This document shows positions 1 to 64,000 of a DNA stretch of 64,000 nucleotides, piece after piece (the stretch's first letter is position 1; every line of letters starts with the position of its first letter). A program made the translations under genes and the position numbers. The DNA comes from Patescibacteria group bacterium (GTDB taxonomy: Bacteria > Patescibacteriota > Patescibacteriia > UBA9934). The stretch covers positions 314,758 through 378,757 of the forward strand of contig JAGORL010000001.1 in NCBI GenBank assembly GCA_018062825.1, written 5' to 3'. Under the pieces are notes generated by a model. It was not told the origin of the DNA and ran no database searches. It saw nothing but the letters and a program-made list of their open reading frames with translations.

Positions 1-459
1 CGCCGCAATACAAAGGTAAACATTATGGCTCGCGAGGCGGGTATGACCGAGATCGTTGCTCGGCACCCATACGCCGGCGTACGCACGCCGAGGTGTTTAG
101 GATACTTTGTCATTGAGAACGCTGACGGCCGCTCAGCTCTAATTTTAGAAGAGCTGAACGCGGTAAACCTTAATCATGTTTTAGAGGGCAAAGCGCCTGC
201 CCCGGAGAACTTTGATTGGGAGACGTTTATGGACGCGCTGTACGAGTACATCGATAACTTGCATGAGAAGGCGGAGATACTGCACGGCGATCTATACGCT
301 CGTAATATCATGATTGATAAAGAAACAGGAGCGCCCTATGTGATTGACTTTGGCGAAGCAAAGAACCTCAGAAAGCTCTCAAAAGAGGAGCAGGAGCGCC
401 GAAAAAATGCCGAGTTTGCGCTCCTTGATGAGATATACGACAAGTTTGAAAATGCTTGA
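1..459 (+). CDS. Protein-kinase-like / aminoglycoside-phosphotransferase-like protein, C-terminal fragment. The ORF is open to the window start, so the N-terminus lies upstream.
   Basis: Contains a catalytic-loop motif HGDLYARNIMID followed by DFGEA (DFG), typical of the APH/ChoK/eukaryotic-like kinase fold. There is no stop codon upstream in frame back to position 1. Confidence 0.55.
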   Translation, partial: RRNTKVNIMAREAGMTEIVARHPYAGVRTPRCLGYFVIENADGRSALILEELNAVNLNHVLEGKAPAPENFDWETFMDALYEYIDNLHEKAEILHGDLYARNIMIDKETGAPYVIDFGEAKNLRKLSKEEQERRKNAEFALLDEIYDKFENA

Positions 460-517
460 CTTTTTAGCTAAATAATGCTATTTTATGGAACCAGGTTCAC
501 CAAATCGAGAGGCTCGC

Positions 518-718
518 ATGTCAGTCTTTTTGAACGAAAAGATTCGTAACGAGGCAAGACGCCTCGCGCTAGATCTCGCAAAGGAAGGCAAGGAAGTGGG
601 GGAGCTCGCCATCGGCGACGCAGCCCTGCAGATGACCGTTCGGCGGGAAGACCTCACTGTTGTCCTCGAGACCATCGAGGCGGGTGGAGCGTCCTATTAC
701 CTTGGAACGGCCAAGTGA
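518..718 (+). CDS. Hypothetical small protein (66 aa from the ATG at 518; an alternative start is at 485).
   Basis: GAGAGG lies 5 nt upstream of the ATG at 518. The ORF is followed by a perfect 11-bp-stem hairpin at 731-755 and a T-rich tail. Confidence 0.35.
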   Translation: MSVFLNEKIRNEARRLALDLAKEGKEVGELAIGDAALQMTVRREDLTVVLETIEAGGASYYLGTAK

Positions 719-730
719 GGCATCACAAGT

Positions 731-764
731 ACAACCAGCGCCAAGCGCTGGTTGTTTCATTTCG
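731..764 (+). terminator. Intrinsic terminator hairpin ACAACCAGCGC-caa-GCGCTGGTTGT followed by TTCATTTCG.
   Basis: Perfect 11-bp inverted repeat with a 3-nt loop, immediately 3' of the small ORF. Confidence 0.5.
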
Positions 765-1836
765 CCGTAACCAACGTGAAGTGAATTCTACCAAGTGTTT
801 GCCCACGATCATTCTCAACCGTGACGCGCCACGCCCCCGGCGTTAACCCGGATTTAAAAGTATAAGCACGATAACCATCTGAGCGGCCGCCGCGCACCAA
901 GAACTGCAAACGATCGCTCGTAACCCAGCGCCCATCCTCATTTTTATACTCCCATCGGTGATAAATAGTCGTGACAATGTTCGCTGGTGCAAAGATTGAA
1001 TTAAAAATATAGATCGCACCGTCCTCATCAAGGGTAAGCGTTTTCCCTGGAATGAGCTTTTCAATAAAAGTCTCACGCTCACTAATAAGCTGGTACGAAT
1101 CACCAACTCGTTCAACATTGTGATACACGCCAATGTCGCGAAGTGTAAGGGGTAGTGGTGGGATGAGGTTGAATAAGTAAAAGGTCGACATGGCTAAAAA
1201 CACACCCACAACACCCACATATATTTGGCCAGGAGCTTGGCGAATACGCGGTACAAACCTGCTCAGAAGCGCAGCAAGCGCAAGCGTGCCAAGCGTGCTG
1301 ATAACGCCACTAACCGCAAAGAGCCAGCCGGCTAGAGAGTTAAGCGCGTACGGAAGGAGGATGGAAAGATACGAAAAGAAAACAAAGCTATAGACCGTAA
1401 GCTGCACCGTAGGTCGAACAAAGATGTGACGAAAAACTTCTGATGAAATCATGATCGCCACAATAACCGCAAACAGTGGCCAACTTACAGCAAACGCTCC
1501 ACTAAACCAGTAAAACAAAAGCGCCGCACTCAACAAGGCTCCAAACGACAGCTGAATCGCAAGCGGCGCAGCAAAGCGTAGGTAGATCAAGATTGCGGGG
1601 TGCGCCTCTTTCTTGTGTGCATCAAACCAGTACAGGTACACCATGCTCGCTGCCGCTAGTACGAGGTAGCCAAAAAGTAGCTTGAGCGTTGTGGCAATCT
1701 GCAGCGCTTGAAAGGTGAAAATATCTCCCAAAAATCCAAACACCAAAAAGCCTGGAATCAAAATCTGCTCGTACTTTTTGTAGAGCGCTCGTAAATGCTT
1801 ATCAAGCTGAAGTTCTTGAAGCTTGGCGCGTATCAT
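757..1836 (-). CDS. DUF2914-family polytopic membrane protein with a C-terminal soluble domain.
   Basis: The N-terminal two-thirds is strongly hydrophobic and multi-helix, followed by a hydrophilic C-terminal domain. The start was chosen at the ATG (MIRAKLQ) downstream of the terminator at 1871-1913; the 5'-most listed start is a TTG inside that hairpin. Confidence 0.5.
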   Translation of the reverse strand: MIRAKLQELQLDKHLRALYKKYEQILIPGFLVFGFLGDIFTFQALQIATTLKLLFGYLVLAAASMVYLYWFDAHKKEAHPAILIYLRFAAPLAIQLSFGALLSAALLFYWFSGAFAVSWPLFAVIVAIMISSEVFRHIFVRPTVQLTVYSFVFFSYLSILLPYALNSLAGWLFAVSGVISTLGTLALAALLSRFVPRIRQAPGQIYVGVVGVFLAMSTFYLFNLIPPLPLTLRDIGVYHNVERVGDSYQLISERETFIEKLIPGKTLTLDEDGAIYIFNSIFAPANIVTTIYHRWEYKNEDGRWVTSDRLQFLVRGGRSDGYRAYTFKSGLTPGAWRVTVENDRGQTLGRIHFTLVTAK

Positions 1837-1870
1837 GCCGGTATCATAGCAAATAAAGGTGGGCTGATAT

Positions 1871-1913
1871 TTCAAAAATAAAAAAGCACAGACCAAAGTC
1901 CGTGCTTTTATTA
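1871..1913 (-). terminator. Intrinsic terminator (bidirectional-capable) after the META-domain gene.
   Basis: Minus-strand read: AAGCACgGAC-tttg-GTCtGTGCTT followed by TTTTTATTTTTG, directly after the TAA at 1914-1916. Confidence 0.7.
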
Positions 1914-2366
1914 TTAATCTGCCTGTACAAACACCATCGTTCCTTGATCATCTTGCAAAGTGAGCATGAGTGATCCCTCCTCTGAGATGACGTAGGCAAC
2001 AACGTTGCCAAGTTGCTCGGCGTAGGTTGCTTCTTGTGAGCCTTCGCAGTACATCTTGGTGCTAATAATTTCGCCAAAGCTGAGCGATGCGCCATCCATG
2101 GTGTAGTTGCCGCCCATCGTGTTGCAGTCAGTGCTGCTACCAAAACGACCGTCGGTTTCAAAGGTCAGAACAAAACGCTCTGGCTCGTTTGGTGTAAAGG
2201 CGCCTTCTGCAGCAAGGAGCGTGGTAGTCCATGTCCACGAGGTATCAGTAATAGCGATCATAGAGGTATCCGCTTGCTTCTCATTGTAGATGAAAGCGTT
2301 GAGTGCAAAGAAGCCCAGAAGAACTACCGCAACTACACCAATGAAAACAAGAAATATTTTTTGCAT
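1914..2366 (-). CDS. META-domain (HslJ-like, DUF306) protein with an N-terminal signal anchor.
   Basis: Hydrophobic N-terminus followed by a META-like region (TDGRFGSSTDCNTMGGNYT...). ATG start at 2364-2366; the listed 5'-most start at 2393 is GTG. Confidence 0.55.
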   Translation of the reverse strand: MQKIFLVFIGVVAVVLLGFFALNAFIYNEKQADTSMIAITDTSWTWTTTLLAAEGAFTPNEPERFVLTFETDGRFGSSTDCNTMGGNYTMDGASLSFGEIISTKMYCEGSQEATYAEQLGNVVAYVISEEGSLMLTLQDDQGTMVFVQAD

Positions 2367-2410
2367 AGCGAAAATAAAGAGTACTGCACTCACTATAGTC
2401 TATTAAAGAG

Positions 2411-2446
2411 AAGATCGACACCCCGGGCGCGGGATGTCGATCGTGG
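2411..2446 (-). terminator. Terminator hairpin, copy 1 of a duplicated 31-bp element AAGATCGACACCCCGGGCGCGGGATGTCGAT.
   Basis: GATCGACA/TGTCGATC stem with an inner CCCG/CGGG stem. The minus-strand read is followed by CTTCTCTTTAATA. Identical core recurs at 3197-3227. Confidence 0.65.
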
Positions 2447-2449
2447 TGA

Positions 2450-3067
2450 TCAGGCCTGAACGGCCTGTGCGTGGCTGTCTGCGGGGCGGGAAACCATCGT
2501 GTCCGCCCAGATGATGAACTTCTGGAGCTTGTCGCGCTGATCGGCGACCTCCTCCCGAGATGCGTACCCGAGTACTGGCAGGTATTCTTGCGGACCGACC
2601 AGGATCTGCTTCAGGTTCTCGACCGTATCGCAGATGACAAGGGCTTCTCGCACCTTGTCGATCAGCACGTCGCGCACATTGTCCGTCAGGGGCATGTGCT
2701 GTTGACCGCAGTCCGGGCAGGGCAGCGTGCTCGGGGTCAGACAGAGCTTGTCGCCGAGCTTGAGCAGAGCATCGACCCAGTTCTTCGGCGGGAGCGGATG
2801 GATGTACTCCATGAGTGCCGTGAACGCCTCGTGCGGATCATCGCTGAAGGTGTGGACGCGCATGGCTCGCGGCGCTGCGACCATCTGGTTCGGAACGCCA
2901 TTCGTCACGGTGAACGCTCCGATCACGAGGTCATCCTCGCCGTGAAGGACGGTCCAGTTGCCGTCCTCGAGCTTGGTGCCGATCGGGAGGATGACCGTCC
3001 CTTCCTCGGTGATCTCCACCGTGAGTGAGCGATTGCTGCTCATGATGCGATACGTCGCAAAGCGCAT
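2450..3067 (-). CDS. Hypothetical protein (205 aa), in a GC-rich islet.
   Basis: ATG start with GAGG upstream. ~65% GC against a ~49% background. Has its own terminator. No recognisable family. Confidence 0.5.
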   Translation of the reverse strand: MRFATYRIMSSNRSLTVEITEEGTVILPIGTKLEDGNWTVLHGEDDLVIGAFTVTNGVPNQMVAAPRAMRVHTFSDDPHEAFTALMEYIHPLPPKNWVDALLKLGDKLCLTPSTLPCPDCGQQHMPLTDNVRDVLIDKVREALVICDTVENLKQILVGPQEYLPVLGYASREEVADQRDKLQKFIIWADTMVSRPADSHAQAVQA

Positions 3068-3196
3068 GGGTGTACCTCGTACGTGAAGCTGAAAGCTACT
3101 AAATCAAGCGAACCATTCGCCTAAAACAGCAGTATTTCAACGAGGCAGACTAAACAAAAATCTGAAAAGAGTCAACCTCAACGCCTATAAAAACTA

Positions 3197-3232
3197 AAGA
3201 TCGACACCCCGGGCGCGGGATGTCGATTGTGG
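3197..3232 (-). terminator. Terminator hairpin, copy 2 of the duplicated 31-bp element.
   Basis: Same core as 2411-2441. The minus-strand read is followed by CTTTAGTTTTTATAGG. Confidence 0.65.
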
Positions 3233-3243
3233 CTCGCGGCCTT

Positions 3244-3525
3244 CTAGCCGAGGGCTGCGAGGAAGTCCTCGACCGCCTCGGGGTCGAGCGTGACCTGGAG
3301 CTCCTCCCGCAGCTCGCGGTCGAGGGTGGCGTCGGCGGTCTCGTTCGTGAGGATCGCGAGCTGGGCCTTGCCGCCCTGGACCTCGACCGTGCCGACGCAC
3401 TCGTCGTTGTCGAGGATCTGCCACACCCCGTCTTCGACCGACTGGCCGTGGGGGAACATGGCGGTGGTGCCATGCATCACGATCGTGAGCGTCTGGTCGC
3501 CGAGGGCCGCGAGGAATCCGCGCAT
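3244..3525 (-). CDS. Hypothetical acidic protein (93 aa from the ATG at 3525; the 5'-most start at 3588 is GTG), in a GC-rich islet.
   Basis: GGAGAAG lies 4-5 nt upstream of the ATG at 3525. GC-rich. Followed by terminator copy 2. Confidence 0.45.
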   Translation of the reverse strand: MRGFLAALGDQTLTIVMHGTTAMFPHGQSVEDGVWQILDNDECVGTVEVQGGKAQLAILTNETADATLDRELREELQVTLDPEAVEDFLAALG

Positions 3526-3712
3526 GACTTCTCCTGAAGGGGCGTCGATATGATCGACAGGGGCATCATCTGCGCAAACGTCGATCACCGACGCTAACGC
3601 AAAAGACCCGCTACGATAGCGGAAATACCCAGAAAAGTCAAGCTATTTCTGGAATACTAGCCCCTGTTTACAAAGCGCATCATCGCAGTCTTGCCATGCC
3701 ACAATGCGATTA

Positions 3713-3757
3713 ATGTAGCAATAAGAAGACCCCGTCTGCCTTGCGGCTGACGGGGTC
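3713..3757 (-). terminator. Intrinsic terminator after the beta-propeller gene.
   Basis: GACCCCGTC-(13 nt)-GACGGGGTC 9-bp stem. The minus-strand read is followed by TTCTTATTGC. Confidence 0.6.
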
Positions 3758-3801
3758 AGAGAGATCGGACAACCACGTGAGGTGATCGTCATGTGGTGCG
3801 G

Positions 3802-4971
3802 CTACGGCAGCGGATCGCCGCGGTCGTCCACCCGGATCTCGAAGATGACGAACGGCGACGGGTCCGGCACAGGGGATCCGACGAGCACGTCATCGACAGC
3901 ATGGTTCACCACGTAGGCGCGCTTCTTGTCCGGGTGAAGCGCGATCGTGGACGGCTGCACGAAGGAGACGTTGACGTTCTCCGGCTGAGTGATGCGATCG
4001 ATCTCGTAGGGGTCGAAGTCGCACTCGTTGAGGCCCGAGATGACGCTCACGGAGTTGTCGCCCGCGAGCACCGCGTACAGGTCACCGTTCTGCGCGAACG
4101 CCAGCCCATCGGGCAGGTCATTCAGGCCGTACTCGTACACGATCTCCGGGGTCTCGCCGAGATCGTTCAGTGGCACGCGGTAGATCTTGCCGGTCGCTCC
4201 GGGAGCGCCGGGGAAGGGCACCCCGCCCGTGAACGCGAAGTAAAGGTACTCGCGCTCCGGATCGAGCTTGATGCCGTTCATGCCCAGGCGCCCGCCTCCG
4301 AAGAAGCCGAGCAGCGGGTCCACGATGACCGGCACGGGCTCACCACCACCCGGGGGAACCATGAAGATGATGCCCTGGATGCTGTCCGTCACGTAGAGCT
4401 CGCCCGCCGGGCCGACGACGATCCCGTTCGGGACGGACGGCGGCAGGCCGGGAATGGGCGGCACCTCGATGAGCTGCGGGAAGGGCGTCGACGTGTGCAG
4501 CGACTGGGTCCAGGTGGGCCCGAAGCACGTGTCGACGATCGAGAACTTCACCACACCGAGCTGGGTGCTGTTCACGTACAGGTTGCCATCCGCGTCGAGC
4601 GCGGACTCGCTGAAGGCGTGCTCGAACAGGATGTTCTCGCCGTCGGCCTCGAGCGTGTCGATGAGGTCACCGTCGTTGAGATCGTAGACCCGAACCCAGG
4701 AGGCCGGTAGGCCGGCGGTCGGCGAGGCGGCCGGACCGGTCACGTACAGGAGCTCGCGGTCGTAGTCGACGACCACGCCTTCGGGCCATTCGTAGCCCGC
4801 CGGCATGGTGGCGAAGATCTCCGCCGAGCCGACGTTGCCCTGACCGTTGTTGTGACCACCGCCATGGCCACCACCGTGACCATGACCGTTGTTGTGACCA
4901 CCGGGTGGCCCGCCGTGGGCGAGCGTGGTGGTCGGAATGATGAGTAGAAGCGTGAACAACAGCTGACGCAA
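3802..4971 (-). CDS. Secreted beta-propeller protein (SMP-30/gluconolactonase/LRE-like or NHL-like repeats) with an N-terminal His/Gly-rich tract.
   Basis: Signal peptide MRQLLFTLLLIIPTTTLA. Then HGGPPGGHNNGHGHGGGHGGGHNNG (a putative metal-binding tract). Repeated ...LYVTDS.../...GDLYAV... blade-like motifs. TTG start with AGAGAGG upstream. ~65% GC. Confidence 0.5.
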   Translation of the reverse strand: MRQLLFTLLLIIPTTTLAHGGPPGGHNNGHGHGGGHGGGHNNGQGNVGSAEIFATMPAGYEWPEGVVVDYDRELLYVTGPAASPTAGLPASWVRVYDLNDGDLIDTLEADGENILFEHAFSESALDADGNLYVNSTQLGVVKFSIVDTCFGPTWTQSLHTSTPFPQLIEVPPIPGLPPSVPNGIVVGPAGELYVTDSIQGIIFMVPPGGGEPVPVIVDPLLGFFGGGRLGMNGIKLDPEREYLYFAFTGGVPFPGAPGATGKIYRVPLNDLGETPEIVYEYGLNDLPDGLAFAQNGDLYAVLAGDNSVSVISGLNECDFDPYEIDRITQPENVNVSFVQPSTIALHPDKKRAYVVNHAVDDVLVGSPVPDPSPFVIFEIRVDDRGDPLP

Positions 4972-5062
4972 CTCGAACCTCTCTGAACTAGCATCTATTG
5001 ATGCGCCTCGTTATGAGGCGGCGAATAGTATAGTGTTCAAAAACAAGATAGCCAAACGAGTA

Positions 5063-5590
5063 TTACACACCGGAGCTACTTTCCTTTGAAAGAAGCTGAG
5101 ACTTAATCGCTGATCCCCAGCGATACTGTCCAATCGATCCATCAGCCGGCACAACGCGGTGGCACGGGATAAGAACGGCAATGCGATTAGCGCCAACTGC
5201 GGTACCAACTGCGCGGTATGCGTGCGGCCTGCCAATGTTCTGAGCGATTTGCGCATACGTCCTGCGCTCACCGTACGGAATATGCAGAAGCTCCAACCAA
5301 ACGCTTTTTTGAAAAGCGGTACCGGTAGTAAAAAGGGGAATGCTGCGTTGATCGCCTTTATTCTTCAGTGCATCAAAGGCCACGAGGTGAAGGCGGTGCT
5401 CGCTCGCCACGAGAGCGGACTCGGGAAATAATAAAGATAATTCTCGGGTATGGTCGATATCAGGAATCTGGAAGGCAAGAAAGACAATCGCTCGATCGCT
5501 TGAAGCAATAAAAACCTCACCCTGTGCGGATGAGTAGCTTGCGTAGTACACACGATCAATCACCTCGTGATCATTAAGAAAAGAAGACAT
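5063..5590 (-). CDS. ogt: Methylated-DNA-[protein]-cysteine S-methyltransferase (O6-alkylguanine-DNA alkyltransferase).
   Basis: Active-site motif IPCHRVV (PCHR). The C-terminal HTH-like DNA-binding region is conserved. Start at the ATG at 5588-5590 (MSSFL); the listed 5617 start is TTG. Confidence 0.8.
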   Translation of the reverse strand: MSSFLNDHEVIDRVYYASYSSAQGEVFIASSDRAIVFLAFQIPDIDHTRELSLLFPESALVASEHRLHLVAFDALKNKGDQRSIPLFTTGTAFQKSVWLELLHIPYGERRTYAQIAQNIGRPHAYRAVGTAVGANRIAVLIPCHRVVPADGSIGQYRWGSAIKSQLLSKESSSGV

Positions 5591-5643
5591 AGATAAATAT
5601 AATCTGAGTGTAGGCAAAAAGGCGGAAAGGGGGAAGGGTAGGG

Positions 5644-5672
5644 TTGCTTAATGTGTAAAAATGATGTAGACT
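5644..5672 (+). promoter_or_regulatory. Sigma70-like promoter: TTGCTT, 17-nt spacer, TAGACT.
   Basis: Sits ~10 nt upstream of the DUF1003 ATG, giving a near-leaderless transcript. Confidence 0.4.
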
Positions 5673-5681
5673 ATTCCCCCT

Positions 5682-6101
5682 ATGGGTAAGACACTTTCAA
5701 TCATCGAGAGCCTGACGCGCTCCATCGGTTCTGTTGGATCGATCATCGCGCATACGTTCTTCTTCTTTATTGCATTTCTCATTGGCGCACTTGGTGTGAT
5801 TGATTGGGATACCGTCCTTTTAGTGCTAACAACCGCCGTTTCACTGGAAGCGATTTATTTGGCGATCTTTATTCAGATCACCGTGAATCAAAACACTGAA
5901 AGTTTGCGTGAGGTGGAGGTTGACGTTGATGAGATTCAAAAAGATATTGATGCGATCGAGCAGGATGTTGATGAAATTCAGATAGATGAAAAGGAGGAAG
6001 AGGTGCGTGATGCGCGCCAGCAGGAGGCGATTGACGACATCGGTGAGCGCTTACAGCGCCTTGTTGAAGATGTTTCCAAGCTTTCAAAGCGCGTGCAATA
6101 A
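5682..6101 (+). CDS. DUF1003-family membrane protein (two TM helices plus an acidic coiled coil).
   Basis: Hydrophobic segment FFFFIAFLIGALGVIDWDTVLLVLTTAVSLEAIYLAIFI followed by a charged DVDEIQ... repeat region. Confidence 0.5.
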   Translation: MGKTLSIIESLTRSIGSVGSIIAHTFFFFIAFLIGALGVIDWDTVLLVLTTAVSLEAIYLAIFIQITVNQNTESLREVEVDVDEIQKDIDAIEQDVDEIQIDEKEEEVRDARQQEAIDDIGERLQRLVEDVSKLSKRVQ

Positions 6102-6145
6102 GTAGGGTATTAAGGCTAATATTAGCTAATAATAGCCAAAAATCA

Positions 6146-6174
6146 TTGACAGATGTTGGAATAAATGCTATAGT
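6146..6174 (+). promoter_or_regulatory. Consensus sigma70 promoter: TTGACA, 17-nt spacer, TATAGT.
   Basis: Perfect -35 hexamer at 6146-6151, a 17-nt spacer, then TATAGT at 6169-6174. No ORF follows before the terminator at 6281. Confidence 0.55.
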
Positions 6175-6180
6175 ACAGGT

Positions 6181-6306
6181 GTTGATACTATAGATACGGT
6201 AGTTCCCAATTTCTTCCAAGTTACGTGAAGACACAATTCGGCACTTAACAGTTATTGAAAGCATTGACACAAATAAAAAATCGGACCGCTTGTGTCCGAT
6301 TTTTTG
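6181..6306 (+). ncRNA. Candidate small RNA (~125 nt) lying between the consensus promoter and an intrinsic terminator.
   Basis: Bounded by the promoter at 6146-6174 and the hairpin TCGGAC-cgcttgt-GTCCGA plus T7 at 6281-6306. There is no ORF of 60 aa or more on the + strand. Confidence 0.35.
6281..6306. terminator. Bidirectional intrinsic terminator AAAAAA-TCGGAC-cgcttgt-GTCCGA-TTTTTTG.
   Basis: An A-tract and a T-tract flank a 6-bp stem. It also sits directly 3' of the minus-strand gene 6309-6677. Confidence 0.75.
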
Positions 6307-6308
6307 TT

Positions 6309-6677
6309 TTATTTCTGCTTTGCTTTGTGCTTAGCAATGTTTTGCCGAATGCAGTAACGAGTAATGCGCTTGATAAGGCCAATCGGCAGCGGCTTATCGA
6401 GCGGAAACTGGATACTCCCCTTAGCTGTCTTGTACTTGGTGAGCGAACTTTTGAAGGCTACGAGTGCTGCACTACCTGGATACAGACCGATATGACCTTT
6501 GTACCCGGCGTAGTGAATGAGGTTACCGTGAAGCTTGAAAGTTGGAATGCCGTAACTGATGACCTCGGTCGCCGAAGGCGCAAGTGTACGGATGGTGACG
6601 CGCATTTTTTTCAAGAGGCGCTGAACAAGAATAGGATGCGCTGCGATGTATGTTTCAACACTCGCCACTGAGCGCAT
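6309..6677 (-). CDS. DUF1801 (YdhG-like) domain protein.
   Basis: Family-typical N-terminus (VETYIAAHP...LLKKMR..I...AP.ATEVISYGIPTFKLHGNLIHYAGYKGHIGLYP). Confidence 0.6.
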   Translation of the reverse strand: MRSVASVETYIAAHPILVQRLLKKMRVTIRTLAPSATEVISYGIPTFKLHGNLIHYAGYKGHIGLYPGSAALVAFKSSLTKYKTAKGSIQFPLDKPLPIGLIKRITRYCIRQNIAKHKAKQK

Positions 6678-6795
6678 ATGACTATTTCTTCTTCTTATCG
6701 GTCTTCTTTGGTTTCTTAACGTTCTTGCGTGCGTTCATGCCTTTGGCCATACATTGAGATAAATAATATAGTTGAAGTATAGCATTATGAGTGAA

Positions 6796-7635
6796 CTAAG
6801 CGTGATGTGCAAGATCGGCTTCGAGTAAATCAAGAATCTTCCCGTCAACGCTTTCATCAAACTTGCGAGCAAAAAGATTGTGACTACTACGCAGATACGT
6901 TGCATCTTGCAAGGTAAACGTGCGTGGTCGAAGTTTGATCGTGCCGTCTGGTACCCAGTCGATTGCCCGTAGGTCATCATTCACAAGCTGTGATTGATAC
7001 GACGTATTCATGATGACCGTTTGAAAGAAGCTTTCATCGGCAATGAAAGTATGGCGATAGAAGCGCTTGAAGCGTGTAACCTCAGGACTCGTTGCAAGAA
7101 ACTCGCAAAAACTTCGCGTTAAAATCATCCACTGATTACCAATATACGGCGTTGCTCTACGTAAGAACTTGCGCGTAAACGGCAGCTGCACAATACGCTG
7201 AGCAAACTCCAGATAATAATTTTGAAAACGACCAACAGTACCTGGACGTACCTTCTGTTGATCGATAACTTTCATGAAATCAGTGCCAGCGTGTTTGGTG
7301 AGGAAGGTGCGAATCTGGCGTTGTGATTTAAGTGGAAAATCCTGACCGCTTAAGTTAATAAAGAACTGCCAGCGTGGACTCATGGCAAGAAGTGCGGCAA
7401 TGCCTCTAAGCTGTGCATCAACAAGACTGTAACCACCCCACAAAGCGTTTTTACTTTCAATAAGTTGAGCATTCGGAAACGATGCTAAAAACGCCCCGAT
7501 CTCAGTACGCAGTGACTGGTCGGCGCGTTTATCAGTATGCACCACATAGAAGTTATCTGGGTGGTAAATAGCCTTAAAAAGACGTTTGAACTGTTTAGGG
7601 TAGCGGTGTACTAGGAGGAAATAGGCAATCATCAA
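6796..7635 (-). CDS. Glycosyltransferase family 14 (core-2/I-branching beta-1,6-GlcNAc-transferase-like).
   Basis: Matches the Branch-domain signature: YHPDNFYVVHTDK...LSGQDFPLKS... Confidence 0.6.
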   Translation of the reverse strand: MMIAYFLLVHRYPKQFKRLFKAIYHPDNFYVVHTDKRADQSLRTEIGAFLASFPNAQLIESKNALWGGYSLVDAQLRGIAALLAMSPRWQFFINLSGQDFPLKSQRQIRTFLTKHAGTDFMKVIDQQKVRPGTVGRFQNYYLEFAQRIVQLPFTRKFLRRATPYIGNQWMILTRSFCEFLATSPEVTRFKRFYRHTFIADESFFQTVIMNTSYQSQLVNDDLRAIDWVPDGTIKLRPRTFTLQDATYLRSSHNLFARKFDESVDGKILDLLEADLAHHA

Positions 7636-7667
7636 GTCACCGTACGCTTAGTTAGTGATAATAGCAA

Positions 7668-7706
7668 AGAAGTAAAATTCAAAACCCTGCCACGTGGCGG
7701 CAGGGT
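7668..7706 (-). terminator. Intrinsic terminator after gene 7715-8113.
   Basis: Minus-strand read: CCCTGCC-gccacgt-GGCAGGG followed by TTTTGAATTTTAC. Confidence 0.7.
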
Positions 7707-7714
7707 TGAGGCGA

Positions 7715-8113
7715 TTAGTGCACAAGGACCGCTGAGAGTTCGATCCGTAGGGTGGTGTAAACGCCGAACGGTAGGTCGAGCAAGGTGACGCCACCATGAG
7801 CGACGCCTCGATGCGTTGCATACTGGATGTACGAAGTGCCGTGCAGCCGGATGCGCCGCTCGTTGCGTTCGATGACACGATGGAGTGCAAGGGCTTCTCG
7901 CAGCTCAGACGCGTGGCCGCGCCAGTTGGTGATCACCTGTCCGCCGAGCCCGGTCGACACAACGCGTCGCTGTAGCGCCGCTTCATTCCGGTCAGGACTC
8001 AGGTAGAAGTCGAGTGCCCAGGGACTGTGATGGGGGAGCATGGGACCGATGAAGTCCGGGAAGGAGTAGTTGTATGCGGCCAGGAGACCGTCGTTGAAAG
8101 GACGTGGTGGCAT
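7715..8113 (-). CDS. Hypothetical protein (132 aa) in a GC-rich monocistronic islet.
   Basis: ATG start with AGGTG upstream. ~62% GC. Bracketed by its own terminator and by the cupin-gene terminator upstream. No family recognised. Confidence 0.5.
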   Translation of the reverse strand: MPPRPFNDGLLAAYNYSFPDFIGPMLPHHSPWALDFYLSPDRNEAALQRRVVSTGLGGQVITNWRGHASELREALALHRVIERNERRIRLHGTSYIQYATHRGVAHGGVTLLDLPFGVYTTLRIELSAVLVH

Positions 8114-8154
8114 GATTACACCTATGGTGCTCGCAGGAGCGAGGAGTAAAGATA

Positions 8155-8190
8155 ACGAAAAAACGACCGAACGTCAATCGTTCGGTCGTT
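8155..8190 (-). terminator. Intrinsic terminator after the cupin gene.
   Basis: Minus-strand read: ACGACCGAACG-attga-CGTTCGGTCGT followed by TTTTTTCG. Confidence 0.7.
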
Positions 8191-8211
8191 TAATGGTCAG
8201 TGTGTGTAACG

Positions 8212-8631
8212 TTACTCCGTAATGCTGCCGTCAAAGTGCTCTTCGTCGGCTTCTGCCTCAGCTTTTGTAGCATGTACCACGCCATCACGGTGATGCGGTG
8301 GCATGTAGAGCGTATAGAGCTTCATGCTCACACTCCCGGTATTAATAATGTTGTGCTTCACGCCAACAGGAACAATGATCACGCTGCCATCAGCAAGATC
8401 ATGCTCTACGCCGTTCAATACCGCTTTACCTGTACCTTGTTCAACGCGCAGAAATTGATCGACGTCATTATGCACCTCTTCTCCAATCTCTTCATGTGGT
8501 AAAAGTGCCATAAGTACCAATTGGCACTTCTTGTCGGTATACAAAACCTTGCGAAAGTTGGTATTAGCCAGAGCAAGTTCTTCAATATTAGCTACGTAGC
8601 CTTGCATAAGATATTTGTATTTAGCGCACAT
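8212..8631 (-). CDS. Cupin-domain protein.
   Basis: Cupin_2-like core with conserved His and Glu residues (HPHEEIGEEVH...G...H). Confidence 0.55.
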   Translation of the reverse strand: MCAKYKYLMQGYVANIEELALANTNFRKVLYTDKKCQLVLMALLPHEEIGEEVHNDVDQFLRVEQGTGKAVLNGVEHDLADGSVIIVPVGVKHNIINTGSVSMKLYTLYMPPHHRDGVVHATKAEAEADEEHFDGSITE

Positions 8632-8640
8632 TTTGTAGCA

Positions 8641-9321
8641 TTAGTACTCTGTCGGTATCGGTGTGGTTGCTGATCCTACGGTGTACTCTCCCCAAACACG
8701 TTTTGATCGTTCTTCAAAGGCAGCGCGAGCAGCAGGGAGTTTGGCAACAAGGATGGCGGGCAAAATCTTGTAAATCTGCTCAAGCACCTCCGGAGCTACT
8801 CCTTGCATGCTCCAAGAAAATCCTTCGGCATACATTGCGGCCACCTCATCATCAGTAATAGGAGGAAAGCCAGCGTTGTCGCGAAGTGCTGGTGTGATTT
8901 GAGCCTCCTCAAACGCTAAGTGCTCATCGATCAACGTTTTAAGTCCATGAAGCACTGCTTCTGCCTGCTCAGGGTGTGCTAGATCAGCAAATGCTGCATC
9001 CCCGCGTTCAAGTACCGGATCAATGTGATGATGCTGTTCGGTCAGTTGATCAAGTGCTGCGGCAAGATCAGCATGCTTACTACGAATATCAGGAAAGATA
9101 TTCGTATCTTCCATAGTGTGATGACCGTGGAGCGCTTGGCGATAGCTCGTATTCCACTCATTGCGTACATGCTCAGCGCGTGATGTATCGCCAGCCTTAA
9201 TCTGCTCCACCGCACGAATGAATCGCGCAATATCACGACGAAACGCATGGTGAGAACTAAGAAGCAGAGTAGCCATGGAGGCCGTACCGTCGTCATTTAA
9301 GAAGTTGGGAGCTAAAGGCAT
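8641..9321 (-). CDS. Hemerythrin-like (HHE cation-binding) domain protein.
   Basis: Motifs HH..EDTNIFP and further H...H pairs typical of the hemerythrin/HHE fold. Confidence 0.55.
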   Translation of the reverse strand: MPLAPNFLNDDGTASMATLLLSSHHAFRRDIARFIRAVEQIKAGDTSRAEHVRNEWNTSYRQALHGHHTMEDTNIFPDIRSKHADLAAALDQLTEQHHHIDPVLERGDAAFADLAHPEQAEAVLHGLKTLIDEHLAFEEAQITPALRDNAGFPPITDDEVAAMYAEGFSWSMQGVAPEVLEQIYKILPAILVAKLPAARAAFEERSKRVWGEYTVGSATTPIPTEY

Positions 9322-9334
9322 ATGCTGATCAAAT

Positions 9335-9712
9335 TTACTCTTTACGTAAAACCTTCTCCATCACTTTTCCTCTTGCCAGTTCATCGATCAACTTATCAAG
9401 GTAACGAATCTCACGCATAGTCGGCTCCTTAATATCCTCTACCCGAACGCCGCACACAACACCAGTAACTAAGCTGCGTAGGGGATTCATGCGCGGAGCT
9501 TTGGCAAAGAACGTTTCAAAGTCCGTTTGCTTCTTGATTTGAGACTCAAGTCCTTTCTGGGTATAGCCGGTGAGCCAACGAATAACCTGATCGACCTCAT
9601 CTTTGGTTCGGCCTTTGCGTTCTACCTTTGTAATATAAAGAGGATAGACGCTCGCAAAGCTTGTGGTGTAGATGCGATGTTTTTGTGGTGAACCGTTCTG
9701 ATCATTGCGCAT
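9335..9712 (-). CDS. DUF2200-family protein.
   Basis: Family-typical N-terminus ([37 protein letters not shown]). Confidence 0.55.
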
Positions 9713-9717
9713 AAAAT

Positions 9718-10035
9718 TTATTTTGTACTCTTCTTGCCCTTACGGTTCAAGATACCTTGGACCGACGGGCTAATCTTCTTGTCTGTTCTGTGAGTACAGC
9801 CAAGCCAGCAGCATGGTCGACGTTGCCCTTCTTTGAGTTCATCAATCATGCGTTCAACGTGTTCTTGCCTTGTTTCTACCTTCTTAACAAAAGTCACCCA
9901 ACAGATCCACTCATTACGAGCAAGGGGTGTAAGGCTCTCCCAGGCCGCGAGCGCGCCTTTGCTCTTCATGAGCGCTTGGCGGATATCGGGCGTGAGTTTA
10001 TGAGCAGTGCCGTTTGAAATAGTGGTGCTGAGCAT
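9718..10035 (-). CDS. YdeI/OmpD-associated family protein (DUF1905-like).
   Basis: C-terminal signature [12 protein letters not shown]. Confidence 0.55.
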
Positions 10036-10054
10036 AGGGTGACACTTAATATGA

Positions 10055-10240
10055 TCAAAGTGTTGCCAATTCTTTTTCGATCAATACAGAGGCTATTTGA
10101 AAAGCCTTAATTCTGCGAACAAGGAGCGTGTGCTGTGAAGAGCCCTCTTGTAAGCGTGGCTGCACTTTCTCGCACTTGCCAATAGTAGACATTATGGCGC
10201 GAAGCGCTTCTGATAACTCTTCTTGCGTAAAATTACTCAT
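10055..10240 (-). CDS. Hypothetical small protein (61 aa).
   Basis: ORF in the same orientation, 20 nt upstream of ydeI-like and tightly packed into the minus-strand run. No motif recognised. Confidence 0.3.
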   Translation of the reverse strand: MSNFTQEELSEALRAIMSTIGKCEKVQPRLQEGSSQHTLLVRRIKAFQIASVLIEKELATL

Positions 10241-10499
10241 ACTATTGTCTCATAAGAGAATAATGGTCGAGCTGCACTTGGAACAATCCTATGTTCACTT
10301 CGCCTCCTCTTTAATAAGTAGCAAAGATATCGCCATTTGGCGAGGTTTTTGCTCAGCGAGTTTTGCTCGCCGTGTCTAAGAGGCTGAGTTTGTTAACTTA
10401 AAGCCTGTTGAGTTCCAAGAGTTCTTAAAACGCGTGAGCTAGGGCAAATGCAAAAACACCTTGCAATGCAGGATGTTTTTAGTTGTATCGGGGTGTAGC

Positions 10500-10685
10500 T
10501 TAGGCTGCTTCAAATCGTGCCTTATTTTCAATCATCCACCTCTCCATGTCTTCTTTTGTCTTGCTCGAATCATGCATTACATCGGCATGAGCTTCCATAT
10601 AATGAGGCATGAGTGCTTTCATCCAATCCTCAAAAGTTTCACCAACTGCAGTCACTTCACAGAGATCACATTTCATTGTTTTCAT
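10500..10685 (-). CDS. DUF1059-family small metal-binding-like protein.
   Basis: MKTMKCDLCEVTAVGETFEDWMKALMPHYMEAH matches the DUF1059 pattern (Cys pair plus His). Confidence 0.55.
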   Translation of the reverse strand: MKTMKCDLCEVTAVGETFEDWMKALMPHYMEAHADVMHDSSKTKEDMERWMIENKARFEAA

Positions 10686-10718
10686 AATATAGCTTAGTAG
10701 TGAATAGTGCTTTGTCTG

Positions 10719-11195
10719 CTATTCAGCGATCGCTTTAAGTCGCTTGAGCGCCTCATTCCACATAGTGGTGAAGAGTTCTGCATACTCATCATTAACGTCT
10801 ATATCGACCTTTACCTCCGTTCCACCATCAACCTCGGTGAAGGTGTAGTTCTCAAACGCCGGAGCCCACTTTTTTGCTTCCTCGCTCGTTGTATCTTCAA
10901 TGCCATCTTTCACAATCCCCTGATGTTCAATGGAGATAAATTCGTACGGCTTATTTTCCGCAATGCGACCAACCATGCCGCCTTCACCAGATCCTTCAGG
11001 ATTTGGACCAAGGAATAATATTTTTGATCCCTTGCTCCAGTCGCCAACAAAATACGATCCAGGATTAAACGTACTCGCCCAATCACGATACGTTGCGTCA
11101 TCAAGCATGGTATGCCAGAGCTTTTCCTTTGGAGCTTGAATTACGATTGAAAAATGAAGTTTTTGCATAGTAAGGCCAGTATAGTCATCGATCAT
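10719..11195 (-). CDS. SRPBCC-superfamily protein, AHSA1 (activator of Hsp90 ATPase homolog)-like.
   Basis: Length and motif pattern of PF08327-like proteins (..IVIQAPKEKLWHTMLDD..YRDW...). Confidence 0.5.
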   Translation of the reverse strand: MIDDYTGLTMQKLHFSIVIQAPKEKLWHTMLDDATYRDWASTFNPGSYFVGDWSKGSKILFLGPNPEGSGEGGMVGRIAENKPYEFISIEHQGIVKDGIEDTTSEEAKKWAPAFENYTFTEVDGGTEVKVDIDVNDEYAELFTTMWNEALKRLKAIAE

Positions 11196-11278
11196 TGATG
11201 GTACAAGGCGCCGGCGTTATTCGCTTTCACGGCCTTAAACAGAAATCACACCGATGTGATTTCTGTCCTTAAGATAGA

Positions 11279-12040
11279 TTAAGCATGTGCGTCACAGTAT
11301 GCGTAGATAGCATCGCGCATAAACTCCGGCAAATCTTTGTGGTGTTTTTCAAAGTAAGCACGGAATCGGGCATCGCCTTGGTAGCCGATATACATGTCAG
11401 CGAGTCCTCGATACATTGTGAGATTGGGTTCGTAGAAAAACTTTAAGCTGTCATAGTGACGTTGTACAAGTGCCTGCACCTCGGGGCTATGTACCGGCTT
11501 ATCCATGTTCGCCACAATCTCATCCATTAAGGCTTCACCGTCTTTTTGCATCTGCATCTTTTCCTCAGCTGTAAGAGATTCGTACTTACCAACGGACTGT
11601 TTGTACTGATCTGTATCACCCCAACGTTCCTTTGCCTCTTTATTCCAGGCCTCCTGTTCTTCTTTTGAAAAACCTTCGTACAATTCATTGTCTTGCATAG
11701 TGTTTTCGTGAGCAATTTTCTTAATGGTTTTATCGATTGTTTTAAGTAAGCTGTTCATTCGCTTCTTCTTGAGCTCTATAAGTTTCCTGTGTTCAACAAG
11801 TGCTTTGCCAACATCAAAACTTTGATCATCAAGTATGTCCTTGATGCTTGCAAGAGGGAATTCTAGCTCGCGAAAGAACATGATTTGCTGCAGCCTTAAT
11901 AAGTCACCTTCATTGTATTGGCGATAACTATTCGCAGCACTACGACTCGGCTTTAATAATCCGATCTTGTCGTAATAGTGCAGGGTTCTCACTGTTACTT
12001 CCGCTAAGGTTGCTAGTTGCTGGATGTTATAAGTTTTCAT
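11279..12040 (-). CDS. MerR-family transcriptional regulator with a C-terminal TipAS-like antibiotic-recognition domain.
   Basis: N-terminal MerR HTH (YNIQQLATLAEVTVRTLHYYDKIGLL) with a C-terminal TipAS-like helical domain. Confidence 0.7.
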   Translation of the reverse strand: MKTYNIQQLATLAEVTVRTLHYYDKIGLLKPSRSAANSYRQYNEGDLLRLQQIMFFRELEFPLASIKDILDDQSFDVGKALVEHRKLIELKKKRMNSLLKTIDKTIKKIAHENTMQDNELYEGFSKEEQEAWNKEAKERWGDTDQYKQSVGKYESLTAEEKMQMQKDGEALMDEIVANMDKPVHSPEVQALVQRHYDSLKFFYEPNLTMYRGLADMYIGYQGDARFRAYFEKHHKDLPEFMRDAIYAYCDAHA

Positions 12041-12170
12041 AGTTTAATGCAGTGTCGACCTCACTTATTCCTAAGCATAAACTATCACGTAACGTTAGAG
12101 TCAAGTACTCTCAAAAGTAATGTTGAGCGAGGGTTAAATGAAAAGAAATCGCACCATGCAACGCATGATG

Positions 12171-12205
12171 TGATCTCTGGCTCCGATTGCTGAACGGTTC
12201 AGAGC
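12171..12205. repeat. Hairpin-containing repeat A (TCTCTGGCTCC...CTGAACGGTTCAGAGCC), related to repeat B at 13067-13105.
   Basis: Shares an identical TCTCTGGCTCC block and the palindromic CTG(A/G)ACG..TTCAGA with repeat B. The two repeats flank the SGNH hydrolase gene. Confidence 0.4.
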
Positions 12206-12224
12206 CGCAAAATGGATCTTATAA

Positions 12225-12959
12225 TTATTTGATTGGAAATGCGTCCAATTCTTTTGACATCAGAGAGAACCAGTCAGCGTATCCGGCGTCACTCGGATGG
12301 AATTTATCCTCTGCGTAAAGATGCGTAGGATCGAGGGCAAAAGGGTCGAGGGCACGCTCGCGTAGAAGATCGGTATAACGCACCGTTGCAGAATCATGGC
12401 GCGCTACTTCAGCTTTCATGATTTCTCGAATTTTGTATCCTCGTAGCGCAAAAATCCAGCGACTGCCGAAAGGGAAAAGGGGAACGGTGCCAATATCGCC
12501 CGTTGAGGTTACGAGCACGTAATCACCTTTTTCTTTTGCCTGCGCCATAAGTTCAGCAAAATCTTTTGCGAACTCATCATTATTCGTAAAGCGAATAGCA
12601 TCATTGCCTCCAATGTGAATCATCACCAAATCAAAATCAGTTTCTTTGATTTCCGATAACTGCTTAACGGCGTCTCGCATGCGTGCACCACTTACGGATG
12701 CATTCACGATATGAGCGTCCGGATATCGTTTCGCCGTGAGGCCTGCTGGCGAAAATTCAGGCGAGCTCGCTCCAACTCCCACGCCCGTGCTATCGCCAAG
12801 AACAAGAATTTTCAACGTAGCCTGAGGAAGAGGGCGAGAAAAGGGAATAGCACGATCAGAAAGCTCTGTGCCAATGCGGATGAATTGAGTCGTCCGAATA
12901 TATTGAAATAAGATAAACCCGATTCCCGCGACGAGAAGAAAGAACAAGAAAATGCGCAT
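12225..12959 (-). CDS. SGNH/GDSL-family hydrolase with an N-terminal membrane anchor.
   Basis: Block I LVLGDSTG, block III IHIGGNDA and block V DKFHPS. The ATG at 12959 has GAGG 4 nt upstream; the longer 13055 start is less likely. Confidence 0.65.
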   Translation of the reverse strand: MRIFLFFLLVAGIGFILFQYIRTTQFIRIGTELSDRAIPFSRPLPQATLKILVLGDSTGVGVGASSPEFSPAGLTAKRYPDAHIVNASVSGARMRDAVKQLSEIKETDFDLVMIHIGGNDAIRFTNNDEFAKDFAELMAQAKEKGDYVLVTSTGDIGTVPLFPFGSRWIFALRGYKIREIMKAEVARHDSATVRYTDLLRERALDPFALDPTHLYAEDKFHPSDAGYADWFSLMSKELDAFPIK

Positions 12960-13066
12960 ATGCCTCAGTCTAACAACGAGGTTCATATAAATCAACGAAC
13001 ATGATTCGTTGTGTGAGAATACGTAGTTTCCACAAAAGAAAAACCACCACATCACTGTGATGGCTT

Positions 13067-13105
13067 CTCTGGCTCCCTCTACTGGACGCGTTCAGAACTC
13101 TGAAT
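13067..13105. repeat. Hairpin-containing repeat B, lying at the GC transition into the AT-rich island.
   Basis: See repeat A. Followed by the inverted repeat CTGAAT-(9 nt)-ATTCAG at 13100-13120. Confidence 0.35.
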
Positions 13106-13133
13106 TGGCAGGTGATTCAGAAGGAGATTGAAT

Positions 13134-13730
13134 TTAGCGGGATGGCTTCCTACGCTTAATACCAGTTCTGTGTGGCTGCTTACCGTCGAATAATAGTTTA
13201 AGGGAATCTACGACCGAACCTGCTCCTAGGACAATAATGAGAACGCCGTCTATCTTTAGCTTTTCCTTCAAATCCCAGAAAAGCTCCTCAATCAGCTTTA
13301 CGCGTTTCACTAAATAGTCGGGATCAACCATGATCGGTGTATTTACTGGCCAAGAGTCTTTTTCAATAGTGTTGTGAGCTGTATTGAAATGTCCCACCCT
13401 GTTGTACCGAGCCGTCAAAACCTCTTTCGTAGTTGCTTTAATTTTCAGTATCTTCGCGTGATAGTGAAGACGCTGTTTCTCGGAAGGCAACAATCCGCAA
13501 AGAGTAAAAAGCGACGAGGTTTGATCATCTTGATCGAGAAGGTTACTCAATACGTTTACCGCGTCTCTGCTATAAACGTCTGCCATAGATAAGAGGAAAG
13601 CTCCGTGTTCCTTGGCGATCTTTTCTTTTTCATAGATATAGCTCAATACCCCAATGGTTTCTTTGAGTCTATTCAGGGAATCGTTGATGTGATCGGTTAT
13701 ATCCTTTGGACGGAGCTTAGCCTTCGGCAT
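13134..13730 (-). CDS. Hypothetical protein (198 aa), island cargo; contains a possible HEPN-like Rx5H motif (RYNRVGH).
   Basis: AT-rich ORF divergent from 13780-14910. No family recognised. The HEPN suggestion rests on the short motif only. Confidence 0.45.
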   Translation of the reverse strand: MPKAKLRPKDITDHINDSLNRLKETIGVLSYIYEKEKIAKEHGAFLLSMADVYSRDAVNVLSNLLDQDDQTSSLFTLCGLLPSEKQRLHYHAKILKIKATTKEVLTARYNRVGHFNTAHNTIEKDSWPVNTPIMVDPDYLVKRVKLIEELFWDLKEKLKIDGVLIIVLGAGSVVDSLKLLFDGKQPHRTGIKRRKPSR

Positions 13731-13779
13731 ATCTTCTTACTTTACTATTCTTTACTATATCGGGTAAAGTACGCTCATT

Positions 13780-14910
13780 GTGAGCGAAAATGATTCAGAG
13801 ATTAACTTCTTCATTGAAGATTCAAAGCTCTACACTCTTTGGGTTTATTCACGACCCGATTTTTATCCAAGAGAATATTTTGGAATTGGCGAAATCACTC
13901 CTGCACAATACGACCATAAGGCAATTTTTAACTTTCTTAGAATAAGGCTGAAGATGGCCGATGTTCAGTTCAAAAGCTTTAATGCCTACGGCGATAACGA
14001 CTACTCAAAGATGGCTCTCCCACCCACGGATGCTACGCTTAAGGGATGCGATGATAAGCAGAAAAAAGCTATCCTAGCGGCCTGCAAGAAGTTTCGATCT
14101 GAACCATTCGGGTTAAAAGAGATCGACCTTCTACTTCCTTACTATTACAGCTTGTTTGATTATTTTTACTGGCGACCGTCCTTAACATCTACAGAACTGG
14201 CGAAAATTAAAACTCACATAAACGAGTACATTGATTTGTTTCTGAATACGGAACTCTTCGTTTACAACAGAAACTATTTTATTTTCGAAAAACAAAAACA
14301 GGTATTCATTGAACGATTAAGAAAGATGTCCGCTATCGAAAATTTTGGCTCGAATTTTATTGTTAGCGAAACCGCTAAGGGATATGAAAAGACCGAATCA
14401 CAAAACGGTTTCCTCTTCATTCACACGCTATATGCCCTGCAGAAGCTAAACTATATTAGTGTAATACGATTGTGGCATGAACGAACGGATACAGGACACA
14501 CTTTCCATGCAAACATTGTAATTTTTGATACCTTAATCGAGGAAGTAAATAACAGCTACAAGAAGGACAATCCTAAAAACGTTATAGATAAATTTGATGA
14601 AAAGAAAGGCGTTCTAAAGTTCGCTGAGCAGGAGATAGAGCTTTCAAAGAAGGGCAAGCAGACTGATGCGGTTCTTTTAATGAAAACTCTCCTCAAAACT
14701 GAAGGCGACGACTGGAAACACAACGACGAAATATTAACTGATTGGGGCTATAACGACGATGATCAGAAGGGAGTAGCGAAAAACAAGGTCTATTATGCAG
14801 GCCAAAAGATAAATAATGCCGTGGAACTCAAAACAAAGATAGGCGATTTCATTGAGTGCAATACTTCAAAGGCTCGAATCAATCCCAAATATAGAAAAGT
14901 TGATGAATAA
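13780..14910 (+). CDS. Hypothetical protein (376 aa), island cargo.
   Basis: AT-rich ORF followed by a terminator at 14954-14982. No family recognised. Confidence 0.5.
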   Translation: MSENDSEINFFIEDSKLYTLWVYSRPDFYPREYFGIGEITPAQYDHKAIFNFLRIRLKMADVQFKSFNAYGDNDYSKMALPPTDATLKGCDDKQKKAILAACKKFRSEPFGLKEIDLLLPYYYSLFDYFYWRPSLTSTELAKIKTHINEYIDLFLNTELFVYNRNYFIFEKQKQVFIERLRKMSAIENFGSNFIVSETAKGYEKTESQNGFLFIHTLYALQKLNYISVIRLWHERTDTGHTFHANIVIFDTLIEEVNNSYKKDNPKNVIDKFDEKKGVLKFAEQEIELSKKGKQTDAVLLMKTLLKTEGDDWKHNDEILTDWGYNDDDQKGVAKNKVYYAGQKINNAVELKTKIGDFIECNTSKARINPKYRKVDE

Positions 14911-14953
14911 TATATAAACGTCCATCAACATTTACAAATGCCCTGACATTTAC

Positions 14954-14982
14954 CCTGTGGTCAAACCTCAGGGTTTTTGTTA
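14954..14982 (+). terminator. Intrinsic terminator CCCTG-tggtcaaacct-CAGGG followed by TTTTTGTT.
   Basis: 5-bp stem with a T-tract, 44 nt after the stop of gene 13780-14910. Confidence 0.55.
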
Positions 14983-15121
14983 TGCAGCATTTAACTCAAC
15001 AAAGAGAGCAAGACGTAATATCCGAATCAAAGGATGTTTCTCTCGAAGACGAGCGCAATCTCGTTGATTTCTTTGCATTGCTTTTAGCCGTTGATAAACG
15101 AGTAAATAACAAAGCGAATTT

Positions 15122-16255
15122 ATGATTGATACCGTCTGCCTCCTTATTCCCCTGAACCATGTCGTCTTTCTCGACAAAGCCAATAAAGAGATTCCTGATT
15201 GGGACTTACATTCTAAGACTGAGAACTATCAAAAGTTCGTCAGAAACCCTACAAAAAAGGATAAGGAAAGTGGCCTATATTTTCCACGGATTACACTCTA
15301 TCAAAGACGTTACCAGCGTGAAATCAATGTAAAAATAGAGTTCTCAGCTCCAAAGCTACTGTACGAAAATAATCTTGAAGAGCTAAAGGATTCCGACTTC
15401 GATAAGGTAATTGATCTATTACAGGATCGGCTCAAGCGCATGGGATTAAGGGTCTTCCGTAAGTTCTTAGTTGAAGCCGACGTTTCTTCGATCCATTACT
15501 CCAAAAATATCCTGCTTTCGGATGGCTATACGGCTAGTTATCTGATAGCAGAAATGAGCAAGATTGATCTAAGAAAGAGCTTCGATTTTGCCCGTGCTCG
15601 CTACATCAATGACGGTCAAAGCCTGTGCGCCCATACCTCATCTCACGAGCTAGTCATATACGACAAGGTAGCCGATTTGAATAAGGGCAAGAAAAGGGCA
15701 ATTGACCGAGATCGAACCCCGTATCAAACGAGTCTATTCGCCGACTTGAAGAACGCGAAGAAGCTGATAGAAATCTTGCGGTTTGAAATTCGGCTCGGTA
15801 AAAAAGAGAAAATTAAGAGCCTACTCCTGAAATTAGGTCATCAAAAAAAGGTTGCCTTTGCCGAGATGTTCAATACAAGGCTTAGCCAGCAGGTAGTAAC
15901 CCACTATTGGGAAAAGATTATCAGCGCAAAAACCAACGGTCTATTCATTATTCCACCAACACATAAAGACCTGTTACGAGAGATCTACCGAGTTCAACCA
16001 GAGGTCAAACCTAGCCGCGCGTTCTATCTAGTCGGCTTATCTGCATTAGCAAAGGACGGAAACGGTATACGAGAGCTGAGGAGTATCCTTACAGGCAAGA
16101 CAAACGCAAGGACTTGGTATCGGATAATCAAGGATCATCGTGATTTTTCCAAGGCTATTTCAGCAAGCAAAGTCAGAGATTGGGTTTATCAGATAGATCA
16201 ATCCCTAAAGAAGTATGAGCCACTAACACGTTCCACATACGAAATTGCTGTGTAA
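15122..16255 (+). CDS. Rep_trans-family rolling-circle replication initiation protein.
   Basis: Signature blocks ...SSHELVIYDK... (the RIYDK-like block) and ...EILRFEIRLGKK... (the R.E.EL block), as in pT181 RepC and ICE/phage Rep_trans proteins. Confidence 0.5.
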   Translation: MIDTVCLLIPLNHVVFLDKANKEIPDWDLHSKTENYQKFVRNPTKKDKESGLYFPRITLYQRRYQREINVKIEFSAPKLLYENNLEELKDSDFDKVIDLLQDRLKRMGLRVFRKFLVEADVSSIHYSKNILLSDGYTASYLIAEMSKIDLRKSFDFARARYINDGQSLCAHTSSHELVIYDKVADLNKGKKRAIDRDRTPYQTSLFADLKNAKKLIEILRFEIRLGKKEKIKSLLLKLGHQKKVAFAEMFNTRLSQQVVTHYWEKIISAKTNGLFIIPPTHKDLLREIYRVQPEVKPSRAFYLVGLSALAKDGNGIRELRSILTGKTNARTWYRIIKDHRDFSKAISASKVRDWVYQIDQSLKKYEPLTRSTYEIAV

Positions 16256-16285
16256 AGAAAAGTAAAGTATAATTATAACTACAAT

Positions 16286-16468
16286 ATGCACACGGAAGAA
16301 AGTAAATTCTATACATCTCAAGAACTTTCAAAAGTCTTGAAAGTCAATATCATGACCATTTATCGCTATATTAAGGCTGGCAAGTTACAGGCTTATAAAA
16401 TAGGCAAAGAATATCGAATTGCTGAAACTGAGTTTACAAGGTTTTTGAATGAAGCTAGCACCGAATAA
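16286..16468 (+). CDS. xis: Excisionase-family helix-turn-helix DNA-binding protein (HTH_17 / Xis-like).
   Basis: Classic pattern over 60 aa: YTSQELSKVLKVNIMTIYRYIKAGKLQAYKIGKEYRIAETEFTRFL. Confidence 0.7.
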   Translation: MHTEESKFYTSQELSKVLKVNIMTIYRYIKAGKLQAYKIGKEYRIAETEFTRFLNEASTE

Positions 16469-16471
16469 TCT

Positions 16472-17443
16472 ATGGAGGAAAAACTACGAGCAAAAAACAA
16501 CAGAACAACCTTCGTTAGAAGTGAAGAAGTCTTGGAATTGAAGAAAAAGATAGTATCAGGAGATCAGCTGACAAGCGATATTTATAACAAGACGATCTGG
16601 GGGAGGCTTGAAGACGTTACTGTGAAAATCCCTGAGGGGGTTGTTGATCTCCTATTCATCGATCCGCCGTACAACCTAAATAAGGACTTCGGCAATAATA
16701 AATTCCGTGAACTTTCAGGCGATGACTATCAAGTTGTTTTTGAAAAATGGCTACTATCAATAATGCACACCTTAAAGAAGAACGCCTCGGTGTATGTTTG
16801 TTGCGATTGGAAAAGTTCCCCAATGATCTTTAATGTTTTAGATAAGCATCTCAAAGTACGAAATCGCATTACTTGGGAACGCGAAAAAGGGAGGGGGGCT
16901 TTGAGTAATTGGAAGAATTGCTCAGAGGATATTTGGTTCGCTACAGTCTCTGATGATTATAAATTTAACGTTGAGGCCGTAAAACTAAAGAAAAAAGTCA
17001 TCGCACCATACAAAGAAAACGGTCTAGCAAAAGACTGGGCAGAAGAAAGTGACGGAAAATTTAGATTAACTCATCCTTCGAATCTTTGGACGGACATCAC
17101 TATTCCATTTTGGTCGATGCCAGAAAATACTGACCATCCTACACAAAAACCAGAAAAATTAGTCGCAAAAATACTGCTTGCTTCAACACATAAGGATGAT
17201 GTTGTACTCGATCCCTTTCTGGGATCAGGTACGACATCCGTTGTTGCAAAAAAATTAGGAAGGAAATATATCGGCATTGAAATGAACGAAGAATATTGCT
17301 GTCTCGCAGAAAAACGTATTGCTATGGTTGATAAGAATCCGACTATACAAGGGTATCTAGATGGGGTCTTCTGGGAAAGAAATTCTCTAATTGAACAAAA
17401 AGATTCCAACGGAAGCACGGCCTTTAATGCAACGCTTATATGA
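16472..17443 (+). CDS. Type II DNA methyltransferase, beta class (motif IV DPPY precedes motif I); probably an N6-adenine MTase, N4-cytosine not excluded.
   Basis: DLLFIDPPYN (motif IV) comes first, with DPFLGSGTT (motif I, FxGxG) near the C-terminus. This is the circularly permuted beta order of PF01555-type methylases. Confidence 0.8.
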   Translation: MEEKLRAKNNRTTFVRSEEVLELKKKIVSGDQLTSDIYNKTIWGRLEDVTVKIPEGVVDLLFIDPPYNLNKDFGNNKFRELSGDDYQVVFEKWLLSIMHTLKKNASVYVCCDWKSSPMIFNVLDKHLKVRNRITWEREKGRGALSNWKNCSEDIWFATVSDDYKFNVEAVKLKKKVIAPYKENGLAKDWAEESDGKFRLTHPSNLWTDITIPFWSMPENTDHPTQKPEKLVAKILLASTHKDDVVLDPFLGSGTTSVVAKKLGRKYIGIEMNEEYCCLAEKRIAMVDKNPTIQGYLDGVFWERNSLIEQKDSNGSTAFNATLI

Positions 17444-18603
17444 TCGATGATGAAGTGTTAGATTTGATAGCCTTTCTAAAGGCCAAAGATGGCATAGGCA
17501 ATAAAGCTTCTCTAATGAAGGCTGTGTTGGATCAATTTAGATTAACGAAAGATCGATCTGTTTACTACTCTGAACATCTTGCTATTCGTTTTAGCTCATC
17601 GGGATCAACGAGTTTTTCTAACACCGTACTCTCCCTATCAAATCTCCAGAAATTCGACGAACTTCCATTCTTGGTGTGTCTCGTCACTCCAAATACAAAT
17701 GTTATTTACCTAGCAAACTCAACATTCCTTATAAAAATTAGTCACAGTTCGCAACAATTACGGATCGACAATATCCGTGGAAGCTTCAACGGTTCAGATA
17801 TTTGCAAAGTATTTAATGACCTACCGAACTCACCCGAAAACTTTGAAAAGCTATTTGCCATTCATGAAGAATTGGGCTTTGCTGAGAATCTTCCCCGTCT
17901 CGTTGAAGCGACGACTGGTATTGTTCCTTCAGGGAAGAAGTTTGATGTTTCGAACGAAGGAAAAAAGATGATTTTATCAGCTCCCGAAAGAGCGGTCGAG
18001 TTCATCAACTCAAGTGAATACATCGAGTTAAAGACCCATCTAGACGAGATGGTTGCACGTTACAAAGATGAAATCCTGATTGCAGGATTCATTGAAAACG
18101 TAAATATACGAGGAAGAATAATCGAATACCTTATCGCAGGCGAAGACGAAGAATTACGAGCTACACTAGTTAGTGAACTACGCAAGGAAGGTAGCAAGGT
18201 CTCACGCTTCGCAACGAAAAACGACTTAGGCGATTATGTTCGCATTTTTGACAAATTTCATACCGCAACAGATGTTAAGACAAAAATCATGGTCTTAAAA
18301 TCAAATCCAAAAGCCTACAACATCGATAAAATTCTGCATTTTCTTACGCATGAAAAAAGTGTTTTCATGTTTTATTTCATTGGAATTGAGCCTAACAAGA
18401 TCGTCGCACAAGTGCTGGTTTCTGTGTTCCAAAAAGACCTACTCAGGTCAACCATTCTCTTGAAACATTGGGCTGGCAGAAACTCACGAGGTGTTACTCA
18501 ATTCGAAGGTGAAACTATCCATAAACTAATCCTCTCATCAAATAATGATATCGACCTTAAGGAAAGTAAAAAATTCCTCAGAGAGTTGATTGAGCTGGTT
18601 TGA
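17440..18603 (+). CDS. Putative cognate Type II restriction endonuclease (387 aa, no recognisable motif).
   Basis: The start overlaps the MTase stop (ATGA), which suggests co-transcription. Its size and position fit an R subunit. The sequence itself gives no family assignment. Confidence 0.4.
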   Translation: MIDDEVLDLIAFLKAKDGIGNKASLMKAVLDQFRLTKDRSVYYSEHLAIRFSSSGSTSFSNTVLSLSNLQKFDELPFLVCLVTPNTNVIYLANSTFLIKISHSSQQLRIDNIRGSFNGSDICKVFNDLPNSPENFEKLFAIHEELGFAENLPRLVEATTGIVPSGKKFDVSNEGKKMILSAPERAVEFINSSEYIELKTHLDEMVARYKDEILIAGFIENVNIRGRIIEYLIAGEDEELRATLVSELRKEGSKVSRFATKNDLGDYVRIFDKFHTATDVKTKIMVLKSNPKAYNIDKILHFLTHEKSVFMFYFIGIEPNKIVAQVLVSVFQKDLLRSTILLKHWAGRNSRGVTQFEGETIHKLILSSNNDIDLKESKKFLRELIELV

Positions 18604-18616
18604 ATTGGTCGTCCTT

Positions 18617-20175
18617 ATGAAAGCCGTAATTCTTGCTCGGGTTTCAACTGAAGAGCAGAAGGATGCAGGAAACTCTCTTCCTGCACAGATTGAGCGTATT
18701 CAATCTTACTGCCAAAGAAAAGGATTCGCCGTAGCAGAGGTATTTAGCTTTGATGAAAGCGCATATAAAACTAAACGTGATGAGTTCGATAAGATTTTAG
18801 AGTTCCTAGAAAAGACCACAGAAAAGATTGCAGTTTGTTTCGATAAAGTTGATAGGCTCTCACGCAACGTTTTTGATAAACGTGTTTCCACGCTCTACGA
18901 AAAGGCAGTCAACGATCAGATTGAGCTTCACTTTGTCTCAGACGGACAGATCATCAATAATCAAATGTCGGCCGTAGAAAAGTTTCAGTTCGGCATGAGC
19001 TTGGGATTGGCTAAATACTATTCAGATGCTATCAGCGATAACGTAGTACGGGCATTTGAACAAAAAAGACGTGATGGTGAAATTACTGGTCGCTGTCGGA
19101 TCGGCTACATCAATGCCCTTGACCCAATGGGCAATAAAACTGTCTCCCCCGATCCTGACAGATCGCACTTGGTAATAAAGATTTTCGAGATGTACGGTAC
19201 AGGCAATCACTCAATGAAGACTATTCTTGAAGACCTTACCAAAGCTGGGTTGCGAAGTAGGGATGGTTTTAAGCTCTCGAAAAGCAGTATTGAGAACATC
19301 CTACGGGAACCTTTTTATCACGGGATCGCTCGATCCAAGAAATATAATCAAGACTATCCGCACAAGTACGAACGGTTGATCAGTAAAGAGCTTTTTGACC
19401 GTTGCCAAAAAATCAGACTAACCAGAAAGAAGGAGCCATATAAAGCTCTCTCTAAAGATTTCATTTTCAAAGGCCTACTTCGTTGCCAAAACTGCAATTG
19501 CACGATGACCCCTGAAATCAAAAAGGGACGCTTTATTTACTATTCCTGTACCAACTCCAAGGGACAATGCAAGCGGGTCTATGTGCCAGAGAATCAGCTC
19601 CTAAAGCCCGTATACGACGTTCTGAGCCGTTTGTCTGGTATCTCAGAAGGAATACAGAACCTTCTCGTTACAGAGCTTCGTAAGACCACAGAAGCCGAGG
19701 TAGCCTTTCATCAGGCTCAGCTTGGACGTATTCGAAATGAGCAGGATCAGTTTACTAAGCGAAAGGACGCTTTGCTCGACTACCTTCTCGACCAGAGTAT
19801 TACTAAGGAATTACTAAGGATCAGTATGACAAGAAACTGCAAGAGATCATGGACAGGCTTCAGACCCTCAGCCTTGAATTAGAAGAACATTCACGGGCTG
19901 ACTATGATTATCAAACTACAGTAGCTACGGTACTTTCCCTTGCTCGTCGGGCAAAGGATATTTTCGATAGTTCTGAAAACCACGAAAAGAGAGCCTTTAT
20001 AAACTATCTCATTCAGAACCCAACCGTAGCAGGTAAGGAACTTGTCTTTAACCTCAGAAAGCCTTTTGATTTAGTGCTAAATCTTGCAGATGAACAAAAA
20101 AAGACGGTCAACGTTTCCGCTGATCGTCCTTCTTGGCTCGGGGGGTGGGGATCGAACCCACGGCCAATTGGTTAA
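18617..20175 (+). pseudogene. Large serine recombinase (resolvase/invertase N-domain plus recombinase and zinc-ribbon domains), frameshifted by an 11-bp tandem duplication at 19799-19820. The 3' end overlaps tRNA-Asn.
   Basis: N-terminus AVILARVSTEEQ (catalytic Ser). Central recombinase domain and a Cys-rich motif (CQNCNCTM...C). The reading frame switches to the +2 frame (ORF 19849-20175) exactly at the duplicated ATTACTAAGGA. Deleting one copy restores ...LDQSITKDQYDKKLQEIMDRLQTL... Confidence 0.75.
19799..19820 (+). repeat. Exact 11-bp tandem duplication (ATTACTAAGGA x2) that frameshifts the serine recombinase.
   Basis: Direct reading of the sequence: tATTACTAAGGAATTACTAAGGAtcag. Confidence 0.9.
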
Positions 20176-20208
20176 CAGCCAACTGCTCTGCCGCTGAGCT
20201 ACCCCCGA
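20134..20208 (-). tRNA. tRNA-Asn (anticodon GUU), 75 nt, with CCA encoded.
   Basis: Minus-strand read: UCGGGGG-UA-GCUC-AGCGGCA-GAGC-A-GUUGG-CUGUUAA-CCAAU-UGGCC-GUGGG-UUCGAUC-CCCAC-CCCCCGA-G-CCA. All stems pair. U1-A72 and G73 are as in bacterial tRNA-Asn. Confidence 0.9.
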
Positions 20209-20320
20209 ATATATTGGGTTGAATTGAACGGGGAAATAATACCCACATCCTAAAAAAATGACAAGTCGGTCCGCTATGGGCATGTGGGCAACGGATATAT
20301 GAAGAATGTCCATTATTTCA

Positions 20321-20349
20321 TTGACAAAATCTCAAAAATAGGGTATATT
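20321..20349 (+). promoter_or_regulatory. Consensus sigma70 promoter: TTGACA, 17-nt spacer, TATATT.
   Basis: Perfect -35 hexamer at 20321-20326 and -10 at 20344-20349. An RBS, GAGAGG, precedes the ATG at 20390. Confidence 0.6.
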
Positions 20350-20389
20350 CGTAACTCGCACTTTCGCGAGGATAGTTGAGAGGTACGCC

Positions 20390-20767
20390 ATGAGCAGCAG
20401 CCCTGCACTCCTGCCAGTCGCAAGCGACAAGAGCGGCGACGAACAGTCGGGAGTCACGACTCTCGACTTCCTCCTGAGCATCGACGGCACGAGCGCCGGC
20501 GTTCGTAGGCGTTACGAGAAGGAAGGATTCGGAAGCATCGTGACCACCTGGACGGGCTCCCTCGAAGAGTTCAGTCGGGCGTTCCTCACCGCTGTCAACG
20601 TGGACACCAAGGAGGTGCACATCATCCTCCAGCGCTGCACGTCACAGTACAAGCCGGGAACGATCGAGGGGCGCAGGATGGTCGGCGAAGCCACGTTCAT
20701 CATGTCCAACCGCATGTTCAACGAGGTCTACGACCGCGTCTGCCCGCCTCCCGAGGTCGCACACTGA
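20390..20767 (+). CDS. Hypothetical protein (125 aa) in a GC-rich islet, located across tRNA-Asn from the AT-rich island.
   Basis: Strong promoter, RBS and terminator. ~60% GC. No family recognised. Confidence 0.55.
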   Translation: MSSSPALLPVASDKSGDEQSGVTTLDFLLSIDGTSAGVRRRYEKEGFGSIVTTWTGSLEEFSRAFLTAVNVDTKEVHIILQRCTSQYKPGTIEGRRMVGEATFIMSNRMFNEVYDRVCPPPEVAH

Positions 20768-20784
20768 CGCACAACGCAGAGTCT

Positions 20785-20814
20785 GAGCCGCGCCCGGCCC
20801 AGGCTCTTTTGTTT
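20785..20814. terminator. Bidirectional terminator GAGCC-gcgcccggccca-GGCTC followed by TTTTGTTT.
   Basis: Lies between the convergent genes 20390-20767 (+) and 20813-21340 (-). Confidence 0.6.
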
Positions 20815-21340
20815 ATAAAGCTTCAGAAGTAGAGGTAAGGCTAGCGTAGGGGAAAAGAACACCAAAGTCTTCGCACCACAACACGACGGAGCCAAGATCG
20901 GCGCCTTCAGGAAGTTCGTAATTTTGATCGCCCTTATTGCCTTTAAGTGGCCCAAGGTCCACATAGTCGCCCAGGCTCTCAAGTGAACGACCAGGAACGG
21001 CGGCTGGTGAGAGATACACACGAACATCCGGTCCGTTAACTACCGAAAAGTTTTCAAAACGCAGATAGGTTTTGCCGTCAGGATAGCTAATAACCTTCGC
21101 ATCACCTTCACCGGTATGCAAAAGGTCAGCATCAACAAATGATCCAGTCGCAATAATGCTTGGTTCTGGGGCGATCATCTCGCCATTTTCATCAGCGATC
21201 ATCATTTCTTCAGAAACTGGCGGCAGCGCTTCATTCACCGTAGTTGATTGGAAGTACGTATAAAAACCAAAGAAATAGATGATAAGACCGGTGACCGTTA
21301 ACCCAAGTACAAGAAGCAGGATAAGGCGGAGATTTTTCAT
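20813..21340 (-). CDS. DM13-domain protein with an N-terminal TM anchor.
   Basis: DM13-like C-terminal region (YVDLGPLKGNKGDQNYELP). Start chosen at MKNLRLILLL. Confidence 0.5.
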   Translation of the reverse strand: MKNLRLILLLVLGLTVTGLIIYFFGFYTYFQSTTVNEALPPVSEEMMIADENGEMIAPEPSIIATGSFVDADLLHTGEGDAKVISYPDGKTYLRFENFSVVNGPDVRVYLSPAAVPGRSLESLGDYVDLGPLKGNKGDQNYELPEGADLGSVVLWCEDFGVLFPYASLTSTSEAL

Positions 21341-21458
21341 ATAAGGTAAGTATAAAGGGAAACGAAAAACCATGCACCTGTCAGCGATCGCTGCCAAGAG
21401 GTGCATGGTGTGGAGCTAATGCGCGGCGTAGTAACAAAAAATGCTGATAAGTAAAGAA

Positions 21459-21743
21459 TTATGCTCCCCAGAGTTCTTCAAGCTTGGCAGCAACCACCGC
21501 GGGCTCGCTCGTATAGATATAAAAAGTCTGCATAGCAATGAGGCTATACACCGTCACAAACAAGCCTGCTGGTACGGTTTTATGCTTGAGCCGCGGCGAA
21601 CGACTACGCACGGATTCAATCGGTCCAAGCACGATTTTGGTTACAAGTACAAGTTTTGCGATATCACGAAAAAGATCCTCTGCAGGATCGATCACCGTTG
21701 TGTGTCGGCTTGTAAATTTTGACCCAGCAAGATGTCGTGGCAT
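21459..21743 (-). CDS. Hypothetical small membrane protein (94 aa).
   Basis: ORF with one predicted TM helix. No confident family assignment. Confidence 0.3.
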   Translation of the reverse strand: MPRHLAGSKFTSRHTTVIDPAEDLFRDIAKLVLVTKIVLGPIESVRSRSPRLKHKTVPAGLFVTVYSLIAMQTFYIYTSEPAVVAAKLEELWGA

Positions 21744-21781
21744 GATATTTCTGTCATCCCGAACGAAGTGAGGGATCTCAT

Positions 21782-22084
21782 ATGAGGATTGAAAAACAGT
21801 ACTACGTATACATCATGACTAATGATCGTGGCAATGTCATGTATGTTGGCGTAACGAATAATCTGCTACGAAGAGTTGAGGAGCATAGGAGTGGCAAGGG
21901 ATCAGTATTTACCACAAAATACAAAGTCACCGTACTCGTACATTTTGAACAGGGAACAGATATTCACGGAGCATTATCGCGAGAGAAGGAAATTAAAAGC
22001 TGGCGTCGTCAAAAGAAAGACGACCTTGTGGTAAAAAGTAATCCAGAATGGCAAGATCTTTACCCGGCATTACGAGGAGCTTAA
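21782..22084 (+). CDS. GIY-YIG nuclease-family small protein (COG2827 / URI-domain type).
   Basis: YVYIMTNDRGNVMYVGVTNNLLRRVEEH matches the GIY-(10 aa)-YIG block with the conserved R and E. GAGGGA RBS. Confidence 0.7.
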   Translation: MRIEKQYYVYIMTNDRGNVMYVGVTNNLLRRVEEHRSGKGSVFTTKYKVTVLVHFEQGTDIHGALSREKEIKSWRRQKKDDLVVKSNPEWQDLYPALRGA

Positions 22085-22087
22085 GAA

Positions 22088-22120
22088 GAGATCCCTCCCT
22101 CGGCCGTAGCCCGGCCACGG
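22088..22120. repeat. REP-like 33-bp hairpin element, copy 1 (TCCCCTCGGCCGTAGCCCGGCCACGGGCGAGGC).
   Basis: ~10-bp imperfect stem CCTCGGCCGT/ACGGGCGAGG. A near-identical copy is at 36593-36625. Confidence 0.55.
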
Positions 22121-22183
22121 GCGAGGCGGCTGTGCCTCGGGATGACAGATACGGGAGAGTCGTGCATGATATTGATAATAGCT

Positions 22184-22636
22184 ATGCAATCAAAAGAAAC
22201 AACCGTCGCGCTTTACCTCAAGAGCCTCGCTCCTGAGCAAGCAGCCACTCTCAAGAAGGTACGCGCTTTTGTGAAGAAGCACCTACCAAAAGGGTATCAA
22301 GAAACCATGCAGTACGGCATGATCACGTATGTTGTGCCATTAAAAATGTACCCTGCTGGTTACCTTGGTAAGAAAGATGTAGCTTTGCCGTATGTATCAA
22401 TCGCGGCCCAGAAAAACTACAACGCCATTTATCTCTCAAACATGTATAGCGACAGTTCGCTCAAAAAGCGCTTTGACGCTGCCTACAAAGCAAGTGGCAA
22501 AAAACTTAATATGGGCAAGTCGTGCTTACGCTTTCAAACGATTGAAGACATTGCGCTTGAAGCTGTGGCGATCGCCGTTGCTACAAGTACACCACAAGCA
22601 ATCATACAAATGTACGAAAAGAGTCGGTCACGATAA
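22184..22636 (+). CDS. DUF1801 (YdhG-like) domain protein, second copy (alternative starts at 22142 and 22166).
   Basis: From MQSKETT, VALYLKSLAPEQAATLKKVRAFVKKHLP matches the DUF1801 N-terminal pattern. Paralogous to the gene at 6309-6677. Confidence 0.5.
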   Translation: MQSKETTVALYLKSLAPEQAATLKKVRAFVKKHLPKGYQETMQYGMITYVVPLKMYPAGYLGKKDVALPYVSIAAQKNYNAIYLSNMYSDSSLKKRFDAAYKASGKKLNMGKSCLRFQTIEDIALEAVAIAVATSTPQAIIQMYEKSRSR

Positions 22637-22668
22637 GAAAAGAAACGGCCTCGGCCGTTTCTTTGTTT

Positions 22669-23178
22669 CTAGTTCACCGCAACACGTAGCACCTTGTACG
22701 TCGCTTTACCTTGTGGAGTTTTCACGCTCACCTCATCACCAACGTGCGCACCAAGAAGCGCTTCACCAAGCGGTGATGATCGAGAGATGGTGCCGTGCGC
22801 CGGATTTGTTTCTTGCGAACCCACGATCGTAAAGGTTAATTCTTTAGTGTTCCACTGCACGGTAACGGTGGAACCAATATGCACCTTGCCATCATCAACA
22901 ACCTCAATGACAACCGCTTTTTTAATACGATCATCAAGTGAAAGAATCCGGCTATTCACTTGCCGTAATTTATTCTTTGCAACTTGATACGCAGCGTTCT
23001 CAGAAAGATCACCCATCTGAGACGTGCGGGCAACTTCATCTGCCCATTGTGGTCGTTCAACTTTGGTCAGGCGCTCAAGGTCACGCTGCATGGCAGCAAG
23101 TTTGGCTGGTGTTACTGAGTAATCAGTGCGTTCATCAAGAGCGCGCATGAGTTCAGATTTCCTGGTGGGAATTCGCAT
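22669..23178 (-). CDS. greA: Transcription elongation factor GreA.
   Basis: GDLSENAAY motif with an N-terminal coiled coil and a C-terminal FKBP-like domain (RVNSRILSLDDRI...). Confidence 0.85.
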   Translation of the reverse strand: MRIPTRKSELMRALDERTDYSVTPAKLAAMQRDLERLTKVERPQWADEVARTSQMGDLSENAAYQVAKNKLRQVNSRILSLDDRIKKAVVIEVVDDGKVHIGSTVTVQWNTKELTFTIVGSQETNPAHGTISRSSPLGEALLGAHVGDEVSVKTPQGKATYKVLRVAVN

Positions 23179-23179
23179 A

Positions 23180-24379
23180 TTACGAAGTACGAACGCCAGA
23201 GATAGTAACGCCCGAGCGAGTCAGTTCAAATGGAGTAGTAATACCGTGAAGAACACCGTGTTCGGCAACACTTTGCTCTAAAAAGATCACACCACGGTCT
23301 GGCGTATCTTCAGCAAGCTTGGAAGCGATATTTACAGGGTTACCCGCAATGTCAAAGCCACCACGATCAAGGGTAAAGATGAGCACTTCTCCGGAGCAGA
23401 CGCCAACGTTTGCCAAGAGTCCGTTATCAAGCGCAGCTTGGCGTAGAGAAAGTGCAGCCTCCAGTGCCTCAACCTTGCTCTCACAAGAAATGATACCTAA
23501 CCGACCGTCGGCTTTAATGATGGTGCACTTGTAGTTGCGCAGCGCGTTATGCATGAGTGCATTAGCGGCTACATTATTTACGAGCGTATTTAAAAGACTG
23601 TCAGCAGGTTTTTGAAAAACACGAAACAGAACGATCGTGGTTTCACGAACACGCGCCGTGTGCAGGGCGTGAACCGCGGCAGCATCATGCATGTCGAGCG
23701 TGCGGAGTGACACATGAAATGAGCGATCAAAGGGCGCTGGATAGAAAACGTCCTTACTCATGGCAGCGACAGTGGGGAAGTCAGTATGCTGTAAAACATG
23801 GTTCTCACCTCGTCGTTCCGAGAGCTTGAGGTGTTCAGGAAGTTCGGCATGGATAGTCTCGGAAACAATGACTTCACCAGCTTTCGATTCTTCTTCGGTA
23901 AACTCTTCAATCTCATCAGCCTCATCGCCATAGAGCCCGCCGCCAATCTCATACACATGGGCTTTGTGTAAGCCAATACCAACCTGCACTGCACAGCTGG
24001 CAATGCGGCGCTGCGCAGCAATCATGTGCGTAACAACGTCTTCAGATGGCGTGGTGGCGTCATAGAACATCTGGGTGTTGTCAGCAGCCCATACGCCCAT
24101 AGCTTGGCCTCCAATCGCCTTACCGTGAGCGTGAATGATCTCTTTAGGATCATTCACTAGCTTCATCACTTCAATCAGCGATTTGCCTTGACTGAGTTTT
24201 GAGAGGCCAGTGGAATCTGAACAAGCAATAATGCCATGCCGCTCATATGGCTTCAAAAGTGCGTCATGCGTAGCAAGGCCGCCATCACTTTCAACCCAGG
24301 CCTGAATGAGGTCGGTTGGAATTGGACCAGCAACATCTTGATTGAGGTCAAAAAAGGCAGGAATGATTGGTCGAGGCAT
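23180..24379 (-). CDS. Protein with two tandem, divergent class-III nucleotidyl-cyclase-homology-like domains (pseudo-heterodimer architecture); function unknown.
   Basis: Domain 1 has D-S-T-G-L-S, matching DxxGFT, and KAIGGQAM in place of KxIGDxxM. Domain 2 ends with GNPVNIASKL, matching GDxVNxA(S)R(L/M). The catalytic Asp residues are partly replaced. Ends 1 nt before the greA start. Confidence 0.35.
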   Translation of the reverse strand: MPRPIIPAFFDLNQDVAGPIPTDLIQAWVESDGGLATHDALLKPYERHGIIACSDSTGLSKLSQGKSLIEVMKLVNDPKEIIHAHGKAIGGQAMGVWAADNTQMFYDATTPSEDVVTHMIAAQRRIASCAVQVGIGLHKAHVYEIGGGLYGDEADEIEEFTEEESKAGEVIVSETIHAELPEHLKLSERRGENHVLQHTDFPTVAAMSKDVFYPAPFDRSFHVSLRTLDMHDAAAVHALHTARVRETTIVLFRVFQKPADSLLNTLVNNVAANALMHNALRNYKCTIIKADGRLGIISCESKVEALEAALSLRQAALDNGLLANVGVCSGEVLIFTLDRGGFDIAGNPVNIASKLAEDTPDRGVIFLEQSVAEHGVLHGITTPFELTRSGVTISGVRTS

Positions 24380-24460
24380 AATAATGGATGCATAGTAGCA
24401 AATAATAGAGATTGAGCCAGCAAACTAAAACCCCAGCGTTAATGCCGGGGTTTTATGTTT

Positions 24461-27400
24461 CTACTGCATGAGTCGACCTGGGCCAAGTGGGTCGTAACCG
24501 TACTTCACCTCAATGCCGTCATCGTAGCCATCACCATCTGTGTCACGTTTCCTAGGATCGGTTTGCATCATGAGCTCTGTTTGATCCCAGAGGCCATCGC
24601 CGTCGGTATCAATCTCGAGCATGAATGGTGCGGTACCTGGGCCAAGTGGATCATAGCCACTGCGCACTTCAAGACCGTCATCATAACCGTCATCGTCACT
24701 GTCAGTACTTGTTGGATCAGTACCCATGAGGCGCTCGATAGCGTCACGCAGGCCATCGCCGTCATAGTCGGCATTGAGAAGCGTTGGGTTGAGTCCAGGA
24801 CCAAGCGGATTGTAGCCATTGAGAAGCTCGATCTGGTCATTGTAACCATCGTCATCTGAGTCTGGGTTAGCAAGATCAAGACCAAGGAATGATTCTTCGT
24901 GATCAGCAACACCGTCTTCGTCGTAGTCGGTGGTGATAACGATGCGCTCAGGGAAGGAAAGATCAACGATCTTGTCACTACCAACCGCAAGGTGAGAATC
25001 ATGCCACAAGATGGTGTCTACCTTTGGCTGGCCCTCGTAGTACACAGCCATACCAATCTGGTGGTGCCACGAGGCTTCCATTGGGCGAACCGAGATGGTA
25101 ACGCTCAAGCAAGCACGTGGATCAACGTCGATCACAACGTCATCGTAGTCAAAGTCTGTTCCTTTGTCTTCAATGCCGTAGATCAGTGTTTCTCGCTCCG
25201 TACGAGTAACCGTAGCGTATTCAGAGAAGGCACTACGCTTGGTACCGTCCGGATTAATAATGTACAGGTCGTAGGTGATTGCCTGGTTGAGTGCTGCTCG
25301 GCGATACATGTGCTGCGCTGCGAGGAAATCCTCGTAGCCAGTGATGTCTGTGCCAAACGTGACGTCAAAGGTGTCTTGCGGGAACAGGGTGATCACATAG
25401 TCATACCACTCATCACCAAAGTTCGCTTCTGCGGCTTCCTCAGTTGCAAGCCAGCGCAGGGTGGCGGTTCCGGTATTGGCGCCATCGTCGGTAATAACGT
25501 AGACGCGCGGGCTTTCCGGGAACTTTACAAGAACCGAGTAAGCGCGAGGGAACATGAGTCCACCTGGAGTAGCTGCTGCAATGATTTCATCAGCAACGTA
25601 GGTGAAGGTACCGCAGCCATCTGAGTAACTTAGATAGGATTGCAAGTCAGGGAATGCGCGCAGCGTGCCGTCTTCTGTAATGAAGTACACAGCACTGTCA
25701 TCTTCGGTTCGTACAAACTGTTCGTTGCCATACTCAGGAATTTCTGGATCGGTAGGCGTCTCTGGGTCAGGAGTCACAGGTGAGGAACAGTCGGTAGTGG
25801 TATCTACCGTAATCGTATCGGTAAGTACCGTAGAGGTTGCGCCACTTGTGCTCTTGAACCGCACATACACCGTGCGGGTGCCGTCACCCGTATCAAGAAG
25901 GGTCCAGGGAACTGTCATGGTGTAAATCTTCTTGCCGTCGGTGCCGGTTGGGGTAGGGGCGTCCTCATCCGCCACGAAGGCTGTCCAAGTTGAGCCTGCA
26001 AATGAACTATCGTTTGAGATCGTCACCTCGCTGGCGTTCGAAGCCTTCAGGGTGAGGGTTGCTAGTGGATCAGGCGTACATGGGTCACCAAGGTCAATGA
26101 TAACCGAGGCGTTACTCGTTTGAACCGGAGAAGGTCCACCTCCGCCACCGCCTCCACCTCCGCCACCGCCTGAAGTGTCGTTATCAATAACGCTCACGGC
26201 CTCGTTGCTGATTGAGATGTCGTCATAATCAAGATCTGCTGAGGCGGCGGAATGGGTAAAGATAGTTGCTTCTGGTGAGCTTTCATCTGTTCCGTCGTCA
26301 ACCGCGGTAACTGTCACGGTTTGTGGCGTATCCCAGTTAAGTGCAGTGAAGACAAGCGACGTGTCATCTGCGGTAGCATCGGCATTCTCGGTGATAGTGA
26401 TGGTAACGTCTGCCGTCGGCTCTGTATCAAGAACAATCGTGTAGGTGTCGGTTGCGCCACCCTCAGTCACTTCTGAGGAAAGAGGGGAGACAGTCACTCC
26501 AGGCGTTGGTCCACCACCGGCGGCAGTGAAGTCGATACGTTCAACGACTGGACCGGCGCTAGTCTGGGTGTTGTTGTAAAGCGTAATGGCAATGTCTAGT
26601 GTATTTGTTGTAACAGCAGAGAAGCCATTAGCATGCGACCACTCGGACTCAGTCAGTCCTTCTACAAAAGCGCTATCCATTGGGCTGTTGCCGCTTTCTA
26701 CAGTGCCAAGTGAAATAGCGGCCTGCATGGTGTTGTCAGGTGAAGCAACCCAGATACCGGCATCATAGTAGTACCAATTACCATCAACGCCACCGTGATC
26801 TGCGGCAAGTCGAGAGGCGATCGTTTGCCAGCCGCCATCATGAACGACGAATGAATCGCGATCATCAAATGAGAAGCTGTAGTATGCGGCATTAACCTCA
26901 GCTGATGTGAAGTCAACGACATCCACCATAGAGATGCCGCTCCATGAGCTTACGTCTTCTTGACCAGCATCAGTGGTGACAACGGTGTAATACCTGGCGT
27001 ATGGGGAGTAATCTTCATCGAAGTGAAAAAGCGTCTCGTAAGTGGAATAGTACATGTCTGCTCCGCTGAATTCCGCAGAAAGAACGCCTGAGAACTGATG
27101 CTCGTCAGTAAGGGTGAGGTCGTCTATCCACTGTTCGCCAAGTCCTCCGGCATTCATTGAGGCGGTAAAGACACGTGTATCGTCACTAATGGCGATATCT
27201 GCAAGTCCGCCACCGATAACGGTATTTCCCGTCCAAAAACTCAGATCAAGCGGATCAATGACAAGTCCGTCAGCTAGTTCATCAAGTTCATTGAATATCA
27301 GTACTGCCTCAAAGATTGGATCGTACTCAATCACGTGTTCGTAGGAGAAGTAAAATGGCAGTTCAATGAGCGATGCTTCCACTGTTCCTCCAATCGGAGC

Positions 27401-30400
27401 AAGAGTGGTGGCGTCAAAACGTGCGATAGCAAAACCATTATTAACAACAACCCAAAACTCATCATTAATCGGCTCGTAAGTAAGGTAGCGAGCCTCCCAT
27501 GATCCCTGAGAAGGGTCATGCCCGCTAATAGTGAAGGCAAGCGACTGCGTATCGTCGATGGATCCATCGACAGGATCAATTAACATGAGTTCATTGGAGA
27601 AATACGTGGTAGCAACCATCTGATCAATATCAGCAAAATAGTAGATGCTATTGATGTCGGAGACAGGGTAGGTAGCAAAGAGTGTGCCAGTGGTGGCATT
27701 GTAAACATCAACTTCATCATACTGCTTGACCCACACACGCTCACGCACGGTATCAATGGCAAAATCAAAGCTTTCACCAAAAAGATCAACCTCAAGATCG
27801 ATAGCGTAGAGCTCGGTGTCTGTATCTGGATCAATGGCACTGAGCGATGCATTTTCAGAGAAGCTATAACCACGAAGTACCCAGAGCACACCGTCATTCG
27901 GGTTCACTTTAATGTCAGCGATCTGTGAACTACCCTCCCCGGCGCCACCTTCAAAAGTAGTATAGCCAGCTACTGTTAGCCCGACATCATCATTGGTAAG
28001 TTCAAGAAGGCCTGTTTCAAGTGACGTACAGAATATCTCCTCGAGAGTGCCGCCTGTATCAGGATATGGAGCCGCTTCACCTGGGTCAGCGCCAACGCTT
28101 GAAGCATCATCGAGCGTGGCATATTGATCGCCATCAATATACTGATGACAAGAGGGAAGGTGCTTTACTTCAGAAGTTACATCCTCATGCGCCCATTCGC
28201 TAGTGCTATCGAAGTCAAAAACAGCAGTCCCGCCATCATTGTCGGCGTTGATCATGAGGAGATCCGCAGGATCAAAGCCATTGTATCGAGTGTCCGCGGA
28301 CGTAGCGGCACCGAGGGTGACGGTGTACTCAATGCCCGCATCGTTGAGGAGGTCATTTTGACCGGTAACAGTGATCGTTTGCGCAACGTTCCAGTTAGCA
28401 GGGGTGAAGGTAAGTGATGACGGGCTCACTGTTCCCTCGGACGTATCTGTAGAGGAAACAGCAATGGTGACGTTGGCGGTTGGCGATCCTGACAGTACAA
28501 CATCAATTTCATGAGTACCTCCAGCCTCTGTTGTAGAGCCAAAATTTTGAATCGGTAAAATAAAACCAGGGTAGTTGAAGATAATCCCAGAAGTATTGCC
28601 ACTGTCGGCGCAGCCAATGTGACACTGAATATCTGTGCCACTTATTTGGTCAATATCTTGGATGTCAGCATGGTGAAGCATGACGGTGCCAAGTGGTTCA
28701 AAGTTTGCGGGCACGCCAGGCGTTGCGGATGCAAATTGAAGCTTCGGTGTAGGCGTATCATTTGCGATGCCCTTGGTTCGAAAATCACCATTCACCGTGA
28801 AGGTATCGCCTGCTGTTATAAGAAGTTCATTATCAGTATTCGTTTCCCAATAAACTTCAAAATCATTTACCTCGATATCGCCAGTGATGACGTGAGAAAC
28901 GGTAGACGGTCCATTAACGTTACGCTTCATGGATATGTAGCCACTCGTGGTATCAAATGTTGCCGAGGCACCCTTGCTCAAACTATCAGAAATAATAATG
29001 AGTCCGTCGCCGGCATCAAAGCTACCATCGGTAATAAGAAGACTACCGCCAATATCGAGCGTTTCACCGGTTCCAGGGCCGTTAGCTGATGCTGAGGCGT
29101 TATTCAGCTGAAGGCCAGGTAAGTAAGCGATGGTGTTGGCGTAGTCGAGCGTAAGCGTTGTTGCTCCGGAGATGCGAATCAAGCCGGTACCTCCAAAGCC
29201 GACTATCTGCCCAATATTTGCATCAAGCACAACGGTATCTCCGGAAACAGCAACAGTTCCGTCGTTAAGCGTTCCTCCATCCATCATGAAGGAATTTTCA
29301 ACGTTGACAGTATCTCCGGTACCGATATTGGTGGCACCAAAGCTTTTATCAATGTGAAAATCGTAGAGATCGATCGAGTTAACAACATCGATGTCAATTT
29401 GATTGTTACCATCAACGACAAGTGAACCGTTGTTGTGCATGAAAGTCGCGTCATCGCTTATGGATAATCCAGAGGTTCCAAACTGCGCAGAGATATACAT
29501 GGTCGCCGATGGCGCAGTGAATGCCGCGTCTCCCGACAATGTGACGTCACCATTGTTGAAATCAAGGTTTCCGGCGCCACCAGTAAAGGTACCGGTAGTC
29601 ATGGTAAGCGGTCCATCAAAAAGAACGGTGCCAGAGGATGGTCCTACTATTTCACGAGTGGAATCTACGATGAGTTCTGGCATTTGACCGTTGCCAACAA
29701 GCGTAATGTCACTCGCGCCATTTGTAACGTGAATCTGACCGCCACCTCCATCAAAAGTACTGGAATGGATGAGGTCGCCAGATGTAACTTCAAGAACAAT
29801 GTTGCAAAGGTTACCGTTCGTAAGGGTGAGCGTACCAAAGATGACCCACGTTGGGCCGTCACCAGATGACAAACAGTCAATGTCGGAATCCCAAGCAACC
29901 GTAATGCTATCGAATGTTGGATCGGGATTGATGAGCGATGTCCCGCCATTGCCATCAAAGATAATCGTGCCAGTATCAGGATCAAAGTTCACGAACTCAT
30001 CAACAGCTGTAATTGATTCTAATGTTAGATTACTTGTAGGTATAGTAAAACCGGCGGTGTCAGTGAGTACTAAGTCATGAATAATGGTGAGATTGCCGGC
30101 GTCACCAATGAATGTGCCGTCACTCATTATAAAATCATTATCAATTTGTACGGTGCCAGAAGACGGACCAAGGATGTTACGGTCAACACTTAAGTTTATA
30201 GTTGGCATGAAGCCACCAGGAACGAGGACAATATCGGTGCTGCCGGCAGTAATAGTAAGAGTGCCGCCATTGCTTTCACCGCCATCAAAGGTGGCAGTAT
30301 GTACAATCTCAGCTTGAGCCTCAATCGTACCGGTGCTGATATTGCCGTTTGTGAGCGTGAGTTCGCCAGTGACAATCAGGGTGTCGCCGCTTGAAACAAT

Positions 30401-31012
30401 AAGAAAAATGTTCGATCCGACCATGGCTAATTCCATGTCGTTAAAAGTCTCCGTAACGTTCACGTTCACGGTGCGATTTGCTGAGCCGTCAAACTCAAAC
30501 TTACCGCTATTATGATTGAATATGCCGCCCGCGGTATGGGTAAAGTTATTATCAATGAAAAATGTGCCCGAAGTTGAGGTAAACGTACCTCCAGCTAAAG
30601 TAAACGTACCATTGAGGTCAATATCTGTAGTGCCTCCAAGGAACGTTCCAGCATCCTGAGCAAAATTTCCACTACCAATAGTAAGTGTTGCACCAAGGCT
30701 ATTGGTAATAGTGCCCGAATACCCAGAGTTGATATCAATACCCTGAATGCTACCGGTAAAAGTAGCATCAATGGTGGCATCTTTTGAGGAAGTGCCATCA
30801 AAGGTAGCGACATCGCCAGCGCCTGGCTCGGTATCGCTGCTCCAGTTTGCGTCCTCGCTCCAGTTGTTGGTAGCGCCGCCACCATCCCAGGTGCGAACTG
30901 CGGCAAAAGCCCCAGTTGGAGCAAGGAGTACAAGGCCAAAGACAGCACCGAGCCCAGCGAGAATTGCGAGGCGAAGGGTGGGTAAAAGGCGGGGGGAGAA
31001 AGATGACATCAT
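24461..31012 (-). CDS. Giant secreted cell-surface repeat protein (2183 aa): N-terminal signal peptide, beta-helix-like Gly/Thr-rich repeats, two Calx-beta-like domains, a Gly12 run, and C-terminal thrombospondin type-3 calcium-binding repeats.
   Basis: Signal peptide ...LLAPTGAFAA. Calx-beta-like segments end ...INADNDGG and ...VIDNDTSGGGGGGGGGGGG. TSP3-like repeats include DSDDDGYNDQIELLNGYNPLGPG, DSDDDGYDDGLEV and DTDGDGYDDGIEV. AAGAGG RBS. Confidence 0.7.
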   Translation of the reverse strand: MMSSFSPRLLPTLRLAILAGLGAVFGLVLLAPTGAFAAVRTWDGGGATNNWSEDANWSSDTEPGAGDVATFDGTSSKDATIDATFTGSIQGIDINSGYSGTITNSLGATLTIGSGNFAQDAGTFLGGTTDIDLNGTFTLAGGTFTSTSGTFFIDNNFTHTAGGIFNHNSGKFEFDGSANRTVNVNVTETFNDMELAMVGSNIFLIVSSGDTLIVTGELTLTNGNISTGTIEAQAEIVHTATFDGGESNGGTLTITAGSTDIVLVPGGFMPTINLSVDRNILGPSSGTVQIDNDFIMSDGTFIGDAGNLTIIHDLVLTDTAGFTIPTSNLTLESITAVDEFVNFDPDTGTIIFDGNGGTSLINPDPTFDSITVAWDSDIDCLSSGDGPTWVIFGTLTLTNGNLCNIVLEVTSGDLIHSSTFDGGGGQIHVTNGASDITLVGNGQMPELIVDSTREIVGPSSGTVLFDGPLTMTTGTFTGGAGNLDFNNGDVTLSGDAAFTAPSATMYISAQFGTSGLSISDDATFMHNNGSLVVDGNNQIDIDVVNSIDLYDFHIDKSFGATNIGTGDTVNVENSFMMDGGTLNDGTVAVSGDTVVLDANIGQIVGFGGTGLIRISGATTLTLDYANTIAYLPGLQLNNASASANGPGTGETLDIGGSLLITDGSFDAGDGLIIISDSLSKGASATFDTTSGYISMKRNVNGPSTVSHVITGDIEVNDFEVYWETNTDNELLITAGDTFTVNGDFRTKGIANDTPTPKLQFASATPGVPANFEPLGTVMLHHADIQDIDQISGTDIQCHIGCADSGNTSGIIFNYPGFILPIQNFGSTTEAGGTHEIDVVLSGSPTANVTIAVSSTDTSEGTVSPSSLTFTPANWNVAQTITVTGQNDLLNDAGIEYTVTLGAATSADTRYNGFDPADLLMINADNDGGTAVFDFDSTSEWAHEDVTSEVKHLPSCHQYIDGDQYATLDDASSVGADPGEAAPYPDTGGTLEEIFCTSLETGLLELTNDDVGLTVAGYTTFEGGAGEGSSQIADIKVNPNDGVLWVLRGYSFSENASLSAIDPDTDTELYAIDLEVDLFGESFDFAIDTVRERVWVKQYDEVDVYNATTGTLFATYPVSDINSIYYFADIDQMVATTYFSNELMLIDPVDGSIDDTQSLAFTISGHDPSQGSWEARYLTYEPINDEFWVVVNNGFAIARFDATTLAPIGGTVEASLIELPFYFSYEHVIEYDPIFEAVLIFNELDELADGLVIDPLDLSFWTGNTVIGGGLADIAISDDTRVFTASMNAGGLGEQWIDDLTLTDEHQFSGVLSAEFSGADMYYSTYETLFHFDEDYSPYARYYTVVTTDAGQEDVSSWSGISMVDVVDFTSAEVNAAYYSFSFDDRDSFVVHDGGWQTIASRLAADHGGVDGNWYYYDAGIWVASPDNTMQAAISLGTVESGNSPMDSAFVEGLTESEWSHANGFSAVTTNTLDIAITLYNNTQTSAGPVVERIDFTAAGGGPTPGVTVSPLSSEVTEGGATDTYTIVLDTEPTADVTITITENADATADDTSLVFTALNWDTPQTVTVTAVDDGTDESSPEATIFTHSAASADLDYDDISISNEAVSVIDNDTSGGGGGGGGGGGGPSPVQTSNASVIIDLGDPCTPDPLATLTLKASNASEVTISNDSSFAGSTWTAFVADEDAPTPTGTDGKKIYTMTVPWTLLDTGDGTRTVYVRFKSTSGATSTVLTDTITVDTTTDCSSPVTPDPETPTDPEIPEYGNEQFVRTEDDSAVYFITEDGTLRAFPDLQSYLSYSDGCGTFTYVADEIIAAATPGGLMFPRAYSVLVKFPESPRVYVITDDGANTGTATLRWLATEEAAEANFGDEWYDYVITLFPQDTFDVTFGTDITGYEDFLAAQHMYRRAALNQAITYDLYIINPDGTKRSAFSEYATVTRTERETLIYGIEDKGTDFDYDDVVIDVDPRACLSVTISVRPMEASWHHQIGMAVYYEGQPKVDTILWHDSHLAVGSDKIVDLSFPERIVITTDYDEDGVADHEESFLGLDLANPDSDDDGYNDQIELLNGYNPLGPGLNPTLLNADYDGDGLRDAIERLMGTDPTSTDSDDDGYDDGLEVRSGYDPLGPGTAPFMLEIDTDGDGLWDQTELMMQTDPRKRDTDGDGYDDGIEVKYGYDPLGPGRLMQ

Positions 31013-31039
31013 AATGCCTCTTAGTATACGGCAGAAAAA

Positions 31040-31070
31040 TAAAAAAACCGGGGCTTTTCCCCAGTTTTTA
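31040..31070 (-). terminator. Intrinsic terminator after the cobW-like gene.
   Basis: Minus-strand read: CTGGGG-aaaag-CCCCGG followed by TTTTTTTATTTTT. Confidence 0.55.
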
Positions 31071-31079
31071 TTTGGATTT

Positions 31080-32024
31080 TTATTGCTCGCACTCGGTAAA
31101 GGCAGGTGTAAATTCAGCCGATGTGATATTTGTCCCGATTAGTACTAAATCACTGCGTTTTTCTTCATCTTCACGCCAAGGTCGATCAGGCAGAAGTTCA
31201 AAATCAAACTGCACACCTTGAAAAACAAACCGTTCAGCTCGATCAGCAATGAAGAAAACGCCCTTATACCGTAAGAGCCGATCACCATTAGCGACCAGGT
31301 GCTCGCCGATAAACCGAGATACCTTCGCTAGCTCAAGTGGCTTGGTGGTTTTCAAGTGAACAGAGGTGATGTCGCTGTGCTGGTGACCATGGCCCGTGAG
31401 TTTGGCGTGCGGGCGGTTTTCGAGCGCCGGTAGATCAGCGTCAAGAAGAATGGCGGGATCAATCGCGCCACGCACCGCCTCGGCGACTACGGCTGCGGGA
31501 TTAAGTTCCGCAACAAGTTCGCGAACGGTTGCGGCGGGGGAGGCATTCGGTGCATCAAGCTTGGTAATAATCACAACGTCGGCGGTTGCGATCTGTTGTT
31601 CAGCTTCAACCGTATCCAAAAGTCGCTGCGCAATCGTTGTGGCGTCTACAAGAGTAACAATGGCATCGAGTTGAAAGTGTTTCTCTAAACTCGGTCGATT
31701 TAAAAATGCCTTAGCAAGCGGCAGGGGATCAGCTAGACCGGTTGTTTCAATGATAACGCGTTCAAAGTCTTTATTGCTCGCCATGAGTGTCGCCATCGCT
31801 TGGGCAACGTCACCCATAGCTGCGCAGCATACGGCGCCACCACTGATTTCAACCATGCCATTTTGAGCGCCATCAAGAAGGGCGCCATCAATGCCGGCAT
31901 CACCAAACTCATTCACTACAACCGCAAACTTTCGCCCGGCGTTCTCTTTGAGGAGGCGATTGAGAAGAGTTGTTTTTCCAGCTCCGAGAAAGCCAGTGAG
32001 AATTGTGACGGGAATGCGTTTCAC
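31080..32024 (-). CDS. COG0523 (CobW/YjiA/ZigA-like) G3E-family GTPase metallochaperone.
   Basis: P-loop [16 protein letters not shown] Cys cluster ([11 protein letters not shown]) in the CxCC position. C-terminal CobW_C-like domain. Confidence 0.7.
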
Positions 32025-32057
32025 AGCTTTAATCTTTTAACTTTAATCTTGAATCAC

Positions 32058-33830
32058 TTACGACACCATCCGGAGCCACTGCTCCTCAAGTCTACCAATC
32101 TCTTCCGTAAGTTCAGTGAGGCGGCGGGATTTTTCCGGGGCGTAATCAGTAGGGTTCTCAAAAAAGTAGGCGAGGAGCTCACTTTTTTCTTTTTCAAGCG
32201 TTGCAATCTGCGCCTGTAGGCGATCAAGCGTCTTGCGGCGCTCTTTGGCGACCAGTCGCGCTTCCTGACGCGCTCGCAACTCTTCCTCAGATGCAGTATT
32301 TTGCGACGCAACGTCTACGCGTTGCTCCGCATGGTTGCGCTGCGCGACATCGGCCACGTACTCCTCATATGACCCAGTGTAATGCTTGAGCGTTCCGTTT
32401 CGTACTTCGTAAATTCTGTCAGCGAGGGCGTTTACAAAGGTACGAGCGTGGGAAATGAAGATCACTGTGCCGCCATATTCCTTCAAGGCAAGAGCAAGGG
32501 CTTCGGCGGTCTCAACGTCTAAGTGGTTAGTTGGCTCATCAAGCAAGAGAACACTATGTTCATGCAGAAGAATTCCAGCCAAGCACAGGCGCGCGCGTTC
32601 GCCACCAGAAAGGACGTTTGTGCGTTTCTCAAGATCGTCATTTCGAAAAAGAAAATTTCCCGCCATCATCAAGATTCGCTCGCCAGGAGCCTGAAGCGGC
32701 GCCATTCGAGTCAAATAACTCAACACGGTCTCGTCCGGAAGCAAGGTCGCATCAGTTTTCTGATCGTAGTAACCAATATCGGCTTTATGCCACCACTTCG
32801 CTTGTCCGCTAAGTTCCGGAATTCTGCCAGCAATCGTTTTGAGAAGCGTGGACTTACCCTGACCATTCTCACCGGCGATCACAACCTTTTCTCCACGTAT
32901 TACTTCAAACGTTATATTGTCACCAATAACTTTGTCGCCGTAACCGATGGTGAGTTTATCGCAACGAAGCGCTGTGCCGGCAATAAAGTGCGGCGTAGGA
33001 ATGGTGATACGAGTAGTGGCAAGATCGCTTTTCACCGCCGAAACTTGGGTACGCAGTTTAGCGATGTGCTTGATCTTGCTCTGCGCTCGTGAAGCTTGGC
33101 TTGCTTTAAAACGAAAACGGTCCACGAACGCTTGCTGATGGGCAATTTCTTTAGCGAGTTTTTTATTGGTACGACGCAAGAACTCTCGTTGCTCATCTTT
33201 GTACTCTAAATACTCTTCAACGCCGCCAGGGAATGTTGTTAGTTCACCGCGCTCAATTTCAAAGGTGGCATTACAAATATTCTGCAAAAACTCGCGGTCA
33301 TGCGCAGTCACTACAAAGCTACCGTTGTAGTCAGCTAAAAACTGCTCAAGCAAAAGAAGTGTTTGTAAATCAAGATAGTTAACAGGCTCGTCAAGAAGTA
33401 GGAGGGTAGGGTCTTGCAAGAGCATGGCTACAATCTTCAAGCGCATCTGATACCCACCAGAAAGTTCGCTTGGCTTTTTAGCAAGGTGCGCGAGCGTTAA
33501 TCCAAAGCGAGCAGCAAGTTTGCGAGTCTCCCAAGATGGTTTGCCGGACTTTTTTTCACAGTACTCCTCACAAGAAATGTCGCTCGGTAGTATTTCATGC
33601 TGAGCAACAAGGCCAAGCTGCGTCCATGGCAAGGTTTCAATCTCACCGCTATCGCGCTCTTCTAATCCCATCAGAATATTAAGAAGCGTTGATTTTCCAG
33701 CGCCATTTCGGCCGATCAAAGCGATCTTTTGGCCTTCTGAGATCGTGCAGGAGATATCCTCAAGAACCACCTGGCGTCCGTAGGTTTTGTGAAGATTATG
33801 GATGCTCAGGAGCGGTCGGGGCGTTGGCAT
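32058..33830 (-). CDS. ABC-F family ATPase (two ABC cassettes with an inter-domain linker and C-terminal coiled coil; Uup/EttA-like).
   Basis: Two Walker A motifs (GRNGAGKST; GENGQGKST) and two signature LSGG(E/Y) motifs. No TM domain. Start chosen at MPTPRPLLSIHNL. Confidence 0.8.
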   Translation of the reverse strand: MPTPRPLLSIHNLHKTYGRQVVLEDISCTISEGQKIALIGRNGAGKSTLLNILMGLEERDSGEIETLPWTQLGLVAQHEILPSDISCEEYCEKKSGKPSWETRKLAARFGLTLAHLAKKPSELSGGYQMRLKIVAMLLQDPTLLLLDEPVNYLDLQTLLLLEQFLADYNGSFVVTAHDREFLQNICNATFEIERGELTTFPGGVEEYLEYKDEQREFLRRTNKKLAKEIAHQQAFVDRFRFKASQASRAQSKIKHIAKLRTQVSAVKSDLATTRITIPTPHFIAGTALRCDKLTIGYGDKVIGDNITFEVIRGEKVVIAGENGQGKSTLLKTIAGRIPELSGQAKWWHKADIGYYDQKTDATLLPDETVLSYLTRMAPLQAPGERILMMAGNFLFRNDDLEKRTNVLSGGERARLCLAGILLHEHSVLLLDEPTNHLDVETAEALALALKEYGGTVIFISHARTFVNALADRIYEVRNGTLKHYTGSYEEYVADVAQRNHAEQRVDVASQNTASEEELRARQEARLVAKERRKTLDRLQAQIATLEKEKSELLAYFFENPTDYAPEKSRRLTELTEEIGRLEEQWLRMVS

Positions 33831-33936
33831 GATGGGGGAGTGTAGCAAGATCTTTACAAAGAGCCAAAAAAACATTAGTATACTGAGTTAAATCGCCTAC
33901 AATCCCTGTTGGCTGATTTGAACACTGGAGGAATCA

Positions 33937-34466
33937 TGGAGTTCTGGGTCATCGCTGCCGCGATCGCTACGATGGGCCTCGTGCTTGTCGTGTCGATCAC
34001 GATCGCTGCCGCCGCACTCATGTTCCTCTGGCGGCGGTTCACGGAAGGTGTCATGAGGGGTTTTGGCCTGGCGTACATGCCAATGCGGCAAGATTCCCCA
34101 CAGGAGCGAGCCTCGGCTCGGCTCGGTGAGGTGATGATTCCGCTGCGGCAAGAGTCTGCTGCGCCACGCCCAAGGACGGTGTCCCGTCTGGCTGGTGATC
34201 ACAAGCCTGCGCGCCCCCGGCTTGTGCCACAGGCGGTGGACGAAGACCGCACGAAGACGGTCGCCTTCTCACGCTACAACGCCGAAGACGACCAGGACAC
34301 CGAGAGCGACGAAGGTGGCCCGCGCAGCTGGAAGGCTGACGCGAACGACGGCCGTTCCAACATCTCGCTTGAAGGGGACATCACGCCCAGGCCCGCAGCC
34401 GGGCGCAAGGTGCTCCCGTTCACGCCCCCGACGAACTCCTTCCACGACCTGTTCCGGAGGAAGTGA
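33937..34466 (+). CDS. Hypothetical membrane-anchored protein (176 aa) in a GC-rich islet.
   Basis: GGAGG RBS 5 nt before the ATG. N-terminal TM helix followed by a low-complexity tail. Terminator at 34494-34530. Confidence 0.45.
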
Positions 34467-34493
34467 TTGCATTGCCCGCGCCCGGGAGATGCC

Positions 34494-34530
34494 AGGCCCC
34501 TCGTACTCAAGCGAGGGGTTTATTGTTTCT
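34494..34530 (+). terminator. Intrinsic terminator GCCCCTCG-tactcaag-CGAGGGG followed by TTTATTGTTTCT.
   Basis: Read directly from the sequence. Confidence 0.65.
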
Positions 34531-34585
34531 ATCGTGCACTTTACTCTTTTAACGTTACTCTTTAATCTACCCGCGGAGGTGCCCC

Positions 34586-35353
34586 ATGTCTGTTTGGCAT
34601 GCACGGTCAAAGTGCCCCGTGTGCGCAGGCACGGGGGAGAACGCCAGTTCGCCACTCAAGATCTGCGACGTCTGCTTGAGTCTTGGGTACATGTACAAGC
34701 CAAGCGCGGCCTTTCGAGAGCTCGGGCAAGCACTATGCGAGCGCCTGCGGTTTCTCGAGAAGACTACGCCGCCCTTGCCGATCGCGATTGTGATCGACGA
34801 AGTGACCGAGATCGATCGCCTCATTCGCGGCCTCGACGCCGAGACCGATCCGAACAGCACGATTATCGACTCACTCGCGAACGATATCCGCAACGGTCAG
34901 TTACGGCGCTATCTGCAGGAGCTCAAGAAGAAGCGCGATGAGGCGATCATCGACCTCCAGCTCCAGGTGGCGCTCCTGCCGCGTGAGCTCGGACAAGCGG
35001 TGATCCAAGCAGCACGCGGTCAGTACGCGGACGCCGAGCTCTTGTTTGCGAAGGCGCTACGCAAGTACGAGGAGGAAGCGGTGGTGCACTACCACTACGG
35101 CATGTACCTCATGTGCTACAAGCGCAAGTACAGGGAAGCACTCTGGCAACTGGAGAGCGCGGTACGCATCAATACACAAAGTCGAGCTGCTATTTACCTC
35201 GCCGCCGCCGACTGCGCGAGTGAAGTAGGTAGCCACAGCAAGGCTGAGATGTATTACGTGATGTGCACGATCGCTGATGACTTCGACGAACTCGACGAAG
35301 ACACGCAGCGTCGTGTCGAGTTCGTCGCTCGCGGCGACGGCATCGTCAACTAG
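34586..35353 (+). CDS. Hypothetical protein with an N-terminal zinc-ribbon (CPVC...CDVC) and a C-terminal TPR-like helical region, in a GC-rich islet.
   Basis: GGAGGTG RBS. CxxC-(18 aa)-CxxC arrangement. ~62% GC. Confidence 0.5.
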   Translation: MSVWHARSKCPVCAGTGENASSPLKICDVCLSLGYMYKPSAAFRELGQALCERLRFLEKTTPPLPIAIVIDEVTEIDRLIRGLDAETDPNSTIIDSLANDIRNGQLRRYLQELKKKRDEAIIDLQLQVALLPRELGQAVIQAARGQYADAELLFAKALRKYEEEAVVHYHYGMYLMCYKRKYREALWQLESAVRINTQSRAAIYLAAADCASEVGSHSKAEMYYVMCTIADDFDELDEDTQRRVEFVARGDGIVN

Positions 35354-35397
35354 TCCCTTGCATGTCGAAAGATGTGCGGGGACATTTTATTTAATGG

Positions 35398-36135
35398 TCA
35401 GCTCCTCGTGATGTGTAGCAGTCGTTGGCGCTCATGGAGTGGAAACTTCTCAATCGCGTAACGAACGGTGGTGCGAGGGAGTTGTGTCCCGTGTTTTTCA
35501 AGGAAGCTTTTGAGTCGTGGCATATCTCTTTTGCCAGCCTCACGCAGCATCCAGCCCACTGCTTTATGCGTTAAATCGCGCTTGTCGTTATGTACGTCGA
35601 GCGCGATTTCGTATATCTCATCCAAATGTCCGGCTTTAATGAACGCATACGTTGCGATGATTCCAATGCGGCGTAAGAAAAGCGGCTCACGATGCGCAAG
35701 AGCATTGGCTTCATAGCGACGATTTTGCAGAAGTAACCAGTCGCCAACAATTTTGTGCGCCGACACGTCAACTAAATCCCAGTTATTCAAACCAGGAAGC
35801 GTGACATACACATCAACGATTCGACGCCGCACATTTTCGTCCTTCGATTTTGCATACAAACGAACAAGGGCAATGGCCGCAAAAAGACGCGCTTCATGCC
35901 ATGGGGAAGTGAAGATCTCAAGAATCTCTTCCAAACTCAAAACAGGAAACTCTTTAAGAAGCGATCGAGTTTCTGGAACCGTTACGCCAAAAAAGCGATC
36001 ACCTTCGCCATACTGACCCTTGCCGGTCTTAAAGAACCGCGTCGCTTGCTCAGCCTTGATGGGGCTCCCAAGTGAAGCTAAGCGTTTTTCAACTGCGAGC
36101 CGTGTTGTTTTAGGAATATTGTTCATATATGTCAT
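35398..36135 (-). CDS. DNA alkylation repair protein (AlkD/AlkC-like HEAT-repeat glycosylase family).
   Basis: DNA_alkylation-family pattern (...FFKTGKGQYGEGDRFFGVTVPETR...WDLVD...). Start taken at MTYMN or MNNIP to avoid overlap with msrB. Confidence 0.6.
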   Translation of the reverse strand: MTYMNNIPKTTRLAVEKRLASLGSPIKAEQATRFFKTGKGQYGEGDRFFGVTVPETRSLLKEFPVLSLEEILEIFTSPWHEARLFAAIALVRLYAKSKDENVRRRIVDVYVTLPGLNNWDLVDVSAHKIVGDWLLLQNRRYEANALAHREPLFLRRIGIIATYAFIKAGHLDEIYEIALDVHNDKRDLTHKAVGWMLREAGKRDMPRLKSFLEKHGTQLPRTTVRYAIEKFPLHERQRLLHITRS

Positions 36136-36167
36136 CCCGAGACAGAGCCAGGGGTCCCTTACTTGCA

Positions 36168-36545
36168 CTAATCCTTCTTCGCGACAAACTCTAGGGCGGC
36201 GGAATTCATGCAATAGCGCAAACCGGTTGGCGCTGGACCATCTTCAAAGACGTGCCCAAGGTGTGCATCGCAGTTTTTGCAGATCACCTCAGTACGAATC
36301 ATGCCGCCCGCGGTATCAGTGACGGTTTTGATTGCATCCGGACTCGTTGCAGAAAAGAAGCTTGGCCAGCCAGTGCCAGATTCAAACTTTGTTTCAGAAG
36401 AGAAAAGGGGAGTGTTACAAACAATGCAGTGATACGTGCCTTTCTCATGGTGATCCCAGTACTTTCCGGACCAAGGCGCCTCAGTTCCTTTATTGAAGCA
36501 GACGTTGGCAGATTCCGGAGGTAGCTCGTTTGGCGATTTTTTCAT
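36168..36545 (-). CDS. msrB: Peptide-methionine (R)-S-oxide reductase MsrB.
   Basis: CxxC...CxxC zinc site (HCIVCNTPLF; CKNCDAHLGHVF) and the catalytic RYCMNSAAL motif. Alignment with E. coli MsrB supports a start at MKKSPNEL. The longer start at 36581 lies inside a perfect palindrome. Confidence 0.8.
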   Translation of the reverse strand: MKKSPNELPPESANVCFNKGTEAPWSGKYWDHHEKGTYHCIVCNTPLFSSETKFESGTGWPSFFSATSPDAIKTVTDTAGGMIRTEVICKNCDAHLGHVFEDGPAPTGLRYCMNSAALEFVAKKD

Positions 36546-36558
36546 ATACTTATAGATA

Positions 36559-36585
36559 GTATGCTGACTACTTGTCAGCATACTA
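36559..36585. promoter_or_regulatory. Perfect palindrome AGTATGCTGAC-tactt-GTCAGCATACT (11-bp arms) just 5' of msrB.
   Basis: Direct reading. Fits either an operator for a dimeric regulator or an RNA hairpin that sequesters the upstream ATG. Confidence 0.45.
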
Positions 36586-36592
36586 CTCCCCT

Positions 36593-36625
36593 CGGCCGTA
36601 GCCCAGCCACGGGCGAGGCCTACTT
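36593..36625. repeat. REP-like 33-bp hairpin element, copy 2.
   Basis: TCCCCTCGGCCGTAGCCCAGCCACGGGCGAGGC, 1 mismatch from copy 1 at 22088-22120. Confidence 0.55.
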
Positions 36626-36681
36626 ACTACTTTCCAGTCCTAACGTAGTCCGCTAGGACTAAGTGGACCCACCCCTGCACT

Positions 36682-37389
36682 ATGCTTTCTCAACTTGTTA
36701 TAGCTTATTTGGGCGGCGTTGTATCCGTGACCGCTCCATGCGTACTTCCGCTTTTACCGGCGATCATGGGCGCCGTTGCTCATGAAAACAAGAAGTACCC
36801 ATTATTTCTGGTGGGAGGTTTTTCAATATCGTTTGCTTCACTAGGGATTTTATTCGGTACGGTGGGTTATGCACTCGTGAAAGAACGTGAGGTGCTCATC
36901 ACGACTGCCGGCGTCGTCACGCTTCTTTTTGGCGTCATCTACCTTTTTCCCAAACTTTCAGAAAAGATGAGCGAGCCATTTGCGTATCTGACCGGTCGAC
37001 TCGCAAGTAAAGCACCACAAGCAAATGCTTTGCATGCGCCTTGGGAGGCCGCGCTCCTCGGAGCAACCCTTGGTGTGGTGTGGGCGCCATGCGCTGGCCC
37101 TGTGCTGGGTTCGATCTTGGCGCTTGCCACGGTGAGCGGGAACATTGCTCTAAGCGCCACGCTTATGATCATCTACGCCCTCGGCGCCGCTACGCCCATG
37201 TTGGCACTTGCTTACGGCGGCAAAACGCTCGCCACCCGCGTGCGCGGCTTTGCGAAGTACGCCCCAACCGCCCAGCGCCTCTTCGGTCTCGTGCTCATCA
37301 TCTCCTCGCTTTTCATTCTCTTTAATCTTTGGAAGCGACTTGAGATTCTCCTCACGCCATTCGCTCCCAATTGGATAACGGTGTTCTAG
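36682..37389 (+). CDS. ccdA: Cytochrome c-type biogenesis / thiol-disulfide transporter CcdA (DsbD-family membrane core).
   Basis: Six-TM protein with conserved Cys in TM1 (TAPCVLP) and TM4 (WAPCAGP). Confidence 0.75.
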   Translation: MLSQLVIAYLGGVVSVTAPCVLPLLPAIMGAVAHENKKYPLFLVGGFSISFASLGILFGTVGYALVKEREVLITTAGVVTLLFGVIYLFPKLSEKMSEPFAYLTGRLASKAPQANALHAPWEAALLGATLGVVWAPCAGPVLGSILALATVSGNIALSATLMIIYALGAATPMLALAYGGKTLATRVRGFAKYAPTAQRLFGLVLIISSLFILFNLWKRLEILLTPFAPNWITVF

Positions 37390-37418
37390 CAGGGTAAGCA
37401 TAGTCGAGAGAAGAATTG

Positions 37419-37462
37419 AAAAGAGCACGGACTTTTGGTCGCGTGCTCTTTCTTTAACACTT
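37419..37462. terminator. Bidirectional terminator AAGAGCACG-(12 nt)-CGTGCTCTT with T-rich tails on both strands.
   Basis: Lies between the convergent genes ccdA (+) and 37488-39047 (-). Followed by a TCTTTAACACTTTTTACTTTAAT tail. Confidence 0.65.
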
Positions 37463-37487
37463 TTTACTTTAATACCTTCACCTCAAA

Positions 37488-39047
37488 TTACTCTTCTCGT
37501 GCCTCGCCTTCGGTATACAGCACTGCTGGTTCAACCGGCATGATGTCGTAGCGTGGCTCTTGGTAGGAGTTGATGATGTCTTCAGCGAGCGGGATCACGA
37601 TAGCACTGCCGTAGATATAAGCATCTTCAGGAATGTTGATGATCGGGAAGCTGAGTGCCGGCACAAGGAGCATTTGCGAAACGTTGTTCTCATACGTCCA
37701 GTGAGGAACAAGGACGTCGGTTGGTGAACCAACGGTGATATCAATCACCTGGGCGCCCGTGTTGAGAATCTCTTCATCAGTTGGTAGGTAGCCGTACAAG
37801 CCACCGCGCTCGAGCAAGCGATCAACAACAGCGGCGTCGGTTGTAAGACTGTATGAAGAGGATGCTAGATCAGTTGGCAGGTTGATGTTCACGCCCGAAA
37901 CCTCGCCGAGCATAAGATTGATGGAGACATCAATGCCATAGCCGCTGCCCTCACTGTTGCGGACCTCCATACCGTCTACCACAAGTGGGTAAGTAACATT
38001 CATCCAGCTGCCAGCATATGGATCAGCAATGCGTACGGCTTCAGCAAGCGCCATGTACGCCTGCTCGTTCACGATTGGTGCGCCGTATGAGGATAGATCA
38101 ATGTTGTACTCATTAAGAAAATCATTTGCCATGGCGATGATTTCACCTTCAGCTGGCACGGCATTTAATCCACCTTGCTCATAGCTGCGAGTCCAGTAGT
38201 TGTAGTTTTGATTGATACTCACTGATCCAGATGCGAAATCAACGCTTACGTTGTAACCTTCGCCGTCTTGGCCCTGACTAGCGCCGAAGTAGGTGACTTC
38301 TAGCCCAGGGAATGCGCCAAGATCAACCGGTCCAAAATTAGCACTTGTTAATCCGTTAGCGTCCCCCGGAAGTGAGCCACGGCGGTACACGAGGCCGCTT
38401 TCGTTCAGCTCAAGATCGCCTTCATAGTTGTAGCGATAGTAGGTTGGAGTCCATGAGCCATCACCAGGGTAAGGCGCGATCATCATTGAATCAACAACCG
38501 CCCCATTAACAGCATTGTTAGCAGCCATCTTTTCTTCATCTGCTGAATAGCTCATGTCCATGCTAACCCCGCCACCACTTTGTGGACGCGCGCTGATAGT
38601 GCTTGGAGCAACGCTGGAAAGAAGTGAGGCGCCATCGGTCATCATTTCCGCTGTACCGGCAGCATTGCTGCCACCAAGAGATCCGAAAGCACCTGGCTTC
38701 ATGGATTCAATACTAATGTTGCCAACAAGACGCTTCATGCCAAAGTCACCAAGCGGCTTGCCACCCATGACGCTGTCATACAAGAACGGAACGCCAAGCA
38801 TGAAAACAAGTGCGCCACCAGCTGCTGCTGAAAAGAGGTAACCAAGCACCTGTGGAGCACGTGATGTCTTTTGTTCAGGCATATGAAGAAGTTTTTGTTT
38901 TAGAGTGAAGAGAAAGTTTTCATCGATCGTGACGCCGTCACGTGCGGTAACCATTTTTGCCACGATTGGCCGCAGTGATTCACGCTCAGCGGCAAGCGAT
39001 GGATCAGCCGCGAGGATATCGTCTAAGAGTTCATCAATAGAGGTCAT
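37488..39047 (-). CDS. Putative anti-sigma factor / membrane protein with a large extracytoplasmic domain.
   Basis: Its start overlaps the ECF sigma stop by 4 nt. Single TM helix (VLGYLFSAAAGGALVFMLGVPFLY). No catalytic motif. Confidence 0.5.
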   Translation of the reverse strand: MTSIDELLDDILAADPSLAAERESLRPIVAKMVTARDGVTIDENFLFTLKQKLLHMPEQKTSRAPQVLGYLFSAAAGGALVFMLGVPFLYDSVMGGKPLGDFGMKRLVGNISIESMKPGAFGSLGGSNAAGTAEMMTDGASLLSSVAPSTISARPQSGGGVSMDMSYSADEEKMAANNAVNGAVVDSMMIAPYPGDGSWTPTYYRYNYEGDLELNESGLVYRRGSLPGDANGLTSANFGPVDLGAFPGLEVTYFGASQGQDGEGYNVSVDFASGSVSINQNYNYWTRSYEQGGLNAVPAEGEIIAMANDFLNEYNIDLSSYGAPIVNEQAYMALAEAVRIADPYAGSWMNVTYPLVVDGMEVRNSEGSGYGIDVSINLMLGEVSGVNINLPTDLASSSYSLTTDAAVVDRLLERGGLYGYLPTDEEILNTGAQVIDITVGSPTDVLVPHWTYENNVSQMLLVPALSFPIINIPEDAYIYGSAIVIPLAEDIINSYQEPRYDIMPVEPAVLYTEGEAREE

Positions 39048-39598
39048 AGAGGAGGGAAGAGTGAGAGGAGAGTAAGAAGAAGTGATGTTTGCAAGGCTTT
39101 CACCGCTCGAGAGAAGAGCACCTTGCTGTTGCCTTCAGTTTTTCCGAGGCGCTCGGCAATCTCTTGGTGTGAGAGGCCAGCGATTACTCGTAGTTCCACC
39201 ACGAGCCGCTGAGATTCAGGGAGTTGTTGCAGCGCGTCATGCACTTGTTGCATGAGAATGCCGCGTTCCGTTTTTTCTTTCGTTGGATTTGTTTCTGGCA
39301 CATCGGCAAATTCAGGTAGGGGCACGGCTTTCTTTTTGCGGGTGTAGTCAATGAAAGTCCGTTCAGCGATTGTAAAGATCCACGCCGCCACGGAAATGTC
39401 CGTTGTGCCGCGGAATCCCGCAAAACCGGTCAGTACTTTTTCAAAGACATGCGAGGTAAGATCCTCGGCTGTTTCTTTATGACGCGTTTTGTACGAGAGA
39501 TAGCGTAAGACACGCACAGCAAATCGATCATAGAGTTGACCGAACGCTTGGCGGTCGCCGCCTTTTGCCTGCAGAGCTAGTTCAATATCGGTATGCAT
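39044..39598 (-). CDS. RNA polymerase ECF-type sigma-70 factor.
   Basis: Region 2 (...FGQLYDRF...VLRYL...) and region 4 HTH (LPESQRLVVELRVIAGLSHQEIAERLG). Confidence 0.8.
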   Translation of the reverse strand: MHTDIELALQAKGGDRQAFGQLYDRFAVRVLRYLSYKTRHKETAEDLTSHVFEKVLTGFAGFRGTTDISVAAWIFTIAERTFIDYTRKKKAVPLPEFADVPETNPTKEKTERGILMQQVHDALQQLPESQRLVVELRVIAGLSHQEIAERLGKTEGNSKVLFSRAVKALQTSLLLTLLSLFPPL

Positions 39599-39679
39599 AC
39601 CGTGGTGAGGTCCTCACAATAGAAAACGATTGAGCACCCCAATGGTAACATTTTGCGCTTTGGTCTACACTCGTGCCGT

Positions 39680-40594
39680 ATGTCAGCCCAAACCCCACTG
39701 AGCGTTACGAACGTAAAAAAGCACTTTAAGAAGAAGAATGGCTCTTGGCTTGAAGCGCTCAAAGGCGTCTCATTTACCGTCGAACCAGGCTCTATTCACG
39801 GACTGCTAGGTCCAAATGGCGCTGGCAAAACCACACTCCTGTCACTCATTTCAGGAATCGCCATGCCAACAGATGGTTCGATTGCGGTTTTCGGACTAGA
39901 TCCAGTAAAGGAAAGCGTGGCTGTGAAAAAGATGCTCGGCATCGTGCCACAGGAAATGGTTATTGAGCCGGCGTTCTCGGTGCAAGAAGTCTTGTACTAC
40001 TTTGGTGGCATGTACGGCATGAGCGCCGCGGATCTCAAAACTCGTATTCCTGAAGTGCTTGAAGATGTCGGCTTAACCGATAAGAAAGATGAGAAGGCTA
40101 TGCGTCTCTCGGGTGGTATGAAGCGCCGCCTCATGGTTGCAAAATCCATCATGGCCAAGCCAAGGCTACTCATCCTTGATGAGCCAAGTGCGGGCGTTGA
40201 CGTTGCACTTCGTATTAAGTTGTGGGAACTCGTGCGCCGCTTGAATAAAGAAGAGGGTACAACGGTTGTGTTCACGACACACTACTTGGAAGAGGCGGAG
40301 CGCCTGTGTGACCGCATTACCTTGATCGATCAAGGAGTAGTCGTTGCTGATGGTCGTTTGCAAGACATGTTGAATGACTTTGGTAAGCAACGTGTATCAT
40401 TCACACTTCATAAGAACGGTGTCGATCATGTCGCCGGCGCTGAGAAGATCGGTGAGGACTGGGTGGTAAAAACAGAAAACGGCGCCGTAACCCTCGCCGC
40501 TATCGCTAATCACTATACGGACAACTTGAAGTCTGCTCGTTTAGAGCGTGCCACCCTTGAAGAGATCTTCCTTGAACTAACCCACAACGTATGA
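39680..40594 (+). CDS. ABC transporter ATP-binding protein (ABC-2 type exporter ATPase).
   Basis: Walker A GPNGAGKTT, signature LSGGMKRR, and Walker B LLILDEP. Confidence 0.8.
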   Translation: MSAQTPLSVTNVKKHFKKKNGSWLEALKGVSFTVEPGSIHGLLGPNGAGKTTLLSLISGIAMPTDGSIAVFGLDPVKESVAVKKMLGIVPQEMVIEPAFSVQEVLYYFGGMYGMSAADLKTRIPEVLEDVGLTDKKDEKAMRLSGGMKRRLMVAKSIMAKPRLLILDEPSAGVDVALRIKLWELVRRLNKEEGTTVVFTTHYLEEAERLCDRITLIDQGVVVADGRLQDMLNDFGKQRVSFTLHKNGVDHVAGAEKIGEDWVVKTENGAVTLAAIANHYTDNLKSARLERATLEEIFLELTHNV

Positions 40595-41346
40595 AGCCGA
40601 TGATTGCGCTCTATGCGCGTGAAGTGAAGCGTTTTCAGAAACTCTGGCTTGATACGCTCATGAATCCGATCGTATCAGTCGGATTGTATCTGTTAATTTT
40701 CGGCGTTGTTGGTCAGGGGCAGGTACTTGAGAGCGGCATTCCTTTTGTTGCCTTCGTGTACGCTGGTCTTTTGGCAAACGTGGTAGTTAACGCTAGCTTT
40801 TCAAATCCTGGCTTTGCACTTGTTATTGCCAAGAACCTCGGCACCTTCGTCGATTTACGTTTAGCACCAATCCCACCACTGGGCGTGGCATTTGCCTATG
40901 CTTTTGCAGCGGTAACACGTTCGCTTATTACACTCGTTGTTGCCCTTGTGGTGACAGCACCGTTTGTGGCTGGCCTGGAAATGCATCACCCGCTTCTTTT
41001 GCTCGCAACGCTGATCGCCTCGGGATTACTTTTCGCGCTTCTTGGTTTCTCATTCGGTATGCGCGCGAAGAATTTCGAGTCGCTCACGTTCATCACCACG
41101 TTCGTCATGCAGCCGCTGACACTTCTCTCGGGTGTGTTTTATCCAGTTGCAAGCTTACCAGGCATTTGGGCAGATGTTGCACGGTTTAACCCAGTGCACC
41201 ACGTTATGAACCTGGTACGGTACAGCATCTTTGGTGTAGCGGAAACACCAATCGTGTATTCTATTGCCCTCATCGCAACGCTCTTAGTACTCGTAAGCGT
41301 GATGGCCTTCGTATTTGCTCGCCGAGGATTGCGAGCTGATGTTTAG
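40591..41346 (+). CDS. ABC-2 family transporter permease.
   Basis: Six predicted TM helices. Start overlaps the ATPase stop. Confidence 0.7.
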   Translation: MKPMIALYAREVKRFQKLWLDTLMNPIVSVGLYLLIFGVVGQGQVLESGIPFVAFVYAGLLANVVVNASFSNPGFALVIAKNLGTFVDLRLAPIPPLGVAFAYAFAAVTRSLITLVVALVVTAPFVAGLEMHHPLLLLATLIASGLLFALLGFSFGMRAKNFESLTFITTFVMQPLTLLSGVFYPVASLPGIWADVARFNPVHHVMNLVRYSIFGVAETPIVYSIALIATLLVLVSVMAFVFARRGLRADV

Positions 41347-42158
41347 AGCCCAGCGGCTTTGCGCATAATGCGATCAAGTAACCACGTTGGAACAAGCTTA
41401 GTGACAACAGGAATCCATGAGGCAGACGCCGGCGCCAGTAAACGGGCCGGCGTTTTTGCGTCTTCAACCGCTCGTACAATTGCCTCTACCACAGATGTAG
41501 TCGGGACTTCTTTGTTTGGCAGATCGCGTTCAAACTTCTTCAGTCGATCAAAATCAGCAGCGAAGCGCGACGTTGGCAGTAACCAGCGCCACTTGTTGGC
41601 GTACATGCGTTCATTAAAACCGGTGGCAATATAGCCAGGCTCAATCAGATGCACGCGAACGTTGTGCGGCCTCATCTCCATCCTGAGCGCATCGTGCATG
41701 GCTTCGAGAGCAAATTTGGTCATGTGATACGGGCCAAGATGCGGTAGGACGATTCTGCCAGCAACTGATGACAACGTAATAACTGCGCCGGCATTGTTTT
41801 GTAGTTGCCTAATAAACGCCTGCGTTAATCTCAGAGTTGAAAAAACGTTCACCTCAAACCCTGCTCGCACTATCTCAAGCGGCACTTCGCTCATTGGTCC
41901 GGATTCACCAACTGCGGCGTTATTGATAAGCACATCAAATGAATGATCAGAGAAAATGCGAGCCTCATCGCTTTCTTGTGTGATATCAAAAGCAGCAACC
42001 TGCAGTTTGATGTTTTCAGCTTCAGCAAGTAATCGCAACGCTTCCGCTTGTTCGGGTATATGCGCGGTAGCGACAACATGGTGACCGCGCTTGGCAAGGG
42101 CAAAGGCGGCATCTTTTCCAATACCACGTGCCGCACCAGTTATGAGAATAGAAGACAT
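41343..42158 (-). CDS. Short-chain dehydrogenase/reductase (SDR) family oxidoreductase.
   Basis: TGAARGIG cofactor motif and YxxxK (PYHMTK). Start chosen at MSSILITGA. Confidence 0.75.
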   Translation of the reverse strand: MSSILITGAARGIGKDAAFALAKRGHHVVATAHIPEQAEALRLLAEAENIKLQVAAFDITQESDEARIFSDHSFDVLINNAAVGESGPMSEVPLEIVRAGFEVNVFSTLRLTQAFIRQLQNNAGAVITLSSVAGRIVLPHLGPYHMTKFALEAMHDALRMEMRPHNVRVHLIEPGYIATGFNERMYANKWRWLLPTSRFAADFDRLKKFERDLPNKEVPTTSVVEAIVRAVEDAKTPARLLAPASASWIPVVTKLVPTWLLDRIMRKAAGL

Positions 42159-42175
42159 ATGGCCGCATTCTATCG

Positions 42176-42212
42176 TGAATAAAAAGAAACGGCACCCGTT
42201 ATGCACGGGTGC
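42176..42212 (-). terminator. Intrinsic terminator CGGCACCCG-tgcataa-CGGGTGCCG followed by TTTCTTTTTATT (minus-strand read).
   Basis: 9-bp stem. The loop contains the TAA of a candidate 57-aa ORF at 42199-42372. Confidence 0.55.
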
Positions 42213-42368
42213 CGGTGAGGCCGAGCTTGCGCAGTCGCAGGCGAGCTCGGATGGTAGCGGCGTCGATCATCATCTGAAATCCGAGGACCGTTTCCGGGCC
42301 AAGGGTGCAGACGGCAACGCCAAGGACTGCGGTGCGGCTAACGAGTGAAACCGTGCGCACGAAGTGGA

Positions 42369-43214
42369 TCATCGAACGAACCTCGCAAGTTCACGGGTGA
42401 TGCCACCCAAATACGGAGTCTGTGCGGTACAGCACAGAAAGTTGCGGCGCTGGAACACAGCCTTGCGCAGTTCATGCGGAGCCTGCTGCGCCATGATCAC
42501 GATGTCGGCCACGGCGAACGTTGGCAGATCGCTCTGCGCATCGCCGGCCGCGATCACGCTCACCTCTTCACGTCGATCTCCGCAGCGCTCAATGTAGCGC
42601 AGCAGAGCCTTGCCCTTGTCCGCGCCCTTCGGCACGAAGTCCACGCTGTACCGAGTGTTGAACTGGTCGACGAGGCCGACGATCTGCGGCAGGCGATCGT
42701 ACAAGAGGCGACGCACGTTCTTGTCGAACGTATCGGCGACGATGTGTGATGGACGAGCGAAGGAGAGCGTGAACTGCTTGCGGCGCGCCTGTGCGCCGTA
42801 GCGCGTGGCCACTTCGTGGTTCATGTACGTTCGCACCCCGTTCAGTGCCTCCACGGTGTGTGGGCGAACGTCAGGGCTCAGCGCGAGATCGCTGAACTGC
42901 GCGCCGCTGCGAACGAGCAGGCCGCAGCCGCTCTCGCTCACGATCGCATCCACCTGATCGCCACAGATCACTTCCGCGACGATCTTGCAGAACTCGTGAT
43001 CGCGTCCGCTGTTCAGCACAGCGTGCCCACCCGCAGTGCGCGCCTGGCGCAGGAGTGCGATGAACTGATCCACGAGTGCCGGGTTGCGCTCGGCAAACTG
43101 CACCACGTCATCTTCCGTGTACGCCCGATCATCATCGGTGCGAGACGGAATGAGTGTGCTATCGATGTCGAACGAGAAGTAGTGCCGACGCTGATCGGCG
43201 CGAGCAGTAGTCAT
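42369..43214 (-). CDS. HAD-superfamily hydrolase, subfamily IIB-like (Cof/SPP-type phosphatase), in a GC-rich islet.
   Basis: Motif I FDIDSTL and motif IV AAGDAQSDLPTF. ATG at 43212-43214 with GGAG upstream. ~62% GC. Confidence 0.6.
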   Translation of the reverse strand: MTTARADQRRHYFSFDIDSTLIPSRTDDDRAYTEDDVVQFAERNPALVDQFIALLRQARTAGGHAVLNSGRDHEFCKIVAEVICGDQVDAIVSESGCGLLVRSGAQFSDLALSPDVRPHTVEALNGVRTYMNHEVATRYGAQARRKQFTLSFARPSHIVADTFDKNVRRLLYDRLPQIVGLVDQFNTRYSVDFVPKGADKGKALLRYIERCGDRREEVSVIAAGDAQSDLPTFAVADIVIMAQQAPHELRKAVFQRRNFLCCTAQTPYLGGITRELARFVR

Positions 43215-43372
43215 GACAAGGTCTCCGGGTTGAGGGGAAAGAGCGACTTGGTAGCGTAGCAGAACCGCGCACCTCAGACAAGTACGTTTACCTAGAACGA
43301 AAAAGCACCCGAACGCAGGGGGCGGGGGTGCTTGAGAGCCGACGGATTCGGCTACGGCCGTGAGCGGGGAGC

Positions 43373-43690
43373 TTACGGCAGGACGATCTCGGGGGCGGAG
43401 ACCTTCAGGAGGATGTAGGGAGCGGCGCCGACAAGAGTGGTGACGATGATCCCCATGACATAGCGCCAAGAGGTGTCTCGATGCAGCTTCTCGCGACGCC
43501 ATGGGTCACCCCACCCCGCATGCTTCTGAGCCTTGAGGTAGTACGTGACGGCGTGACGCATGAGGTACGCATCGATCAGGGCGGTGGTCGCGATGGCGAT
43601 CAAGGTGATGACGCTGAGAGGATCGGTTGGCAAGACACGCTCCGTAACTAAGGGTGAAGGAACAGAGGAGTAGAGTAGCAGAAAAATCAA
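43373..43690 (-). CDS. Hypothetical small membrane protein (105 aa).
   Basis: ORF with two predicted TM helices in a GC-rich region. Weak support. Confidence 0.3.
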   Translation of the reverse strand: MIFLLLYSSVPSPLVTERVLPTDPLSVITLIAIATTALIDAYLMRHAVTYYLKAQKHAGWGDPWRREKLHRDTSWRYVMGIIVTTLVGAAPYILLKVSAPEIVLP

Positions 43691-43702
43691 ATAATTGCAA
43701 GA

Positions 43703-44272
43703 TTGCCACTAAATGATCGGCAGTCTATGATGAGCCATATGTCTTTTGAAAGTCTTGCGCTAGCGGAAGCGCTCGTAAAGAGCCGCATTGTTGGCACGCG
43801 TATCGGCTCAGAAAAGCCGCAGTGGCAGCATTCATGCGATGTCCGCGATAAGCTTGCCATGTACAAATACCCTCAAGAGGTGGTGCTTGCTGGCCTACTT
43901 CATGATGCCATTGAAGATGCTGGTGCTACCGCTTTAGAACTCCAAGAAATCGGGTGCTCCGATCGAACGCTTGAGTTGATCGATCTTGCTACCCACGACA
44001 GTGCAATAGAAGACAAGGATCACCGCTGGGCAAAAATGATGGTGCGTTTGGCTGATGCCAAGGATGCCGACGCTTGGGCGATCAAGCTCGCGGATCTCTT
44101 GAGTAATATGACCGACTGTGGAACTATGCCGACCGATCGCGCGCTCCTCATGATTGAGGTGAAGGCTGGGCTGATGCTCGCACTAGCCGCCCCCTTGATG
44201 GCTGATACGCCGCTTTATAAAGAACTCAAACGTCTCCGTGACCACGCCCTCTATGCCGCACCTCGACCTTAA
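43703..44272 (+). CDS. HD-domain metal-dependent phosphohydrolase (small HD protein).
   Basis: H...HD motif (LAGLLHDAIED) with downstream conserved D. An alternative start is at MSFESL. Confidence 0.6.
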   Translation: MPLNDRQSMMSHMSFESLALAEALVKSRIVGTRIGSEKPQWQHSCDVRDKLAMYKYPQEVVLAGLLHDAIEDAGATALELQEIGCSDRTLELIDLATHDSAIEDKDHRWAKMMVRLADAKDADAWAIKLADLLSNMTDCGTMPTDRALLMIEVKAGLMLALAAPLMADTPLYKELKRLRDHALYAAPRP

Positions 44273-44684
44273 CGCCAAGCAGTACCTCGTGCTCCTGCGT
44301 AGCCTCTCAACCGCTCGTCAGCTGACCGAACACATCGCAGACCTCACTGACGCTAAAACCGACGGTGAATACCAGGCACTCTTTGAACGCCTCATGGAGT
44401 CTGCGGATGACTTTGGCTTGTCGTACCCAACCAAGGAAAATGAGGAAACGCACTGGTCACATGAGCTACAAGAAGAAGTACATGATGATCTGCACGCTTA
44501 CGTTGACGCTGAGCTGAACGAATCAATCTCTCAAGACTTAGCGTTTGGCGAACATGCAGCTAGCTGCCAAGATGAAACGCACGAGAATGAAACGTGCCGT
44601 GGAGATTTGTTGAATCGTCGTGATGCTTGGCTTGCTAAGCTTGAGAAGCAATCACTCTTTGAGGCCTTGCAAGAAAAAGTATGA
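44238..44684 (+). CDS. Hypothetical acidic protein (148 aa).
   Basis: ORF overlapping the HD gene end. Translationally coupled (ATGA) to the next gene. Confidence 0.4.
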   Translation: MTTPSMPHLDLNAKQYLVLLRSLSTARQLTEHIADLTDAKTDGEYQALFERLMESADDFGLSYPTKENEETHWSHELQEEVHDDLHAYVDAELNESISQDLAFGEHAASCQDETHENETCRGDLLNRRDAWLAKLEKQSLFEALQEKV

Positions 44685-45697
44685 GTGAGGTAGATCGATC
44701 ACAAGCGGTCGGTTACGTTTCGCAAATTATTCGCGATGCTTTTGATTATCAGGATGAACCAGCAATCATTGTTGCTGACAATGAATCGGAGCTAGCGCGC
44801 GTGCTTGGCGAGGCTTATCATGCAGCGCTACCACAAGCGCACATGATTTGGTTTAAGAAAGAAGAGGCAGCACAAATTCGTGATGCACTTTTTGCTCTTC
44901 CGGAAAAAAGTCTCGTCGTGCTCGTGCAAACTAGTAGCTTCCGCCTTGATGACTTCCGGTTGCGTGTTGAGCTTTTTAAGCGATCATTAAAAGTGATTGA
45001 GCACCCGCATCTTGGTCGCATGAAAGATGCTGAGATCGACATCTATTTAAACGGACTTGAATACGATAAAGAATACTTGCGTGGCACCGGTGCTGAGCTT
45101 GCAGCGATTATCGATGCCTCAAGTGGGGGAGTGCTTGAATCACAATCAGGAGCCAAGTTGCATTACCCAGGTGCATTTGAGCCCGCCAAGTTAAACGTTG
45201 GTGATTACTCGCAAATGAAAAACATCGGTGGTCAATTTCCGATCGGCGAAGTATTTACTGAAGCGAAAGATGTTTTCGGTGTGAACGGAGAGGTCGACAT
45301 CTTTGCCTTTGGTGGCAACGATTTTCTGATACGTATTTTAGAAACACCTATTACGCTAGTGGTTGAAAATGGACTCGTGACACAAGTAAAGAACAGCACC
45401 CCTGATTTTGATGAAGTCATGAAAACGATTTCAACAAATGAGCGACCGCTTGTGCGTGAGCTCGGCCTTGGTCTGAATAAAGCCTTTGGTCGATCACACG
45501 CGGTGAGTGATGTTGGCACTTTTGAGCGTCAGTACGGTATTCACATGTCACTGGGTGAAAAGCACGCCATGTATAGCAAGGACGGTTTATCAAAGCGCGC
45601 CGGACGTTTTCACGTTGACGTGTTTATCGATGCCAAAAAACTCACCCTCGGGGAAACCGTGGTGTTTGAGAACGGAAAGTACACCAGTGAACGCTAA
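44681..45697 (+). CDS. Putative M29-family (aminopeptidase T/PepS-like) metallopeptidase-like protein.
   Basis: Loose match to the M29 block N.(I)P.GEVFT (NIGGQFPIGEVFTEA). Assignment is tentative. Confidence 0.35.
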   Translation: MSEVDRSQAVGYVSQIIRDAFDYQDEPAIIVADNESELARVLGEAYHAALPQAHMIWFKKEEAAQIRDALFALPEKSLVVLVQTSSFRLDDFRLRVELFKRSLKVIEHPHLGRMKDAEIDIYLNGLEYDKEYLRGTGAELAAIIDASSGGVLESQSGAKLHYPGAFEPAKLNVGDYSQMKNIGGQFPIGEVFTEAKDVFGVNGEVDIFAFGGNDFLIRILETPITLVVENGLVTQVKNSTPDFDEVMKTISTNERPLVRELGLGLNKAFGRSHAVSDVGTFERQYGIHMSLGEKHAMYSKDGLSKRAGRFHVDVFIDAKKLTLGETVVFENGKYTSER

Positions 45698-45840
45698 CGA
45701 TTCGAAATCTGAGAGATCTCAGGAGTCGAAGAATCGGTTGCTGTGATGTACGAAGTAGAGAAGGAGGTAACGCAGCCGGCGCCAACAAGTGCGAGAGCAG
45801 TGCCGACAAGCGCTGTGGATAAAAGTCGAGAGACAGGCAT
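45694..45840 (-). CDS. Candidate small lipoprotein (48 aa).
   Basis: Signal peptide with a lipobox (LVGAGC). Below the 60-aa ORF-track cutoff; found by manual translation. Confidence 0.3.
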   Translation of the reverse strand: MPVSRLLSTALVGTALALVGAGCVTSFSTSYITATDSSTPEISQISNR

Positions 45841-45857
45841 AATCCGCTAAATAGTGT

Positions 45858-45892
45858 ACTACAAACAAAAATCCCTCATGAAGCCGTGAGGG
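45858..45892 (-). terminator. Intrinsic terminator CCCTCA-cggcttca-TGAGGG followed by ATTTTTGTTTG (minus-strand read).
   Basis: Directly 3' of the small basic ORF at 45914-46048. Confidence 0.6.
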
Positions 45893-45913
45893 CTACCATG
45901 AAGGATTGCTTGT

Positions 45914-46048
45914 TTAGGCCTGAGCTTTTGCCTCCTGCTTAGCGAGACGCTTTGCCTTGTTCTTGCGGCGAGTAAAAGCAGCTTCTTTGCGCTTTACTGC
46001 AGTTCGGGAGTTTTGCTCCTTTCGAGAAAGTCGTTGGCGTGTTGGCAT
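45914..46048 (-). CDS. Candidate small basic protein (44 aa, MPTRQRLSRKEQNSRTAVKRKEAAFTRRKNKAKRLAKQEAKAQA).
   Basis: ATG start, highly basic, followed by its own terminator. Below the ORF-track cutoff. Possibly a ribosome- or nucleic-acid-associated small protein. Confidence 0.35.
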   Translation of the reverse strand: MPTRQRLSRKEQNSRTAVKRKEAAFTRRKNKAKRLAKQEAKAQA

Positions 46049-46102
46049 AGATTACGTAAATTCAGGAAGTAGTGTGCCAGAATAACAAAATTTGTCAAAC
46101 AT

Positions 46103-46378
46103 ATGCGAAATCTAGAACCAAAGTACAAAGGTTACCTCTTTATCTGCACCAATGTCCGTGATGATGGCCGAGAAAGCTGTGGAAAACGCGGCTCAGAAGA
46201 GGTTTTTGTGCAATTGAAAGAACAGGTCAAAGCCGCCATGCTTCCTATAAAGGTTGTGCGTAGCGGTTGCCTTGGCCACTGTGAACAAGGCATTACTGTC
46301 CTGAGCACCCTGCTTGGCACCTTTGGCGAGGTAACAATCGAGGATGTTGCGAAGATTATTGCGCTTCACCAGCTTTAA
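46103..46378 (+). CDS. Thioredoxin-like [2Fe-2S] ferredoxin-family protein.
   Basis: Cys pattern C(x4)C...C(x3)C (ICTNVRDDGRESCGKRG ... GCLGHCEQG), typical of NuoE/HoxF-like 2Fe-2S domains. Confidence 0.55.
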   Translation: MRNLEPKYKGYLFICTNVRDDGRESCGKRGSEEVFVQLKEQVKAAMLPIKVVRSGCLGHCEQGITVLSTLLGTFGEVTIEDVAKIIALHQL

Positions 46379-46451
46379 TCTTTCCTCTTTAATCCTTAAT
46401 CTCCCCAACACCCATTGACATATACCCTCAAATGCCCCAAAACAGACATAT

Positions 46452-47951
46452 ATGAATGTCACCGTTGCCAAGGGATCGCTCATGAAAGCGCAGTCTGAAG
46501 TCTTGGTGCTCCCAGTCTACAGTCTGACAAACGATGAAAAATCGTTGGCAAAACTGCCGGAAGCACATCAGCGTTTGGCGCAAAAGATGGCTAAGGCGCA
46601 AGAGTTTACCGGCGCTGTCGGTCAATCGCTCTTGTTGCCGGCGGTGCAGGATTCCGGTGCTGACGCGTTGCTGCTTGTTGGTTTTGGCGAACGACGTTCA
46701 AAAGATCTGACAAACGCCGTGCGTGAATGTGCGGGCGTGGCGGTTTCTCTCGCACGCAAGATGGGGCTACGAACAGTGGCGGTCGACTTTAGCGGCAAAG
46801 AGTTTAAAGAAGACGCGGTTGAAGCCTTTGTGCAAGCGGCTGATGCTGCTAACTATTCGTTTACAGTTTTTAAAAAGAAGATGGAGGACCGCAAGGTTGC
46901 TCAGATCGATCTTTTGGTAGCTGACGGCAAGGTGCTACCAAAGTTCCGCAAAGCTATCGAGCGCGCATTTATCGTTGCCGAAGGCGTTGCCCTTGCTCGC
47001 GACCTTGTGAACATGCCGGGCCAAGACATGACGCCAACGCGTCTTGCAGAAGCTGCGCAACAAGTGGCTGATGCTTCAGGTGGTGTGATCACCGTTACTA
47101 TTTTGGATAAAGATGAATGCGCTAAGCGCGGTATGGGCGCTTATCTCGCTGTCGCCCAGGGCGCCGATGAACCACCGAAGTTCATTCACCTGACCTACAC
47201 ATCGCCACGCCCAACAAAGCGTAGCTTGGCTGTGATAGGTAAGGGCGTCACTTTCGATTCCGGTGGTTTGTCCCTCAAGCCAGCTGACAGCATGATGACC
47301 ATGAAGTGCGACATGGCCGGCGCCGCCGCAGTGATCGGTTTGTTCTGCGCGCTTGCTCGTTTGAAGCCTCGCTTGAATGTGCACGGCGTTATTGCCGCCA
47401 CTGAGAACATGCCGTCCGGCAAAGCAATTCGCCCGGGTGACATTGTTCGCTCAGCTTCCGGAAAAACGATTGAGATTTTGAATACGGATGCTGAGGGTCG
47501 CCTCACGCTTGCTGATGCTTTGCATTACGTGCAAGAAGAGGTGAAGCCAGAAGCGATCGTGGATCTTGCTACGCTCACTGGCGCCTGTATGGTGGCGCTT
47601 GGTGAAGAGATCGCCGGCCTCATGACCAATACTCCGGCGCTTAGTAAGACAATGTTAAAGTCAGCTGAGCTTGCTGGTGAAAAGATGTGGGAGATGCCGC
47701 TTGAAAAGCGCTACCGATCACTGATCATTTCCGACGTTGCTGATTTGCGAAACATCGCCACGAGCCGTTACGGCGGCACGCTCACCGCTGGCCTCTTTGT
47801 GCAGGAGTTCGTTAACGCTGATATGCCATGGGCTCACCTTGATATCGCTGGCCCAGCCTTTGCCGAGCGACCGATGTCGTCCTATCTTGGAAAGGGTGGC
47901 ACCGGCTTTGGTGTCAAAACCTTGGTGGAGTGGCTAAAAGCCATCGAGTAA
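46452..47951 (+). CDS. pepA: Leucyl aminopeptidase (M17 family).
   Basis: NTDAEGRL signature with conserved K, D and E metal ligands (VGKGVTFDSGG). Confidence 0.9.
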   Translation: MNVTVAKGSLMKAQSEVLVLPVYSLTNDEKSLAKLPEAHQRLAQKMAKAQEFTGAVGQSLLLPAVQDSGADALLLVGFGERRSKDLTNAVRECAGVAVSLARKMGLRTVAVDFSGKEFKEDAVEAFVQAADAANYSFTVFKKKMEDRKVAQIDLLVADGKVLPKFRKAIERAFIVAEGVALARDLVNMPGQDMTPTRLAEAAQQVADASGGVITVTILDKDECAKRGMGAYLAVAQGADEPPKFIHLTYTSPRPTKRSLAVIGKGVTFDSGGLSLKPADSMMTMKCDMAGAAAVIGLFCALARLKPRLNVHGVIAATENMPSGKAIRPGDIVRSASGKTIEILNTDAEGRLTLADALHYVQEEVKPEAIVDLATLTGACMVALGEEIAGLMTNTPALSKTMLKSAELAGEKMWEMPLEKRYRSLIISDVADLRNIATSRYGGTLTAGLFVQEFVNADMPWAHLDIAGPAFAERPMSSYLGKGGTGFGVKTLVEWLKAIE

Positions 47952-47983
47952 TAGCACTAAAATGAGCGAAGAAAGAAGTAAAA

Positions 47984-48017
47984 CAGCCTTGACCCGAGGC
48001 TGTTTTTATGTTAGCAT
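47984..48017 (+). promoter_or_regulatory. pepA terminator (CAGCC-ttgacccga-GGCTG followed by TTTTT) whose loop and tail double as a sigma70-like promoter (TTGACC, 17-nt spacer, TAGCAT) for gene 48096.
   Basis: Direct reading. The -35 hexamer sits in the hairpin loop. Confidence 0.45.
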
Positions 48018-48095
48018 CGACTGTTACTTATTTGTATTGCACTTTCCATCTGGTACGGCAGATCCGTACACATCTTCATAAGGCCCAGGTGCCTG

Positions 48096-48938
48096 ATGAG
48101 CGTAAAGATGACGATCAACGTGAATGAAATCCTGGCTCAGCTCGGCGATGTTCAGAGCCTCGTCGCCACTCTCGCCAAGCAGGGACTGCCCGACGAGTTC
48201 TACGAACGGGTGCAGAACGACTCCCAGTTCCGGAAGAAGTTCATCACCTGGGCGCAGAAGCAGCTCAACTCCACCGGCCGTCTCGTTGCTCCCGACCCAG
48301 ACCACAATCCGTTCATGCTGAGCGTCGAGGAACAGATCTCTCGTCTGCGGCGCGCGAATGACGAGGAGGGCTGGGGAATCTCGGAGAAGATCCTCCAGAG
48401 CCTAGAGAAGAGCGCTCCGGAGTGGCCAAAGGGTCGCCTCGCGTTCCGCAGCTTCCGGATTCGCTTCGGGGAGGGGGTTGAGGGCATTACCCTGACGTTC
48501 AACTTGCACGTCAAACACATCGGATCAGTCTTCAAGAATGTGAATGTCCGAGGAGGGGAGCTCATCTCGAAGGGAGGGTGGATTTACTTGATATCCGGTA
48601 GCCACACGCATCAGCCGGTCATCGAGTGGGTCACCTTCGATCTTCTTGCTCACCGCACGCATGAACGCATCAAGGACGTGCAGGGACTGGAGTCGCTGGC
48701 GGACGAACTTCTCGTCTTCGTGTGGCTGTTTCTGGAATACATCGAGAAGATCGATTACGAGGAGAATCCTGCTCTGTTCGGGGCAGGTTACGACTTCTAC
48801 CATCATCATGTTACACCGTACATCGATTGGAAACGCGGTACTCGTGGGCGCCCCGGTACCCTGAGGATCGATATGAAGAACAGTGCGCGCAGGCTCAGTC
48901 GCTGGTGGCGCTACTCGATTCCTGCTCTTAGGAGCTAG
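48096..48938 (+). CDS. Hypothetical protein, paralog A of a two-member family (280 aa), in a GC-rich islet.
   Basis: Shares the blocks DPDhNPF, APEWPKGRLAFRSFRIRFGEG, HQPVIEWVTFDL, ADELLVFVWLF and FGAGYD with gene 55027-55761. Has its own terminator. Confidence 0.55.
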   Translation: MSVKMTINVNEILAQLGDVQSLVATLAKQGLPDEFYERVQNDSQFRKKFITWAQKQLNSTGRLVAPDPDHNPFMLSVEEQISRLRRANDEEGWGISEKILQSLEKSAPEWPKGRLAFRSFRIRFGEGVEGITLTFNLHVKHIGSVFKNVNVRGGELISKGGWIYLISGSHTHQPVIEWVTFDLLAHRTHERIKDVQGLESLADELLVFVWLFLEYIEKIDYEENPALFGAGYDFYHHHVTPYIDWKRGTRGRPGTLRIDMKNSARRLSRWWRYSIPALRS

Positions 48939-48955
48939 TCCAAGAAGCGCACGCT

Positions 48956-48994
48956 CACAGCCTCTGACTTCGGTCGGGGGCTGTTTCTTTTGGG
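48956..48994 (+). terminator. Intrinsic terminator CAGCCTCTGAC-ttcg-GTCGGGGGCTG followed by TTTCTTTTGGG.
   Basis: Near-identical to the terminator at 55815-55853, with a compensatory G:C to A:T stem change. Confidence 0.75.
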
Positions 48995-49091
48995 AAGAGT
49001 ATTGAGATAATGGGTGGTAGAGTGTAAAAGAAAAACATACGCCTGAAGCCACTTTAATCTTTTATCTTTACTCTTTAACCTTTAACCTCCT

Positions 49092-49388
49092 ATGCCCAAA
49101 CTCGTCCGCGACAATATCCCCGATATCATTACCGCTAAAGGCGAGCACTTTGTGTCGCACGTTGCTGACGACGCTGAGTATTGGCAGAGATTGAAAGAGA
49201 AGCTTGCAGAAGAAGTGGGGGAGTTTCAGAAAGATGAGAATGAAAGCGAGCTGGCTGATATTTTAGAAGTGATCGACGCCATTGTGGCGTATAAGAAATT
49301 CGATCAGGCCTCGATCGCGGTAGTCAAAGCGAAGAAGTTCGCTGAGCGTGGGGGATTTGCAAAGCGGATTGTGCTTGATGAGCACTAG
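49092..49388 (+). CDS. MazG-like / HisE-like all-alpha nucleotide pyrophosphohydrolase.
   Basis: KLVRDNIPDII...EYW..LKEKLAEEVGEF...ELADILEVIDAI matches the small NTP-PPase family. Confidence 0.55.
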   Translation: MPKLVRDNIPDIITAKGEHFVSHVADDAEYWQRLKEKLAEEVGEFQKDENESELADILEVIDAIVAYKKFDQASIAVVKAKKFAERGGFAKRIVLDEH

Positions 49389-49429
49389 TCAGTGGGGAGT
49401 AGAAAGTCGGCAGTAGTATGAGTGATAAC

Positions 49430-49475
49430 CAAAAAGAGCACCGGCTCAACGCCGCGTGCTCTTTCTTTAAAACTT
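49430..49475. terminator. Bidirectional terminator AAGAGCAC-(14 nt)-GTGCTCTT flanked by A- and T-tracts.
   Basis: Lies between convergent genes. Followed by a TCTTTAAAACTTTTAACTTTAAT tail. Confidence 0.65.
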
Positions 49476-49502
49476 TTAACTTTAATACTTTAACCTCCCA
49501 CT

Positions 49503-50027
49503 CTACGCCTTCCCAAGCGTGCTCTCACCTGGCTCCCACTCCATTGGGCAGAGTTCGCCGCTTTGAAGCGCCTTGATCACACGAACCACTTCCTTCACTG
49601 ATCGACCAACCGAGCCTGAGGAAACAACGCTATAACGAACGTTGCTGTCTGGATCGATGATGAACAAGCCGCGCTCAGCCAAGCCTTCATCCTCATTCAA
49701 AACCCCGTACGCACGGCTAACGCGGTGTGTGGTATCCGCAAGGACTGGATAGGTAACGTCAGCAAGATCACGTTCAAACCATGCCTTGTGACTCCACTCG
49801 GAATCCGTAGAAGCCGAGAGAACCTTTACTCCAAGATCATGCAATTCTGCCTCATGCTTGGCAAAGCCCTTGAGCTCTGTTGGACAAACAAAGGTAAAGT
49901 CACGTGGATAAAAGAAAAACACTAACCAGCTGCCCTTATAGTCGCTAAGACTTACTTTTACGAAGTCGCCCTTATGGTACGCAACAACATTAGAAAAATC
50001 TGGAGCAGGTTTACCGATAATAACCAT
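49503..50027 (-). CDS. Typical 2-Cys peroxiredoxin (AhpC/TSA family).
   Basis: Peroxidatic Cys in FTFVCPTE. Resolving Cys in GELCPMEWEPG (matching the EVCPAGW motif). Start at MVIIGKPAPDF. Confidence 0.85.
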   Translation of the reverse strand: MVIIGKPAPDFSNVVAYHKGDFVKVSLSDYKGSWLVFFFYPRDFTFVCPTELKGFAKHEAELHDLGVKVLSASTDSEWSHKAWFERDLADVTYPVLADTTHRVSRAYGVLNEDEGLAERGLFIIDPDSNVRYSVVSSGSVGRSVKEVVRVIKALQSGELCPMEWEPGESTLGKA

Positions 50028-50129
50028 AGACAAGCAATAAAGAATTTGCCTGAACATAGTAACAAGCGGTGACTAAGTCGCAAGGTAGGCTGTTGACCAA
50101 GGTCGGTAAAAAACGTACTTTACGTTCGT

Positions 50130-51293
50130 ATGAAAAAAGCGCTCACCTACGCCATTCCCGTTATTTCCGCAGTTGTCGTCTTTGGGGCGATCATGATTAT
50201 TCGTAACAATCAGATGGATAAAGCCATGGGCGGTTTATGGCCAACGCTTGATGGGGGAGTGTACGAGCAAGCCGTAAAGGTCGGAAAGTTGCAGTACCTT
50301 GTTCCGCCAAATGAGGTTGTGGATGGTGGTGTACAGGCAGAGGATCTTCCAGCGCTCAATGAGCCAACGTTTGGTTCAATCGCGGCTGAGGATGAAAAGC
50401 TCGCTGATGACGTTAGCGGTATTGTTGTCACTTCCGGTTCAGAGGCGCGATTCTACTCCTTCCAAATTCTCAACTGGCATTACGCAGTGAATGATGTGAT
50501 CGGTGGCAAGAATGTTGCCGTAACGTATTCGCCACTTTCTGGTTCCGTAGCAGTTTATGATCGTGGCGACATGCAGCTTCAGGCATCAGCCAAGCTCTAC
50601 AACAACATCATGTTGTTAACAGACGGTTCAGATAGTTTGTGGAATCAATTGAACGGTCAGCGCGTTGTTGGTGAATCTGTTGGTGAGGTTTTGGTAAGCC
50701 AACCGTTTGCTGTCATGACCTGGGCAAGCTTTAAGGCCGCATACCCACAAGGTCAAGCGCTTTCAACTGAAACCGGTCATGTACGCGCGTACGGCATTCA
50801 TCCATACGGAAGTTACGATAATGCATCATCAGTCTATTTCCCATTAAACCACTTGGACTCCAGTCAGCCACTGAAGGCGATCATGCACGCGGTAGCAAAT
50901 GGCGGCACCACGGTTCTCGTGCCAGACGTCCAGGTCTTTGCAAATAACGCGCTCAACCTTGAAGTCGGCGATCTGCCGGTCATGGGTCGCTTCATGGATG
51001 GCGATGCCGTACGTTTCTTTGATCGTCGTGTTGAAGGCGTAACCTTAACGTTTAGCGTCTCCTCAGGTGGCGTTGTAACGGATGACCAAACCGGTTCGGT
51101 TTGGAACGGTGAAGGTGAGGCAGTCAGTGGCGAGTATCGTGGCGTGCGCTTAACGCAAGTTGTTAGCATGCGCTCATTCGCCTTTGCCGCTTTGGCCATG
51201 TATCCTCAAGCAGAAGTTATCGGTGCCGTGACAGGTGAGGCGGCTGCGGAGGCTGACGTCCCAGCTGAACCAATTGAAATCAATGTCGAATAA
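50130..51293 (+). CDS. DUF3179-family protein with an N-terminal membrane anchor.
   Basis: TM anchor followed by NDVIGGKNVAVTYSPLSGSVAVYDR, which resembles the DUF3179 core. Assignment tentative. Confidence 0.4.
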   Translation: MKKALTYAIPVISAVVVFGAIMIIRNNQMDKAMGGLWPTLDGGVYEQAVKVGKLQYLVPPNEVVDGGVQAEDLPALNEPTFGSIAAEDEKLADDVSGIVVTSGSEARFYSFQILNWHYAVNDVIGGKNVAVTYSPLSGSVAVYDRGDMQLQASAKLYNNIMLLTDGSDSLWNQLNGQRVVGESVGEVLVSQPFAVMTWASFKAAYPQGQALSTETGHVRAYGIHPYGSYDNASSVYFPLNHLDSSQPLKAIMHAVANGGTTVLVPDVQVFANNALNLEVGDLPVMGRFMDGDAVRFFDRRVEGVTLTFSVSSGGVVTDDQTGSVWNGEGEAVSGEYRGVRLTQVVSMRSFAFAALAMYPQAEVIGAVTGEAAAEADVPAEPIEINVE

Positions 51294-51960
51294 CGCCGGA
51301 TCACTTTTTATTGTCGCAACCCCGATTGGCAACCTCGGTGATATTTCGTTTCGCGCAAAAGAGGTGCTCGGGAGTGTTGATCAGGTGTTGTGTGAGGATA
51401 CGCGCGTAACCGCTCGCCTCATGGCAGCGCTTGAAATTCGCCCTTCACTACAATCGTTCCACGAACACACTGATCCCATGAAGCGCCGCGCGCTTGTAGA
51501 GATGATCCTAGAAGGAAAGTCGCTCGCGCTCGTAACCGATGCTGGTACACCAGCTATTTCAGACCCCGGCGGCGCCCTTGTTGCTGATTGCGTGAAGGCC
51601 GGGATCAAGGTTCTGCCAATCCCTGGCGCTTCCGCCGTCATCGCGGCACTGTCTGTCAGCGGCTTCATGTTTGATCGGTTTACCTTTGTTGGCTTTCCAC
51701 CACACAAGAAAGGCCGAGAAACCTTCTTCCGTGAGCTCGAGCGTCTGGATCACGTGATTGTCTTGTACGAATCCACGCACCGTATTGAAAAAACGCTCAC
51801 CTCACTTGCTGCGCTCAATCGTCCACTGGTTGTTTGTCGTGAACTTACTAAGTTGCACGAAACAATCTATCGCGGTTCAGCACAAGAAATCATGCAGCAA
51901 TTGAGTCAGACAAGTAGTAAAGGAGAGTTTGTGATCGTCGTCGGTAATGCAATAGCATAA
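51283..51960 (+). CDS. rsmI: 16S rRNA (cytidine1402-2'-O)-methyltransferase RsmI.
   Basis: Tetrapyrrole-methylase fold: LFIVATPIGNLGDISFRA...CEDTR. Start overlaps the previous stop (ATGTCGAATAA). Confidence 0.85.
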   Translation: MSNNAGSLFIVATPIGNLGDISFRAKEVLGSVDQVLCEDTRVTARLMAALEIRPSLQSFHEHTDPMKRRALVEMILEGKSLALVTDAGTPAISDPGGALVADCVKAGIKVLPIPGASAVIAALSVSGFMFDRFTFVGFPPHKKGRETFFRELERLDHVIVLYESTHRIEKTLTSLAALNRPLVVCRELTKLHETIYRGSAQEIMQQLSQTSSKGEFVIVVGNAIA

Positions 51961-52005
51961 CGTCTTTAACACTTTTCACTTTAATACTTTAATCTCACCC
52001 CTCCT

Positions 52006-53460
52006 GTGCCAACCCGCTACATAACCGCCTCAATTCCGTACGTAAACGCCGTGCCGCACATCGGTCACGCGCTTGAGTTCGTGCAAGTTGATTTCTTGTT
52101 GCGCTACTACCGCGCACAAGGCGAGAATGTTCGCGGTCAGTTTGGTAGCGACGACAACTCGCTCAAGAACGTGCGAGCCGCTCAGGCAGCGGGGGAGGAG
52201 ACTGAGGCGTACGTAGCTCGTCACTCGCAGGTTTTCAAAGAGCTGCAAGAGCTTCTCGGTTTGTCATTTGATGATTTTATTCGTACCCGTGAGGATCGCC
52301 ACATGCGTGGCGCGCAAAAGTTGTGGTCACTCATGAAGCCTGAGGACGTCTACAAGAAGTCATACCAAGGTTTGTATTGCGTGGGTTGTGAGGCTTTTTA
52401 TAATGAAGCCGATCTTGTTGAGGGTTTGTGTCCAGTGCACAAGAAGGCGCTTGAAACCGTTACTGAGGAAAACTATTTCTTCCGTTTGTCGAGTTATCAA
52501 AAACAACTTGAAGAACTTGTTGCATCAGACAAAATCAAAGTCTGGCCAGAGAATCGCAAGAATGAAATGCTTGCTTTTATTCGTCGTGGCTTAGAAGATT
52601 TCAGCATCTCTCGTTCGGTTGAACGCGCGGAGCACTGGGGCGTGCCAGTACCAAACGATCCATCACAAGTTATGTACGTTTGGGTTGATGCCTTGTCCAA
52701 CTACATCAACGCTCTTGGGTTTGCTGACGACGATAAAGCGTACGATACCTTCTGGAAGAATGCGGATGTCCGTACACATGTGCTTGGTAAAGACATTTCG
52801 CGCTTTCATGTTATTTACTGGCCAGCTTTCTTGCTCTCCGCCGGTCAGCCACTCCCAACAGAAATCTTTGTGCACGGCTTTTTGACCGTTGATGGTCAGA
52901 AGATGAGTAAGTCACTTGGGAACGTTATTGCTCCAGCTGATCTTGTTGCTGACTTTGGCGTGGAGGCTGTGCGCTACGCACTGCTTCGCGAGCTTCCACT
53001 AAGTAACGATGGCGATATTGGTAAGGCGCGTATGGAAGAGCGTTACGCTGAGCTTGCTAATAACCTCGGGAACCTCGTGGGTCGCGTGGCTGCCATGGCA
53101 AACAAGTACTTTGAAGGTGCGGTAGACGATATTGCTTTTCATGATGCTGACGCATTGACCGCTAAGCTCAAAGAGGCCGTGGCTCGCTACGACTTCCGAA
53201 CGTACATAGAGCTTGTCTGGTCAGTCGTTGATGCCGCCAACCATAAGATTGATGTTGAAGCGCCATTTAAGACCGCCAAAACTGATCTCGCTGCGTGCAA
53301 AAAGACCTTGTCAGAACTTGCTGGCATGATTCGCTTCATTGCGGAGGCGCTCAAGCCGGTCATTCCAAACGCTGCCGCTGAAATCAGTAAACGGTATACT
53401 GGAGAAAAACTCACCCACGGCGAGCCACTTTTCCCTCGCCGCGATCAAGAAAAAGTCTAG
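52006..53460 (+). CDS. metG: Methionine--tRNA ligase (short form without the C-terminal tRNA-binding extension).
   Basis: HIGH motif (PHIGHAL), zinc knuckle (CVGCEAF...CPVH) and KMSKS. GTG start. Confidence 0.9.
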   Translation: MPTRYITASIPYVNAVPHIGHALEFVQVDFLLRYYRAQGENVRGQFGSDDNSLKNVRAAQAAGEETEAYVARHSQVFKELQELLGLSFDDFIRTREDRHMRGAQKLWSLMKPEDVYKKSYQGLYCVGCEAFYNEADLVEGLCPVHKKALETVTEENYFFRLSSYQKQLEELVASDKIKVWPENRKNEMLAFIRRGLEDFSISRSVERAEHWGVPVPNDPSQVMYVWVDALSNYINALGFADDDKAYDTFWKNADVRTHVLGKDISRFHVIYWPAFLLSAGQPLPTEIFVHGFLTVDGQKMSKSLGNVIAPADLVADFGVEAVRYALLRELPLSNDGDIGKARMEERYAELANNLGNLVGRVAAMANKYFEGAVDDIAFHDADALTAKLKEAVARYDFRTYIELVWSVVDAANHKIDVEAPFKTAKTDLAACKKTLSELAGMIRFIAEALKPVIPNAAAEISKRYTGEKLTHGEPLFPRRDQEKV

Positions 53461-53463
53461 CCT

Positions 53464-53955
53464 ATGTTCGCACTCCAGCCTTGGCATATTGATCTCATCA
53501 TTGGCTTCATCGGCCTTGTGTTTGTGATTTTAGGCATGCGGGCTGGTGGTGTGCGGGCGATCGGGAGTCTAATCAGTCTCATTGTCAGTATTCTTGTTGG
53601 AATATTTGGCATCATGGCGCTTGAGGAGTGGACGGGCATGGATCTGACAAGTAACCCGATCATCCTCGTGCTCGTCTTTGTGCTGCTCTCGGTTATCACA
53701 AGTAAGCTCGCGCAACTCATAATCAACGCAATGGATTTGGTGCGCCGCGCCATGTCTATCATTCCTTTTGTAAACTTAGCGAACAGTCTGGCAGGTGGCG
53801 TTGTCGGTATCTTTAAAACACTGCTACTCATTGCGTTGATCGCCTACGTCTCCGTTTACTGGCTGCCAGCAACTGCGGAATACCGCAAGGCAATCCTGCA
53901 GTCACAGACCATCTCCTTTGGCGTCGATTCACTCGACGGCATCAAGGTTTTCTAA
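53464..53955 (+). CDS. cvpA: CvpA-family membrane protein.
   Basis: Four-TM small protein of the CvpA (colicin V production) type. Confidence 0.6.
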   Translation: MFALQPWHIDLIIGFIGLVFVILGMRAGGVRAIGSLISLIVSILVGIFGIMALEEWTGMDLTSNPIILVLVFVLLSVITSKLAQLIINAMDLVRRAMSIIPFVNLANSLAGGVVGIFKTLLLIALIAYVSVYWLPATAEYRKAILQSQTISFGVDSLDGIKVF

Positions 53956-53958
53956 ACT

Positions 53959-54828
53959 ATGTTCGAACTGATTGATACGCATTGTCACGTCCATTTTCAA
54001 GCCTACAAAGAAGATATGGACGCGGTTGTTGAGCGCGCACTAAAAAGTAGCGTTGGCATGATTACGGTTGGCACGCAATCAACCACAAGCGCTAACGGTA
54101 TTAAGCTTGCGGAGCGTTATGATGGCGTGTGGGCCGCCGTTGGTCTGCACCCCAATCATTTGCATGCGCAAGAATTTGAAGATGAGAATGAGTTGCCACC
54201 GGGCGTTACGGCCGATCAACATGATTCGGTAAAAGTAAAAACTCGTGCCGAGCGCTTTGATCCGGAGTATTACCGACCACTTGTGGTGCATCCTAAGGTG
54301 GTAGCAGTGGGGGAGTTTGGTTTGGATTACTACCGCTTGCCACCAAACGTGGACATTGAAACCTTGAAGGCTGATCAGATGGAATCGGTGCGCACGCAGC
54401 TCACCTTTGCAAGCGATGCTGGCAAACCGGTTGTGATTCATTGCCGAGATGCGCACGCTGATCAGGCTCGTTTACTAAGAGAAGAGATCGATCGTGGTGG
54501 CTTAAAGCGCCGCGGCGTCGTGCACTGTTTCACCGGCACTGATGCCGAGGCCTCTGCCTACCGTGATATCGGCTTTTACGTTTCCTTCACCGGCATCGTG
54601 GCTTTTGGCAAGAACGTCATGGAAGCCGCCAAAAACGTCCCGCTGGAACAGATGTTGATTGAAACCGATTCCCCATACCTCACCCCGCCTCCACACCGGG
54701 GCAAGCGCAATGAACCAAGCTATGTTCGTTTCGTTGCCGAAAAGATCGCTGAAATAAAAGGCATACCTGTTGCTAAGGTTGCAGAAGTGACCACGGAAAA
54801 TGCTGTCAGATTGTTTGGGTTGGCGTAG
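53959..54828 (+). CDS. tatD: TatD-family metal-dependent hydrolase (DNase).
   Basis: N-terminal IDTHCHV. Conserved His and Glu residues. C-terminal IETDSPYL. Confidence 0.85.
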   Translation: MFELIDTHCHVHFQAYKEDMDAVVERALKSSVGMITVGTQSTTSANGIKLAERYDGVWAAVGLHPNHLHAQEFEDENELPPGVTADQHDSVKVKTRAERFDPEYYRPLVVHPKVVAVGEFGLDYYRLPPNVDIETLKADQMESVRTQLTFASDAGKPVVIHCRDAHADQARLLREEIDRGGLKRRGVVHCFTGTDAEASAYRDIGFYVSFTGIVAFGKNVMEAAKNVPLEQMLIETDSPYLTPPPHRGKRNEPSYVRFVAEKIAEIKGIPVAKVAEVTTENAVRLFGLA

Positions 54829-55026
54829 TAAATAATGGCTAATATTACAAAAGATCCGTTGACAAAACGGCAATTTTATGATACTTTTACACGTCGTACT
54901 TTATAAACGGTGATGTGTTAAAAGTGGCATTTTGAGGCTCAAAGGTGGGCTTTAAGACGCCGCTTTTAACAGTTGGTGTGCTTGTAACGGGAATAGACCC
55001 GCATCAAGTTCACTAGCGGCACCAAA

Positions 55027-55761
55027 TTGGGTATGCCCATGGCAAACCTCATTGATGCACGGGTCGAGCAAGATGTTGAGACCACGAGTCTCAGCACCTC
55101 TGACCCCGACAAGAATCCTTTCGAACAGTCGGTGACTGAGCAGATCGTGTCGCTCATTCGGGCGATCGACAAAGGAGGATGGGATATCTCGATCGAAGAC
55201 ATTGAGCGCCTCATCAAGACCGCTCCCGCGTGGCCGAAGGGTCGCCTCGCGTTTCGTTCGCTTCGTATCCGTTTCGGACATGGTGAGATGGGAGTCGCCC
55301 AAACCTTCGATCGACACGTTAAAATGATCAAGAAAGTCTTTCATGAGGGGCTCACGTATCTTGATGTTCTTCCAACGGTTAAGGCGCCGCACTATAGAGA
55401 CCTTACAAGACGCCTGCGTCTGTCGGTGGGTAATCAAACGCACAAGCCCACGATTGAGTGGATCTTGGTCGACATTGGGGCGAATCAAGAGCGGGAAGAG
55501 CTCACGGATGCTCATTTCATGCAAGGGCTTGCTGATGAACTACTTGTCTTTACGTGGATGTTTCCAAGCTACCTCAGGCGGATTACCCTCAACGACCTCG
55601 AGTACCCGATGCTGGTCGCTGCTGGTTACGAGAATTATGTCGATAATGAGCCTGACCCTTGGGTTGGGACGGTGCTTATCGACTATTCGGACAAAGTCAT
55701 ACTGTTCGACGACTTGATTGGTGGCTCGGAGATGTCGATACCGGTTGAAATCACGCAGTAA
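55027..55761 (+). CDS. Hypothetical protein, paralog B (244 aa), in a GC-rich islet.
   Basis: See paralog A at 48096-48938. Has its own conserved terminator. Confidence 0.55.
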   Translation: MGMPMANLIDARVEQDVETTSLSTSDPDKNPFEQSVTEQIVSLIRAIDKGGWDISIEDIERLIKTAPAWPKGRLAFRSLRIRFGHGEMGVAQTFDRHVKMIKKVFHEGLTYLDVLPTVKAPHYRDLTRRLRLSVGNQTHKPTIEWILVDIGANQEREELTDAHFMQGLADELLVFTWMFPSYLRRITLNDLEYPMLVAAGYENYVDNEPDPWVGTVLIDYSDKVILFDDLIGGSEMSIPVEITQ

Positions 55762-55814
55762 TCAAGTTGTGCTCGAGAACTCTTGAGACTAGCTATTCGT
55801 TTCTCGTGTCACGC

Positions 55815-55853
55815 CTCACAACCTCCGACTTCGGTCGGGGGTTGTTTCTTTTG
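55815..55853 (+). terminator. Intrinsic terminator CAACCTCCGAC-ttcg-GTCGGGGGTTG followed by TTTCTTTTGGG.
   Basis: Paralogous to 48956-48994. Confidence 0.75.
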
Positions 55854-55979
55854 GGAAAAAGATTAAAGATTAAAGTGGAAAGATGAAAGGGATGAAAGAA
55901 GCGTAAGGTAAGGTCTACTATTTCGATAAGCGCCTTTACTTTCACTCTGAAAGACGTTACGATTAGTTGTCGTTTCGCA

Positions 55980-56330
55980 TAGGGTGAACGACGCGTAAAC
56001 CCGCCCGTGTTTGTTACGGAGTCAGAAGTGCCTTCCTCGGATAAGCCCACCCATACCGCGCCCCCGCGCAGCTTCACGCCACTCGTGCCGCCGCCCAATC
56101 ACCTCGGTCCTCGTACCGAGCTCGGAGCGCCACTGCGCTTGAGTGGCGACACGCTCGTTCCGCCCGGAACGCGCTGCATCCCGCTCGCTGCCCTTGCTGA
56201 GGATCTGAACCTCGGGGGCGACATCACGTTCGTTCATCTGAGGGCGCGCCGCGACAGGTAGTTCGTACCGCGCCTCACAGTGTTTCTTTCGTACCCCCGC
56301 TAGCGCAAGCCGGCGGGGGATTTCTTTACT
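55980..56330 (+). other. GC-rich ~350-bp terminator-bounded segment of unknown nature: either a structured ncRNA or a degraded/small GC-rich gene (ORF 56007-56261 encodes a Pro-rich 84-aa product).
   Basis: ~66% GC. Nested hairpins (GAGCG-CCACT...AGTGG-CG..CGCTC; GTTCC-gccc-GGAAC). Ends with the terminator CCCCCGC-(12 nt)-GCGGGGG followed by ATTTCTTT at 56283-56325. Confidence 0.3.
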
Positions 56331-56395
56331 CCCACCTCGGCCTGCCCCCTTTCCGCCCTTCCGCCATTCCCACTTTCCGCCTACAATTCACCCAT

Positions 56396-59374
56396 ATGCT
56401 CGATACCGCACCCTTTCTTGAAGGCTTGAATAAAGAACAGGCAGCAGCCGTTCAGCATGGGAGTGGTCCACTCATGATCATTGCCGGCGCCGGTACCGGA
56501 AAAACGCAGGTAATCACGCGCCGTATTGCCTGGCTCATTGCCACCGAGGCCGCTAAGAGCGATGAAATTTTAGCGCTCACGTTTACGGAGAAGGCGGCAA
56601 ATGAAATGGAGGAGCGTGTTGATCGATTATTGCCACTTGGCTACTTAGATTTGAACATTAGTACCTTCCACGCCTTTTGTGAAAAGGTGCTCCATGCCCA
56701 TGGCATGCACATTGGCTTACCGGAAGATTTTAAAGTACTTACTGAGGTCGAGGCTTGGCTACTCATGCGCCGACACTTAAAGCGTTTTCAGTTGGACTAT
56801 TTCAGACCTCGTGGTAACCCAACGAAATTCATCAAGGCGATGCTTACCCATTTCTCGCGCGCCAAAGATGAAGGTATTACACCGGATGCGTACTTAGCGT
56901 TCGTTGAAGACCTAGTTGCTAAAAAGAGCGGGGGAGCGCCCGAGGCTTTTGCGGCTATGGCGGATGAAGACAAGTTAGAGATGCAAAAGTGGCAGGAACT
57001 TGCCGGCGCGTACGCCATGTATGAAAAGATCTTGCTTGAACAAGGCATGATTGATTTTGGCGGACTGCTTTTATACGTGAAGCAATTATTTACCGAGCGA
57101 CCAAATGTACTTGCGGAGTATCGCAAGAAGTTTGTCCATGTCATCGTGGACGAATTTCAAGATACGAACACCATTCAGTACGACATCGTGAAGCTCTTGG
57201 CCTCACCTCGTAACAACATCACGATCGTTGGTGATGATGACCAAGCCATTTATCGTTTCCGTGGTGCCGCACTCGCCAACATTCTGCAGTTCCGTTCAGA
57301 TTTCCCAGATACAGCGCGTGTTGTTCTTACGCAAAACTATCGCAGCGGCCAAAAGGTGCTTGATGCCTCGTACGGACTCATCGTGAACAACAATCCACAT
57401 CGCCTAGAGGCGTCAGAGGGTATCTCAAAGCAGTTGCAGTCAAACGTGGAGCATGAAGGTTTTGTGCATCACGTGCAAGCCAAAACGCTAGAGGAAGAGA
57501 TTGAGGCCGTAGTGCAAGAGATGACAACGCGTGTTGTCACGGGCGACGCCACCTGGCAAGACTTCGCACTTCTTTCACGTTCTAATGATGCCACTGAGCC
57601 TTTCCTTGAAGCCTTTGATCGTAACGGTATTCCGTTTCGATTTGTGGCGCTCTCGGGTTTGTACAGCAAACCGATCATCTTAGATGCGCTAGCTTGGATG
57701 CGTGCGGTGAGTGATCCGCATAACGGCACGGCGCTCTATCGTGTTTTAGCGCACCCGACTCTCGGACTTGTTGAAAAGGATCTCATGGAGCTTCTGCACT
57801 TTAGCCGTAAGAAGGGCTACGGGTTGCATACCGCCATGCGTAAGGCTATGGAATCAACGGCACTCTCCATGGAAGCTAAGACGCGCATCATGGATCTTGA
57901 GCAGCTTTTGCATGGTCTTCGTGAGCGAGTCACGCGTCGCCCAGTAACTGAGATGTTTGTGCGCATCATCAAGGAGACTGGTCTTTTGGATCAGCTGCAA
58001 GAGCTTCCAGAGCCTGAACAAGAAGAGATCTTTGGGTACCTCGATGCCTTCATGAATCGTTTGAAGCGTTACGTCGTTGCTAATCCTGATCACAAAGAGT
58101 TGAGGCACTTCCTGGAGGAGTTTGATGCGGAGCGTGAAGCTGGCGAAGGGGGGAGTTTACGTAAAGACGATGAAGAAGGGCCTGACGTTGTGAACGTGCT
58201 AACCGTGCACGCCGCTAAGGGCTTGGAGTTTCGTTACGTGTTCGTCGTGAACTTGATTGAGCAACGCTTCCCGTCTACTGCACGTTCAGAGGCACTACCG
58301 TTGCCGCCAGGCCTGTCGCGGGCGGTAAAGGAACTTGATGACCATGTAGCTGAAGAGCGCCGCTTATTCTACGTAGCGATGACCCGCGCGAAAGAGGGCC
58401 TGTTCTTGATGAGCGCTGAGGACTATGGCGGCACACGTGCCCGTAAGCCATCGCGCTTCTTGAAGGAGATCGGCTTTGAAGCGGGGGATAAGAAGGGAGA
58501 GAAGGCGGAGAAAAAGAAAAAGCCGGCCGGCGCCGATCTATCCGCGGCACCAGCTACTCCCACCTCCACCGTCCCACCTCCACCCTCCCCATACAAACTT
58601 CCTAAGCGTTTCTCGTTCTCGCAAATCGCCGCTTTTGACTCTTGCCCACAGCAGTACAAATACGCGCATATTCTTAAGGTACCAACGCTCGGTCGTTTTC
58701 AATTGAGCTTTGGTCACAGCATGCACGGCGTGTTAGATAAATTCATGCGCCGCATCCTTGATCAGCAAACTGCTCAACAAGTCGATCTTTTTGGCGCCAA
58801 ACAGACCAAAGTGGAATTGCCGGCGCTTGCTGAGGTGCTGCAAAACTACCAAGAGAAGTTTATTGATGAGTGGTACGAATCAGAAGAGCAACGTGATGAA
58901 TACAAAGAGCTCGGTCGTAAGTCGCTCATGCAGATCTACGCTGATACCGAGCGAGAACTACCAAAGCCTCGTTACCTTGAACAAGACTTCACCCTCAAGA
59001 TTCAAGACATTCTCATGAAAGGCCGTATTGACCGCATTGATGAAGTGGAGGGCGGCTACGAAATTATCGATTACAAAACCGGTACACCGAAAACCTCGCT
59101 TGATACTGCCGCCAAACGTCAGTTGATCATTTACGCTCTCGCAGCTGAAGAATGTTTTGATCCACCGCTAAACGTTGTGCGCGTTACGTACCACTACCTC
59201 ACCGACAACTCCAAAGTCAGCTTCGCGCCCTCGCAGAAAGAGAAGGACTCTATCAAGCAGTTGATCATCAATTGTGTGACTCGTATGCGTGAGAGTGACT
59301 TTACTGCAACCCCGGACCTGATGACCTGTAAGTACTGTGACTTTAAAGAGATCTGTCCGTTCGCTAAAACCTAA
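56396..59374 (+). CDS. UvrD/PcrA-family ATP-dependent DNA helicase fused to a C-terminal PD-(D/E)XK (RecB/Cas4-like) nuclease domain with a Cys cluster.
   Basis: Helicase motif I (GAGTGKT) and motifs II-VI (VDEFQDT; TVHAAKGLEF). C-terminus has DRID...EIIDYKTG (D...ExK) and Cys residues at FDSCPQQ and CKYCDFKEICP. Confidence 0.8.
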   Translation: MLDTAPFLEGLNKEQAAAVQHGSGPLMIIAGAGTGKTQVITRRIAWLIATEAAKSDEILALTFTEKAANEMEERVDRLLPLGYLDLNISTFHAFCEKVLHAHGMHIGLPEDFKVLTEVEAWLLMRRHLKRFQLDYFRPRGNPTKFIKAMLTHFSRAKDEGITPDAYLAFVEDLVAKKSGGAPEAFAAMADEDKLEMQKWQELAGAYAMYEKILLEQGMIDFGGLLLYVKQLFTERPNVLAEYRKKFVHVIVDEFQDTNTIQYDIVKLLASPRNNITIVGDDDQAIYRFRGAALANILQFRSDFPDTARVVLTQNYRSGQKVLDASYGLIVNNNPHRLEASEGISKQLQSNVEHEGFVHHVQAKTLEEEIEAVVQEMTTRVVTGDATWQDFALLSRSNDATEPFLEAFDRNGIPFRFVALSGLYSKPIILDALAWMRAVSDPHNGTALYRVLAHPTLGLVEKDLMELLHFSRKKGYGLHTAMRKAMESTALSMEAKTRIMDLEQLLHGLRERVTRRPVTEMFVRIIKETGLLDQLQELPEPEQEEIFGYLDAFMNRLKRYVVANPDHKELRHFLEEFDAEREAGEGGSLRKDDEEGPDVVNVLTVHAAKGLEFRYVFVVNLIEQRFPSTARSEALPLPPGLSRAVKELDDHVAEERRLFYVAMTRAKEGLFLMSAEDYGGTRARKPSRFLKEIGFEAGDKKGEKAEKKKKPAGADLSAAPATPTSTVPPPPSPYKLPKRFSFSQIAAFDSCPQQYKYAHILKVPTLGRFQLSFGHSMHGVLDKFMRRILDQQTAQQVDLFGAKQTKVELPALAEVLQNYQEKFIDEWYESEEQRDEYKELGRKSLMQIYADTERELPKPRYLEQDFTLKIQDILMKGRIDRIDEVEGGYEIIDYKTGTPKTSLDTAAKRQLIIYALAAEECFDPPLNVVRVTYHYLTDNSKVSFAPSQKEKDSIKQLIINCVTRMRESDFTATPDLMTCKYCDFKEICPFAKT

Positions 59375-59378
59375 TCCT

Positions 59379-59750
59379 ATGGTCTTTATAGATAAGCGCA
59401 AGCCTCGTAAGTTCACGGGCTTAACCGGCGTGAATCACTTGCTCACGGGCGCCATGGGTCGTCACGGCATCATGAAACGCGTGGAGACGTCACAGATCGT
59501 GCGTGAGGCAGAAGTGCTCCTTACTGAACTGTCTGCTGCTCCGCAAACGGAGTGGCGTGTAGCAAGTTACGTGGAGGGTACTCTTACTATTGCGTGCGCA
59601 TCACCGGCGGTAGTTGAGGTAGTGGATGCAGTGGGGGAGGCGCTAGCTCGGGCTCTTGAAGAATCTTTTCCACACATCACCGTCACGGTTCTACCCCGAT
59701 TTTCACCAAAGGAAGCTCGGCAGGGGTATACTGGAGATGTTGGAGTATGA
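59379..59750 (+). CDS. Hypothetical protein, possibly DUF721/DciA-like (124 aa).
   Basis: Size and position are right. Family assignment is weak. Confidence 0.3.
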   Translation: MVFIDKRKPRKFTGLTGVNHLLTGAMGRHGIMKRVETSQIVREAEVLLTELSAAPQTEWRVASYVEGTLTIACASPAVVEVVDAVGEALARALEESFPHITVTVLPRFSPKEARQGYTGDVGV

Positions 59751-60169
59751 ATCTACGTCACTACCTCTTCATTATCGCGCTTGGTGGGCTAGCATCACTT
59801 GCTGCCTTTTGTGTCACGCTGCTCATGATCAACCCGCTCACCGCTGGGCTCGTTGGTTTTATTGCCTTTTACATCACCCTGTTCTTCAGCATTCTCGGCT
59901 TCTTCACTTTTTTGGGTACGCTTATTCGTATGGCTCGCACCGGCGATGACTCTGAAAAAGCCATGAATACCGCGGTTGCGCGTTCCTTGCGTCAGGCCAT
60001 CTTTCTGGCGGCCTTTGTGCTAGCGCTTCTTGCGCTGACAAACGCCGGCGTCATGGGCCTGCCAACACTCCTGTTCTGTATCGGTCTTGTTGGCGCCTTG
60101 GAATACGCGTTTCTTACCTTTGCTGAACGAGATTCAAGCGTGCAGGCTGGGCGTGATCAGAGGGGATAA
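59747..60169 (+). CDS. Hypothetical membrane protein (140 aa, 4 TM).
   Basis: Hydrophobic-helix pattern. Overlaps the previous gene's stop. Confidence 0.45.
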   Translation: MNLRHYLFIIALGGLASLAAFCVTLLMINPLTAGLVGFIAFYITLFFSILGFFTFLGTLIRMARTGDDSEKAMNTAVARSLRQAIFLAAFVLALLALTNAGVMGLPTLLFCIGLVGALEYAFLTFAERDSSVQAGRDQRG

Positions 60170-60218
60170 CTCGCCTTGTTGGTGCCCTCTGCTCGTGGTG
60201 AAATGCCACGAGAACTGT

Positions 60219-61274
60219 ATGCTCAATCGCTTCTTTGGCCAATTTTCAAAAGATGTTGCTATCGATCTTGGCACATCAAATACCCGCGTTTTTGTAAAAG
60301 AACGCGGTATTGTGATGCATGAGCCATCTGTTGTTGCTATTAACAATCGCACCAACCACATTTTGGCAGTCGGTCGCACCGCCAAAGATATGGCTGGCCG
60401 CACGCCGCCGCATATCAACATCATCCGTCCGCTTACAAAGGGCGTTATCTCTGACTTTGAAGTCACCGAGAAGATGATGAAGTACTTCGTGGATAAAGTG
60501 CACGAGGAAACCTTTAACGTTGTCCCGCGTCCTCGTATTGTGATGACAGTTCCTATGGAGATCACGGAAGTAGAGCGCAAAGCTGTGGAGGATGCCGCGC
60601 TTGCAAGTGGTGCTCGTGAAGTTTTTCTTGTTGAAAGTCCTCTTGCGTCAGCTATCGGCGCCGGCTTACCGGTTGAAGAGAGCGTGGGGAGTTTGATCGT
60701 TGACATTGGTGGCGGCACCACACAAATTGCTGTGGTGTCACTTGGTGGCATTGTCACCTGGAAATCACTCACTGTTGCTAGCGACGAAATGACCAAGAGT
60801 ATTTCTCAATATGCACGCGACGTTTTCAACCTGCTCGTGGGTGAACGTGTTGCTGAGGAAGTAAAGTGGCGTATTGGTAGTACAACCGATCTTGGTACGG
60901 GTTATGAAATGGAGATGCGCGGTCGTCATTTGCTAACCGGCTTGCCTCGTCAGATCATTATTCACGAGGGGCAGATTCGTGAGGCCATGTATCGTCAGGT
61001 CCAGCAAATAACAGAGAACATCAAAGCAACCCTTGAGGTAACGCCCCCGGAACTTGTTGCAGACATCTATGAGCGCGGCCTCGTGCTTGTTGGTGGTGGT
61101 TCACTCTTGCGCGGCATCGATCGAACCATTCAGCGCGAAACCGATATCCCAGTTCGCGTTGCGGAAGACCCAACAACCGCCGGTGTTCGTGGCGCGGGCA
61201 AGCTCCTTGATCAAGAAGCCTTACTCAAAGACGTCGCTCTTCCAGCTACCGGAGCCGATGCCGCTCGTCGTTAA
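60219..61274 (+). CDS. mreB: Rod-shape-determining protein MreB (actin homolog).
   Basis: Starts at the ATG at 60219 (MLNRFFG), then DLGTSNTRVFV (phosphate 1) and conserved actin-fold motifs (DIGGGTT...VLVGGGSLL). Confidence 0.9.
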   Translation: MLNRFFGQFSKDVAIDLGTSNTRVFVKERGIVMHEPSVVAINNRTNHILAVGRTAKDMAGRTPPHINIIRPLTKGVISDFEVTEKMMKYFVDKVHEETFNVVPRPRIVMTVPMEITEVERKAVEDAALASGAREVFLVESPLASAIGAGLPVEESVGSLIVDIGGGTTQIAVVSLGGIVTWKSLTVASDEMTKSISQYARDVFNLLVGERVAEEVKWRIGSTTDLGTGYEMEMRGRHLLTGLPRQIIIHEGQIREAMYRQVQQITENIKATLEVTPPELVADIYERGLVLVGGGSLLRGIDRTIQRETDIPVRVAEDPTTAGVRGAGKLLDQEALLKDVALPATGADAARR

Positions 61275-61283
61275 TAAGAGCCT

Positions 61284-62087
61284 ATGGCGCGTTCGTGGCG
61301 TTTTACCGATGCACAAAAGCGCTCATTGCAAATCGGAGCCTTATTTGTTGGGCTCGTGTGTATCTATTTCATTTTACGCGCTGTACCGCTCACAAGCGTG
61401 CCTCTTTTGCGTTTTGAAGCCATGCTTGCGCAGTTTGGCGCCACCGCACGTCGCACGGTGAGTCGCGTAGTGATTAATGAAGGGTCGCTGAATGCGCGTT
61501 ACGAAATGTGTGAAGCCGATCGGGCGCAGCTTGTGGCAGAGAGTATTGAGCTAGCCACACTACGCGCAGAGGTTGATCAGTGGCGTGCCCTTGTTGCCTA
61601 CACGGAGCGTTCTGGAGAGGAGGGCATCGCCGCCAAAGTGGTGCGCCGTTCGGTTGAAGGCAGTGCCATGCGCGTGACGCTTGATCGAGGGAGTGAAGAT
61701 GGCGTGACGGTTGGTAGAGCAGTGATCGTTGGCGACGGTCTCTTTTTTGGAACGATCATAGGTACCGCTAACCATACAAGCGTTGTTGAGCTTGTAGTAA
61801 GTACGCAAAGCAGTGTCCCGGCCTCTCTTTTGAGTAAGGAGAGCACAATCGGTGTAGTTGAAGGCCGAGAGGGTGCGCTTCTATCTTTAGAGTTTGTGCC
61901 ACAAGATGCAGATATTGTGGCTGGCGACATTATTGCCACAAGCGGTCTTGAGGGCCGCTATCCATCCGGCTTAGCGCTCGGGATTGTAACGGATGTCACA
62001 ACCGACGCCCGCACCCCATTCAAGCGCGCTTTCATTGAGATGCTCTACGACCCGCTGTCACAGACCCAGGTAATGATCTTGCCATAG
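61284..62087 (+). CDS. mreC: Rod-shape-determining protein MreC.
   Basis: Position after mreB. N-terminal TM and coiled coil, then a C-terminal beta domain (GDIIATSGLEGRYPSGLALG). Confidence 0.8.
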   Translation: MARSWRFTDAQKRSLQIGALFVGLVCIYFILRAVPLTSVPLLRFEAMLAQFGATARRTVSRVVINEGSLNARYEMCEADRAQLVAESIELATLRAEVDQWRALVAYTERSGEEGIAAKVVRRSVEGSAMRVTLDRGSEDGVTVGRAVIVGDGLFFGTIIGTANHTSVVELVVSTQSSVPASLLSKESTIGVVEGREGALLSLEFVPQDADIVAGDIIATSGLEGRYPSGLALGIVTDVTTDARTPFKRAFIEMLYDPLSQTQVMILP

Positions 62088-62088
62088 T

Positions 62089-62571
62089 ATGGCGTTTGGC
62101 GTTCTCTTGGCGATCGTCTTTATTCTCACCCACGTGGCTAATGAAGCGATTGTGTCCGCTTTGCCATATCCGTGGGGTCTGATTAGCTTAACTACTGTTG
62201 TTGGTTGCTATGTAGCCTACAGAACGCAGGCGCTCTATGCAGCCGTCTATCTTGGAATGGCGGCTTTTGTGCAGATAACGTCGCTCCACATTCTTGGGAG
62301 CTTTCCGTATCTTGGAGCAGCGCTGGCGGTCTATCTCACGGCCACCTTTGTTTTTGCAAAGCGTTCGCTTATTGCCTATATCGGCATTGCTGCCGCCGGC
62401 TGTCTCACACAGGCTTTGGTTGCTTCAATGCTCGAGCCAAGCTATAGTGGAGTGAGTCAGCTACTACTACGGTTTATTCTTACGTTTTTCATTGCGATCA
62501 CCTTTGGTATCGCGATGGATGCGCTACTACGTCGTTTCGGTCGATCATTCATGACACGCGGACAATTATGA
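62089..62571 (+). CDS. mreD: Rod-shape-determining protein MreD.
   Basis: Small polytopic membrane protein between mreC and mrdA. Stop overlaps the next start (ATGA). Confidence 0.7.
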   Translation: MAFGVLLAIVFILTHVANEAIVSALPYPWGLISLTTVVGCYVAYRTQALYAAVYLGMAAFVQITSLHILGSFPYLGAALAVYLTATFVFAKRSLIAYIGIAAAGCLTQALVASMLEPSYSGVSQLLLRFILTFFIAITFGIAMDALLRRFGRSFMTRGQL

Positions 62572-64000
62572 GTCCACATGACCCAATCGGACCTTTTGGT
62601 CTAGCACAAACAGGTGATGACTGGGCAGTAAACGCCGAGTCTGGCTTAGATGCGGGGGAGATGATGCTCTCAGGAAGAGCGATCGAAAATAAACGGTCGG
62701 TTACTGCGCCGCTTACGCTGTGGCGCCGCCGCTTTGGCAGTATTCTTATCGGGCTATTTGTCGTTGGTGTTCTTGGTCGCAGTGCCTATTTGCAGGTAGC
62801 GCGCGGTGAGGAGCTGCGTTTAATCGCAGAGAATAACCGTACCCGAGCCGTAGCTTTGCCGGCACAGCGGGGCATTATTACCGATAGGAACGGCATCGTG
62901 CTTGCGGAGAACTTGCCAGCATTTCGTTTGCTTGCTTGGCCGCGTGAGTTAGGAAGTCAGGACGACGGTGGCTTCGGGTTGTTATTAGCTGCTGCAGATT
63001 TATTTGATGAAGACGTGGGGGAGTTTGCCCAGAAGGTAGCGCTGGCTCAATCGCAAGATGAATCGGTGCTGCTTATTGATAACGCCGACTATGAAGCAGC
63101 CATGTCGTTTCTCGCAAACGAGGCGCAGTACCCTGGGCTCGTGGTCGAGCTTGGTCAAGAGCGCGGGTACTTCACGACCGACATTCCAACGCTCTCACAT
63201 ATTCTTGGCTACATCGGTCCGATTGCCTCAGAAGAGTATGCTGCGCTTCAAGAGGACGGATATCGTCGCTTTGACAGTGTAGGTAAGCAAGGCGTTGAGG
63301 ATTCATTTGAAAAAGAGTTGCGCGGTATCTTTGGCAGCACGGTGTATGAGGTAGATGCGCAAGGTAGAGCGGTACGCGCCATTTCAACCACGCTTCCTGT
63401 ACACGGCACAGATCTCACGCTTGCCATTGATGCTCGCCTGCAAGCGTATGTTGAGCAGGTACTTGCTGAGCACTTAGCGGATAACCCGGTACAGCGTGCC
63501 GCGGTTGTAGCAATGGACCCAGTTACTGGAGAGGTGCTCGCCCTTGTTTCCTACCCGTCCTTTGACGCTAACCTCTTTGCGCGTGGTATTAGTCAGGCGG
63601 ATTACACGGCGCTCATTGAAGATGAGAATACACCACTCTTTGCTCGCGCGTTTGCGGGTGAATATCCAAGTGGTTCGGTTATCAAGCCAACCTTTGCCGC
63701 CGCCGCTTTAGCAGAAGGCGTTGTCACACCCGCAACCACCTTTACTTCCGTTGGCGGTCTATGGCTCGGAGACCGCTTCTTTCCTGACTGGAAGCCAGGG
63801 GGCCATGGCATAACAAATGTCTATCACGCTATCGCTGACTCGGTGAACACCTACTTCTACATGATCGGTGGTGGCAATGAGGCCTTCCCGGGCATGGGAC
63901 TTGATACGCTCATGAGGTATGCCAAGCTGTTTGGTTACGGTGAGCAGTCAGGACTCTTGATCCCAAGTGAGGCCGATGGCTTCTTGCCAAGCAAGGAATG
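62568..64000 (+). CDS. mrdA: Penicillin-binding protein 2 (peptidoglycan D,D-transpeptidase MrdA), N-terminal ~477 aa. Runs off the window end.
   Basis: N-terminal TM. PBP dimerisation domain (RGIITDRNG..LA). SxxK active site (GSVIKP) near the end of the window. No stop before 64000. Confidence 0.8.
   Translation, partial: MSPHDPIGPFGLAQTGDDWAVNAESGLDAGEMMLSGRAIENKRSVTAPLTLWRRRFGSILIGLFVVGVLGRSAYLQVARGEELRLIAENNRTRAVALPAQRGIITDRNGIVLAENLPAFRLLAWPRELGSQDDGGFGLLLAAADLFDEDVGEFAQKVALAQSQDESVLLIDNADYEAAMSFLANEAQYPGLVVELGQERGYFTTDIPTLSHILGYIGPIASEEYAALQEDGYRRFDSVGKQGVEDSFEKELRGIFGSTVYEVDAQGRAVRAISTTLPVHGTDLTLAIDARLQAYVEQVLAEHLADNPVQRAAVVAMDPVTGEVLALVSYPSFDANLFARGISQADYTALIEDENTPLFARAFAGEYPSGSVIKPTFAAAALAEGVVTPATTFTSVGGLWLGDRFFPDWKPGGHGITNVYHAIADSVNTYFYMIGGGNEAFPGMGLDTLMRYAKLFGYGEQSGLLIPSEADGFLPSKE

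Follow-up and report, generated by a model that had tools for sequence, protein, structure and literature searches.

Results

Three minus-strand genes form a GC-rich locus in a Patescibacteria genome

The stretch of DNA analysed here (the window) covers 64 kb of a 406-kb contig from a Patescibacteria (CPR) MAG of ~50% GC. It contains three minus-strand ORFs at 2450–3067 (205 aa), 3244–3525 (93 aa, or 114 aa if the start is the GTG at 3588) and 3802–4971 (389 aa). The 205-aa and 93-aa proteins correspond to KBC55_01680 and KBC55_01685 of 'Patescibacteria group bacterium' on the 406-kb contig, and a separate 2.3-kb NCBI contig also carries the 205-aa protein. The features of the locus are as follows:

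2411–2446, minus strand: hairpin copy 1 (stem 2413–2442), 3′ of the 205-aa gene; right-hand direct repeat of a 786-bp unit
2450–3067, minus strand: near-orphan 205-aa gene, GC3 0.81; small β domain at the N terminus; C-terminal part helical, with a CPDC motif
3068–3196, minus strand: spacer of 41% GC, 5′ of the 205-aa gene; GAGG ribosome-binding site and a weak promoter-like site, read from the sequence
3197–3232, minus strand: hairpin copy 2 (stem 3200–3227), 3′ of the 93-aa gene; left-hand direct repeat of the 786-bp unit
3244–3525, minus strand: near-orphan 93-aa gene, GC3 0.87; paralog of the N-terminal domain of the 205-aa protein
3613–3641, minus strand: promoter-like TTGACT-17-TATCGT from the promoter scan, 5′ of the 93-aa gene; surroundings kept in the related contigs L011 and L012
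3666–5089, minus strand: propeller unit with the last MGMT codons; a 40-nt filler takes its place in L011
3728–3757, minus strand: terminator-like hairpin 3′ of the propeller gene, unlike the duplicated pair in sequence; one change in L012
3802–4971, minus strand: 389-aa six-bladed β-propeller of the SGL/NHL type (Pfam, AF2, Foldseek) with a hydrophobic, signal-like N-terminal leader; GC3 0.87
4843–4917, minus strand: His/Gly-rich low-complexity tract (aa 19–43), HGGPPGGHNNGHGHGGGHGGGHNNG, just after the hydrophobic leader
5027–5055, minus strand: promoter-like TTGGCT-17-TATACT, 5′ of the propeller gene, ahead of a small leader hairpin and a ribosome-binding site (GAGAGG)

A hairpin lies 3′ of all three genes, as the preliminary description of this DNA had proposed, and the arrangement supports treating each gene and its hairpin as a transcription-unit-like entity of its own. 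The weak promoter-like site of the 205-aa gene, TTGACT (3175–3170)-17-TAGTCT, falls under the threshold of the promoter scan.

The 389-aa protein is a six-bladed propeller

The Pfam NHL model matches the 389-aa protein at 26.3 bits (cut-off 20), and the SGL and Arylesterase models score below their thresholds (19.1 against 26.3 and 19.2 against 21.3, respectively). The AF2 model of the propeller has a pLDDT of 87.9 and a pTM of 0.85, and its best Foldseek matches are DFPase, Drp35, SMP30, a lactonase and the SodC propeller (E 1e-10 to 1e-9, probability 1.0, TM 0.53–0.60 to six-bladed folds). Profile matches in the PDB likewise point to Drp35 (best E 6e-12), DFPase and a lactonase. Together, these results bear out the six-bladed, lactonase-type propeller proposed earlier, and the hydrophobic N terminus and the HGGPPGGHNNGHGHGGGHGGGHNNG tract attributed to the large gene are both present in the protein.

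The 29 database homologs make up a separate small family. A PEG...PNG...NGI...PDG pattern is kept, and its residues E64, N182, N232 and D288 vary little or not at all. The pattern is reminiscent of the divalent-metal ligands of SGL enzymes, and the four residues may play that part here. A dN/dS of 0.17 between the propeller and its counterpart in the sister strain L012 indicates that the propeller is under purifying selection. The His/Gly tract contains a 42-nt in-frame direct repeat (4833–4861 and 4875–4903) and is 14 aa shorter in L012. The 389-aa protein is probably exported through Sec, and its likely role would be that of an extracellular metal-dependent hydrolase or lactonase, or of a ligand-binding protein.

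The 93-aa and 205-aa proteins are distant paralogs

The two smaller proteins have in common an N-terminal β domain of ~50 aa with 30–40% identity, and in sequence they are distant paralogs. For the 205-aa protein, the only database matches are the identical protein of the source MAG and P0040 (27–30% identity, full-length). Searches of Pfam, NCBIfam, PADLOC and PHROGs returned no family match, and no fold match was found for its AF2 model (pLDDT 68). P0040, the only real homolog, is a singleton with a different 3′ end and has a GC3 of 0.95 within a 47% GC contig. The 93-aa protein matches only an identical protein and one relative at 88%. Its gene evolves fast (dN/dS 0.7–1.0), and it is thus perhaps decaying rather than functional.

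Identical hairpins follow the 93-aa and 205-aa genes

The window contains two exact copies, and no more, of the 31-nt sequence AAGATCGACACCCCGGGCGCGGGATGTCGAT, at 2411–2441 and 3197–3227, in agreement with the earlier report of an identical pair, and none of 100 shuffles of the sequence gave a matching repeat. With one mismatch, the repeat grows to 36 nt (2411–2446 and 3197–3232). Read on the minus strand, each copy is a 12–13 bp hairpin with one G·U pair, and the 61-nt segment containing copy 1 has a ΔG of −23.4 kcal/mol (z −4.9). The stems start 7 and 16 nt past the stop codons, and both copies are, as in intrinsic terminators, stable GC-rich stem-loops right after a stop codon. The U-rich tails 3′ of the hairpins, CUUCUCUUUAAU and CUUUAGUUUUUAU, are interrupted, with no clean U run; both pass the rule of the terminator scan (at least five T in eight), which flagged both copies as terminator-like. 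From this anatomy, we infer that the identical hairpins are intrinsic terminators of the 93-aa and 205-aa units. The hairpin 3′ of the propeller gene is itself preceded by a smaller one at 3768–3790.

Within the 64-kb window, no further copy of the 31-mer was found, and scans of GTDB representative genomes, JGI metagenome contigs and IMG/VR gave none, although these scans have low power and also missed the source genome and L011. Elsewhere in the window, a second paralog pair (48096–48938 and 55027–55761, 44% aa identity) has terminators that are 88% similar, with a compensatory change.

A related contig lacks two of the units

The 960-bp metagenomic contig L011 has an MGMT part that is 99.7% identical to window 5393–5090. 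Forty nucleotides later it enters the 93-aa unit (96.2% to window 3665–3197), in which copy 2 of the hairpin is conserved base for base, and past this single hairpin it continues with the sequence downstream of copy 1 (window 2457–2353, 92.5%), so that the downstream junction of copy 1 also matches. These junctions indicate that the propeller unit and the repeat-bounded 786-bp unit, which consists of the 205-aa gene bracketed by the identical hairpins, are both missing from L011, although this contig might be a mosaic of strains or an assembly with collapsed repeats. Divergence from L012 is mosaic, with a dS of 0.37 in MGMT and 0.07 in the adjoining propeller, and the non-coding flanks differ by ~7%, as counted by eye from the sequences.

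The arrangement in the window might itself be an artefact, if contigs from different organisms had been wrongly joined at a k-mer they share. Indeed, 31 is a common k-mer size, and the Logan contig L002 stops exactly within the repeat. However, the order MGMT-propeller-93-aa also came out of the independent assemblies of L002 (100% identity) and L012 (92–95%), the 205-aa protein recurs on its own 2.3-kb NCBI contig, the repeat reaches 36 nt and includes a mismatch, and sharp-edged single GC-rich genes recur in eight independent assemblies. An assembly artefact is thus extremely improbable.

We propose that the 786-bp unit would have been gained or lost as a block through recombination or through slippage of replication, either between the hairpins or at them, and the hairpins would be base-identical beside highly diverged genes because of these events. 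Two other origins of the repeats have to be weighed. According to the first, the hairpin serves as a site of recombination or is itself a small mobile element (REP/MITE- or attC-like), and a dedicated recombinase or transposase inserted the 205-aa gene there as a circular or mobile cassette. Direct repeats do bound exactly a gene-sized unit that is absent in a relative, they are identical although their two genes are deeply diverged, and the one mismatch between them is on the 5′ side, where a crossover within the hairpin would leave it. Against this, only two copies are known, with none in the collections scanned, and the neighbourhood encodes neither an integron integrase nor a transposase; the one recombinase of the window, a large serine recombinase (18590–19882), is 13 kb off in a separate low-GC element. 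Furthermore, by reading of the sequence, the hairpin has no attC R/L boxes, GTTRRRY core or extrahelical bases, the units own promoter-like sites, unlike integron cassettes, and the G·U pair restricts the RNA hairpin to one strand, as would be the case for a terminator. We consider such a site quite unlikely, and the mobile terminator or REP-like cassette suggested in the preliminary description finds no support in the two copies seen in the window and in the low-power scans.

According to the second, a gene and its terminator were duplicated in tandem long ago, short-tract gene conversion has kept the hairpins identical, and the state of L011 is a secondary deletion by unequal crossing-over. 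The two genes are adjacent and on the same strand, with a common N-terminal domain and similar TTGACT-type upstream sites; weak similarity runs ~25 nt past the hairpin, and the other paralog pair of the window has likewise retained similar terminators. However, the 205-aa architecture predates the locus, given the singleton P0040 elsewhere, and zero differences in the 31-nt core beside flanks that are ~35% diverged would need very efficient conversion, whereas the terminators of the other pair show ordinary drift rather than identity. This scenario seems rather unlikely. A recent duplication, also suggested earlier, does not hold, as the genes share just the ~50-aa domain and the 205-aa architecture occurs elsewhere without this hairpin.

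The GC-richness is confined to coding sequence

The interval 2400–4990 has a GC content of 62.3%, slightly below the ~65% first quoted for it, against 49% in the remaining window, and the anomaly itself is real: GC3 is 0.81 in the 205-aa gene and 0.87 in the 93-aa and propeller genes, compared with 0.49 ± 0.05 in ordinary genes of the window (z = 5.8–6.9). The coding sequences have GC contents of 61.7% (205-aa), 69.1% (93-aa) and 65.9% (propeller) and the spacers just 41–52%, and the GC-richness is confined to the coding parts. GC1 is also raised, Lys is low, and codon usage is nearly identical to that of a homolog native to a 70% GC genome.

Propeller orthologs keep a high GC3 in ordinary Patescibacteria contexts

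We read orthologs on eight other contigs from seven further genomes (L001, L003/L004, L005, L008, L009, L010 and L012). Propeller orthologs are present in all eight contigs, with a GC3 of 0.85–0.94 in backgrounds of 0.45–0.65 and a nearly constant third-position usage (A3 at most 0.05, C3 ~0.53, G3 ~0.36). L001/L003, L005/L008 and the window/L009 form syntenic pairs; the L012 propeller is at the same locus as in the window, and that of L009 adjoins DUF2914, as in the window. The window and L009 share 54% aa identity in the propeller and also in DUF2914, its neighbour on the same strand, and GC3 is 0.87/0.94 in the propeller versus 0.50/0.45 in DUF2914. Four-fold sites of the propeller orthologs are near saturation, and the aa identity among orthologs (53–63%) together with the dN/dS of 0.17 implies several synonymous substitutions per site. 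In the tree, the ten closest propeller homologs (50–94% identity) form one Patescibacteria clade, and the closest homologs, leaving out P0003, P0005 and P0006, lie in Patescibacteria-type contexts of ~50% GC in every contig read. The sister clade of the Patescibacteria propellers includes the homolog in a 70% GC genome.

These comparisons bear on the possibility that the three genes were recently acquired as a block from a high-GC donor, for example an actinobacterium, and that their GC3 is the donor's signature before amelioration. The raised GC3 and GC1, low Lys and codon usage like that of the 70% GC genome's homolog are all as such an import would predict, as is the absence of the propeller and 205-aa units from L011, and since nothing related to the small proteins is seen elsewhere, a donor that has not been sampled is conceivable. 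Polarised changes in the 93-aa gene are AT-biased (eight S>W and two W>S on the window and L011 branches), which agrees with ongoing amelioration; such changes fit slow decay as well as mutation-selection balance. However, no donor-like sequence was found, the ten closest propeller homologs being a single clade, and the homologs reside in ~50% GC Patescibacteria-type contigs, some of them syntenic, and hold an equal GC3 at 53–63% aa identity. Moreover, the genes are not one block: they have separate AT-rich promoter regions and are gained or lost separately, and P0040 repeats the single-gene anomaly in another genome. The recent import put forward in the preliminary description is thus not supported, and we consider it unlikely; for the propeller, the best matches belong to the same lineage, in some cases with synteny.

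Discussion

A probable accessory locus with long-standing GC-rich genes

We regard as fairly probable, taken as a whole, an account in which this part of a ~50% GC Patescibacteria chromosome is an accessory locus that varies between strains and comprises three autonomous expression units on one strand, and in which the GC-richness is long-standing in these gene families within Patescibacteria. Each unit would run from an AT-rich promoter-like region through a ribosome-binding site and a GC-rich ORF to a GC-rich hairpin terminator. Any transfer from a high-GC lineage would be ancient, and such an ancient origin is conceivable; the sister clade holds the homolog in a 70% GC genome.

More tentatively, and with less than even confidence, some single-gene accessory units of this Patescibacteria lineage may be kept in the long term at actinobacterial-type codon usage (GC3 ~0.9, A3 <0.05) by a process specific to coding sequence. 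The force could be selection on synonymous sites acting on mRNA or translation and, in the extreme version, the genes would be adapted to being expressed in a high-GC host or exchanged with it. They would then be 'compositional aliens' that never ameliorate despite inheritance and recombination in ~50% GC genomes, and the duplicated hairpin would be one unit boundary at which units are swapped.

Atypical GC is routinely taken as proof of recent transfer and dated by amelioration. In the propeller family, foreign-looking codon usage is found in every Patescibacteria ortholog examined, beside neighbours of normal GC that are equally diverged, and together with AT-rich promoter regions belonging to the genes themselves. 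If this were confirmed genome-wide, calling HGT from composition would mislead systematically in CPR genomes. In these organisms, about whose relations with hosts little is understood, some force would moreover act at synonymous sites in certain genes, most of them orphans and variable between strains. In addition, the locus offers a concrete small-scale example of what may be gene gain and loss at terminator hairpins.

Comparison with known systems

The propeller has the six-bladed fold of squid DFPase (1e1a), S. aureus Drp35 (2dg0) and SMP30 (3g4e), as well as of the R. palustris lactonase RPA3624 (8djf) and the propeller domain of D. radiodurans SodC (9m59). It differs from the solved SGL/NHL structures, to which it is only 12–21% identical, in adding a leader and a variable His/Gly linker.

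Like integron cassettes, the units are gene-sized, share one orientation and end in hairpins, and one is bracketed and absent in a relative. Unlike attC sites (57–141 nt with R″/L″/L′/R′ boxes), the element reads as a 31-nt perfect hairpin without boxes, and no IntI tyrosine recombinase is found among the annotated ORFs of the window. The hairpins also resemble REP/BIME palindromes that double as terminators, being GC-rich extragenic palindromes just past stop codons, but they occur here in two copies with no dispersed family detected, and as direct repeats that bound an indel.

Finally, the locus resembles the horizontally acquired islets of the Lawrence & Ochman model in its sharp compositional contrast, its accessory or orphan genes and its presence or absence among strains. 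Indeed, an atypical composition and the absence of two of the units from L011 are both seen here, whereas the closest relatives are not from a foreign lineage. Unlike such islets, its borders carry no mobility genes or tRNA, each unit holds one gene in which the coding part alone is GC-rich, and the orthologs within the lineage have not ameliorated despite near-saturated synonymous divergence.

Composition of the GC-rich islet

The islet (2400-4990) is 62.3% GC, compared with 49% in the rest of the window, and holds three genes:

2450-3067, minus strand, 205-aa ORF (ORF call)
3244-3525, minus strand, 93-aa ORF (ORF call)
3802-4971, minus strand, propeller ORF of 389 aa (ORF call)

Coding-sequence GC is 61.7% for the 205-aa gene, 69.1% for the 93-aa gene and 65.9% for the propeller gene, and that of the islet spacers is 41-52%. 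Third-position GC (GC3) reaches 0.81, 0.87 and 0.87 in the same order, against 0.49 ± 0.05 in ordinary window genes. A preliminary description had reported a three-gene GC-rich islet with identical hairpins, and this observation is confirmed, the repeat being exact and the GC3 excess significant (z = 5.8-6.9). Its interpretation held for the propeller and for the separate terminators; neither a recent donor of high GC nor a mobile terminator is supported, as set out below. Two antisense overlapping ORFs on the plus strand (2471-3028 and 3793-4710) were dismissed and are treated as by-products of high GC; DGR-type mutagenesis was considered and then dropped.

GC3 is also at least 0.69 in about six further window genes. 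Scattered examples, with GC3 of 0.69-0.83 over a background of about 0.49, lie at 7715-8113, 20390-20767, 33909-35353, 42369-43502 and 48096-48938; the majority have no Pfam match, and one is a HAD-like hydrolase. Their distribution across the window argues that the GC-rich single-gene pattern is genome-wide and not confined to the islet.

The propeller protein

The propeller's Pfam matches (NHL, SGL and Arylesterase) are weak. The AlphaFold model, for which 28 homologs were used (pLDDT 87.9), is disordered over residues 1-43 and six-bladed in its strand pattern from there on. Foldseek against the PDB retrieved the D. radiodurans SodC propeller domain, squid DFPase, Drp35, SMP30 and a beta-propeller lactonase (E 1e-10 to 1e-9, TM 0.53-0.60), and a PDB profile search agrees with these matches. 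Together, model and matches bear out the six-bladed propeller-like domain proposed from the sequence. All propeller homologs in the alignment have a hydrophobic leader at the N terminus, from which we infer that the protein would be exported. Within the His/Gly tract (aa 19-43) lies a 42-nt in-frame repeat; strain L012 has a tract 14 aa shorter, and other orthologs have just short GHG/GYG motifs at this position. We take the tract to be a variable low-complexity linker that may bind metal. Relative to L012, propeller dN/dS is 0.17, so the gene is functional and under purifying selection. A GTDB propeller-profile scan returned the relative-bearing contigs L013 (identical to L003) and L014 (same protein cluster as homolog P0010) and a 27% Nocardia match; no propeller relatives were found in IMG/VR.

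The region upstream of the propeller gene (4972-5062), like those of its orthologs on L001, L003, L005, L008, L009 and L010, contains TTGAC-17-TATAAC/TATACT, a short leader hairpin and a ribosome-binding site, a layout retained despite different genomic context. The leader-hairpin stems vary in sequence among orthologs, with both sides changed in 4 predicted pairs.

The two small proteins

The 205-aa and 93-aa proteins correspond to KBC55_01680 and KBC55_01685, respectively (identical proteins, Patescibacteria group bacterium, 406-kb contig). Neither gave anything above noise in Pfam, NCBIfam, PADLOC or PHROGs. A search of 5.8 billion proteins yielded self matches and, for the 93-aa protein, one 88% relative. 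HMMER against 1.8 billion representatives added a single genuine homolog over the full length of the 205-aa protein, P0040 (27-30% identity); three other HMMER matches are repeat-protein false positives. No 205-aa relatives were found in IMG/VR, and a 205/93-aa family profile found none among JGI contigs. GC-rich genes on L009 were ruled out as homologs of the two proteins on comparison. The 93-aa protein aligns to the N-terminal ~50 residues of both the 205-aa protein and P0040 (30-40% identity, pairwise E 1e-4 to 5e-4), and on this alignment the two islet proteins are distant paralogs. An AF2 model of the 205-aa protein (pLDDT 68) has a small beta domain followed by helices, with no Foldseek match in the PDB. 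The dN/dS of the 93-aa gene (0.7-1.0, three strains) indicates either diversifying or relaxed selection.

GC-richness is probably an old trait of the propeller lineage

The composition had been read as a sign of a recent high-GC donor. The ten nearest propeller homologs (50-94% identity) group in a single clade; its sister clade is made up of homologs at 33-38%, one of them native to a 70% GC genome. Seven of the ten lie on readable contigs (L001, L003/L004, L005, L008, L009, L010 and L012), and on all seven the propeller keeps a GC3 of 0.85-0.94 among neighbours of 0.45-0.65, which speaks against the recent-donor reading. Third-position usage is near constant among orthologs. Three syntenic pairs set the propeller beside its flanks:

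Amino acid identity in syntenic pairs of contigs
L001 / L003: propeller 61%, flanks 79-91%
L005 / L008: propeller 78%, flanks 84-90%
window / L009: propeller 54%, DUF2914 gene (same strand) 54%

In the last pair, the two propellers have GC3 values of 0.87 and 0.94, and the two DUF2914 genes 0.50 and 0.45. Four-fold sites are near random expectation in propellers and flanks alike, and a dN/dS of ~0.17 together with 53-63% amino acid identity would imply several synonymous substitutions per site. At such divergence neutral sites would have reached genomic equilibrium, and those of the propeller have not. Furthermore, P0040 shows the same single-gene anomaly, with a GC3 of 0.95 within a 47% GC contig. 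The GC-richness of the propeller is thus not read as a mark of recent import.

Promoter and leader regions accompany the propeller across genomic contexts, yet are AT-rich, and AT-rich promoters travelling with the gene argue against regional GC-biased gene conversion as well as against plain inheritance of a donor's composition. Gene conversion as sole cause is also unlikely given spacers of 41-52% GC in the same recombining units. A GC-biased mutational equilibrium is unlikely, since the recent changes in the 93-aa gene lean towards AT, and mutational input therefore fails to explain the GC. We found no description of non-ameliorating GC-rich genes in the literature, only general Patescibacteria HGT surveys; one reports that transfers are mostly intra-phylum (PMC12455944), in keeping with circulation of the units inside the lineage.

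Next to the propeller on its downstream side, L005 (7266-8240) and L008 (6346-7257) carry a gene with a GC3 of 0.68-0.69 that is 30% identical between the two, compared with 84-90% for the flanks, and that is either extremely fast-evolving or replaced.

Hairpins and proposed unit exchange between strains

The 31-mer AAGATCGACACCCCGGGCGCGGGATGTCGAT has exactly two copies in the window, copy 1 at 2411-2441, 3' of the 205-aa gene, and copy 2 at 3197-3227, 3' of the 93-aa gene (0/100 shuffles matched). Allowing one mismatch lengthens the repeat to 36 nt; the copies are 786 bp apart start to start. On the minus strand each forms a 12-13 bp hairpin including one G.U pair, which is an A-C mismatch on the opposite strand, so that the hairpin is strand-specific at the RNA level. 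A 61-nt segment with copy 1 has a dG of -23.4 kcal/mol (z -4.9). Both copies lie 7-16 nt past a stop codon and are followed by U-rich tails, and a scan flagged both as terminator-like. One further hairpin has a sequence unrelated to the pair:

3728-3757, minus strand, third hairpin, 3' of the propeller gene

The duplicated hairpins behave like putative intrinsic terminators. Their recruitment from a mobile or REP-like family is unsupported: there are two window copies only, and no dispersed family was seen in the window, GTDB representative genomes, JGI metagenome contigs or IMG/VR, the collection scans being weak, as the degenerate hairpin pattern gave 0 matches in these three collections and also missed known copies (source genome, L011).

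Among the related contigs, L011 is the decisive one for what the copies mark. L002 is the window sequence and stops within the repeat. In L011 (JGI 3300055001, 960 bp), the first 304 nt are MGMT (99.7% to window 5393-5090), followed by a 40-nt filler, the 93-aa unit (96.2% to 3665-3197), a single hairpin and then the sequence found after window copy 1 (2457-2353, 92.5%). L011 therefore lacks the propeller unit (3666-5089) and exactly the 786-bp hairpin-bounded unit. Its gene past the hairpin departs from window META after the first four codons; the breakpoint (window 2353-2366, L011 858-872) follows a shared start, ATGCA(G/A)AAAAT, after which META continues in the window and another protein in L011. 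That protein we take to resemble PhnB/VOC. The C-terminal tail of MGMT (window 5063-5104, L011 290-346) reads …SQLLTIEQVSPASTTSF in one and …SQLLSKESSSGV in the other. The tail and the META switch therefore place recombination breakpoints at gene ends.

In L012 (Logan, SRR25896850), identity to the window is 92-95% over MGMT, the propeller and the 93-aa gene. Between window and L012, dS is 0.37 in MGMT (5063-5617) and 0.07 in the adjacent propeller (3802-4971), a five-fold jump that indicates a recombination boundary between them; spacers differ by ~7% (counted by eye). Window and L011 share MGMT at 99.7% but the 93-aa unit at just 96%. From this mosaic divergence the locus is therefore a recombination hotspot exchanging gene-sized units, and the hairpins would be the junctions of one unit-exchange event. 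The identical pair was not left by a recent duplication of a whole gene, since another genome has the 205-aa architecture as a singleton whose 3' end is different.

Other repeats occur in the window. A second paralog pair (48096-48938 and 55027-55761, 44% amino acid identity) has 88%-identical terminators with TTCG loops (48957-48984 and 55818-55845) and a compensatory stem change, CAGCC..GGCTG versus CAACC..GGTTG; this shows that genes are duplicated together with their terminators in this genome. Another 31-nt GC-rich repeat, CCCTCGGCCGTAGCCCGGCCACGGGCGAGGC, occurs with 30/31 nt the same at two distant intergenic sites (22097-22127 and 36589-36619). An intergenic family of CTTTAA(T/C) units ~14 nt apart, for example TCTTTAACACTTTTTACTTTAATAC, often lies directly beside terminator hairpins (32024-32055, 34536-34567, 37451-37485, 46370-46401, 49049-49094, 49463-49498 and 51963-51997) and may be regulatory or promoter-related.

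Surroundings in the window

Over its first 13 kb the window carries small accessory genes: a kinase-domain ORF (window edge), DUF2914, META, MGMT, a Branch glycosyltransferase, a cupin, hemerythrin, MerR-TipAS and a GDSL lipase. The sole recombinase in the window, a large serine recombinase (18590-19882), belongs to a separate low-GC element beside tRNA-Asn. This block (13700-20210, 38-43% GC) also contains two ~376-aa ORFs, an N6/N4 DNA methylase (16472-17443) and a 387-aa ORF, ends beside the tRNA-Asn (20134-20208) and is suggestive of an integrated element with a restriction-modification system. A giant ORF of 2183 aa (24461-31012) matches Pfam only at a bacterial TSP3 repeat near the C terminus and probably encodes a surface protein.

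Relation to known systems

Within the SGL/NHL propeller superfamily, the protein forms a small new branch centred on Patescibacteria. The duplicated hairpins fail as REP-like repeats, on two copies and weak collection scans, and as attC sites, on a reading of the sequence. What is ordinary here is an accessory locus that varies between strains. What is unusual is that self-contained single-gene units keep a foreign-type codon usage throughout the lineage, a result that rests on one family (eight other contigs, seven further genomes) and one further pair. In its composition and its variation between strains the locus is like a classical acquired islet; it departs from one in the donor test and in the amelioration expected of such an islet.

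Follow-up and report, generated by a model that had tools for sequence, protein, structure and literature searches.

The locus lies in a metagenome-assembled genome of Patescibacteria (CPR). A 64-kb stretch of this genome was analysed as a whole and is called the window here. The window possesses, in this order, ogt on the minus strand, a DUF1003 gene on the plus strand, the unit studied here on the plus strand and a DUF1801 gene on the minus strand (Table 1). The unit is composed of a candidate promoter, a predicted transcript and a terminator, and it is held by the intergenic gap between the DUF1003 gene and the convergent DUF1801 gene. This gap was given as about 200 bp in the original prediction and measures 207 nt (6102-6308). 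The Ogt protein of the window is a DNA-repair methyltransferase which contains the Pfam domain DNA_binding_1 only and no regulatory domain. The unit was compared with its two diverged homologues, L070 and L097, and positions which are the same in all three sequences were counted as invariant.

Table 1. Features of the locus, with positions in the window and the number of positions invariant in the window, L070 and L097.
Feature	Position	Strand	Invariant positions	Remarks
DUF1003-like gene	5682-6101	+		Pfam match weak (19 bits); NCBI protein name DUF1003; membrane and coiled-coil protein
Left flank			3/22	adjoins the A-rich block
A-rich block, TTAGCTAATAATAGCCAAAAATCA	6122-6145	+	20/24	5' of the -35 hexamer
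-35 hexamer, TTGACA	6146-6151	+	6/6	
Promoter spacer			4/14	length of 17 nt kept
Extended -10, TGc + TATAGT	6166-6174 (-10 itself 6169-6174)	+		TG invariant in the three lineages
Discriminator			2/6	6 nt
Predicted transcription start	G6181	+		7 nt past the -10; from promoter geometry
Predicted transcript, about 125 nt	6181-6306	+		92% identical to L070 (115/125)
RNA body, 90 nt, 35% G+C	6181-6270	+	79/90	weakly structured
Internal copy of the -35 region, AAAGCATTGACA	6258-6269	+		11/12 direct repeat of 6140-6151; contains TTGACA 6263-6268
Bidirectional intrinsic terminator	6271-6309	both	35/39	
Terminator A-tract	6275-6280			
Terminator G+C core	6281-6286 with 6294-6299			
Terminator loop	6287-6293			
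Terminator T-tract	6300-6309			
Right flank			1/6	
DUF1801 gene, convergent	6309-6677	-		Pfam E = 5e-13

The promoter sequence TTGACA-17 nt-TATAGT was found at 6146-6174, exactly where it had been predicted. Of the 12 consensus positions it matches 11, and it possesses in addition a TG one base 5' of the -10 hexamer, which places it in the extended -10 promoter class. Promoter matches of at least 11/12 occur twice in the 64-kb window against 0.99 expected, while those which also carry the TG occur once against 0.03 expected. The second site of at least 11/12, TTGACA-17-TATATT at 20321-20349 on the plus strand, adjoins tRNA-Asn (20134-20208, minus strand). It is followed by the Shine-Dalgarno sequence GAGAGG and an ATG at 20390, which starts an ordinary gene (ORF 20390-20767). 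As this site heads such a gene, consensus sigma-70-type promoters look meaningful in this organism. Across the three lineages the -10 hexamer reads TATAGT, TAAACT and TAGGAT, with T1, A2 and T6 kept. The spacer retains its length while few of its positions are invariant, and the discriminator is similarly variable; invariance sets in at G6181 in all three sequences. A promoter lost between conserved flanking genes had been named as the result which would speak against an sRNA. The comparison gave the opposite outcome, since the three lineages all retain the -35 and the TG as well as the key -10 positions. For the A-rich block 5' of the -35, a role as UP-element or activator site of the candidate sRNA promoter is likely, and the block is retained in the window despite the fact that ogt no longer adjoins it. 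The second TTGACA listed in the original prediction is present at 6263-6268. It was rejected as a promoter, since no -10 is found at 16-18 nt and the hexamer reads TTAACA in L097.

The bidirectional character of the terminator, which had also been predicted, was borne out by the hairpin AAAAAATCGGAC-CGCTTGT-GTCCGATTTTTT at 6275-6305, called on both strands. The energy of this hairpin is -17.4 kcal/mol, compared to -4.0 +/- 2.0 kcal/mol in shuffles (z = -6.7). In L097 its stem carries one compensatory pair, from U-A to A-U, which is the sole compensatory pair in the unit. Both in the window, where the convergent gene is DUF1801, and in L097, the terminator directly adjoins the stop codon of that gene; in the window the contact is with the T-tract. 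Read on the other strand, the same hairpin would terminate the convergent DUF1801 gene.

Identical copies of the unit were found in the Logan assemblies L001 and L002. Apart from these, two diverged homologues were recovered. L070 shows 88.7% identity over 194 nt (nhmmer E = 9e-39), and its DUF1003 protein shares 80% identity with the one of the window. L097, a JGI contig of 1.7 kb, shows 82.5% identity over 189 nt (nhmmer E = 4e-49). The family is represented by three distinct members, in the window, L070 and L097, and has a narrow distribution. A covariance model made from the three members scored 155-159 bits on those three and gave no further hit in related loci totalling about 0.5 Mb. Genome contigs searched with the DUF1003 protein gave 67 loci, none of which possesses the element according to blastn, nhmmer and the covariance model, and the element is absent near other DUF1003 relatives at 64-73% identity. 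Searches with ogt homologues and contig look-ups gave no further close relatives. No homologue was found in the scanned viral contigs, where 14 matches of a 17-mer were not homologous, and blastn against phage and plasmid collections gave no match. A metagenome scan with the 18-mer CTTCCAAGTTACGTGAAG gave 20 loci, of which one is a true homologue (L097) and 19 are without the element; most of these 19 match the coding motif ISSKLREGWEP or ISSKLREGYEP. This 18-mer, which belongs to the apical region of the RNA, exactly matches the coding stretch RWIRISTLGEADPRHISSKLREGWEPV of a protein on many metagenome contigs (L088, L090, L091, L094, L098-L101, L103 and others). The identity was judged to be a chance match to a widespread gene and not homology.

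The unit is far more conserved than the genes around it. Between the window and L070, nucleotide identity is 71% in DUF1003, 61% in DUF1801 and 57% in ogt, all well below that of the predicted transcript (Table 1). Between the window and L097, the predicted transcript is about 83% identical, and the unit is the sole nucleotide-level match in the whole 64-kb window. The ogt of L097, which adjoins the unit, shows 46% amino-acid identity to that of the window. Across the lineages, Ogt proteins are 46-58% identical while 88% of the body positions are invariant. The conserved block starts at G6181 and ends just past the T-tract, and these edges are the limits of the predicted transcript. Comparison of the three sequences indicates strong purifying selection which acts on the unit as a whole.

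In all three loci, the unit is situated in the neighbourhood of ogt, and the order of the genes around it differs. The L070 locus shows the order ogt (minus strand), unit (plus strand), DUF1003 (plus strand) and DUF1801 (minus strand). L097 possesses ogt (minus strand) and the unit (plus strand), followed by a convergent gene of 255 aa. In L070 and L097, the start codon of ogt lies about 20-50 nt from the -35 of the candidate sRNA in a back-to-back arrangement. In the window, DUF1003 separates the unit from ogt, of whose own upstream DNA only some 90 nt are left. DUF1003 has a promoter-like sequence of its own in the window and in L070. From the alignments, the unit and DUF1003, together with this promoter-like sequence, are seen to have swapped order between the window and L070. 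Similarly, the comparison indicates that the unit is independent of the identity of the downstream gene. No terminator was called between DUF1003 and the promoter of the unit in the window, so that DUF1003 transcripts there probably include the sequence of the unit at their 3' end as well. A 24-nt palindrome at 6114-6137 with the perfect arms GGCTAATATTAG/CTAATAATAGCC, which is also a 10-nt tandem repeat of GCTAATA(T/A)TA in 2.2 copies, is located past the DUF1003 stop codon and ahead of the conserved block, and has the look of a duplication that arose locally. Only its right half is matched in L070 and L097, and the palindrome is therefore taken to mark the junction of the rearrangement between DUF1003 and the unit.

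These gene orders bear on the possibility that the unit is a cis-acting leader of DUF1003, that is, a riboswitch or an attenuator. The order in L070, where promoter, 125 nt and terminator are followed by DUF1003 beginning 63 nt past the terminator, is what such a leader would show. In the window and L097, however, the unit faces a convergent gene and has nothing downstream to control. Moreover, DUF1003 has its own promoter-like sequence in both genomes which carry it beside the unit, no antiterminator pairing is evident, and no cis-regulatory match was found in Rfam. A leader is extremely improbable on these grounds, and as the gene 3' of the unit is convergent in two of the three loci and co-directional in L070 alone, this reading was excluded.

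Coding potential was analysed in six frames of the three sequences, and no conserved protein-coding frame was found in the unit. Just one frame, which lies on the antisense strand, is open throughout the three sequences; eight of its nine variable codons are nonsynonymous. The other frames contain stops or have no start codon. The claim that no plus-strand ORF lies between promoter and terminator was found to hold for that stretch, while a TTG ORF on the plus strand (6255-6671) starts inside the unit. This ORF is the antisense of the Pfam-supported DUF1801 gene. Reading UGA as sense (genetic code 25) was rejected, as the neighbours give full-length Pfam matches under code 11 and the frame has no start codon. 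It is conceivable that the signals enclose nothing functional, a chance promoter standing in front of a shared terminator, or that they enclose the gene of a tiny protein. About one 11/12 promoter match would arise in 64 kb by chance alone, the convergent DUF1801 certainly uses the hairpin, and the antisense ORF open in all three sequences might be taken for a small gene. Against this, conservation far exceeds that of the neighbouring genes, the promoter has a conservation footprint, and the changes in the sole open frame alter the amino acid in nearly every variable codon. We regard both versions together as hardly credible.

The search of the whole window with Rfam 15 at the gathering threshold gave tRNA-Asn as the sole match. 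When the region 5900-6500 was searched at E <= 10, the best match reached 21 bits against a cutoff of 55 bits, and all matches were driven by the terminator. Other kinds of element were also considered and rejected. A MITE or another repeat was discarded because the unit is present in a single copy in the 64-kb window, has no terminal inverted repeats at its conserved edges and is always situated near ogt. The template repeat of a DGR, a retron and a guide RNA were discarded because there is no second copy in the window and the neighbours at 3802-7635 include no reverse transcriptase or nuclease. The unit combines a conserved predicted promoter, an intrinsic terminator and the absence of a conserved coding frame, which are the generic features of an sRNA gene. 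By these features, and by its nearly unaltered retention in three distantly related Patescibacteria whose neighbouring genes have diverged and changed order, it is very probably a small-RNA gene of no described family. The original prediction of a candidate sRNA of about 125 nt gains comparative support from the identity of the transcript (92% and about 83%, against 57-71% in the flanking genes), from the compensatory pair in the terminator and from the lack of a coding frame.

The body of the RNA showed little sign of a stable fold. Its folding z values against shuffled sequences are +0.08, +0.88 and +1.59 for the plus strand of the three sequences, none of them better than shuffled, and the single-sequence folds of the three disagree with one another. 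The RNAalifold consensus has the form of a long, imperfect single hairpin with a pairing of 5' GUUGAU to AUUGAC. This pairing accounts for the second TTGACA. Among the 11 variable body columns, nine are at unpaired positions of this long hairpin. Covariation in the consensus hairpin was not significant, since a score at least as high was reached by 162 of 500 shuffles, and none was found in the body (n = 3 sequences). Conservation and covariation in relatives had been proposed together as a check of the RNA; the conservation was clearly found and significant covariation was not. As the body is without covariation, its folds are discordant and its z values are no better than those of shuffles, no body structure is claimed and the body is treated as weakly structured. 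The most accessible conserved stretch of the body is CCAAGUUACGU at nt 36-46, with the C/U-rich runs UUCCC and CUUCC on either side. Further accessible invariant stretches are A(C/A)ACA at nt 50-55 and the linker 5' of the terminator.

Words of the promoter are repeated inside the RNA. The 12-mer AAA(T/G)CATTGACA is found at the -35 and again near the 3' end of the body, and the two copies agree at 11 of 12 positions in the window (6140-6151 and 6258-6269). In L070 the copies are identical at 12 of 12 positions (approximate positions 2770-2781 and 2887-2898), while the copy in L097 is degraded to AAAGGATTAACA. The -10 word is similarly echoed, as ATGCTATAG at 6165-6173 recurs as ATACTATAG at 6185-6193, and (A/T)GATAC occurs twice within the conserved block.

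Short direct repeats such as AAAGCATTGACA and (A/T)GATAC, each present twice, are also compatible with a block which acts at the DNA level, either as a cluster of protein sites or as a regulatory module historically tied to ogt, the RNA being incidental. The position of the unit directly upstream of ogt and divergent from it in L070 and L097 points in the same direction, as does a body sequence which is kept without an RNA-structure signal. Yet the unit is intact in the window, where DUF1003 parts it from ogt. The limits of conservation are the predicted start and the terminator end, which is the signature of a transcript rather than of an operator array, and the terminator stem carries its compensatory pair. 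An intact unit away from ogt with edges at the transcript edges makes a purely DNA-level role very unlikely.

The gene at 6146-6309 is most plausibly, though by no means surely, a self-contained gene of a noncoding RNA of about 125 nt, the product of which would be a trans-acting regulator that most likely base-pairs with mRNAs. A strong housekeeping-type promoter, composed of the A-rich block, the consensus -35, the 17-nt spacer and the TG-extended -10, would start the RNA at about G6181, and the hairpin with its T-tract would stop transcription at about 6303-6309. The RNA would act in trans and may pair with mRNAs through the weakly structured, invariant 5' body, which is predicted to be most accessible at CCAAGUUACGU. 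Purine-rich ribosome-binding sites are possible partners of UUCCC and CUUCC, and the 3' end of the RNA would be shielded by the terminator hairpin. Base pairing is favoured over a rigid scaffold because the body is A/U-rich and poorly folded and possesses accessible invariant stretches. An exact-complement search found no complementarity of at least 12 nt elsewhere in the 64-kb window. The duplex energies with the translation-initiation regions of ogt, DUF1003, DUF1801 and a glycosyltransferase gave z values of -1.95 to +1.06 against shuffled sRNA, so that none of these regions exceeded chance.

Base-pairing sRNAs at such divergence usually keep just the seed and the terminator. That nearly every position of this RNA is invariant from end to end is uncommon in this class and favours a protein partner or another dense constraint. 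The main rival reading accepts the same transcription unit and takes the RNA as a protein-binding or housekeeping-type one, that is, a component of a ribonucleoprotein or a protein sponge. A body invariance of 88% at an Ogt identity of 46-58% is the pattern of an RNA with contacts from one end to the other. The promoter, with its consensus -35, its TG-extended -10 and the A-tract upstream, has a high-output design, and the prevalence of unpaired positions among the variable columns (9/11) agrees with the consensus long hairpin. The lack of covariation in the body, its z values of +0.08 to +1.59 and the discordant single-sequence folds stand against this reading. Likewise, no 6S, SRP, Y or other Rfam match was found at E <= 10, and the very narrow distribution would be odd for a housekeeping role. 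On balance, we consider the protein-binding reading unlikely but worth keeping in view. A bolder proposal is that an abundant clade-specific RNA is constrained over its whole length, either as a subunit of an undescribed ribonucleoprotein or through contact with RNA polymerase by its copies of the -35 and -10 words. This seems quite unlikely. If true, it would explain why every part of the unit is frozen amid the scrambled genome of reduced-genome, probably episymbiotic bacteria.

The unit was compared with known systems. The unit resembles the Hfq-independent C-rich sRNAs of Firmicutes (RsaE/RoxS type) in its length (about 100-125 nt), consensus promoter, terminator hairpin and lack of an ORF. 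It also resembles them in the conserved C/U-rich runs UUCCC and CUUCC and in conservation beyond that of the neighbouring genes. Unlike these, however, it shows no sequence or covariance-model similarity to them, its C-rich runs are not in well-defined loops, its whole RNA is invariant rather than the seed alone, and no target was found in the scans of the window and its neighbours. Similar to OxyS/oxyR, GcvB/gcvA and SgrS/sgrR, the units of L070 and L097 are divergent from a fixed neighbour, ogt. This neighbour is a methyltransferase and not a transcription factor, and in the window the linkage is broken by DUF1003. The unit of the window follows DUF1003 and would share its mRNA 3' end in the manner of 3'-UTR sRNAs with their own promoter (MicL, DapZ type), but its promoter is situated past the stop codon and not inside the coding sequence. 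As the units of L070 and L097 are in no 3' UTR, the 3'-UTR arrangement of the window is secondary. With 6S RNA, the unit shares a long imperfect consensus hairpin with paired ends, a strong promoter and -35- and -10-like words of its own. It differs in that the body is 90 nt long against about 150-200 nt, with no large central bubble and no stable fold, in the absence of an RF00013 match at E <= 10, and in ending with a separate terminator hairpin. That the architecture is the one of an ordinary stand-alone sRNA gene, and that the unit represents a new sRNA family of narrow distribution, is well supported.

Full-text literature searches found no relevant work on sRNAs in Patescibacteria (CPR), and to our knowledge almost nothing is known of RNA-based regulation in this group. 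The host lineage has tiny genomes and few transcription factors. With its promoter, terminator, conservation and lack of an ORF, the unit offers a clean case for metatranscriptomic validation and target prediction, within the scope of the three known carrier lineages.

Some further observations were made at this locus and in related contigs. A very basic ORF of 22 codons, MAKGMNARKNVKKPKKTDKKKK, is present on the minus strand at 6682-6750 and ends 4 nt 5' of the DUF1801 start codon; its counterpart was not seen at the equivalent place of L070. The closest relative of ogt outside the clade is that of L107, with 47% identity. Directly 5' of this ogt, where the clade has the unit, L107 carries a tRNA-like sequence (positions 1-143, judged by eye). 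On several of the CPR contigs compared, ogt and DUF1003 are found in clusters of small genes with poorly characterised domains (L070 4673-5886, L108 667-3498 and L111 6900-7259). The domains of these clusters are DUF1801, which is often multicopy, OmdA, DUF1428, DUF1697, DUF1653 and AHSA1, and the clusters look like a recurrent accessory neighbourhood in which the gene order is shuffled. An NHL/SGL-like beta-propeller gene lies at 3802-4971 on the minus strand. The 1-kb bin 4001-5000 has 65.6% G+C, compared to 45-47% in the adjoining bins and about 48% in the genome. Other 1-kb bins of high G+C are found at 34001-35000 and 42001-44000, and the high-G+C bins, including that of the NHL/SGL-like gene, suggest recent foreign acquisition.

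Follow-up and report, generated by a model that had tools for sequence, protein, structure and literature searches.

GC-rich islets of orphan and lineage-restricted genes in a Patescibacteria chromosome: possibly resident cassettes with a maintained coding composition

The window analysed in this work, a 64-kb chromosome stretch (64,000 nucleotides) from the metagenome-assembled genome of a tiny-genome candidate phyla radiation bacterium of the Patescibacteria, contains six long, sharp-edged GC-rich islets. Their genes may be resident, lineage-restricted and fast-evolving cassettes, not recent imports, with a high GC content kept by GC-biased fixation or by selection; we give this reading a probability of about 50%.

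Islets were called as 200-nt windows with at least 58% GC. They reach 58-67% GC, while the window mean is 49.7%, confirming an earlier note that had described GC-rich stretches in a ~49% GC background (Table 1). The approximately ten islet genes have GC3 values of 0.69-0.87, compared with 0.504 +/- 0.061 for 48 background genes (z = 3.1-6.1), and their GC is raised at codon positions 1 and 2 as well. GC in the 80 nt upstream of each islet gene matches the background (0.39-0.55), which limits the excess to the coding sequence. The majority of islet genes are orphan or lineage-restricted, and several are mutually paralogous within the genome (p132/p125, p205/p114 and p280/p244); the homologue survey covered p132, p255 and NHL. 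The window also holds a classical mobile island, which is AT-rich, unlike the islets. The sole recombinase of the window (18590-19882) is part of this AT-rich block, and no att repeat of at least 12 nt was found for the AT-rich element at tRNA-Asn.

Table 1. Islets, genes and candidate regulatory features of the window
Feature	Coordinates	Strand	Details
Islet	2381-5020		62% GC
p205, orphan	2450-3067	-	GC3 0.81; terminator 2413-2442
p114	3244-3588	-	GC3 0.87; likely true start 3525; terminator 3200-3227
NHL, predicted secreted six-bladed beta-propeller	3802-4971	-	66% GC, GC3 0.87; signal peptide, His/Gly-rich linker
NHL promoter candidate and 5'-leader hairpin	5003-5055	-	TTGGCT-17-TATACT (5027-5055); hairpin 5003-5022
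Islet (focal)	7681-8140		61% GC
p132 intrinsic terminator	7683-7707	-	11-bp stem then T-run
p132, 132 aa	7715-8113	-	61% GC, GC3 0.69
Shine-Dalgarno AGGTG	8119-8123	-	5 bases to ATG; read from sequence
p132 leader hairpin	8130-8143	-	CTCGC-TCCT-GCGAG; between -10 and Shine-Dalgarno; same stem in p125
Candidate sigma-70-like promoter of p132	8149-8177	-	TTGACG-17-TATCTT; 9/12 positions; consensus match only
Terminator of upstream cupin gene	8161-8191	-	13-bp stem then T-run; 5' boundary of focal unit
Islet	20341-20860		59% GC
Candidate promoter of p125	20321-20349	+	TTGACA-17-TATATT; 11/12 positions
p125 leader hairpin	20355-20370	+	CTCGC-ACTTTC-GCGAG
p125, 125 aa	20390-20767	+	62% GC, GC3 0.83; distant p132 paralogue
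Islet	33901-35380		60% GC
p185, single-pass membrane protein	33909-34466	+	GC3 0.76; terminator 34494-34521
p255, CxxC pairs and TPR-like helices	34586-35353	+	GC3 0.75; terminator 35356-35381
Islet	42161-43680		61% GC
HAD gene, predicted very divergent HAD-IIB-like phosphatase	42369-43214	-	DIDST motif; GC3 0.75; terminator 42190-42214
p105, putative GC-rich ORF upstream of HAD gene	43373-43690	-	GC3 0.74
p280, p244 paralogue	48096-48938	+	57% GC, GC3 0.74; 44% identity to p244; terminator 48957-48984
p244	55027-55761	+	52% GC, GC3 0.61; terminator 55818-55845
Islet	55941-56500		61% GC
p77, proline-rich, 77 aa	56028-56261	+	68% GC; GTG start; terminator hairpin 56294-56319

The focal islet carries p132, a 132-aa ORF with its own terminator, as had been described. 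Judging from the sequence, it appears to be a complete monocistronic unit, with a candidate promoter, a leader hairpin, a Shine-Dalgarno, the ORF and a terminator; the -35 hexamer of the promoter candidate sits within the cupin terminator hairpin. Relative to L026, a 97.6%-identical strain, p132 carries nine synonymous changes and one replacement, plus a stop codon change, a ratio that points to a genuine, constrained protein gene under purifying selection. A strain-level gene indel adjoins p132 in the comparison with L026. The search of 5.8e9 proteins for p132 homologues returned only p132 itself, and its only detectable relative is the distant paralogue p125, 12 kb away (32% identity over 59 aa, E = 3e-7), the CTCGC/GCGAG leader stem being common to both. 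For p132 and p125, no match was found in Pfam (up to E = 5), NCBIfam or a PDB profile search. A phage origin was considered and rejected, as an IMG/VR scan contained no relatives of p132 and megablast of 6500-9500 gave no match to phage records. The AlphaFold model of p132 had a pLDDT of 38.7 and was not used. The p125 gene adjoins tRNA-Asn on the 5' side of the tRNA, without a repeat; the TTGACA-17-TATATT site ahead of it, previously regarded as perfect, is present but falls short of perfection by one position.

The islet at 2381-5020 includes p205 and p114, the N-terminal domain of the latter being paralogous to p205. A 36-nt stretch with the p114 terminator (3197-3232) shares 97% identity with its counterpart at the p205 terminator, and the two sit behind paralogues with just 30% protein identity. 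The p114 gene also gave the one match, a marginal one, of the PADLOC scan for defence-system genes, while PHROGs returned nothing useful. The product of 3802-4971 is predicted to have the NHL/SGL six-bladed beta-propeller fold, since its AlphaFold model is all-beta with a pLDDT of 84, Foldseek assigned a probability of 1.0 to SMP-30/gluconolactonase, DFPase, NHL and Pizza6 propellers, and Pfam NHL scored 26.3 bits, above its cut-off of 20. The 5' leader of this gene is homologous to the leaders of NHL cassettes in other Patescibacteria. In the comparison with L024, a strain with ~92% identity, the ratio of synonymous to replacement changes was 18:8, and the propeller was 2.5% diverged compared with ~10% for both flanks.

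The remaining islet genes are diverse. A homologue search for p255 found nothing beyond generic TPR matches. The HAD gene scored 32.4 bits with Pfam Hydrolase_3 (cut-off 20.9) and 29.2 bits with TIGR01484 HAD-SF-IIB, under the cut-off of 41.8, and had a single match in PDB (E = 3e-5); it had been placed at 42199-43214 with a small ORF downstream, but the gene begins and ends as listed in Table 1 and the ORF (p105) lies upstream. For the pair p280 and p244, the paralogy stood, but p244 is not really an islet because of its 52% GC, and p280 is borderline. Their terminator hairpins differ by compensatory changes, and p244 keeps its position in L025, an 81% relative, at 45% amino acid identity. 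The islet ORF formerly assigned to 55980-56330 was narrowed to the gene p77, which is conserved in L025 (51% amino acid identity in the BLASTP local alignment and 56% over the full length). A structured RNA was also considered for 55941-56500 and rejected, as there was no Rfam match, the fold z-scores were -0.15 and -0.98 (55960-56330), and a conserved 77-aa ORF was found instead.

The islets come from a metagenome-assembled genome, and GC-rich DNA yields long chance ORFs, as seen at 3793-4710, where gene callers chose an antisense ORF in place of the propeller. Assembly chimeras, chance ORFs or structured RNA genes could therefore be suspected behind them. This is extremely improbable, and is already refuted for the genes tested, p105 being a putative ORF outside those. 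The focal islet is 100% identical in three Logan assemblies from different runs, two of which include both junctions; the synonymous changes in p132 and the propeller indicate constraint; the indels that separate p77 from the corresponding L025 gene keep the reading frame; and the confident propeller fold and the Rfam and z-score results given above point the same way.

Each islet had been described as having its own promoter and intrinsic terminator. The terminators held up: G+C-rich hairpins followed by T-runs were found at the 3' ends of islet genes (for example p132, p205, p114, p185, p255, the HAD gene, p280 and p244; Table 1), 31, 34 and 35 terminator-like sites were counted in the window against ~21 +/- 4-5 expected from shuffles, and the strongest were those behind islet genes. 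These signals are not islet-specific, because ordinary genes here have intrinsic terminators too. The promoter-like matches (9-11/12 positions at 8177-8149, 20321-20349, 5055-5027 and 3641-3613) are well placed, but their window-wide count equals the shuffle expectation, so the individual promoters are proposed from position.

The islets had also been suggested to form a mosaic of horizontally acquired cassettes, with absence or variability of the ORFs among related strains and shared flanking motifs named as points to check. No integrase, transposase, att site or target-site repeat was found beside the five islets scanned (2300-5120, 7560-8300, 20210-20900, 33800-35480 and 42100-43800), and Pfam, PHROGs and PADLOC scans revealed no mobility genes among the islet genes. 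No k-mer was enriched as a shared flanking motif or uptake-signal-like word in the islets, and there were no flanking repeats. Instead of being variable, the islet ORFs that could be compared occupy the same slots in related strains, the kind of outcome that the earlier note had named as refuting its mosaic: p132 is present in L026, MGMT-NHL-p114 is retained in L024, and p244 and p77 are retained in L025. Thus p132, NHL, p114, p244 and p77 are positionally conserved in near relatives, the relatives reached having 81-98% nucleotide identity, which makes the synteny test shallow for the focal gene. Among the proteins flanking the focal slot, no cluster variant of at least 90% identity lay on a usable contig.

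The propeller cassette offered a wider comparison. Context was read for 13 contigs with close propeller homologues, representing ~10 distinct lineages; in 12 of them the propeller is a 65-69% GC islet (GC3 0.85-0.94) in 45-54% GC flanks, and the neighbourhood of the cassette changes from one Patescibacteria genome to another. Nine Patescibacteria loci have the whole cassette in common, including the AT-rich promoter and leader (upstream 100 nt with 0.39-0.46 GC, coding sequence ends with 0.56-0.74), and none has a GC-rich flank. The copies have a common TATAAC/TATACT -10 and, after it, a leader hairpin with compensating stems, which beats shuffles in eight of the nine loci when each sequence is folded. 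These shared elements argue for a common ancestry of the Patescibacteria cassettes that includes the AT-rich leader. The thirteenth contig (L027) is uniformly 75% GC; its homologue (GC3 0.96, 55-63% identical) is without the leader, is not closer to the Patescibacteria copies than these are to one another, and nests in a star-like, unresolved tree. More distant homologues occur in other high-GC genomes, and an IMG/VR alignment scan contained no propeller relatives.

If each islet were a separate fresh import from high-GC bacteria, such as epibiont hosts, and had not yet ameliorated, the strong compositional contrast, the orphan or divergent nature of most islet genes and the different propeller neighbourhoods would be expected, and horizontal transfer is a common event in Patescibacteria (PMC12455944). 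The 75%-GC homologue and the star-like tree would also allow unsampled high-GC donors to have contributed several times, independently. We consider such recent, repeated acquisition unlikely, since the best high-GC relative among 5.8e9 proteins is the 55-63% identical homologue and no close propeller donor was found. The nine loci without a GC-rich flank, the AT-rich promoter and leader missing from the high-GC homologue, the conserved positions (which for the propeller include L005/L021), the lack of flanking mobility genes or repeats and the within-genome paralogues also speak against it, and not one ameliorated intermediate was seen in ~10 propeller lineages.

An ancient import undergoing ordinary slow amelioration, without any special force, would account for the spread of islet GC3 (0.61-0.87) as a difference in age. 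The graded GC3 series fits this idea, as do the Patescibacteria propellers, which at 0.85-0.94 fall a little short of the 0.96 of the 75%-GC homologue, with the other islets lower (0.69-0.83); slow amelioration under way would give the same pattern. The genomes L005 and L021, which are syntenic over 11 genes and have housekeeping four-fold sites near saturation, carry the propeller in the same slot with GC3 of 0.89 and 0.85, whereas simple decay predicts ~0.73 and 0.80. In this pair, G<->C differences amount to 27% in the propeller versus 11-16% in neighbours, and strong<->weak differences to 18% versus 20-47% (37-47% without the short sigma-factor gene), so that changes are mostly G<->C and not strong-to-weak. 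Between propeller copies in general, four-fold sites are 0.42-0.64 identical, against 0.38 by chance, with ~30% G<->C swaps, and all ~10 lineages still have GC3 of at least 0.85. The propeller has thus come near synonymous saturation without amelioration, an argument whose main basis is a single syntenic pair together with a simple expectation of the Jukes-Cantor type, and slow decay on its own appears quite improbable.

The preferred reading, of resident cassettes with a maintained composition, would combine these observations as follows. The ultimate origin of the islets is probably foreign, from high-GC bacteria, which is plausible because propeller homologues occur in the 75%-GC contig and in other high-GC genomes. 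After entry, the cassettes would have been passed on by inheritance and also shuffled from one Patescibacteria lineage to another. Their high coding GC looks maintained, and not like a fading import signature, because synonymous sites turn over yet stay G or C. We infer that the likeliest cause would be GC-biased fixation through recombination or gene conversion of exchanged cassettes, with selection on synonymous sites as the alternative. Signs of conversion or recombination may be seen in the near-identical terminator stretch of p205 and p114 and in the low divergence of the L024 propeller relative to its flanks. A positive correlation of GC with recombination rate holds for most bacterial species, and for bacterial core genes selection was favoured over biased gene conversion (PMC11879095). 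The correlation of protein divergence with GC3 was modest (rho = -0.50, p = 0.03, n = 19), which counts against the preferred reading. From the mosaic proposal, therefore, the self-contained cassettes, the orphan genes, the varied propeller neighbourhoods and a plausible foreign origin are retained; recent independent acquisitions are not, given the lack of mobility genes and repeats, the kept slots, the undecayed GC, the paralogues and the shared AT-rich leader.

The islets resemble several known systems in part. They are like classical genomic islands in their sharp contrast, orphan or patchy genes, self-contained units in varied neighbourhoods and plausible foreign source. In bacteria, AT-richness is the usual state of acquired and orphan genes, however, and the islets differ in the GC-rich direction, in being single coding sequences instead of multi-gene blocks, in having no integrase, tRNA-att structure or flanking repeats, and in an atypical composition that persists through near-saturating synonymous divergence; the framework of Lawrence and Ochman is said to describe the amelioration of horizontally acquired, compositionally atypical genes. 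Islands of the IslandViewer type have been reported in Patescibacteria (PMC12455944).

Recombination-associated GC enrichment, for which Lassalle et al. in 2015 reportedly put forward GC-biased gene conversion in bacteria, is matched by the about equal enrichment of C (0.45) and G (0.41) at synonymous sites, by the raised codon positions 1 and 2, and by the hints of gene flow or conversion in the affected genes. The published effects are modest, genome-wide and in core genes, whereas here GC3 is raised by 35-40 points in single accessory genes with edges at the start and stop codons. The L005/L021 slot, with strongly diverged versions (propeller 77% identical; neighbour gene 28% by BLASTP and 30% over the full length) between flanks of 84-91% protein identity, and the gene indel beside p132 recall replacement-type flexible islands. 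As a rule these islands are clusters of several cell-surface genes and are not known to carry a GC-rich signature, while each islet unit is one gene with its own candidate promoter, leader and terminator. Integron gene cassettes are likewise single-ORF units bounded by imperfect inverted repeats, but the islets are dispersed, have no attC, integrase or array, and have a candidate promoter each, and their hairpins carry T-runs and show compensatory evolution as in intrinsic terminators.

Island predictors and the amelioration model equate atypical composition with recent transfer, and would mislabel stable resident genes here; gene callers also mis-call GC-rich islets. If the GC-rich state is truly maintained, the islets would be a small natural system in which biased gene conversion could be weighed against selection on GC in bacteria, an open debate, with affected and unaffected sequences side by side in one small genome. 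A broader and more tentative possibility is that Patescibacteria hold a separate compositional compartment, in which accessory, self-contained cassettes of fast-evolving genes at GC3 ~0.7-0.95 persist in ~50%-GC genomes through GC-biased fixation (by conversion or synonymous selection), ending at start and stop codons. If true, no other case of GC-biased evolution at gene scale in bacteria would be as sharp, and it would run counter to two common assumptions, that an atypical composition marks a recent import and that orphan genes have an AT-rich composition. The islet genes, being orphan, fast-evolving and in at least one case predicted to be secreted, make plausible candidates for a role in host interaction among epibiotic Patescibacteria, and a search by GC signature could be an inexpensive route to them.

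The window averages 49.7% GC, and the ordinary chromosomal neighbours of the islets include genes for an ABC-F ATPase, leucyl aminopeptidase, a PcrA/UvrD-type helicase, MreB, MreC, MGMT and a MerR/TipAS regulator. The GC-rich islets described in the earlier note were borne out: six long stretches exceeded 58% GC in 200-nt windows, and their ORFs showed a GC3 of 0.69-0.87, against 0.504 ± 0.061 in 48 background genes (z = 3.1-6.1). Two other proposed islets were weak: 48096-48938 (p280) reached 57% GC, and 55027-55761 (p244), at 52%, could not be sustained as GC-rich. Over the 80 nt preceding each islet gene, GC was at background level, so the excess belongs to the coding sequences themselves. 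A very long ORF (24461-31012, minus strand; 2183 aa) has normal GC and matched Pfam only with a bacterial TSP3 repeat close to its C-terminus; it probably encodes a large surface protein.

Coordinates of islets and sequence elements
Feature	Position	Strand	Remark
Long islet	2381-5020
Long islet	7681-8140
Long islet	20341-20860
Long islet	33901-35380
Long islet	42161-43680
Long islet	55941-56500
Cupin gene terminator	8191-8161	-	First element in minus-strand order
Promoter-like TTGACG-17-TATCTT	8177-8149	-	Hexamer match
Leader hairpin CTCGC/GCGAG	8143-8130	-
Shine-Dalgarno AGGTG	8123-8119	-
p132 ORF	8113-7715	-	ATG 8113, stop 7715
p132 terminator	7707-7683	-
Propeller leader hairpin	5003-5022	-	Also upstream of propeller in L004, L005, L009, L013, L021, L022, L023, L024
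YTTTAAY array	32027-32046
YTTTAAY array	34539-34565
YTTTAAY array	37452-37472
YTTTAAY array	49052-49085
YTTTAAY array	49465-49493
YTTTAAY array	51963-51997
YTTTAAY array	near 55860		Reverse orientation

The p132 ORF of the focal islet is a hypothetical protein of 'Patescibacteria group bacterium' in GenBank, on a contig of 406 kb. Three Logan assemblies from separate sequencing runs matched the focal islet at 100%, two of them across both junctions, indicating that it is no chimera. p132 lies at the same place in a JGI contig (L026) from a strain 97.6% identical at the nucleotide level. The two copies differ in 11 codons (nine synonymous, one stop-codon change and one replacement), a pattern indicating purifying selection on p132. 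No homologue was found among 5.8 billion clustered proteins, and no match in Pfam, PHROGs, PADLOC, NCBIfam or PDB. The sole relative was p125 (20390-20767), in a different islet, with 32% identity over 59 residues (E = 3e-7) and an identical leader stem. L026 also carries an extra gene (80-421, corresponding to window 8191/8212) for a 104-aa three-helix membrane protein, of normal GC (47.6%), after the cupin stop codon, before the terminator hairpin and 5' of p132. It is missing from the window, and the slot next to p132 thus carries a strain-level gene indel.

Other islets are also linked. In islet 2381-5020, p205 and p114 have an N-terminal domain in common, and a 36-nt stretch holding the terminator hairpin of each is 97% identical between them. 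p280 and p244 are 44% identical, and compensatory changes separate their terminators. No integrase, transposase or flanking repeat was found at the five islets scanned (the repeat scan covered those outside 48096-48938 and 55-56 kb), which speaks against the proposed mosaic of horizontally acquired cassettes, at least as recent and independent imports; the islets show links to one another rather than to mobile elements. In contrast, an AT-rich block (13561-19882, 39% GC) resembles a classical integrated mobile element and may be a restriction-modification island: like textbook elements it combines a large serine recombinase (18590-19882) with the 3' end of a tRNA gene (tRNA-Asn, 20134-20208, minus strand), which it adjoins. 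It also encodes an N6/N4 DNA methylase (16472-17443) and several ORFs without known role; no att repeat of at least 12 nt was found for it.

The suggestion that each islet has its own promoter and terminator held in part. Terminator-like hairpins were over-represented across the window, the strongest lying 3' of islet genes, although ordinary genes carry them too; promoter-like matches were present, but no more frequent across the window than in shuffled sequence. Intergenic YTTTAAY arrays, with three or four words at ~8-10 nt spacing (e.g. CTTTAATCTTTTAACTTTAATC), often lie just 3' of a terminator. Two extend into a pair of 66-nt repeats, 37419-37484 and 49432-49497, with 83% identity. A 31-nt GC-rich sequence, CCCTCGGCCGTAGCCCGGCCACGGGCGAGGC, occurs in two 97% identical copies 14.5 kb apart (22097-22127 and 36589-36619).

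For the genes named below, the expectation that islets would be absent or variable among relatives was contradicted by contigs that share the window's own slots, all of them close (81-97.6% nucleotide identity). Besides p132 in L026, the order MGMT-NHL-p114 (NHL being the propeller gene) is kept in L024 (~92%), and p244 and the 77-aa gene occupy the same slots in L025 (81% across helicase, MreB and MreC). In L025 these proteins have diverged to 45% (p244) and 51% identity (77-aa protein, BLASTP; 56% full-length), compared with 77-97% for neighbouring proteins, and the small gene is still 65-68% GC. The propeller gene (3802-4971, minus strand) differs from L024 by only 2.5%, with 18 synonymous and eight replacement codons, against ~10% in both flanks. 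A recent exchange of alleles, or tighter limits on synonymous change, could account for this low divergence. The adjoining p114 (3244-3588, minus strand; L024:1762-2040, GC3 0.97) evolves far less conservatively, with 11 replacement and five synonymous differences in 54 codons (dN/dS roughly 0.7).

The propeller gene encodes a secreted six-bladed beta-propeller. After its signal peptide is a His/Gly-rich repeat, HGGPPGGHNNGHGHGGGHGGGHNN (4833-4903, minus strand; residues 19-42), which may bind metal or serve as a linker and is length-polymorphic, with a 42-nt in-frame deletion in L024. Public gene calls on a Logan contig place a 305-aa antisense ORF (3793-4710, plus strand) here instead, which explains why the protein collection has no 100% match to the propeller; such wrong-strand calls arise easily in GC-rich islets.

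Homologue surveys covered p132, p255 and the propeller. For the propeller clade (at least 50% identity), 13 contigs of ~10 distinct lineages were compared, and in 12 the gene is a single-gene islet of 65-69% GC (GC3 0.85-0.94) between Patescibacteria-like flanks of 45-54% GC. Four-fold sites among the copies are near saturation (0.42-0.64 identical vs 0.38 by chance), with ~30% G<->C swaps. For GC persistence, the deep evidence comes from this one family together with one syntenic pair of genomes: L005 and L021 are collinear over 11 genes, with housekeeping proteins 84-91% identical and their four-fold sites 0.35-0.47 identical (0.25 by chance). Their propellers, in the same slot, are 77% identical with GC3 of 0.89 and 0.85, where a simple relaxation calculation predicted decay to about 0.73 and 0.80. 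Synonymous differences between the propellers were mostly G<->C (27%, vs 11-16% in neighbours), and few were strong<->weak (18%, vs 20-47% in neighbours, or 37-47% without a short sigma-factor gene). Two further GC3-elevated genes of this block kept their slots at 28% and 50% BLASTP identity (30% and 48% full-length). Across five related loci, median GC3 was 0.63 in genes without a Pfam match vs 0.51 in those with one (p = 6e-4), and in 19 ortholog pairs GC3 rose as protein identity fell (rho = -0.50, p = 0.03).

One homologue, P0007, is on a uniformly 75%-GC contig (GC3 0.96), 55-63% identical to every Patescibacteria copy and placed inside a star-like tree without resolved branching, so a foreign high-GC source of the propeller is plausible. 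Judged by the tree alone, repeated import into Patescibacteria would be conceivable. However, the GC-rich segment ends at the start codon in 9/9 Patescibacteria loci, where the upstream 100 nt are 0.39-0.46 GC; for the high-GC copy the surrounding value is 0.68-0.76. The Patescibacteria loci share an AT-rich expression region, absent from the high-GC homologue, with TTGAC-like and TATAAC/TATACT hexamers, a leader hairpin directly after the -10 hexamer and a Shine-Dalgarno sequence. The hairpin, whose stem sequences vary while pairing is kept, is stabler than shuffles in 8/9 loci, and may stabilise the mRNA or have a regulatory role. The GC drop and shared expression region argue that the whole cassette had a single origin within Patescibacteria and was then inherited or moved among them, its coding part staying GC-rich all along.

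High coding-sequence GC behaves as a maintained equilibrium, not as a fading mark of import. The explanation we prefer is GC-biased fixation accompanying recombination or conversion of the cassettes, which would fit the positive correlation already known between recombination and GC (PMC11879095). Hints of it are that diverged paralogues are followed by near-identical terminators and that the propeller differs so little from L024. Selection on synonymous sites would be equally compatible, translational selection being unlikely because G and C are about equally enriched at four-fold sites. Abundant islands in Patescibacteria, and transfer between members of the group, have been reported (PMC12455944); no description of persistent GC-rich single-gene islets was found in the searchable literature. 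In our reading, the islets are self-sufficient cassettes whose resident genes are lineage-restricted and evolve fast.
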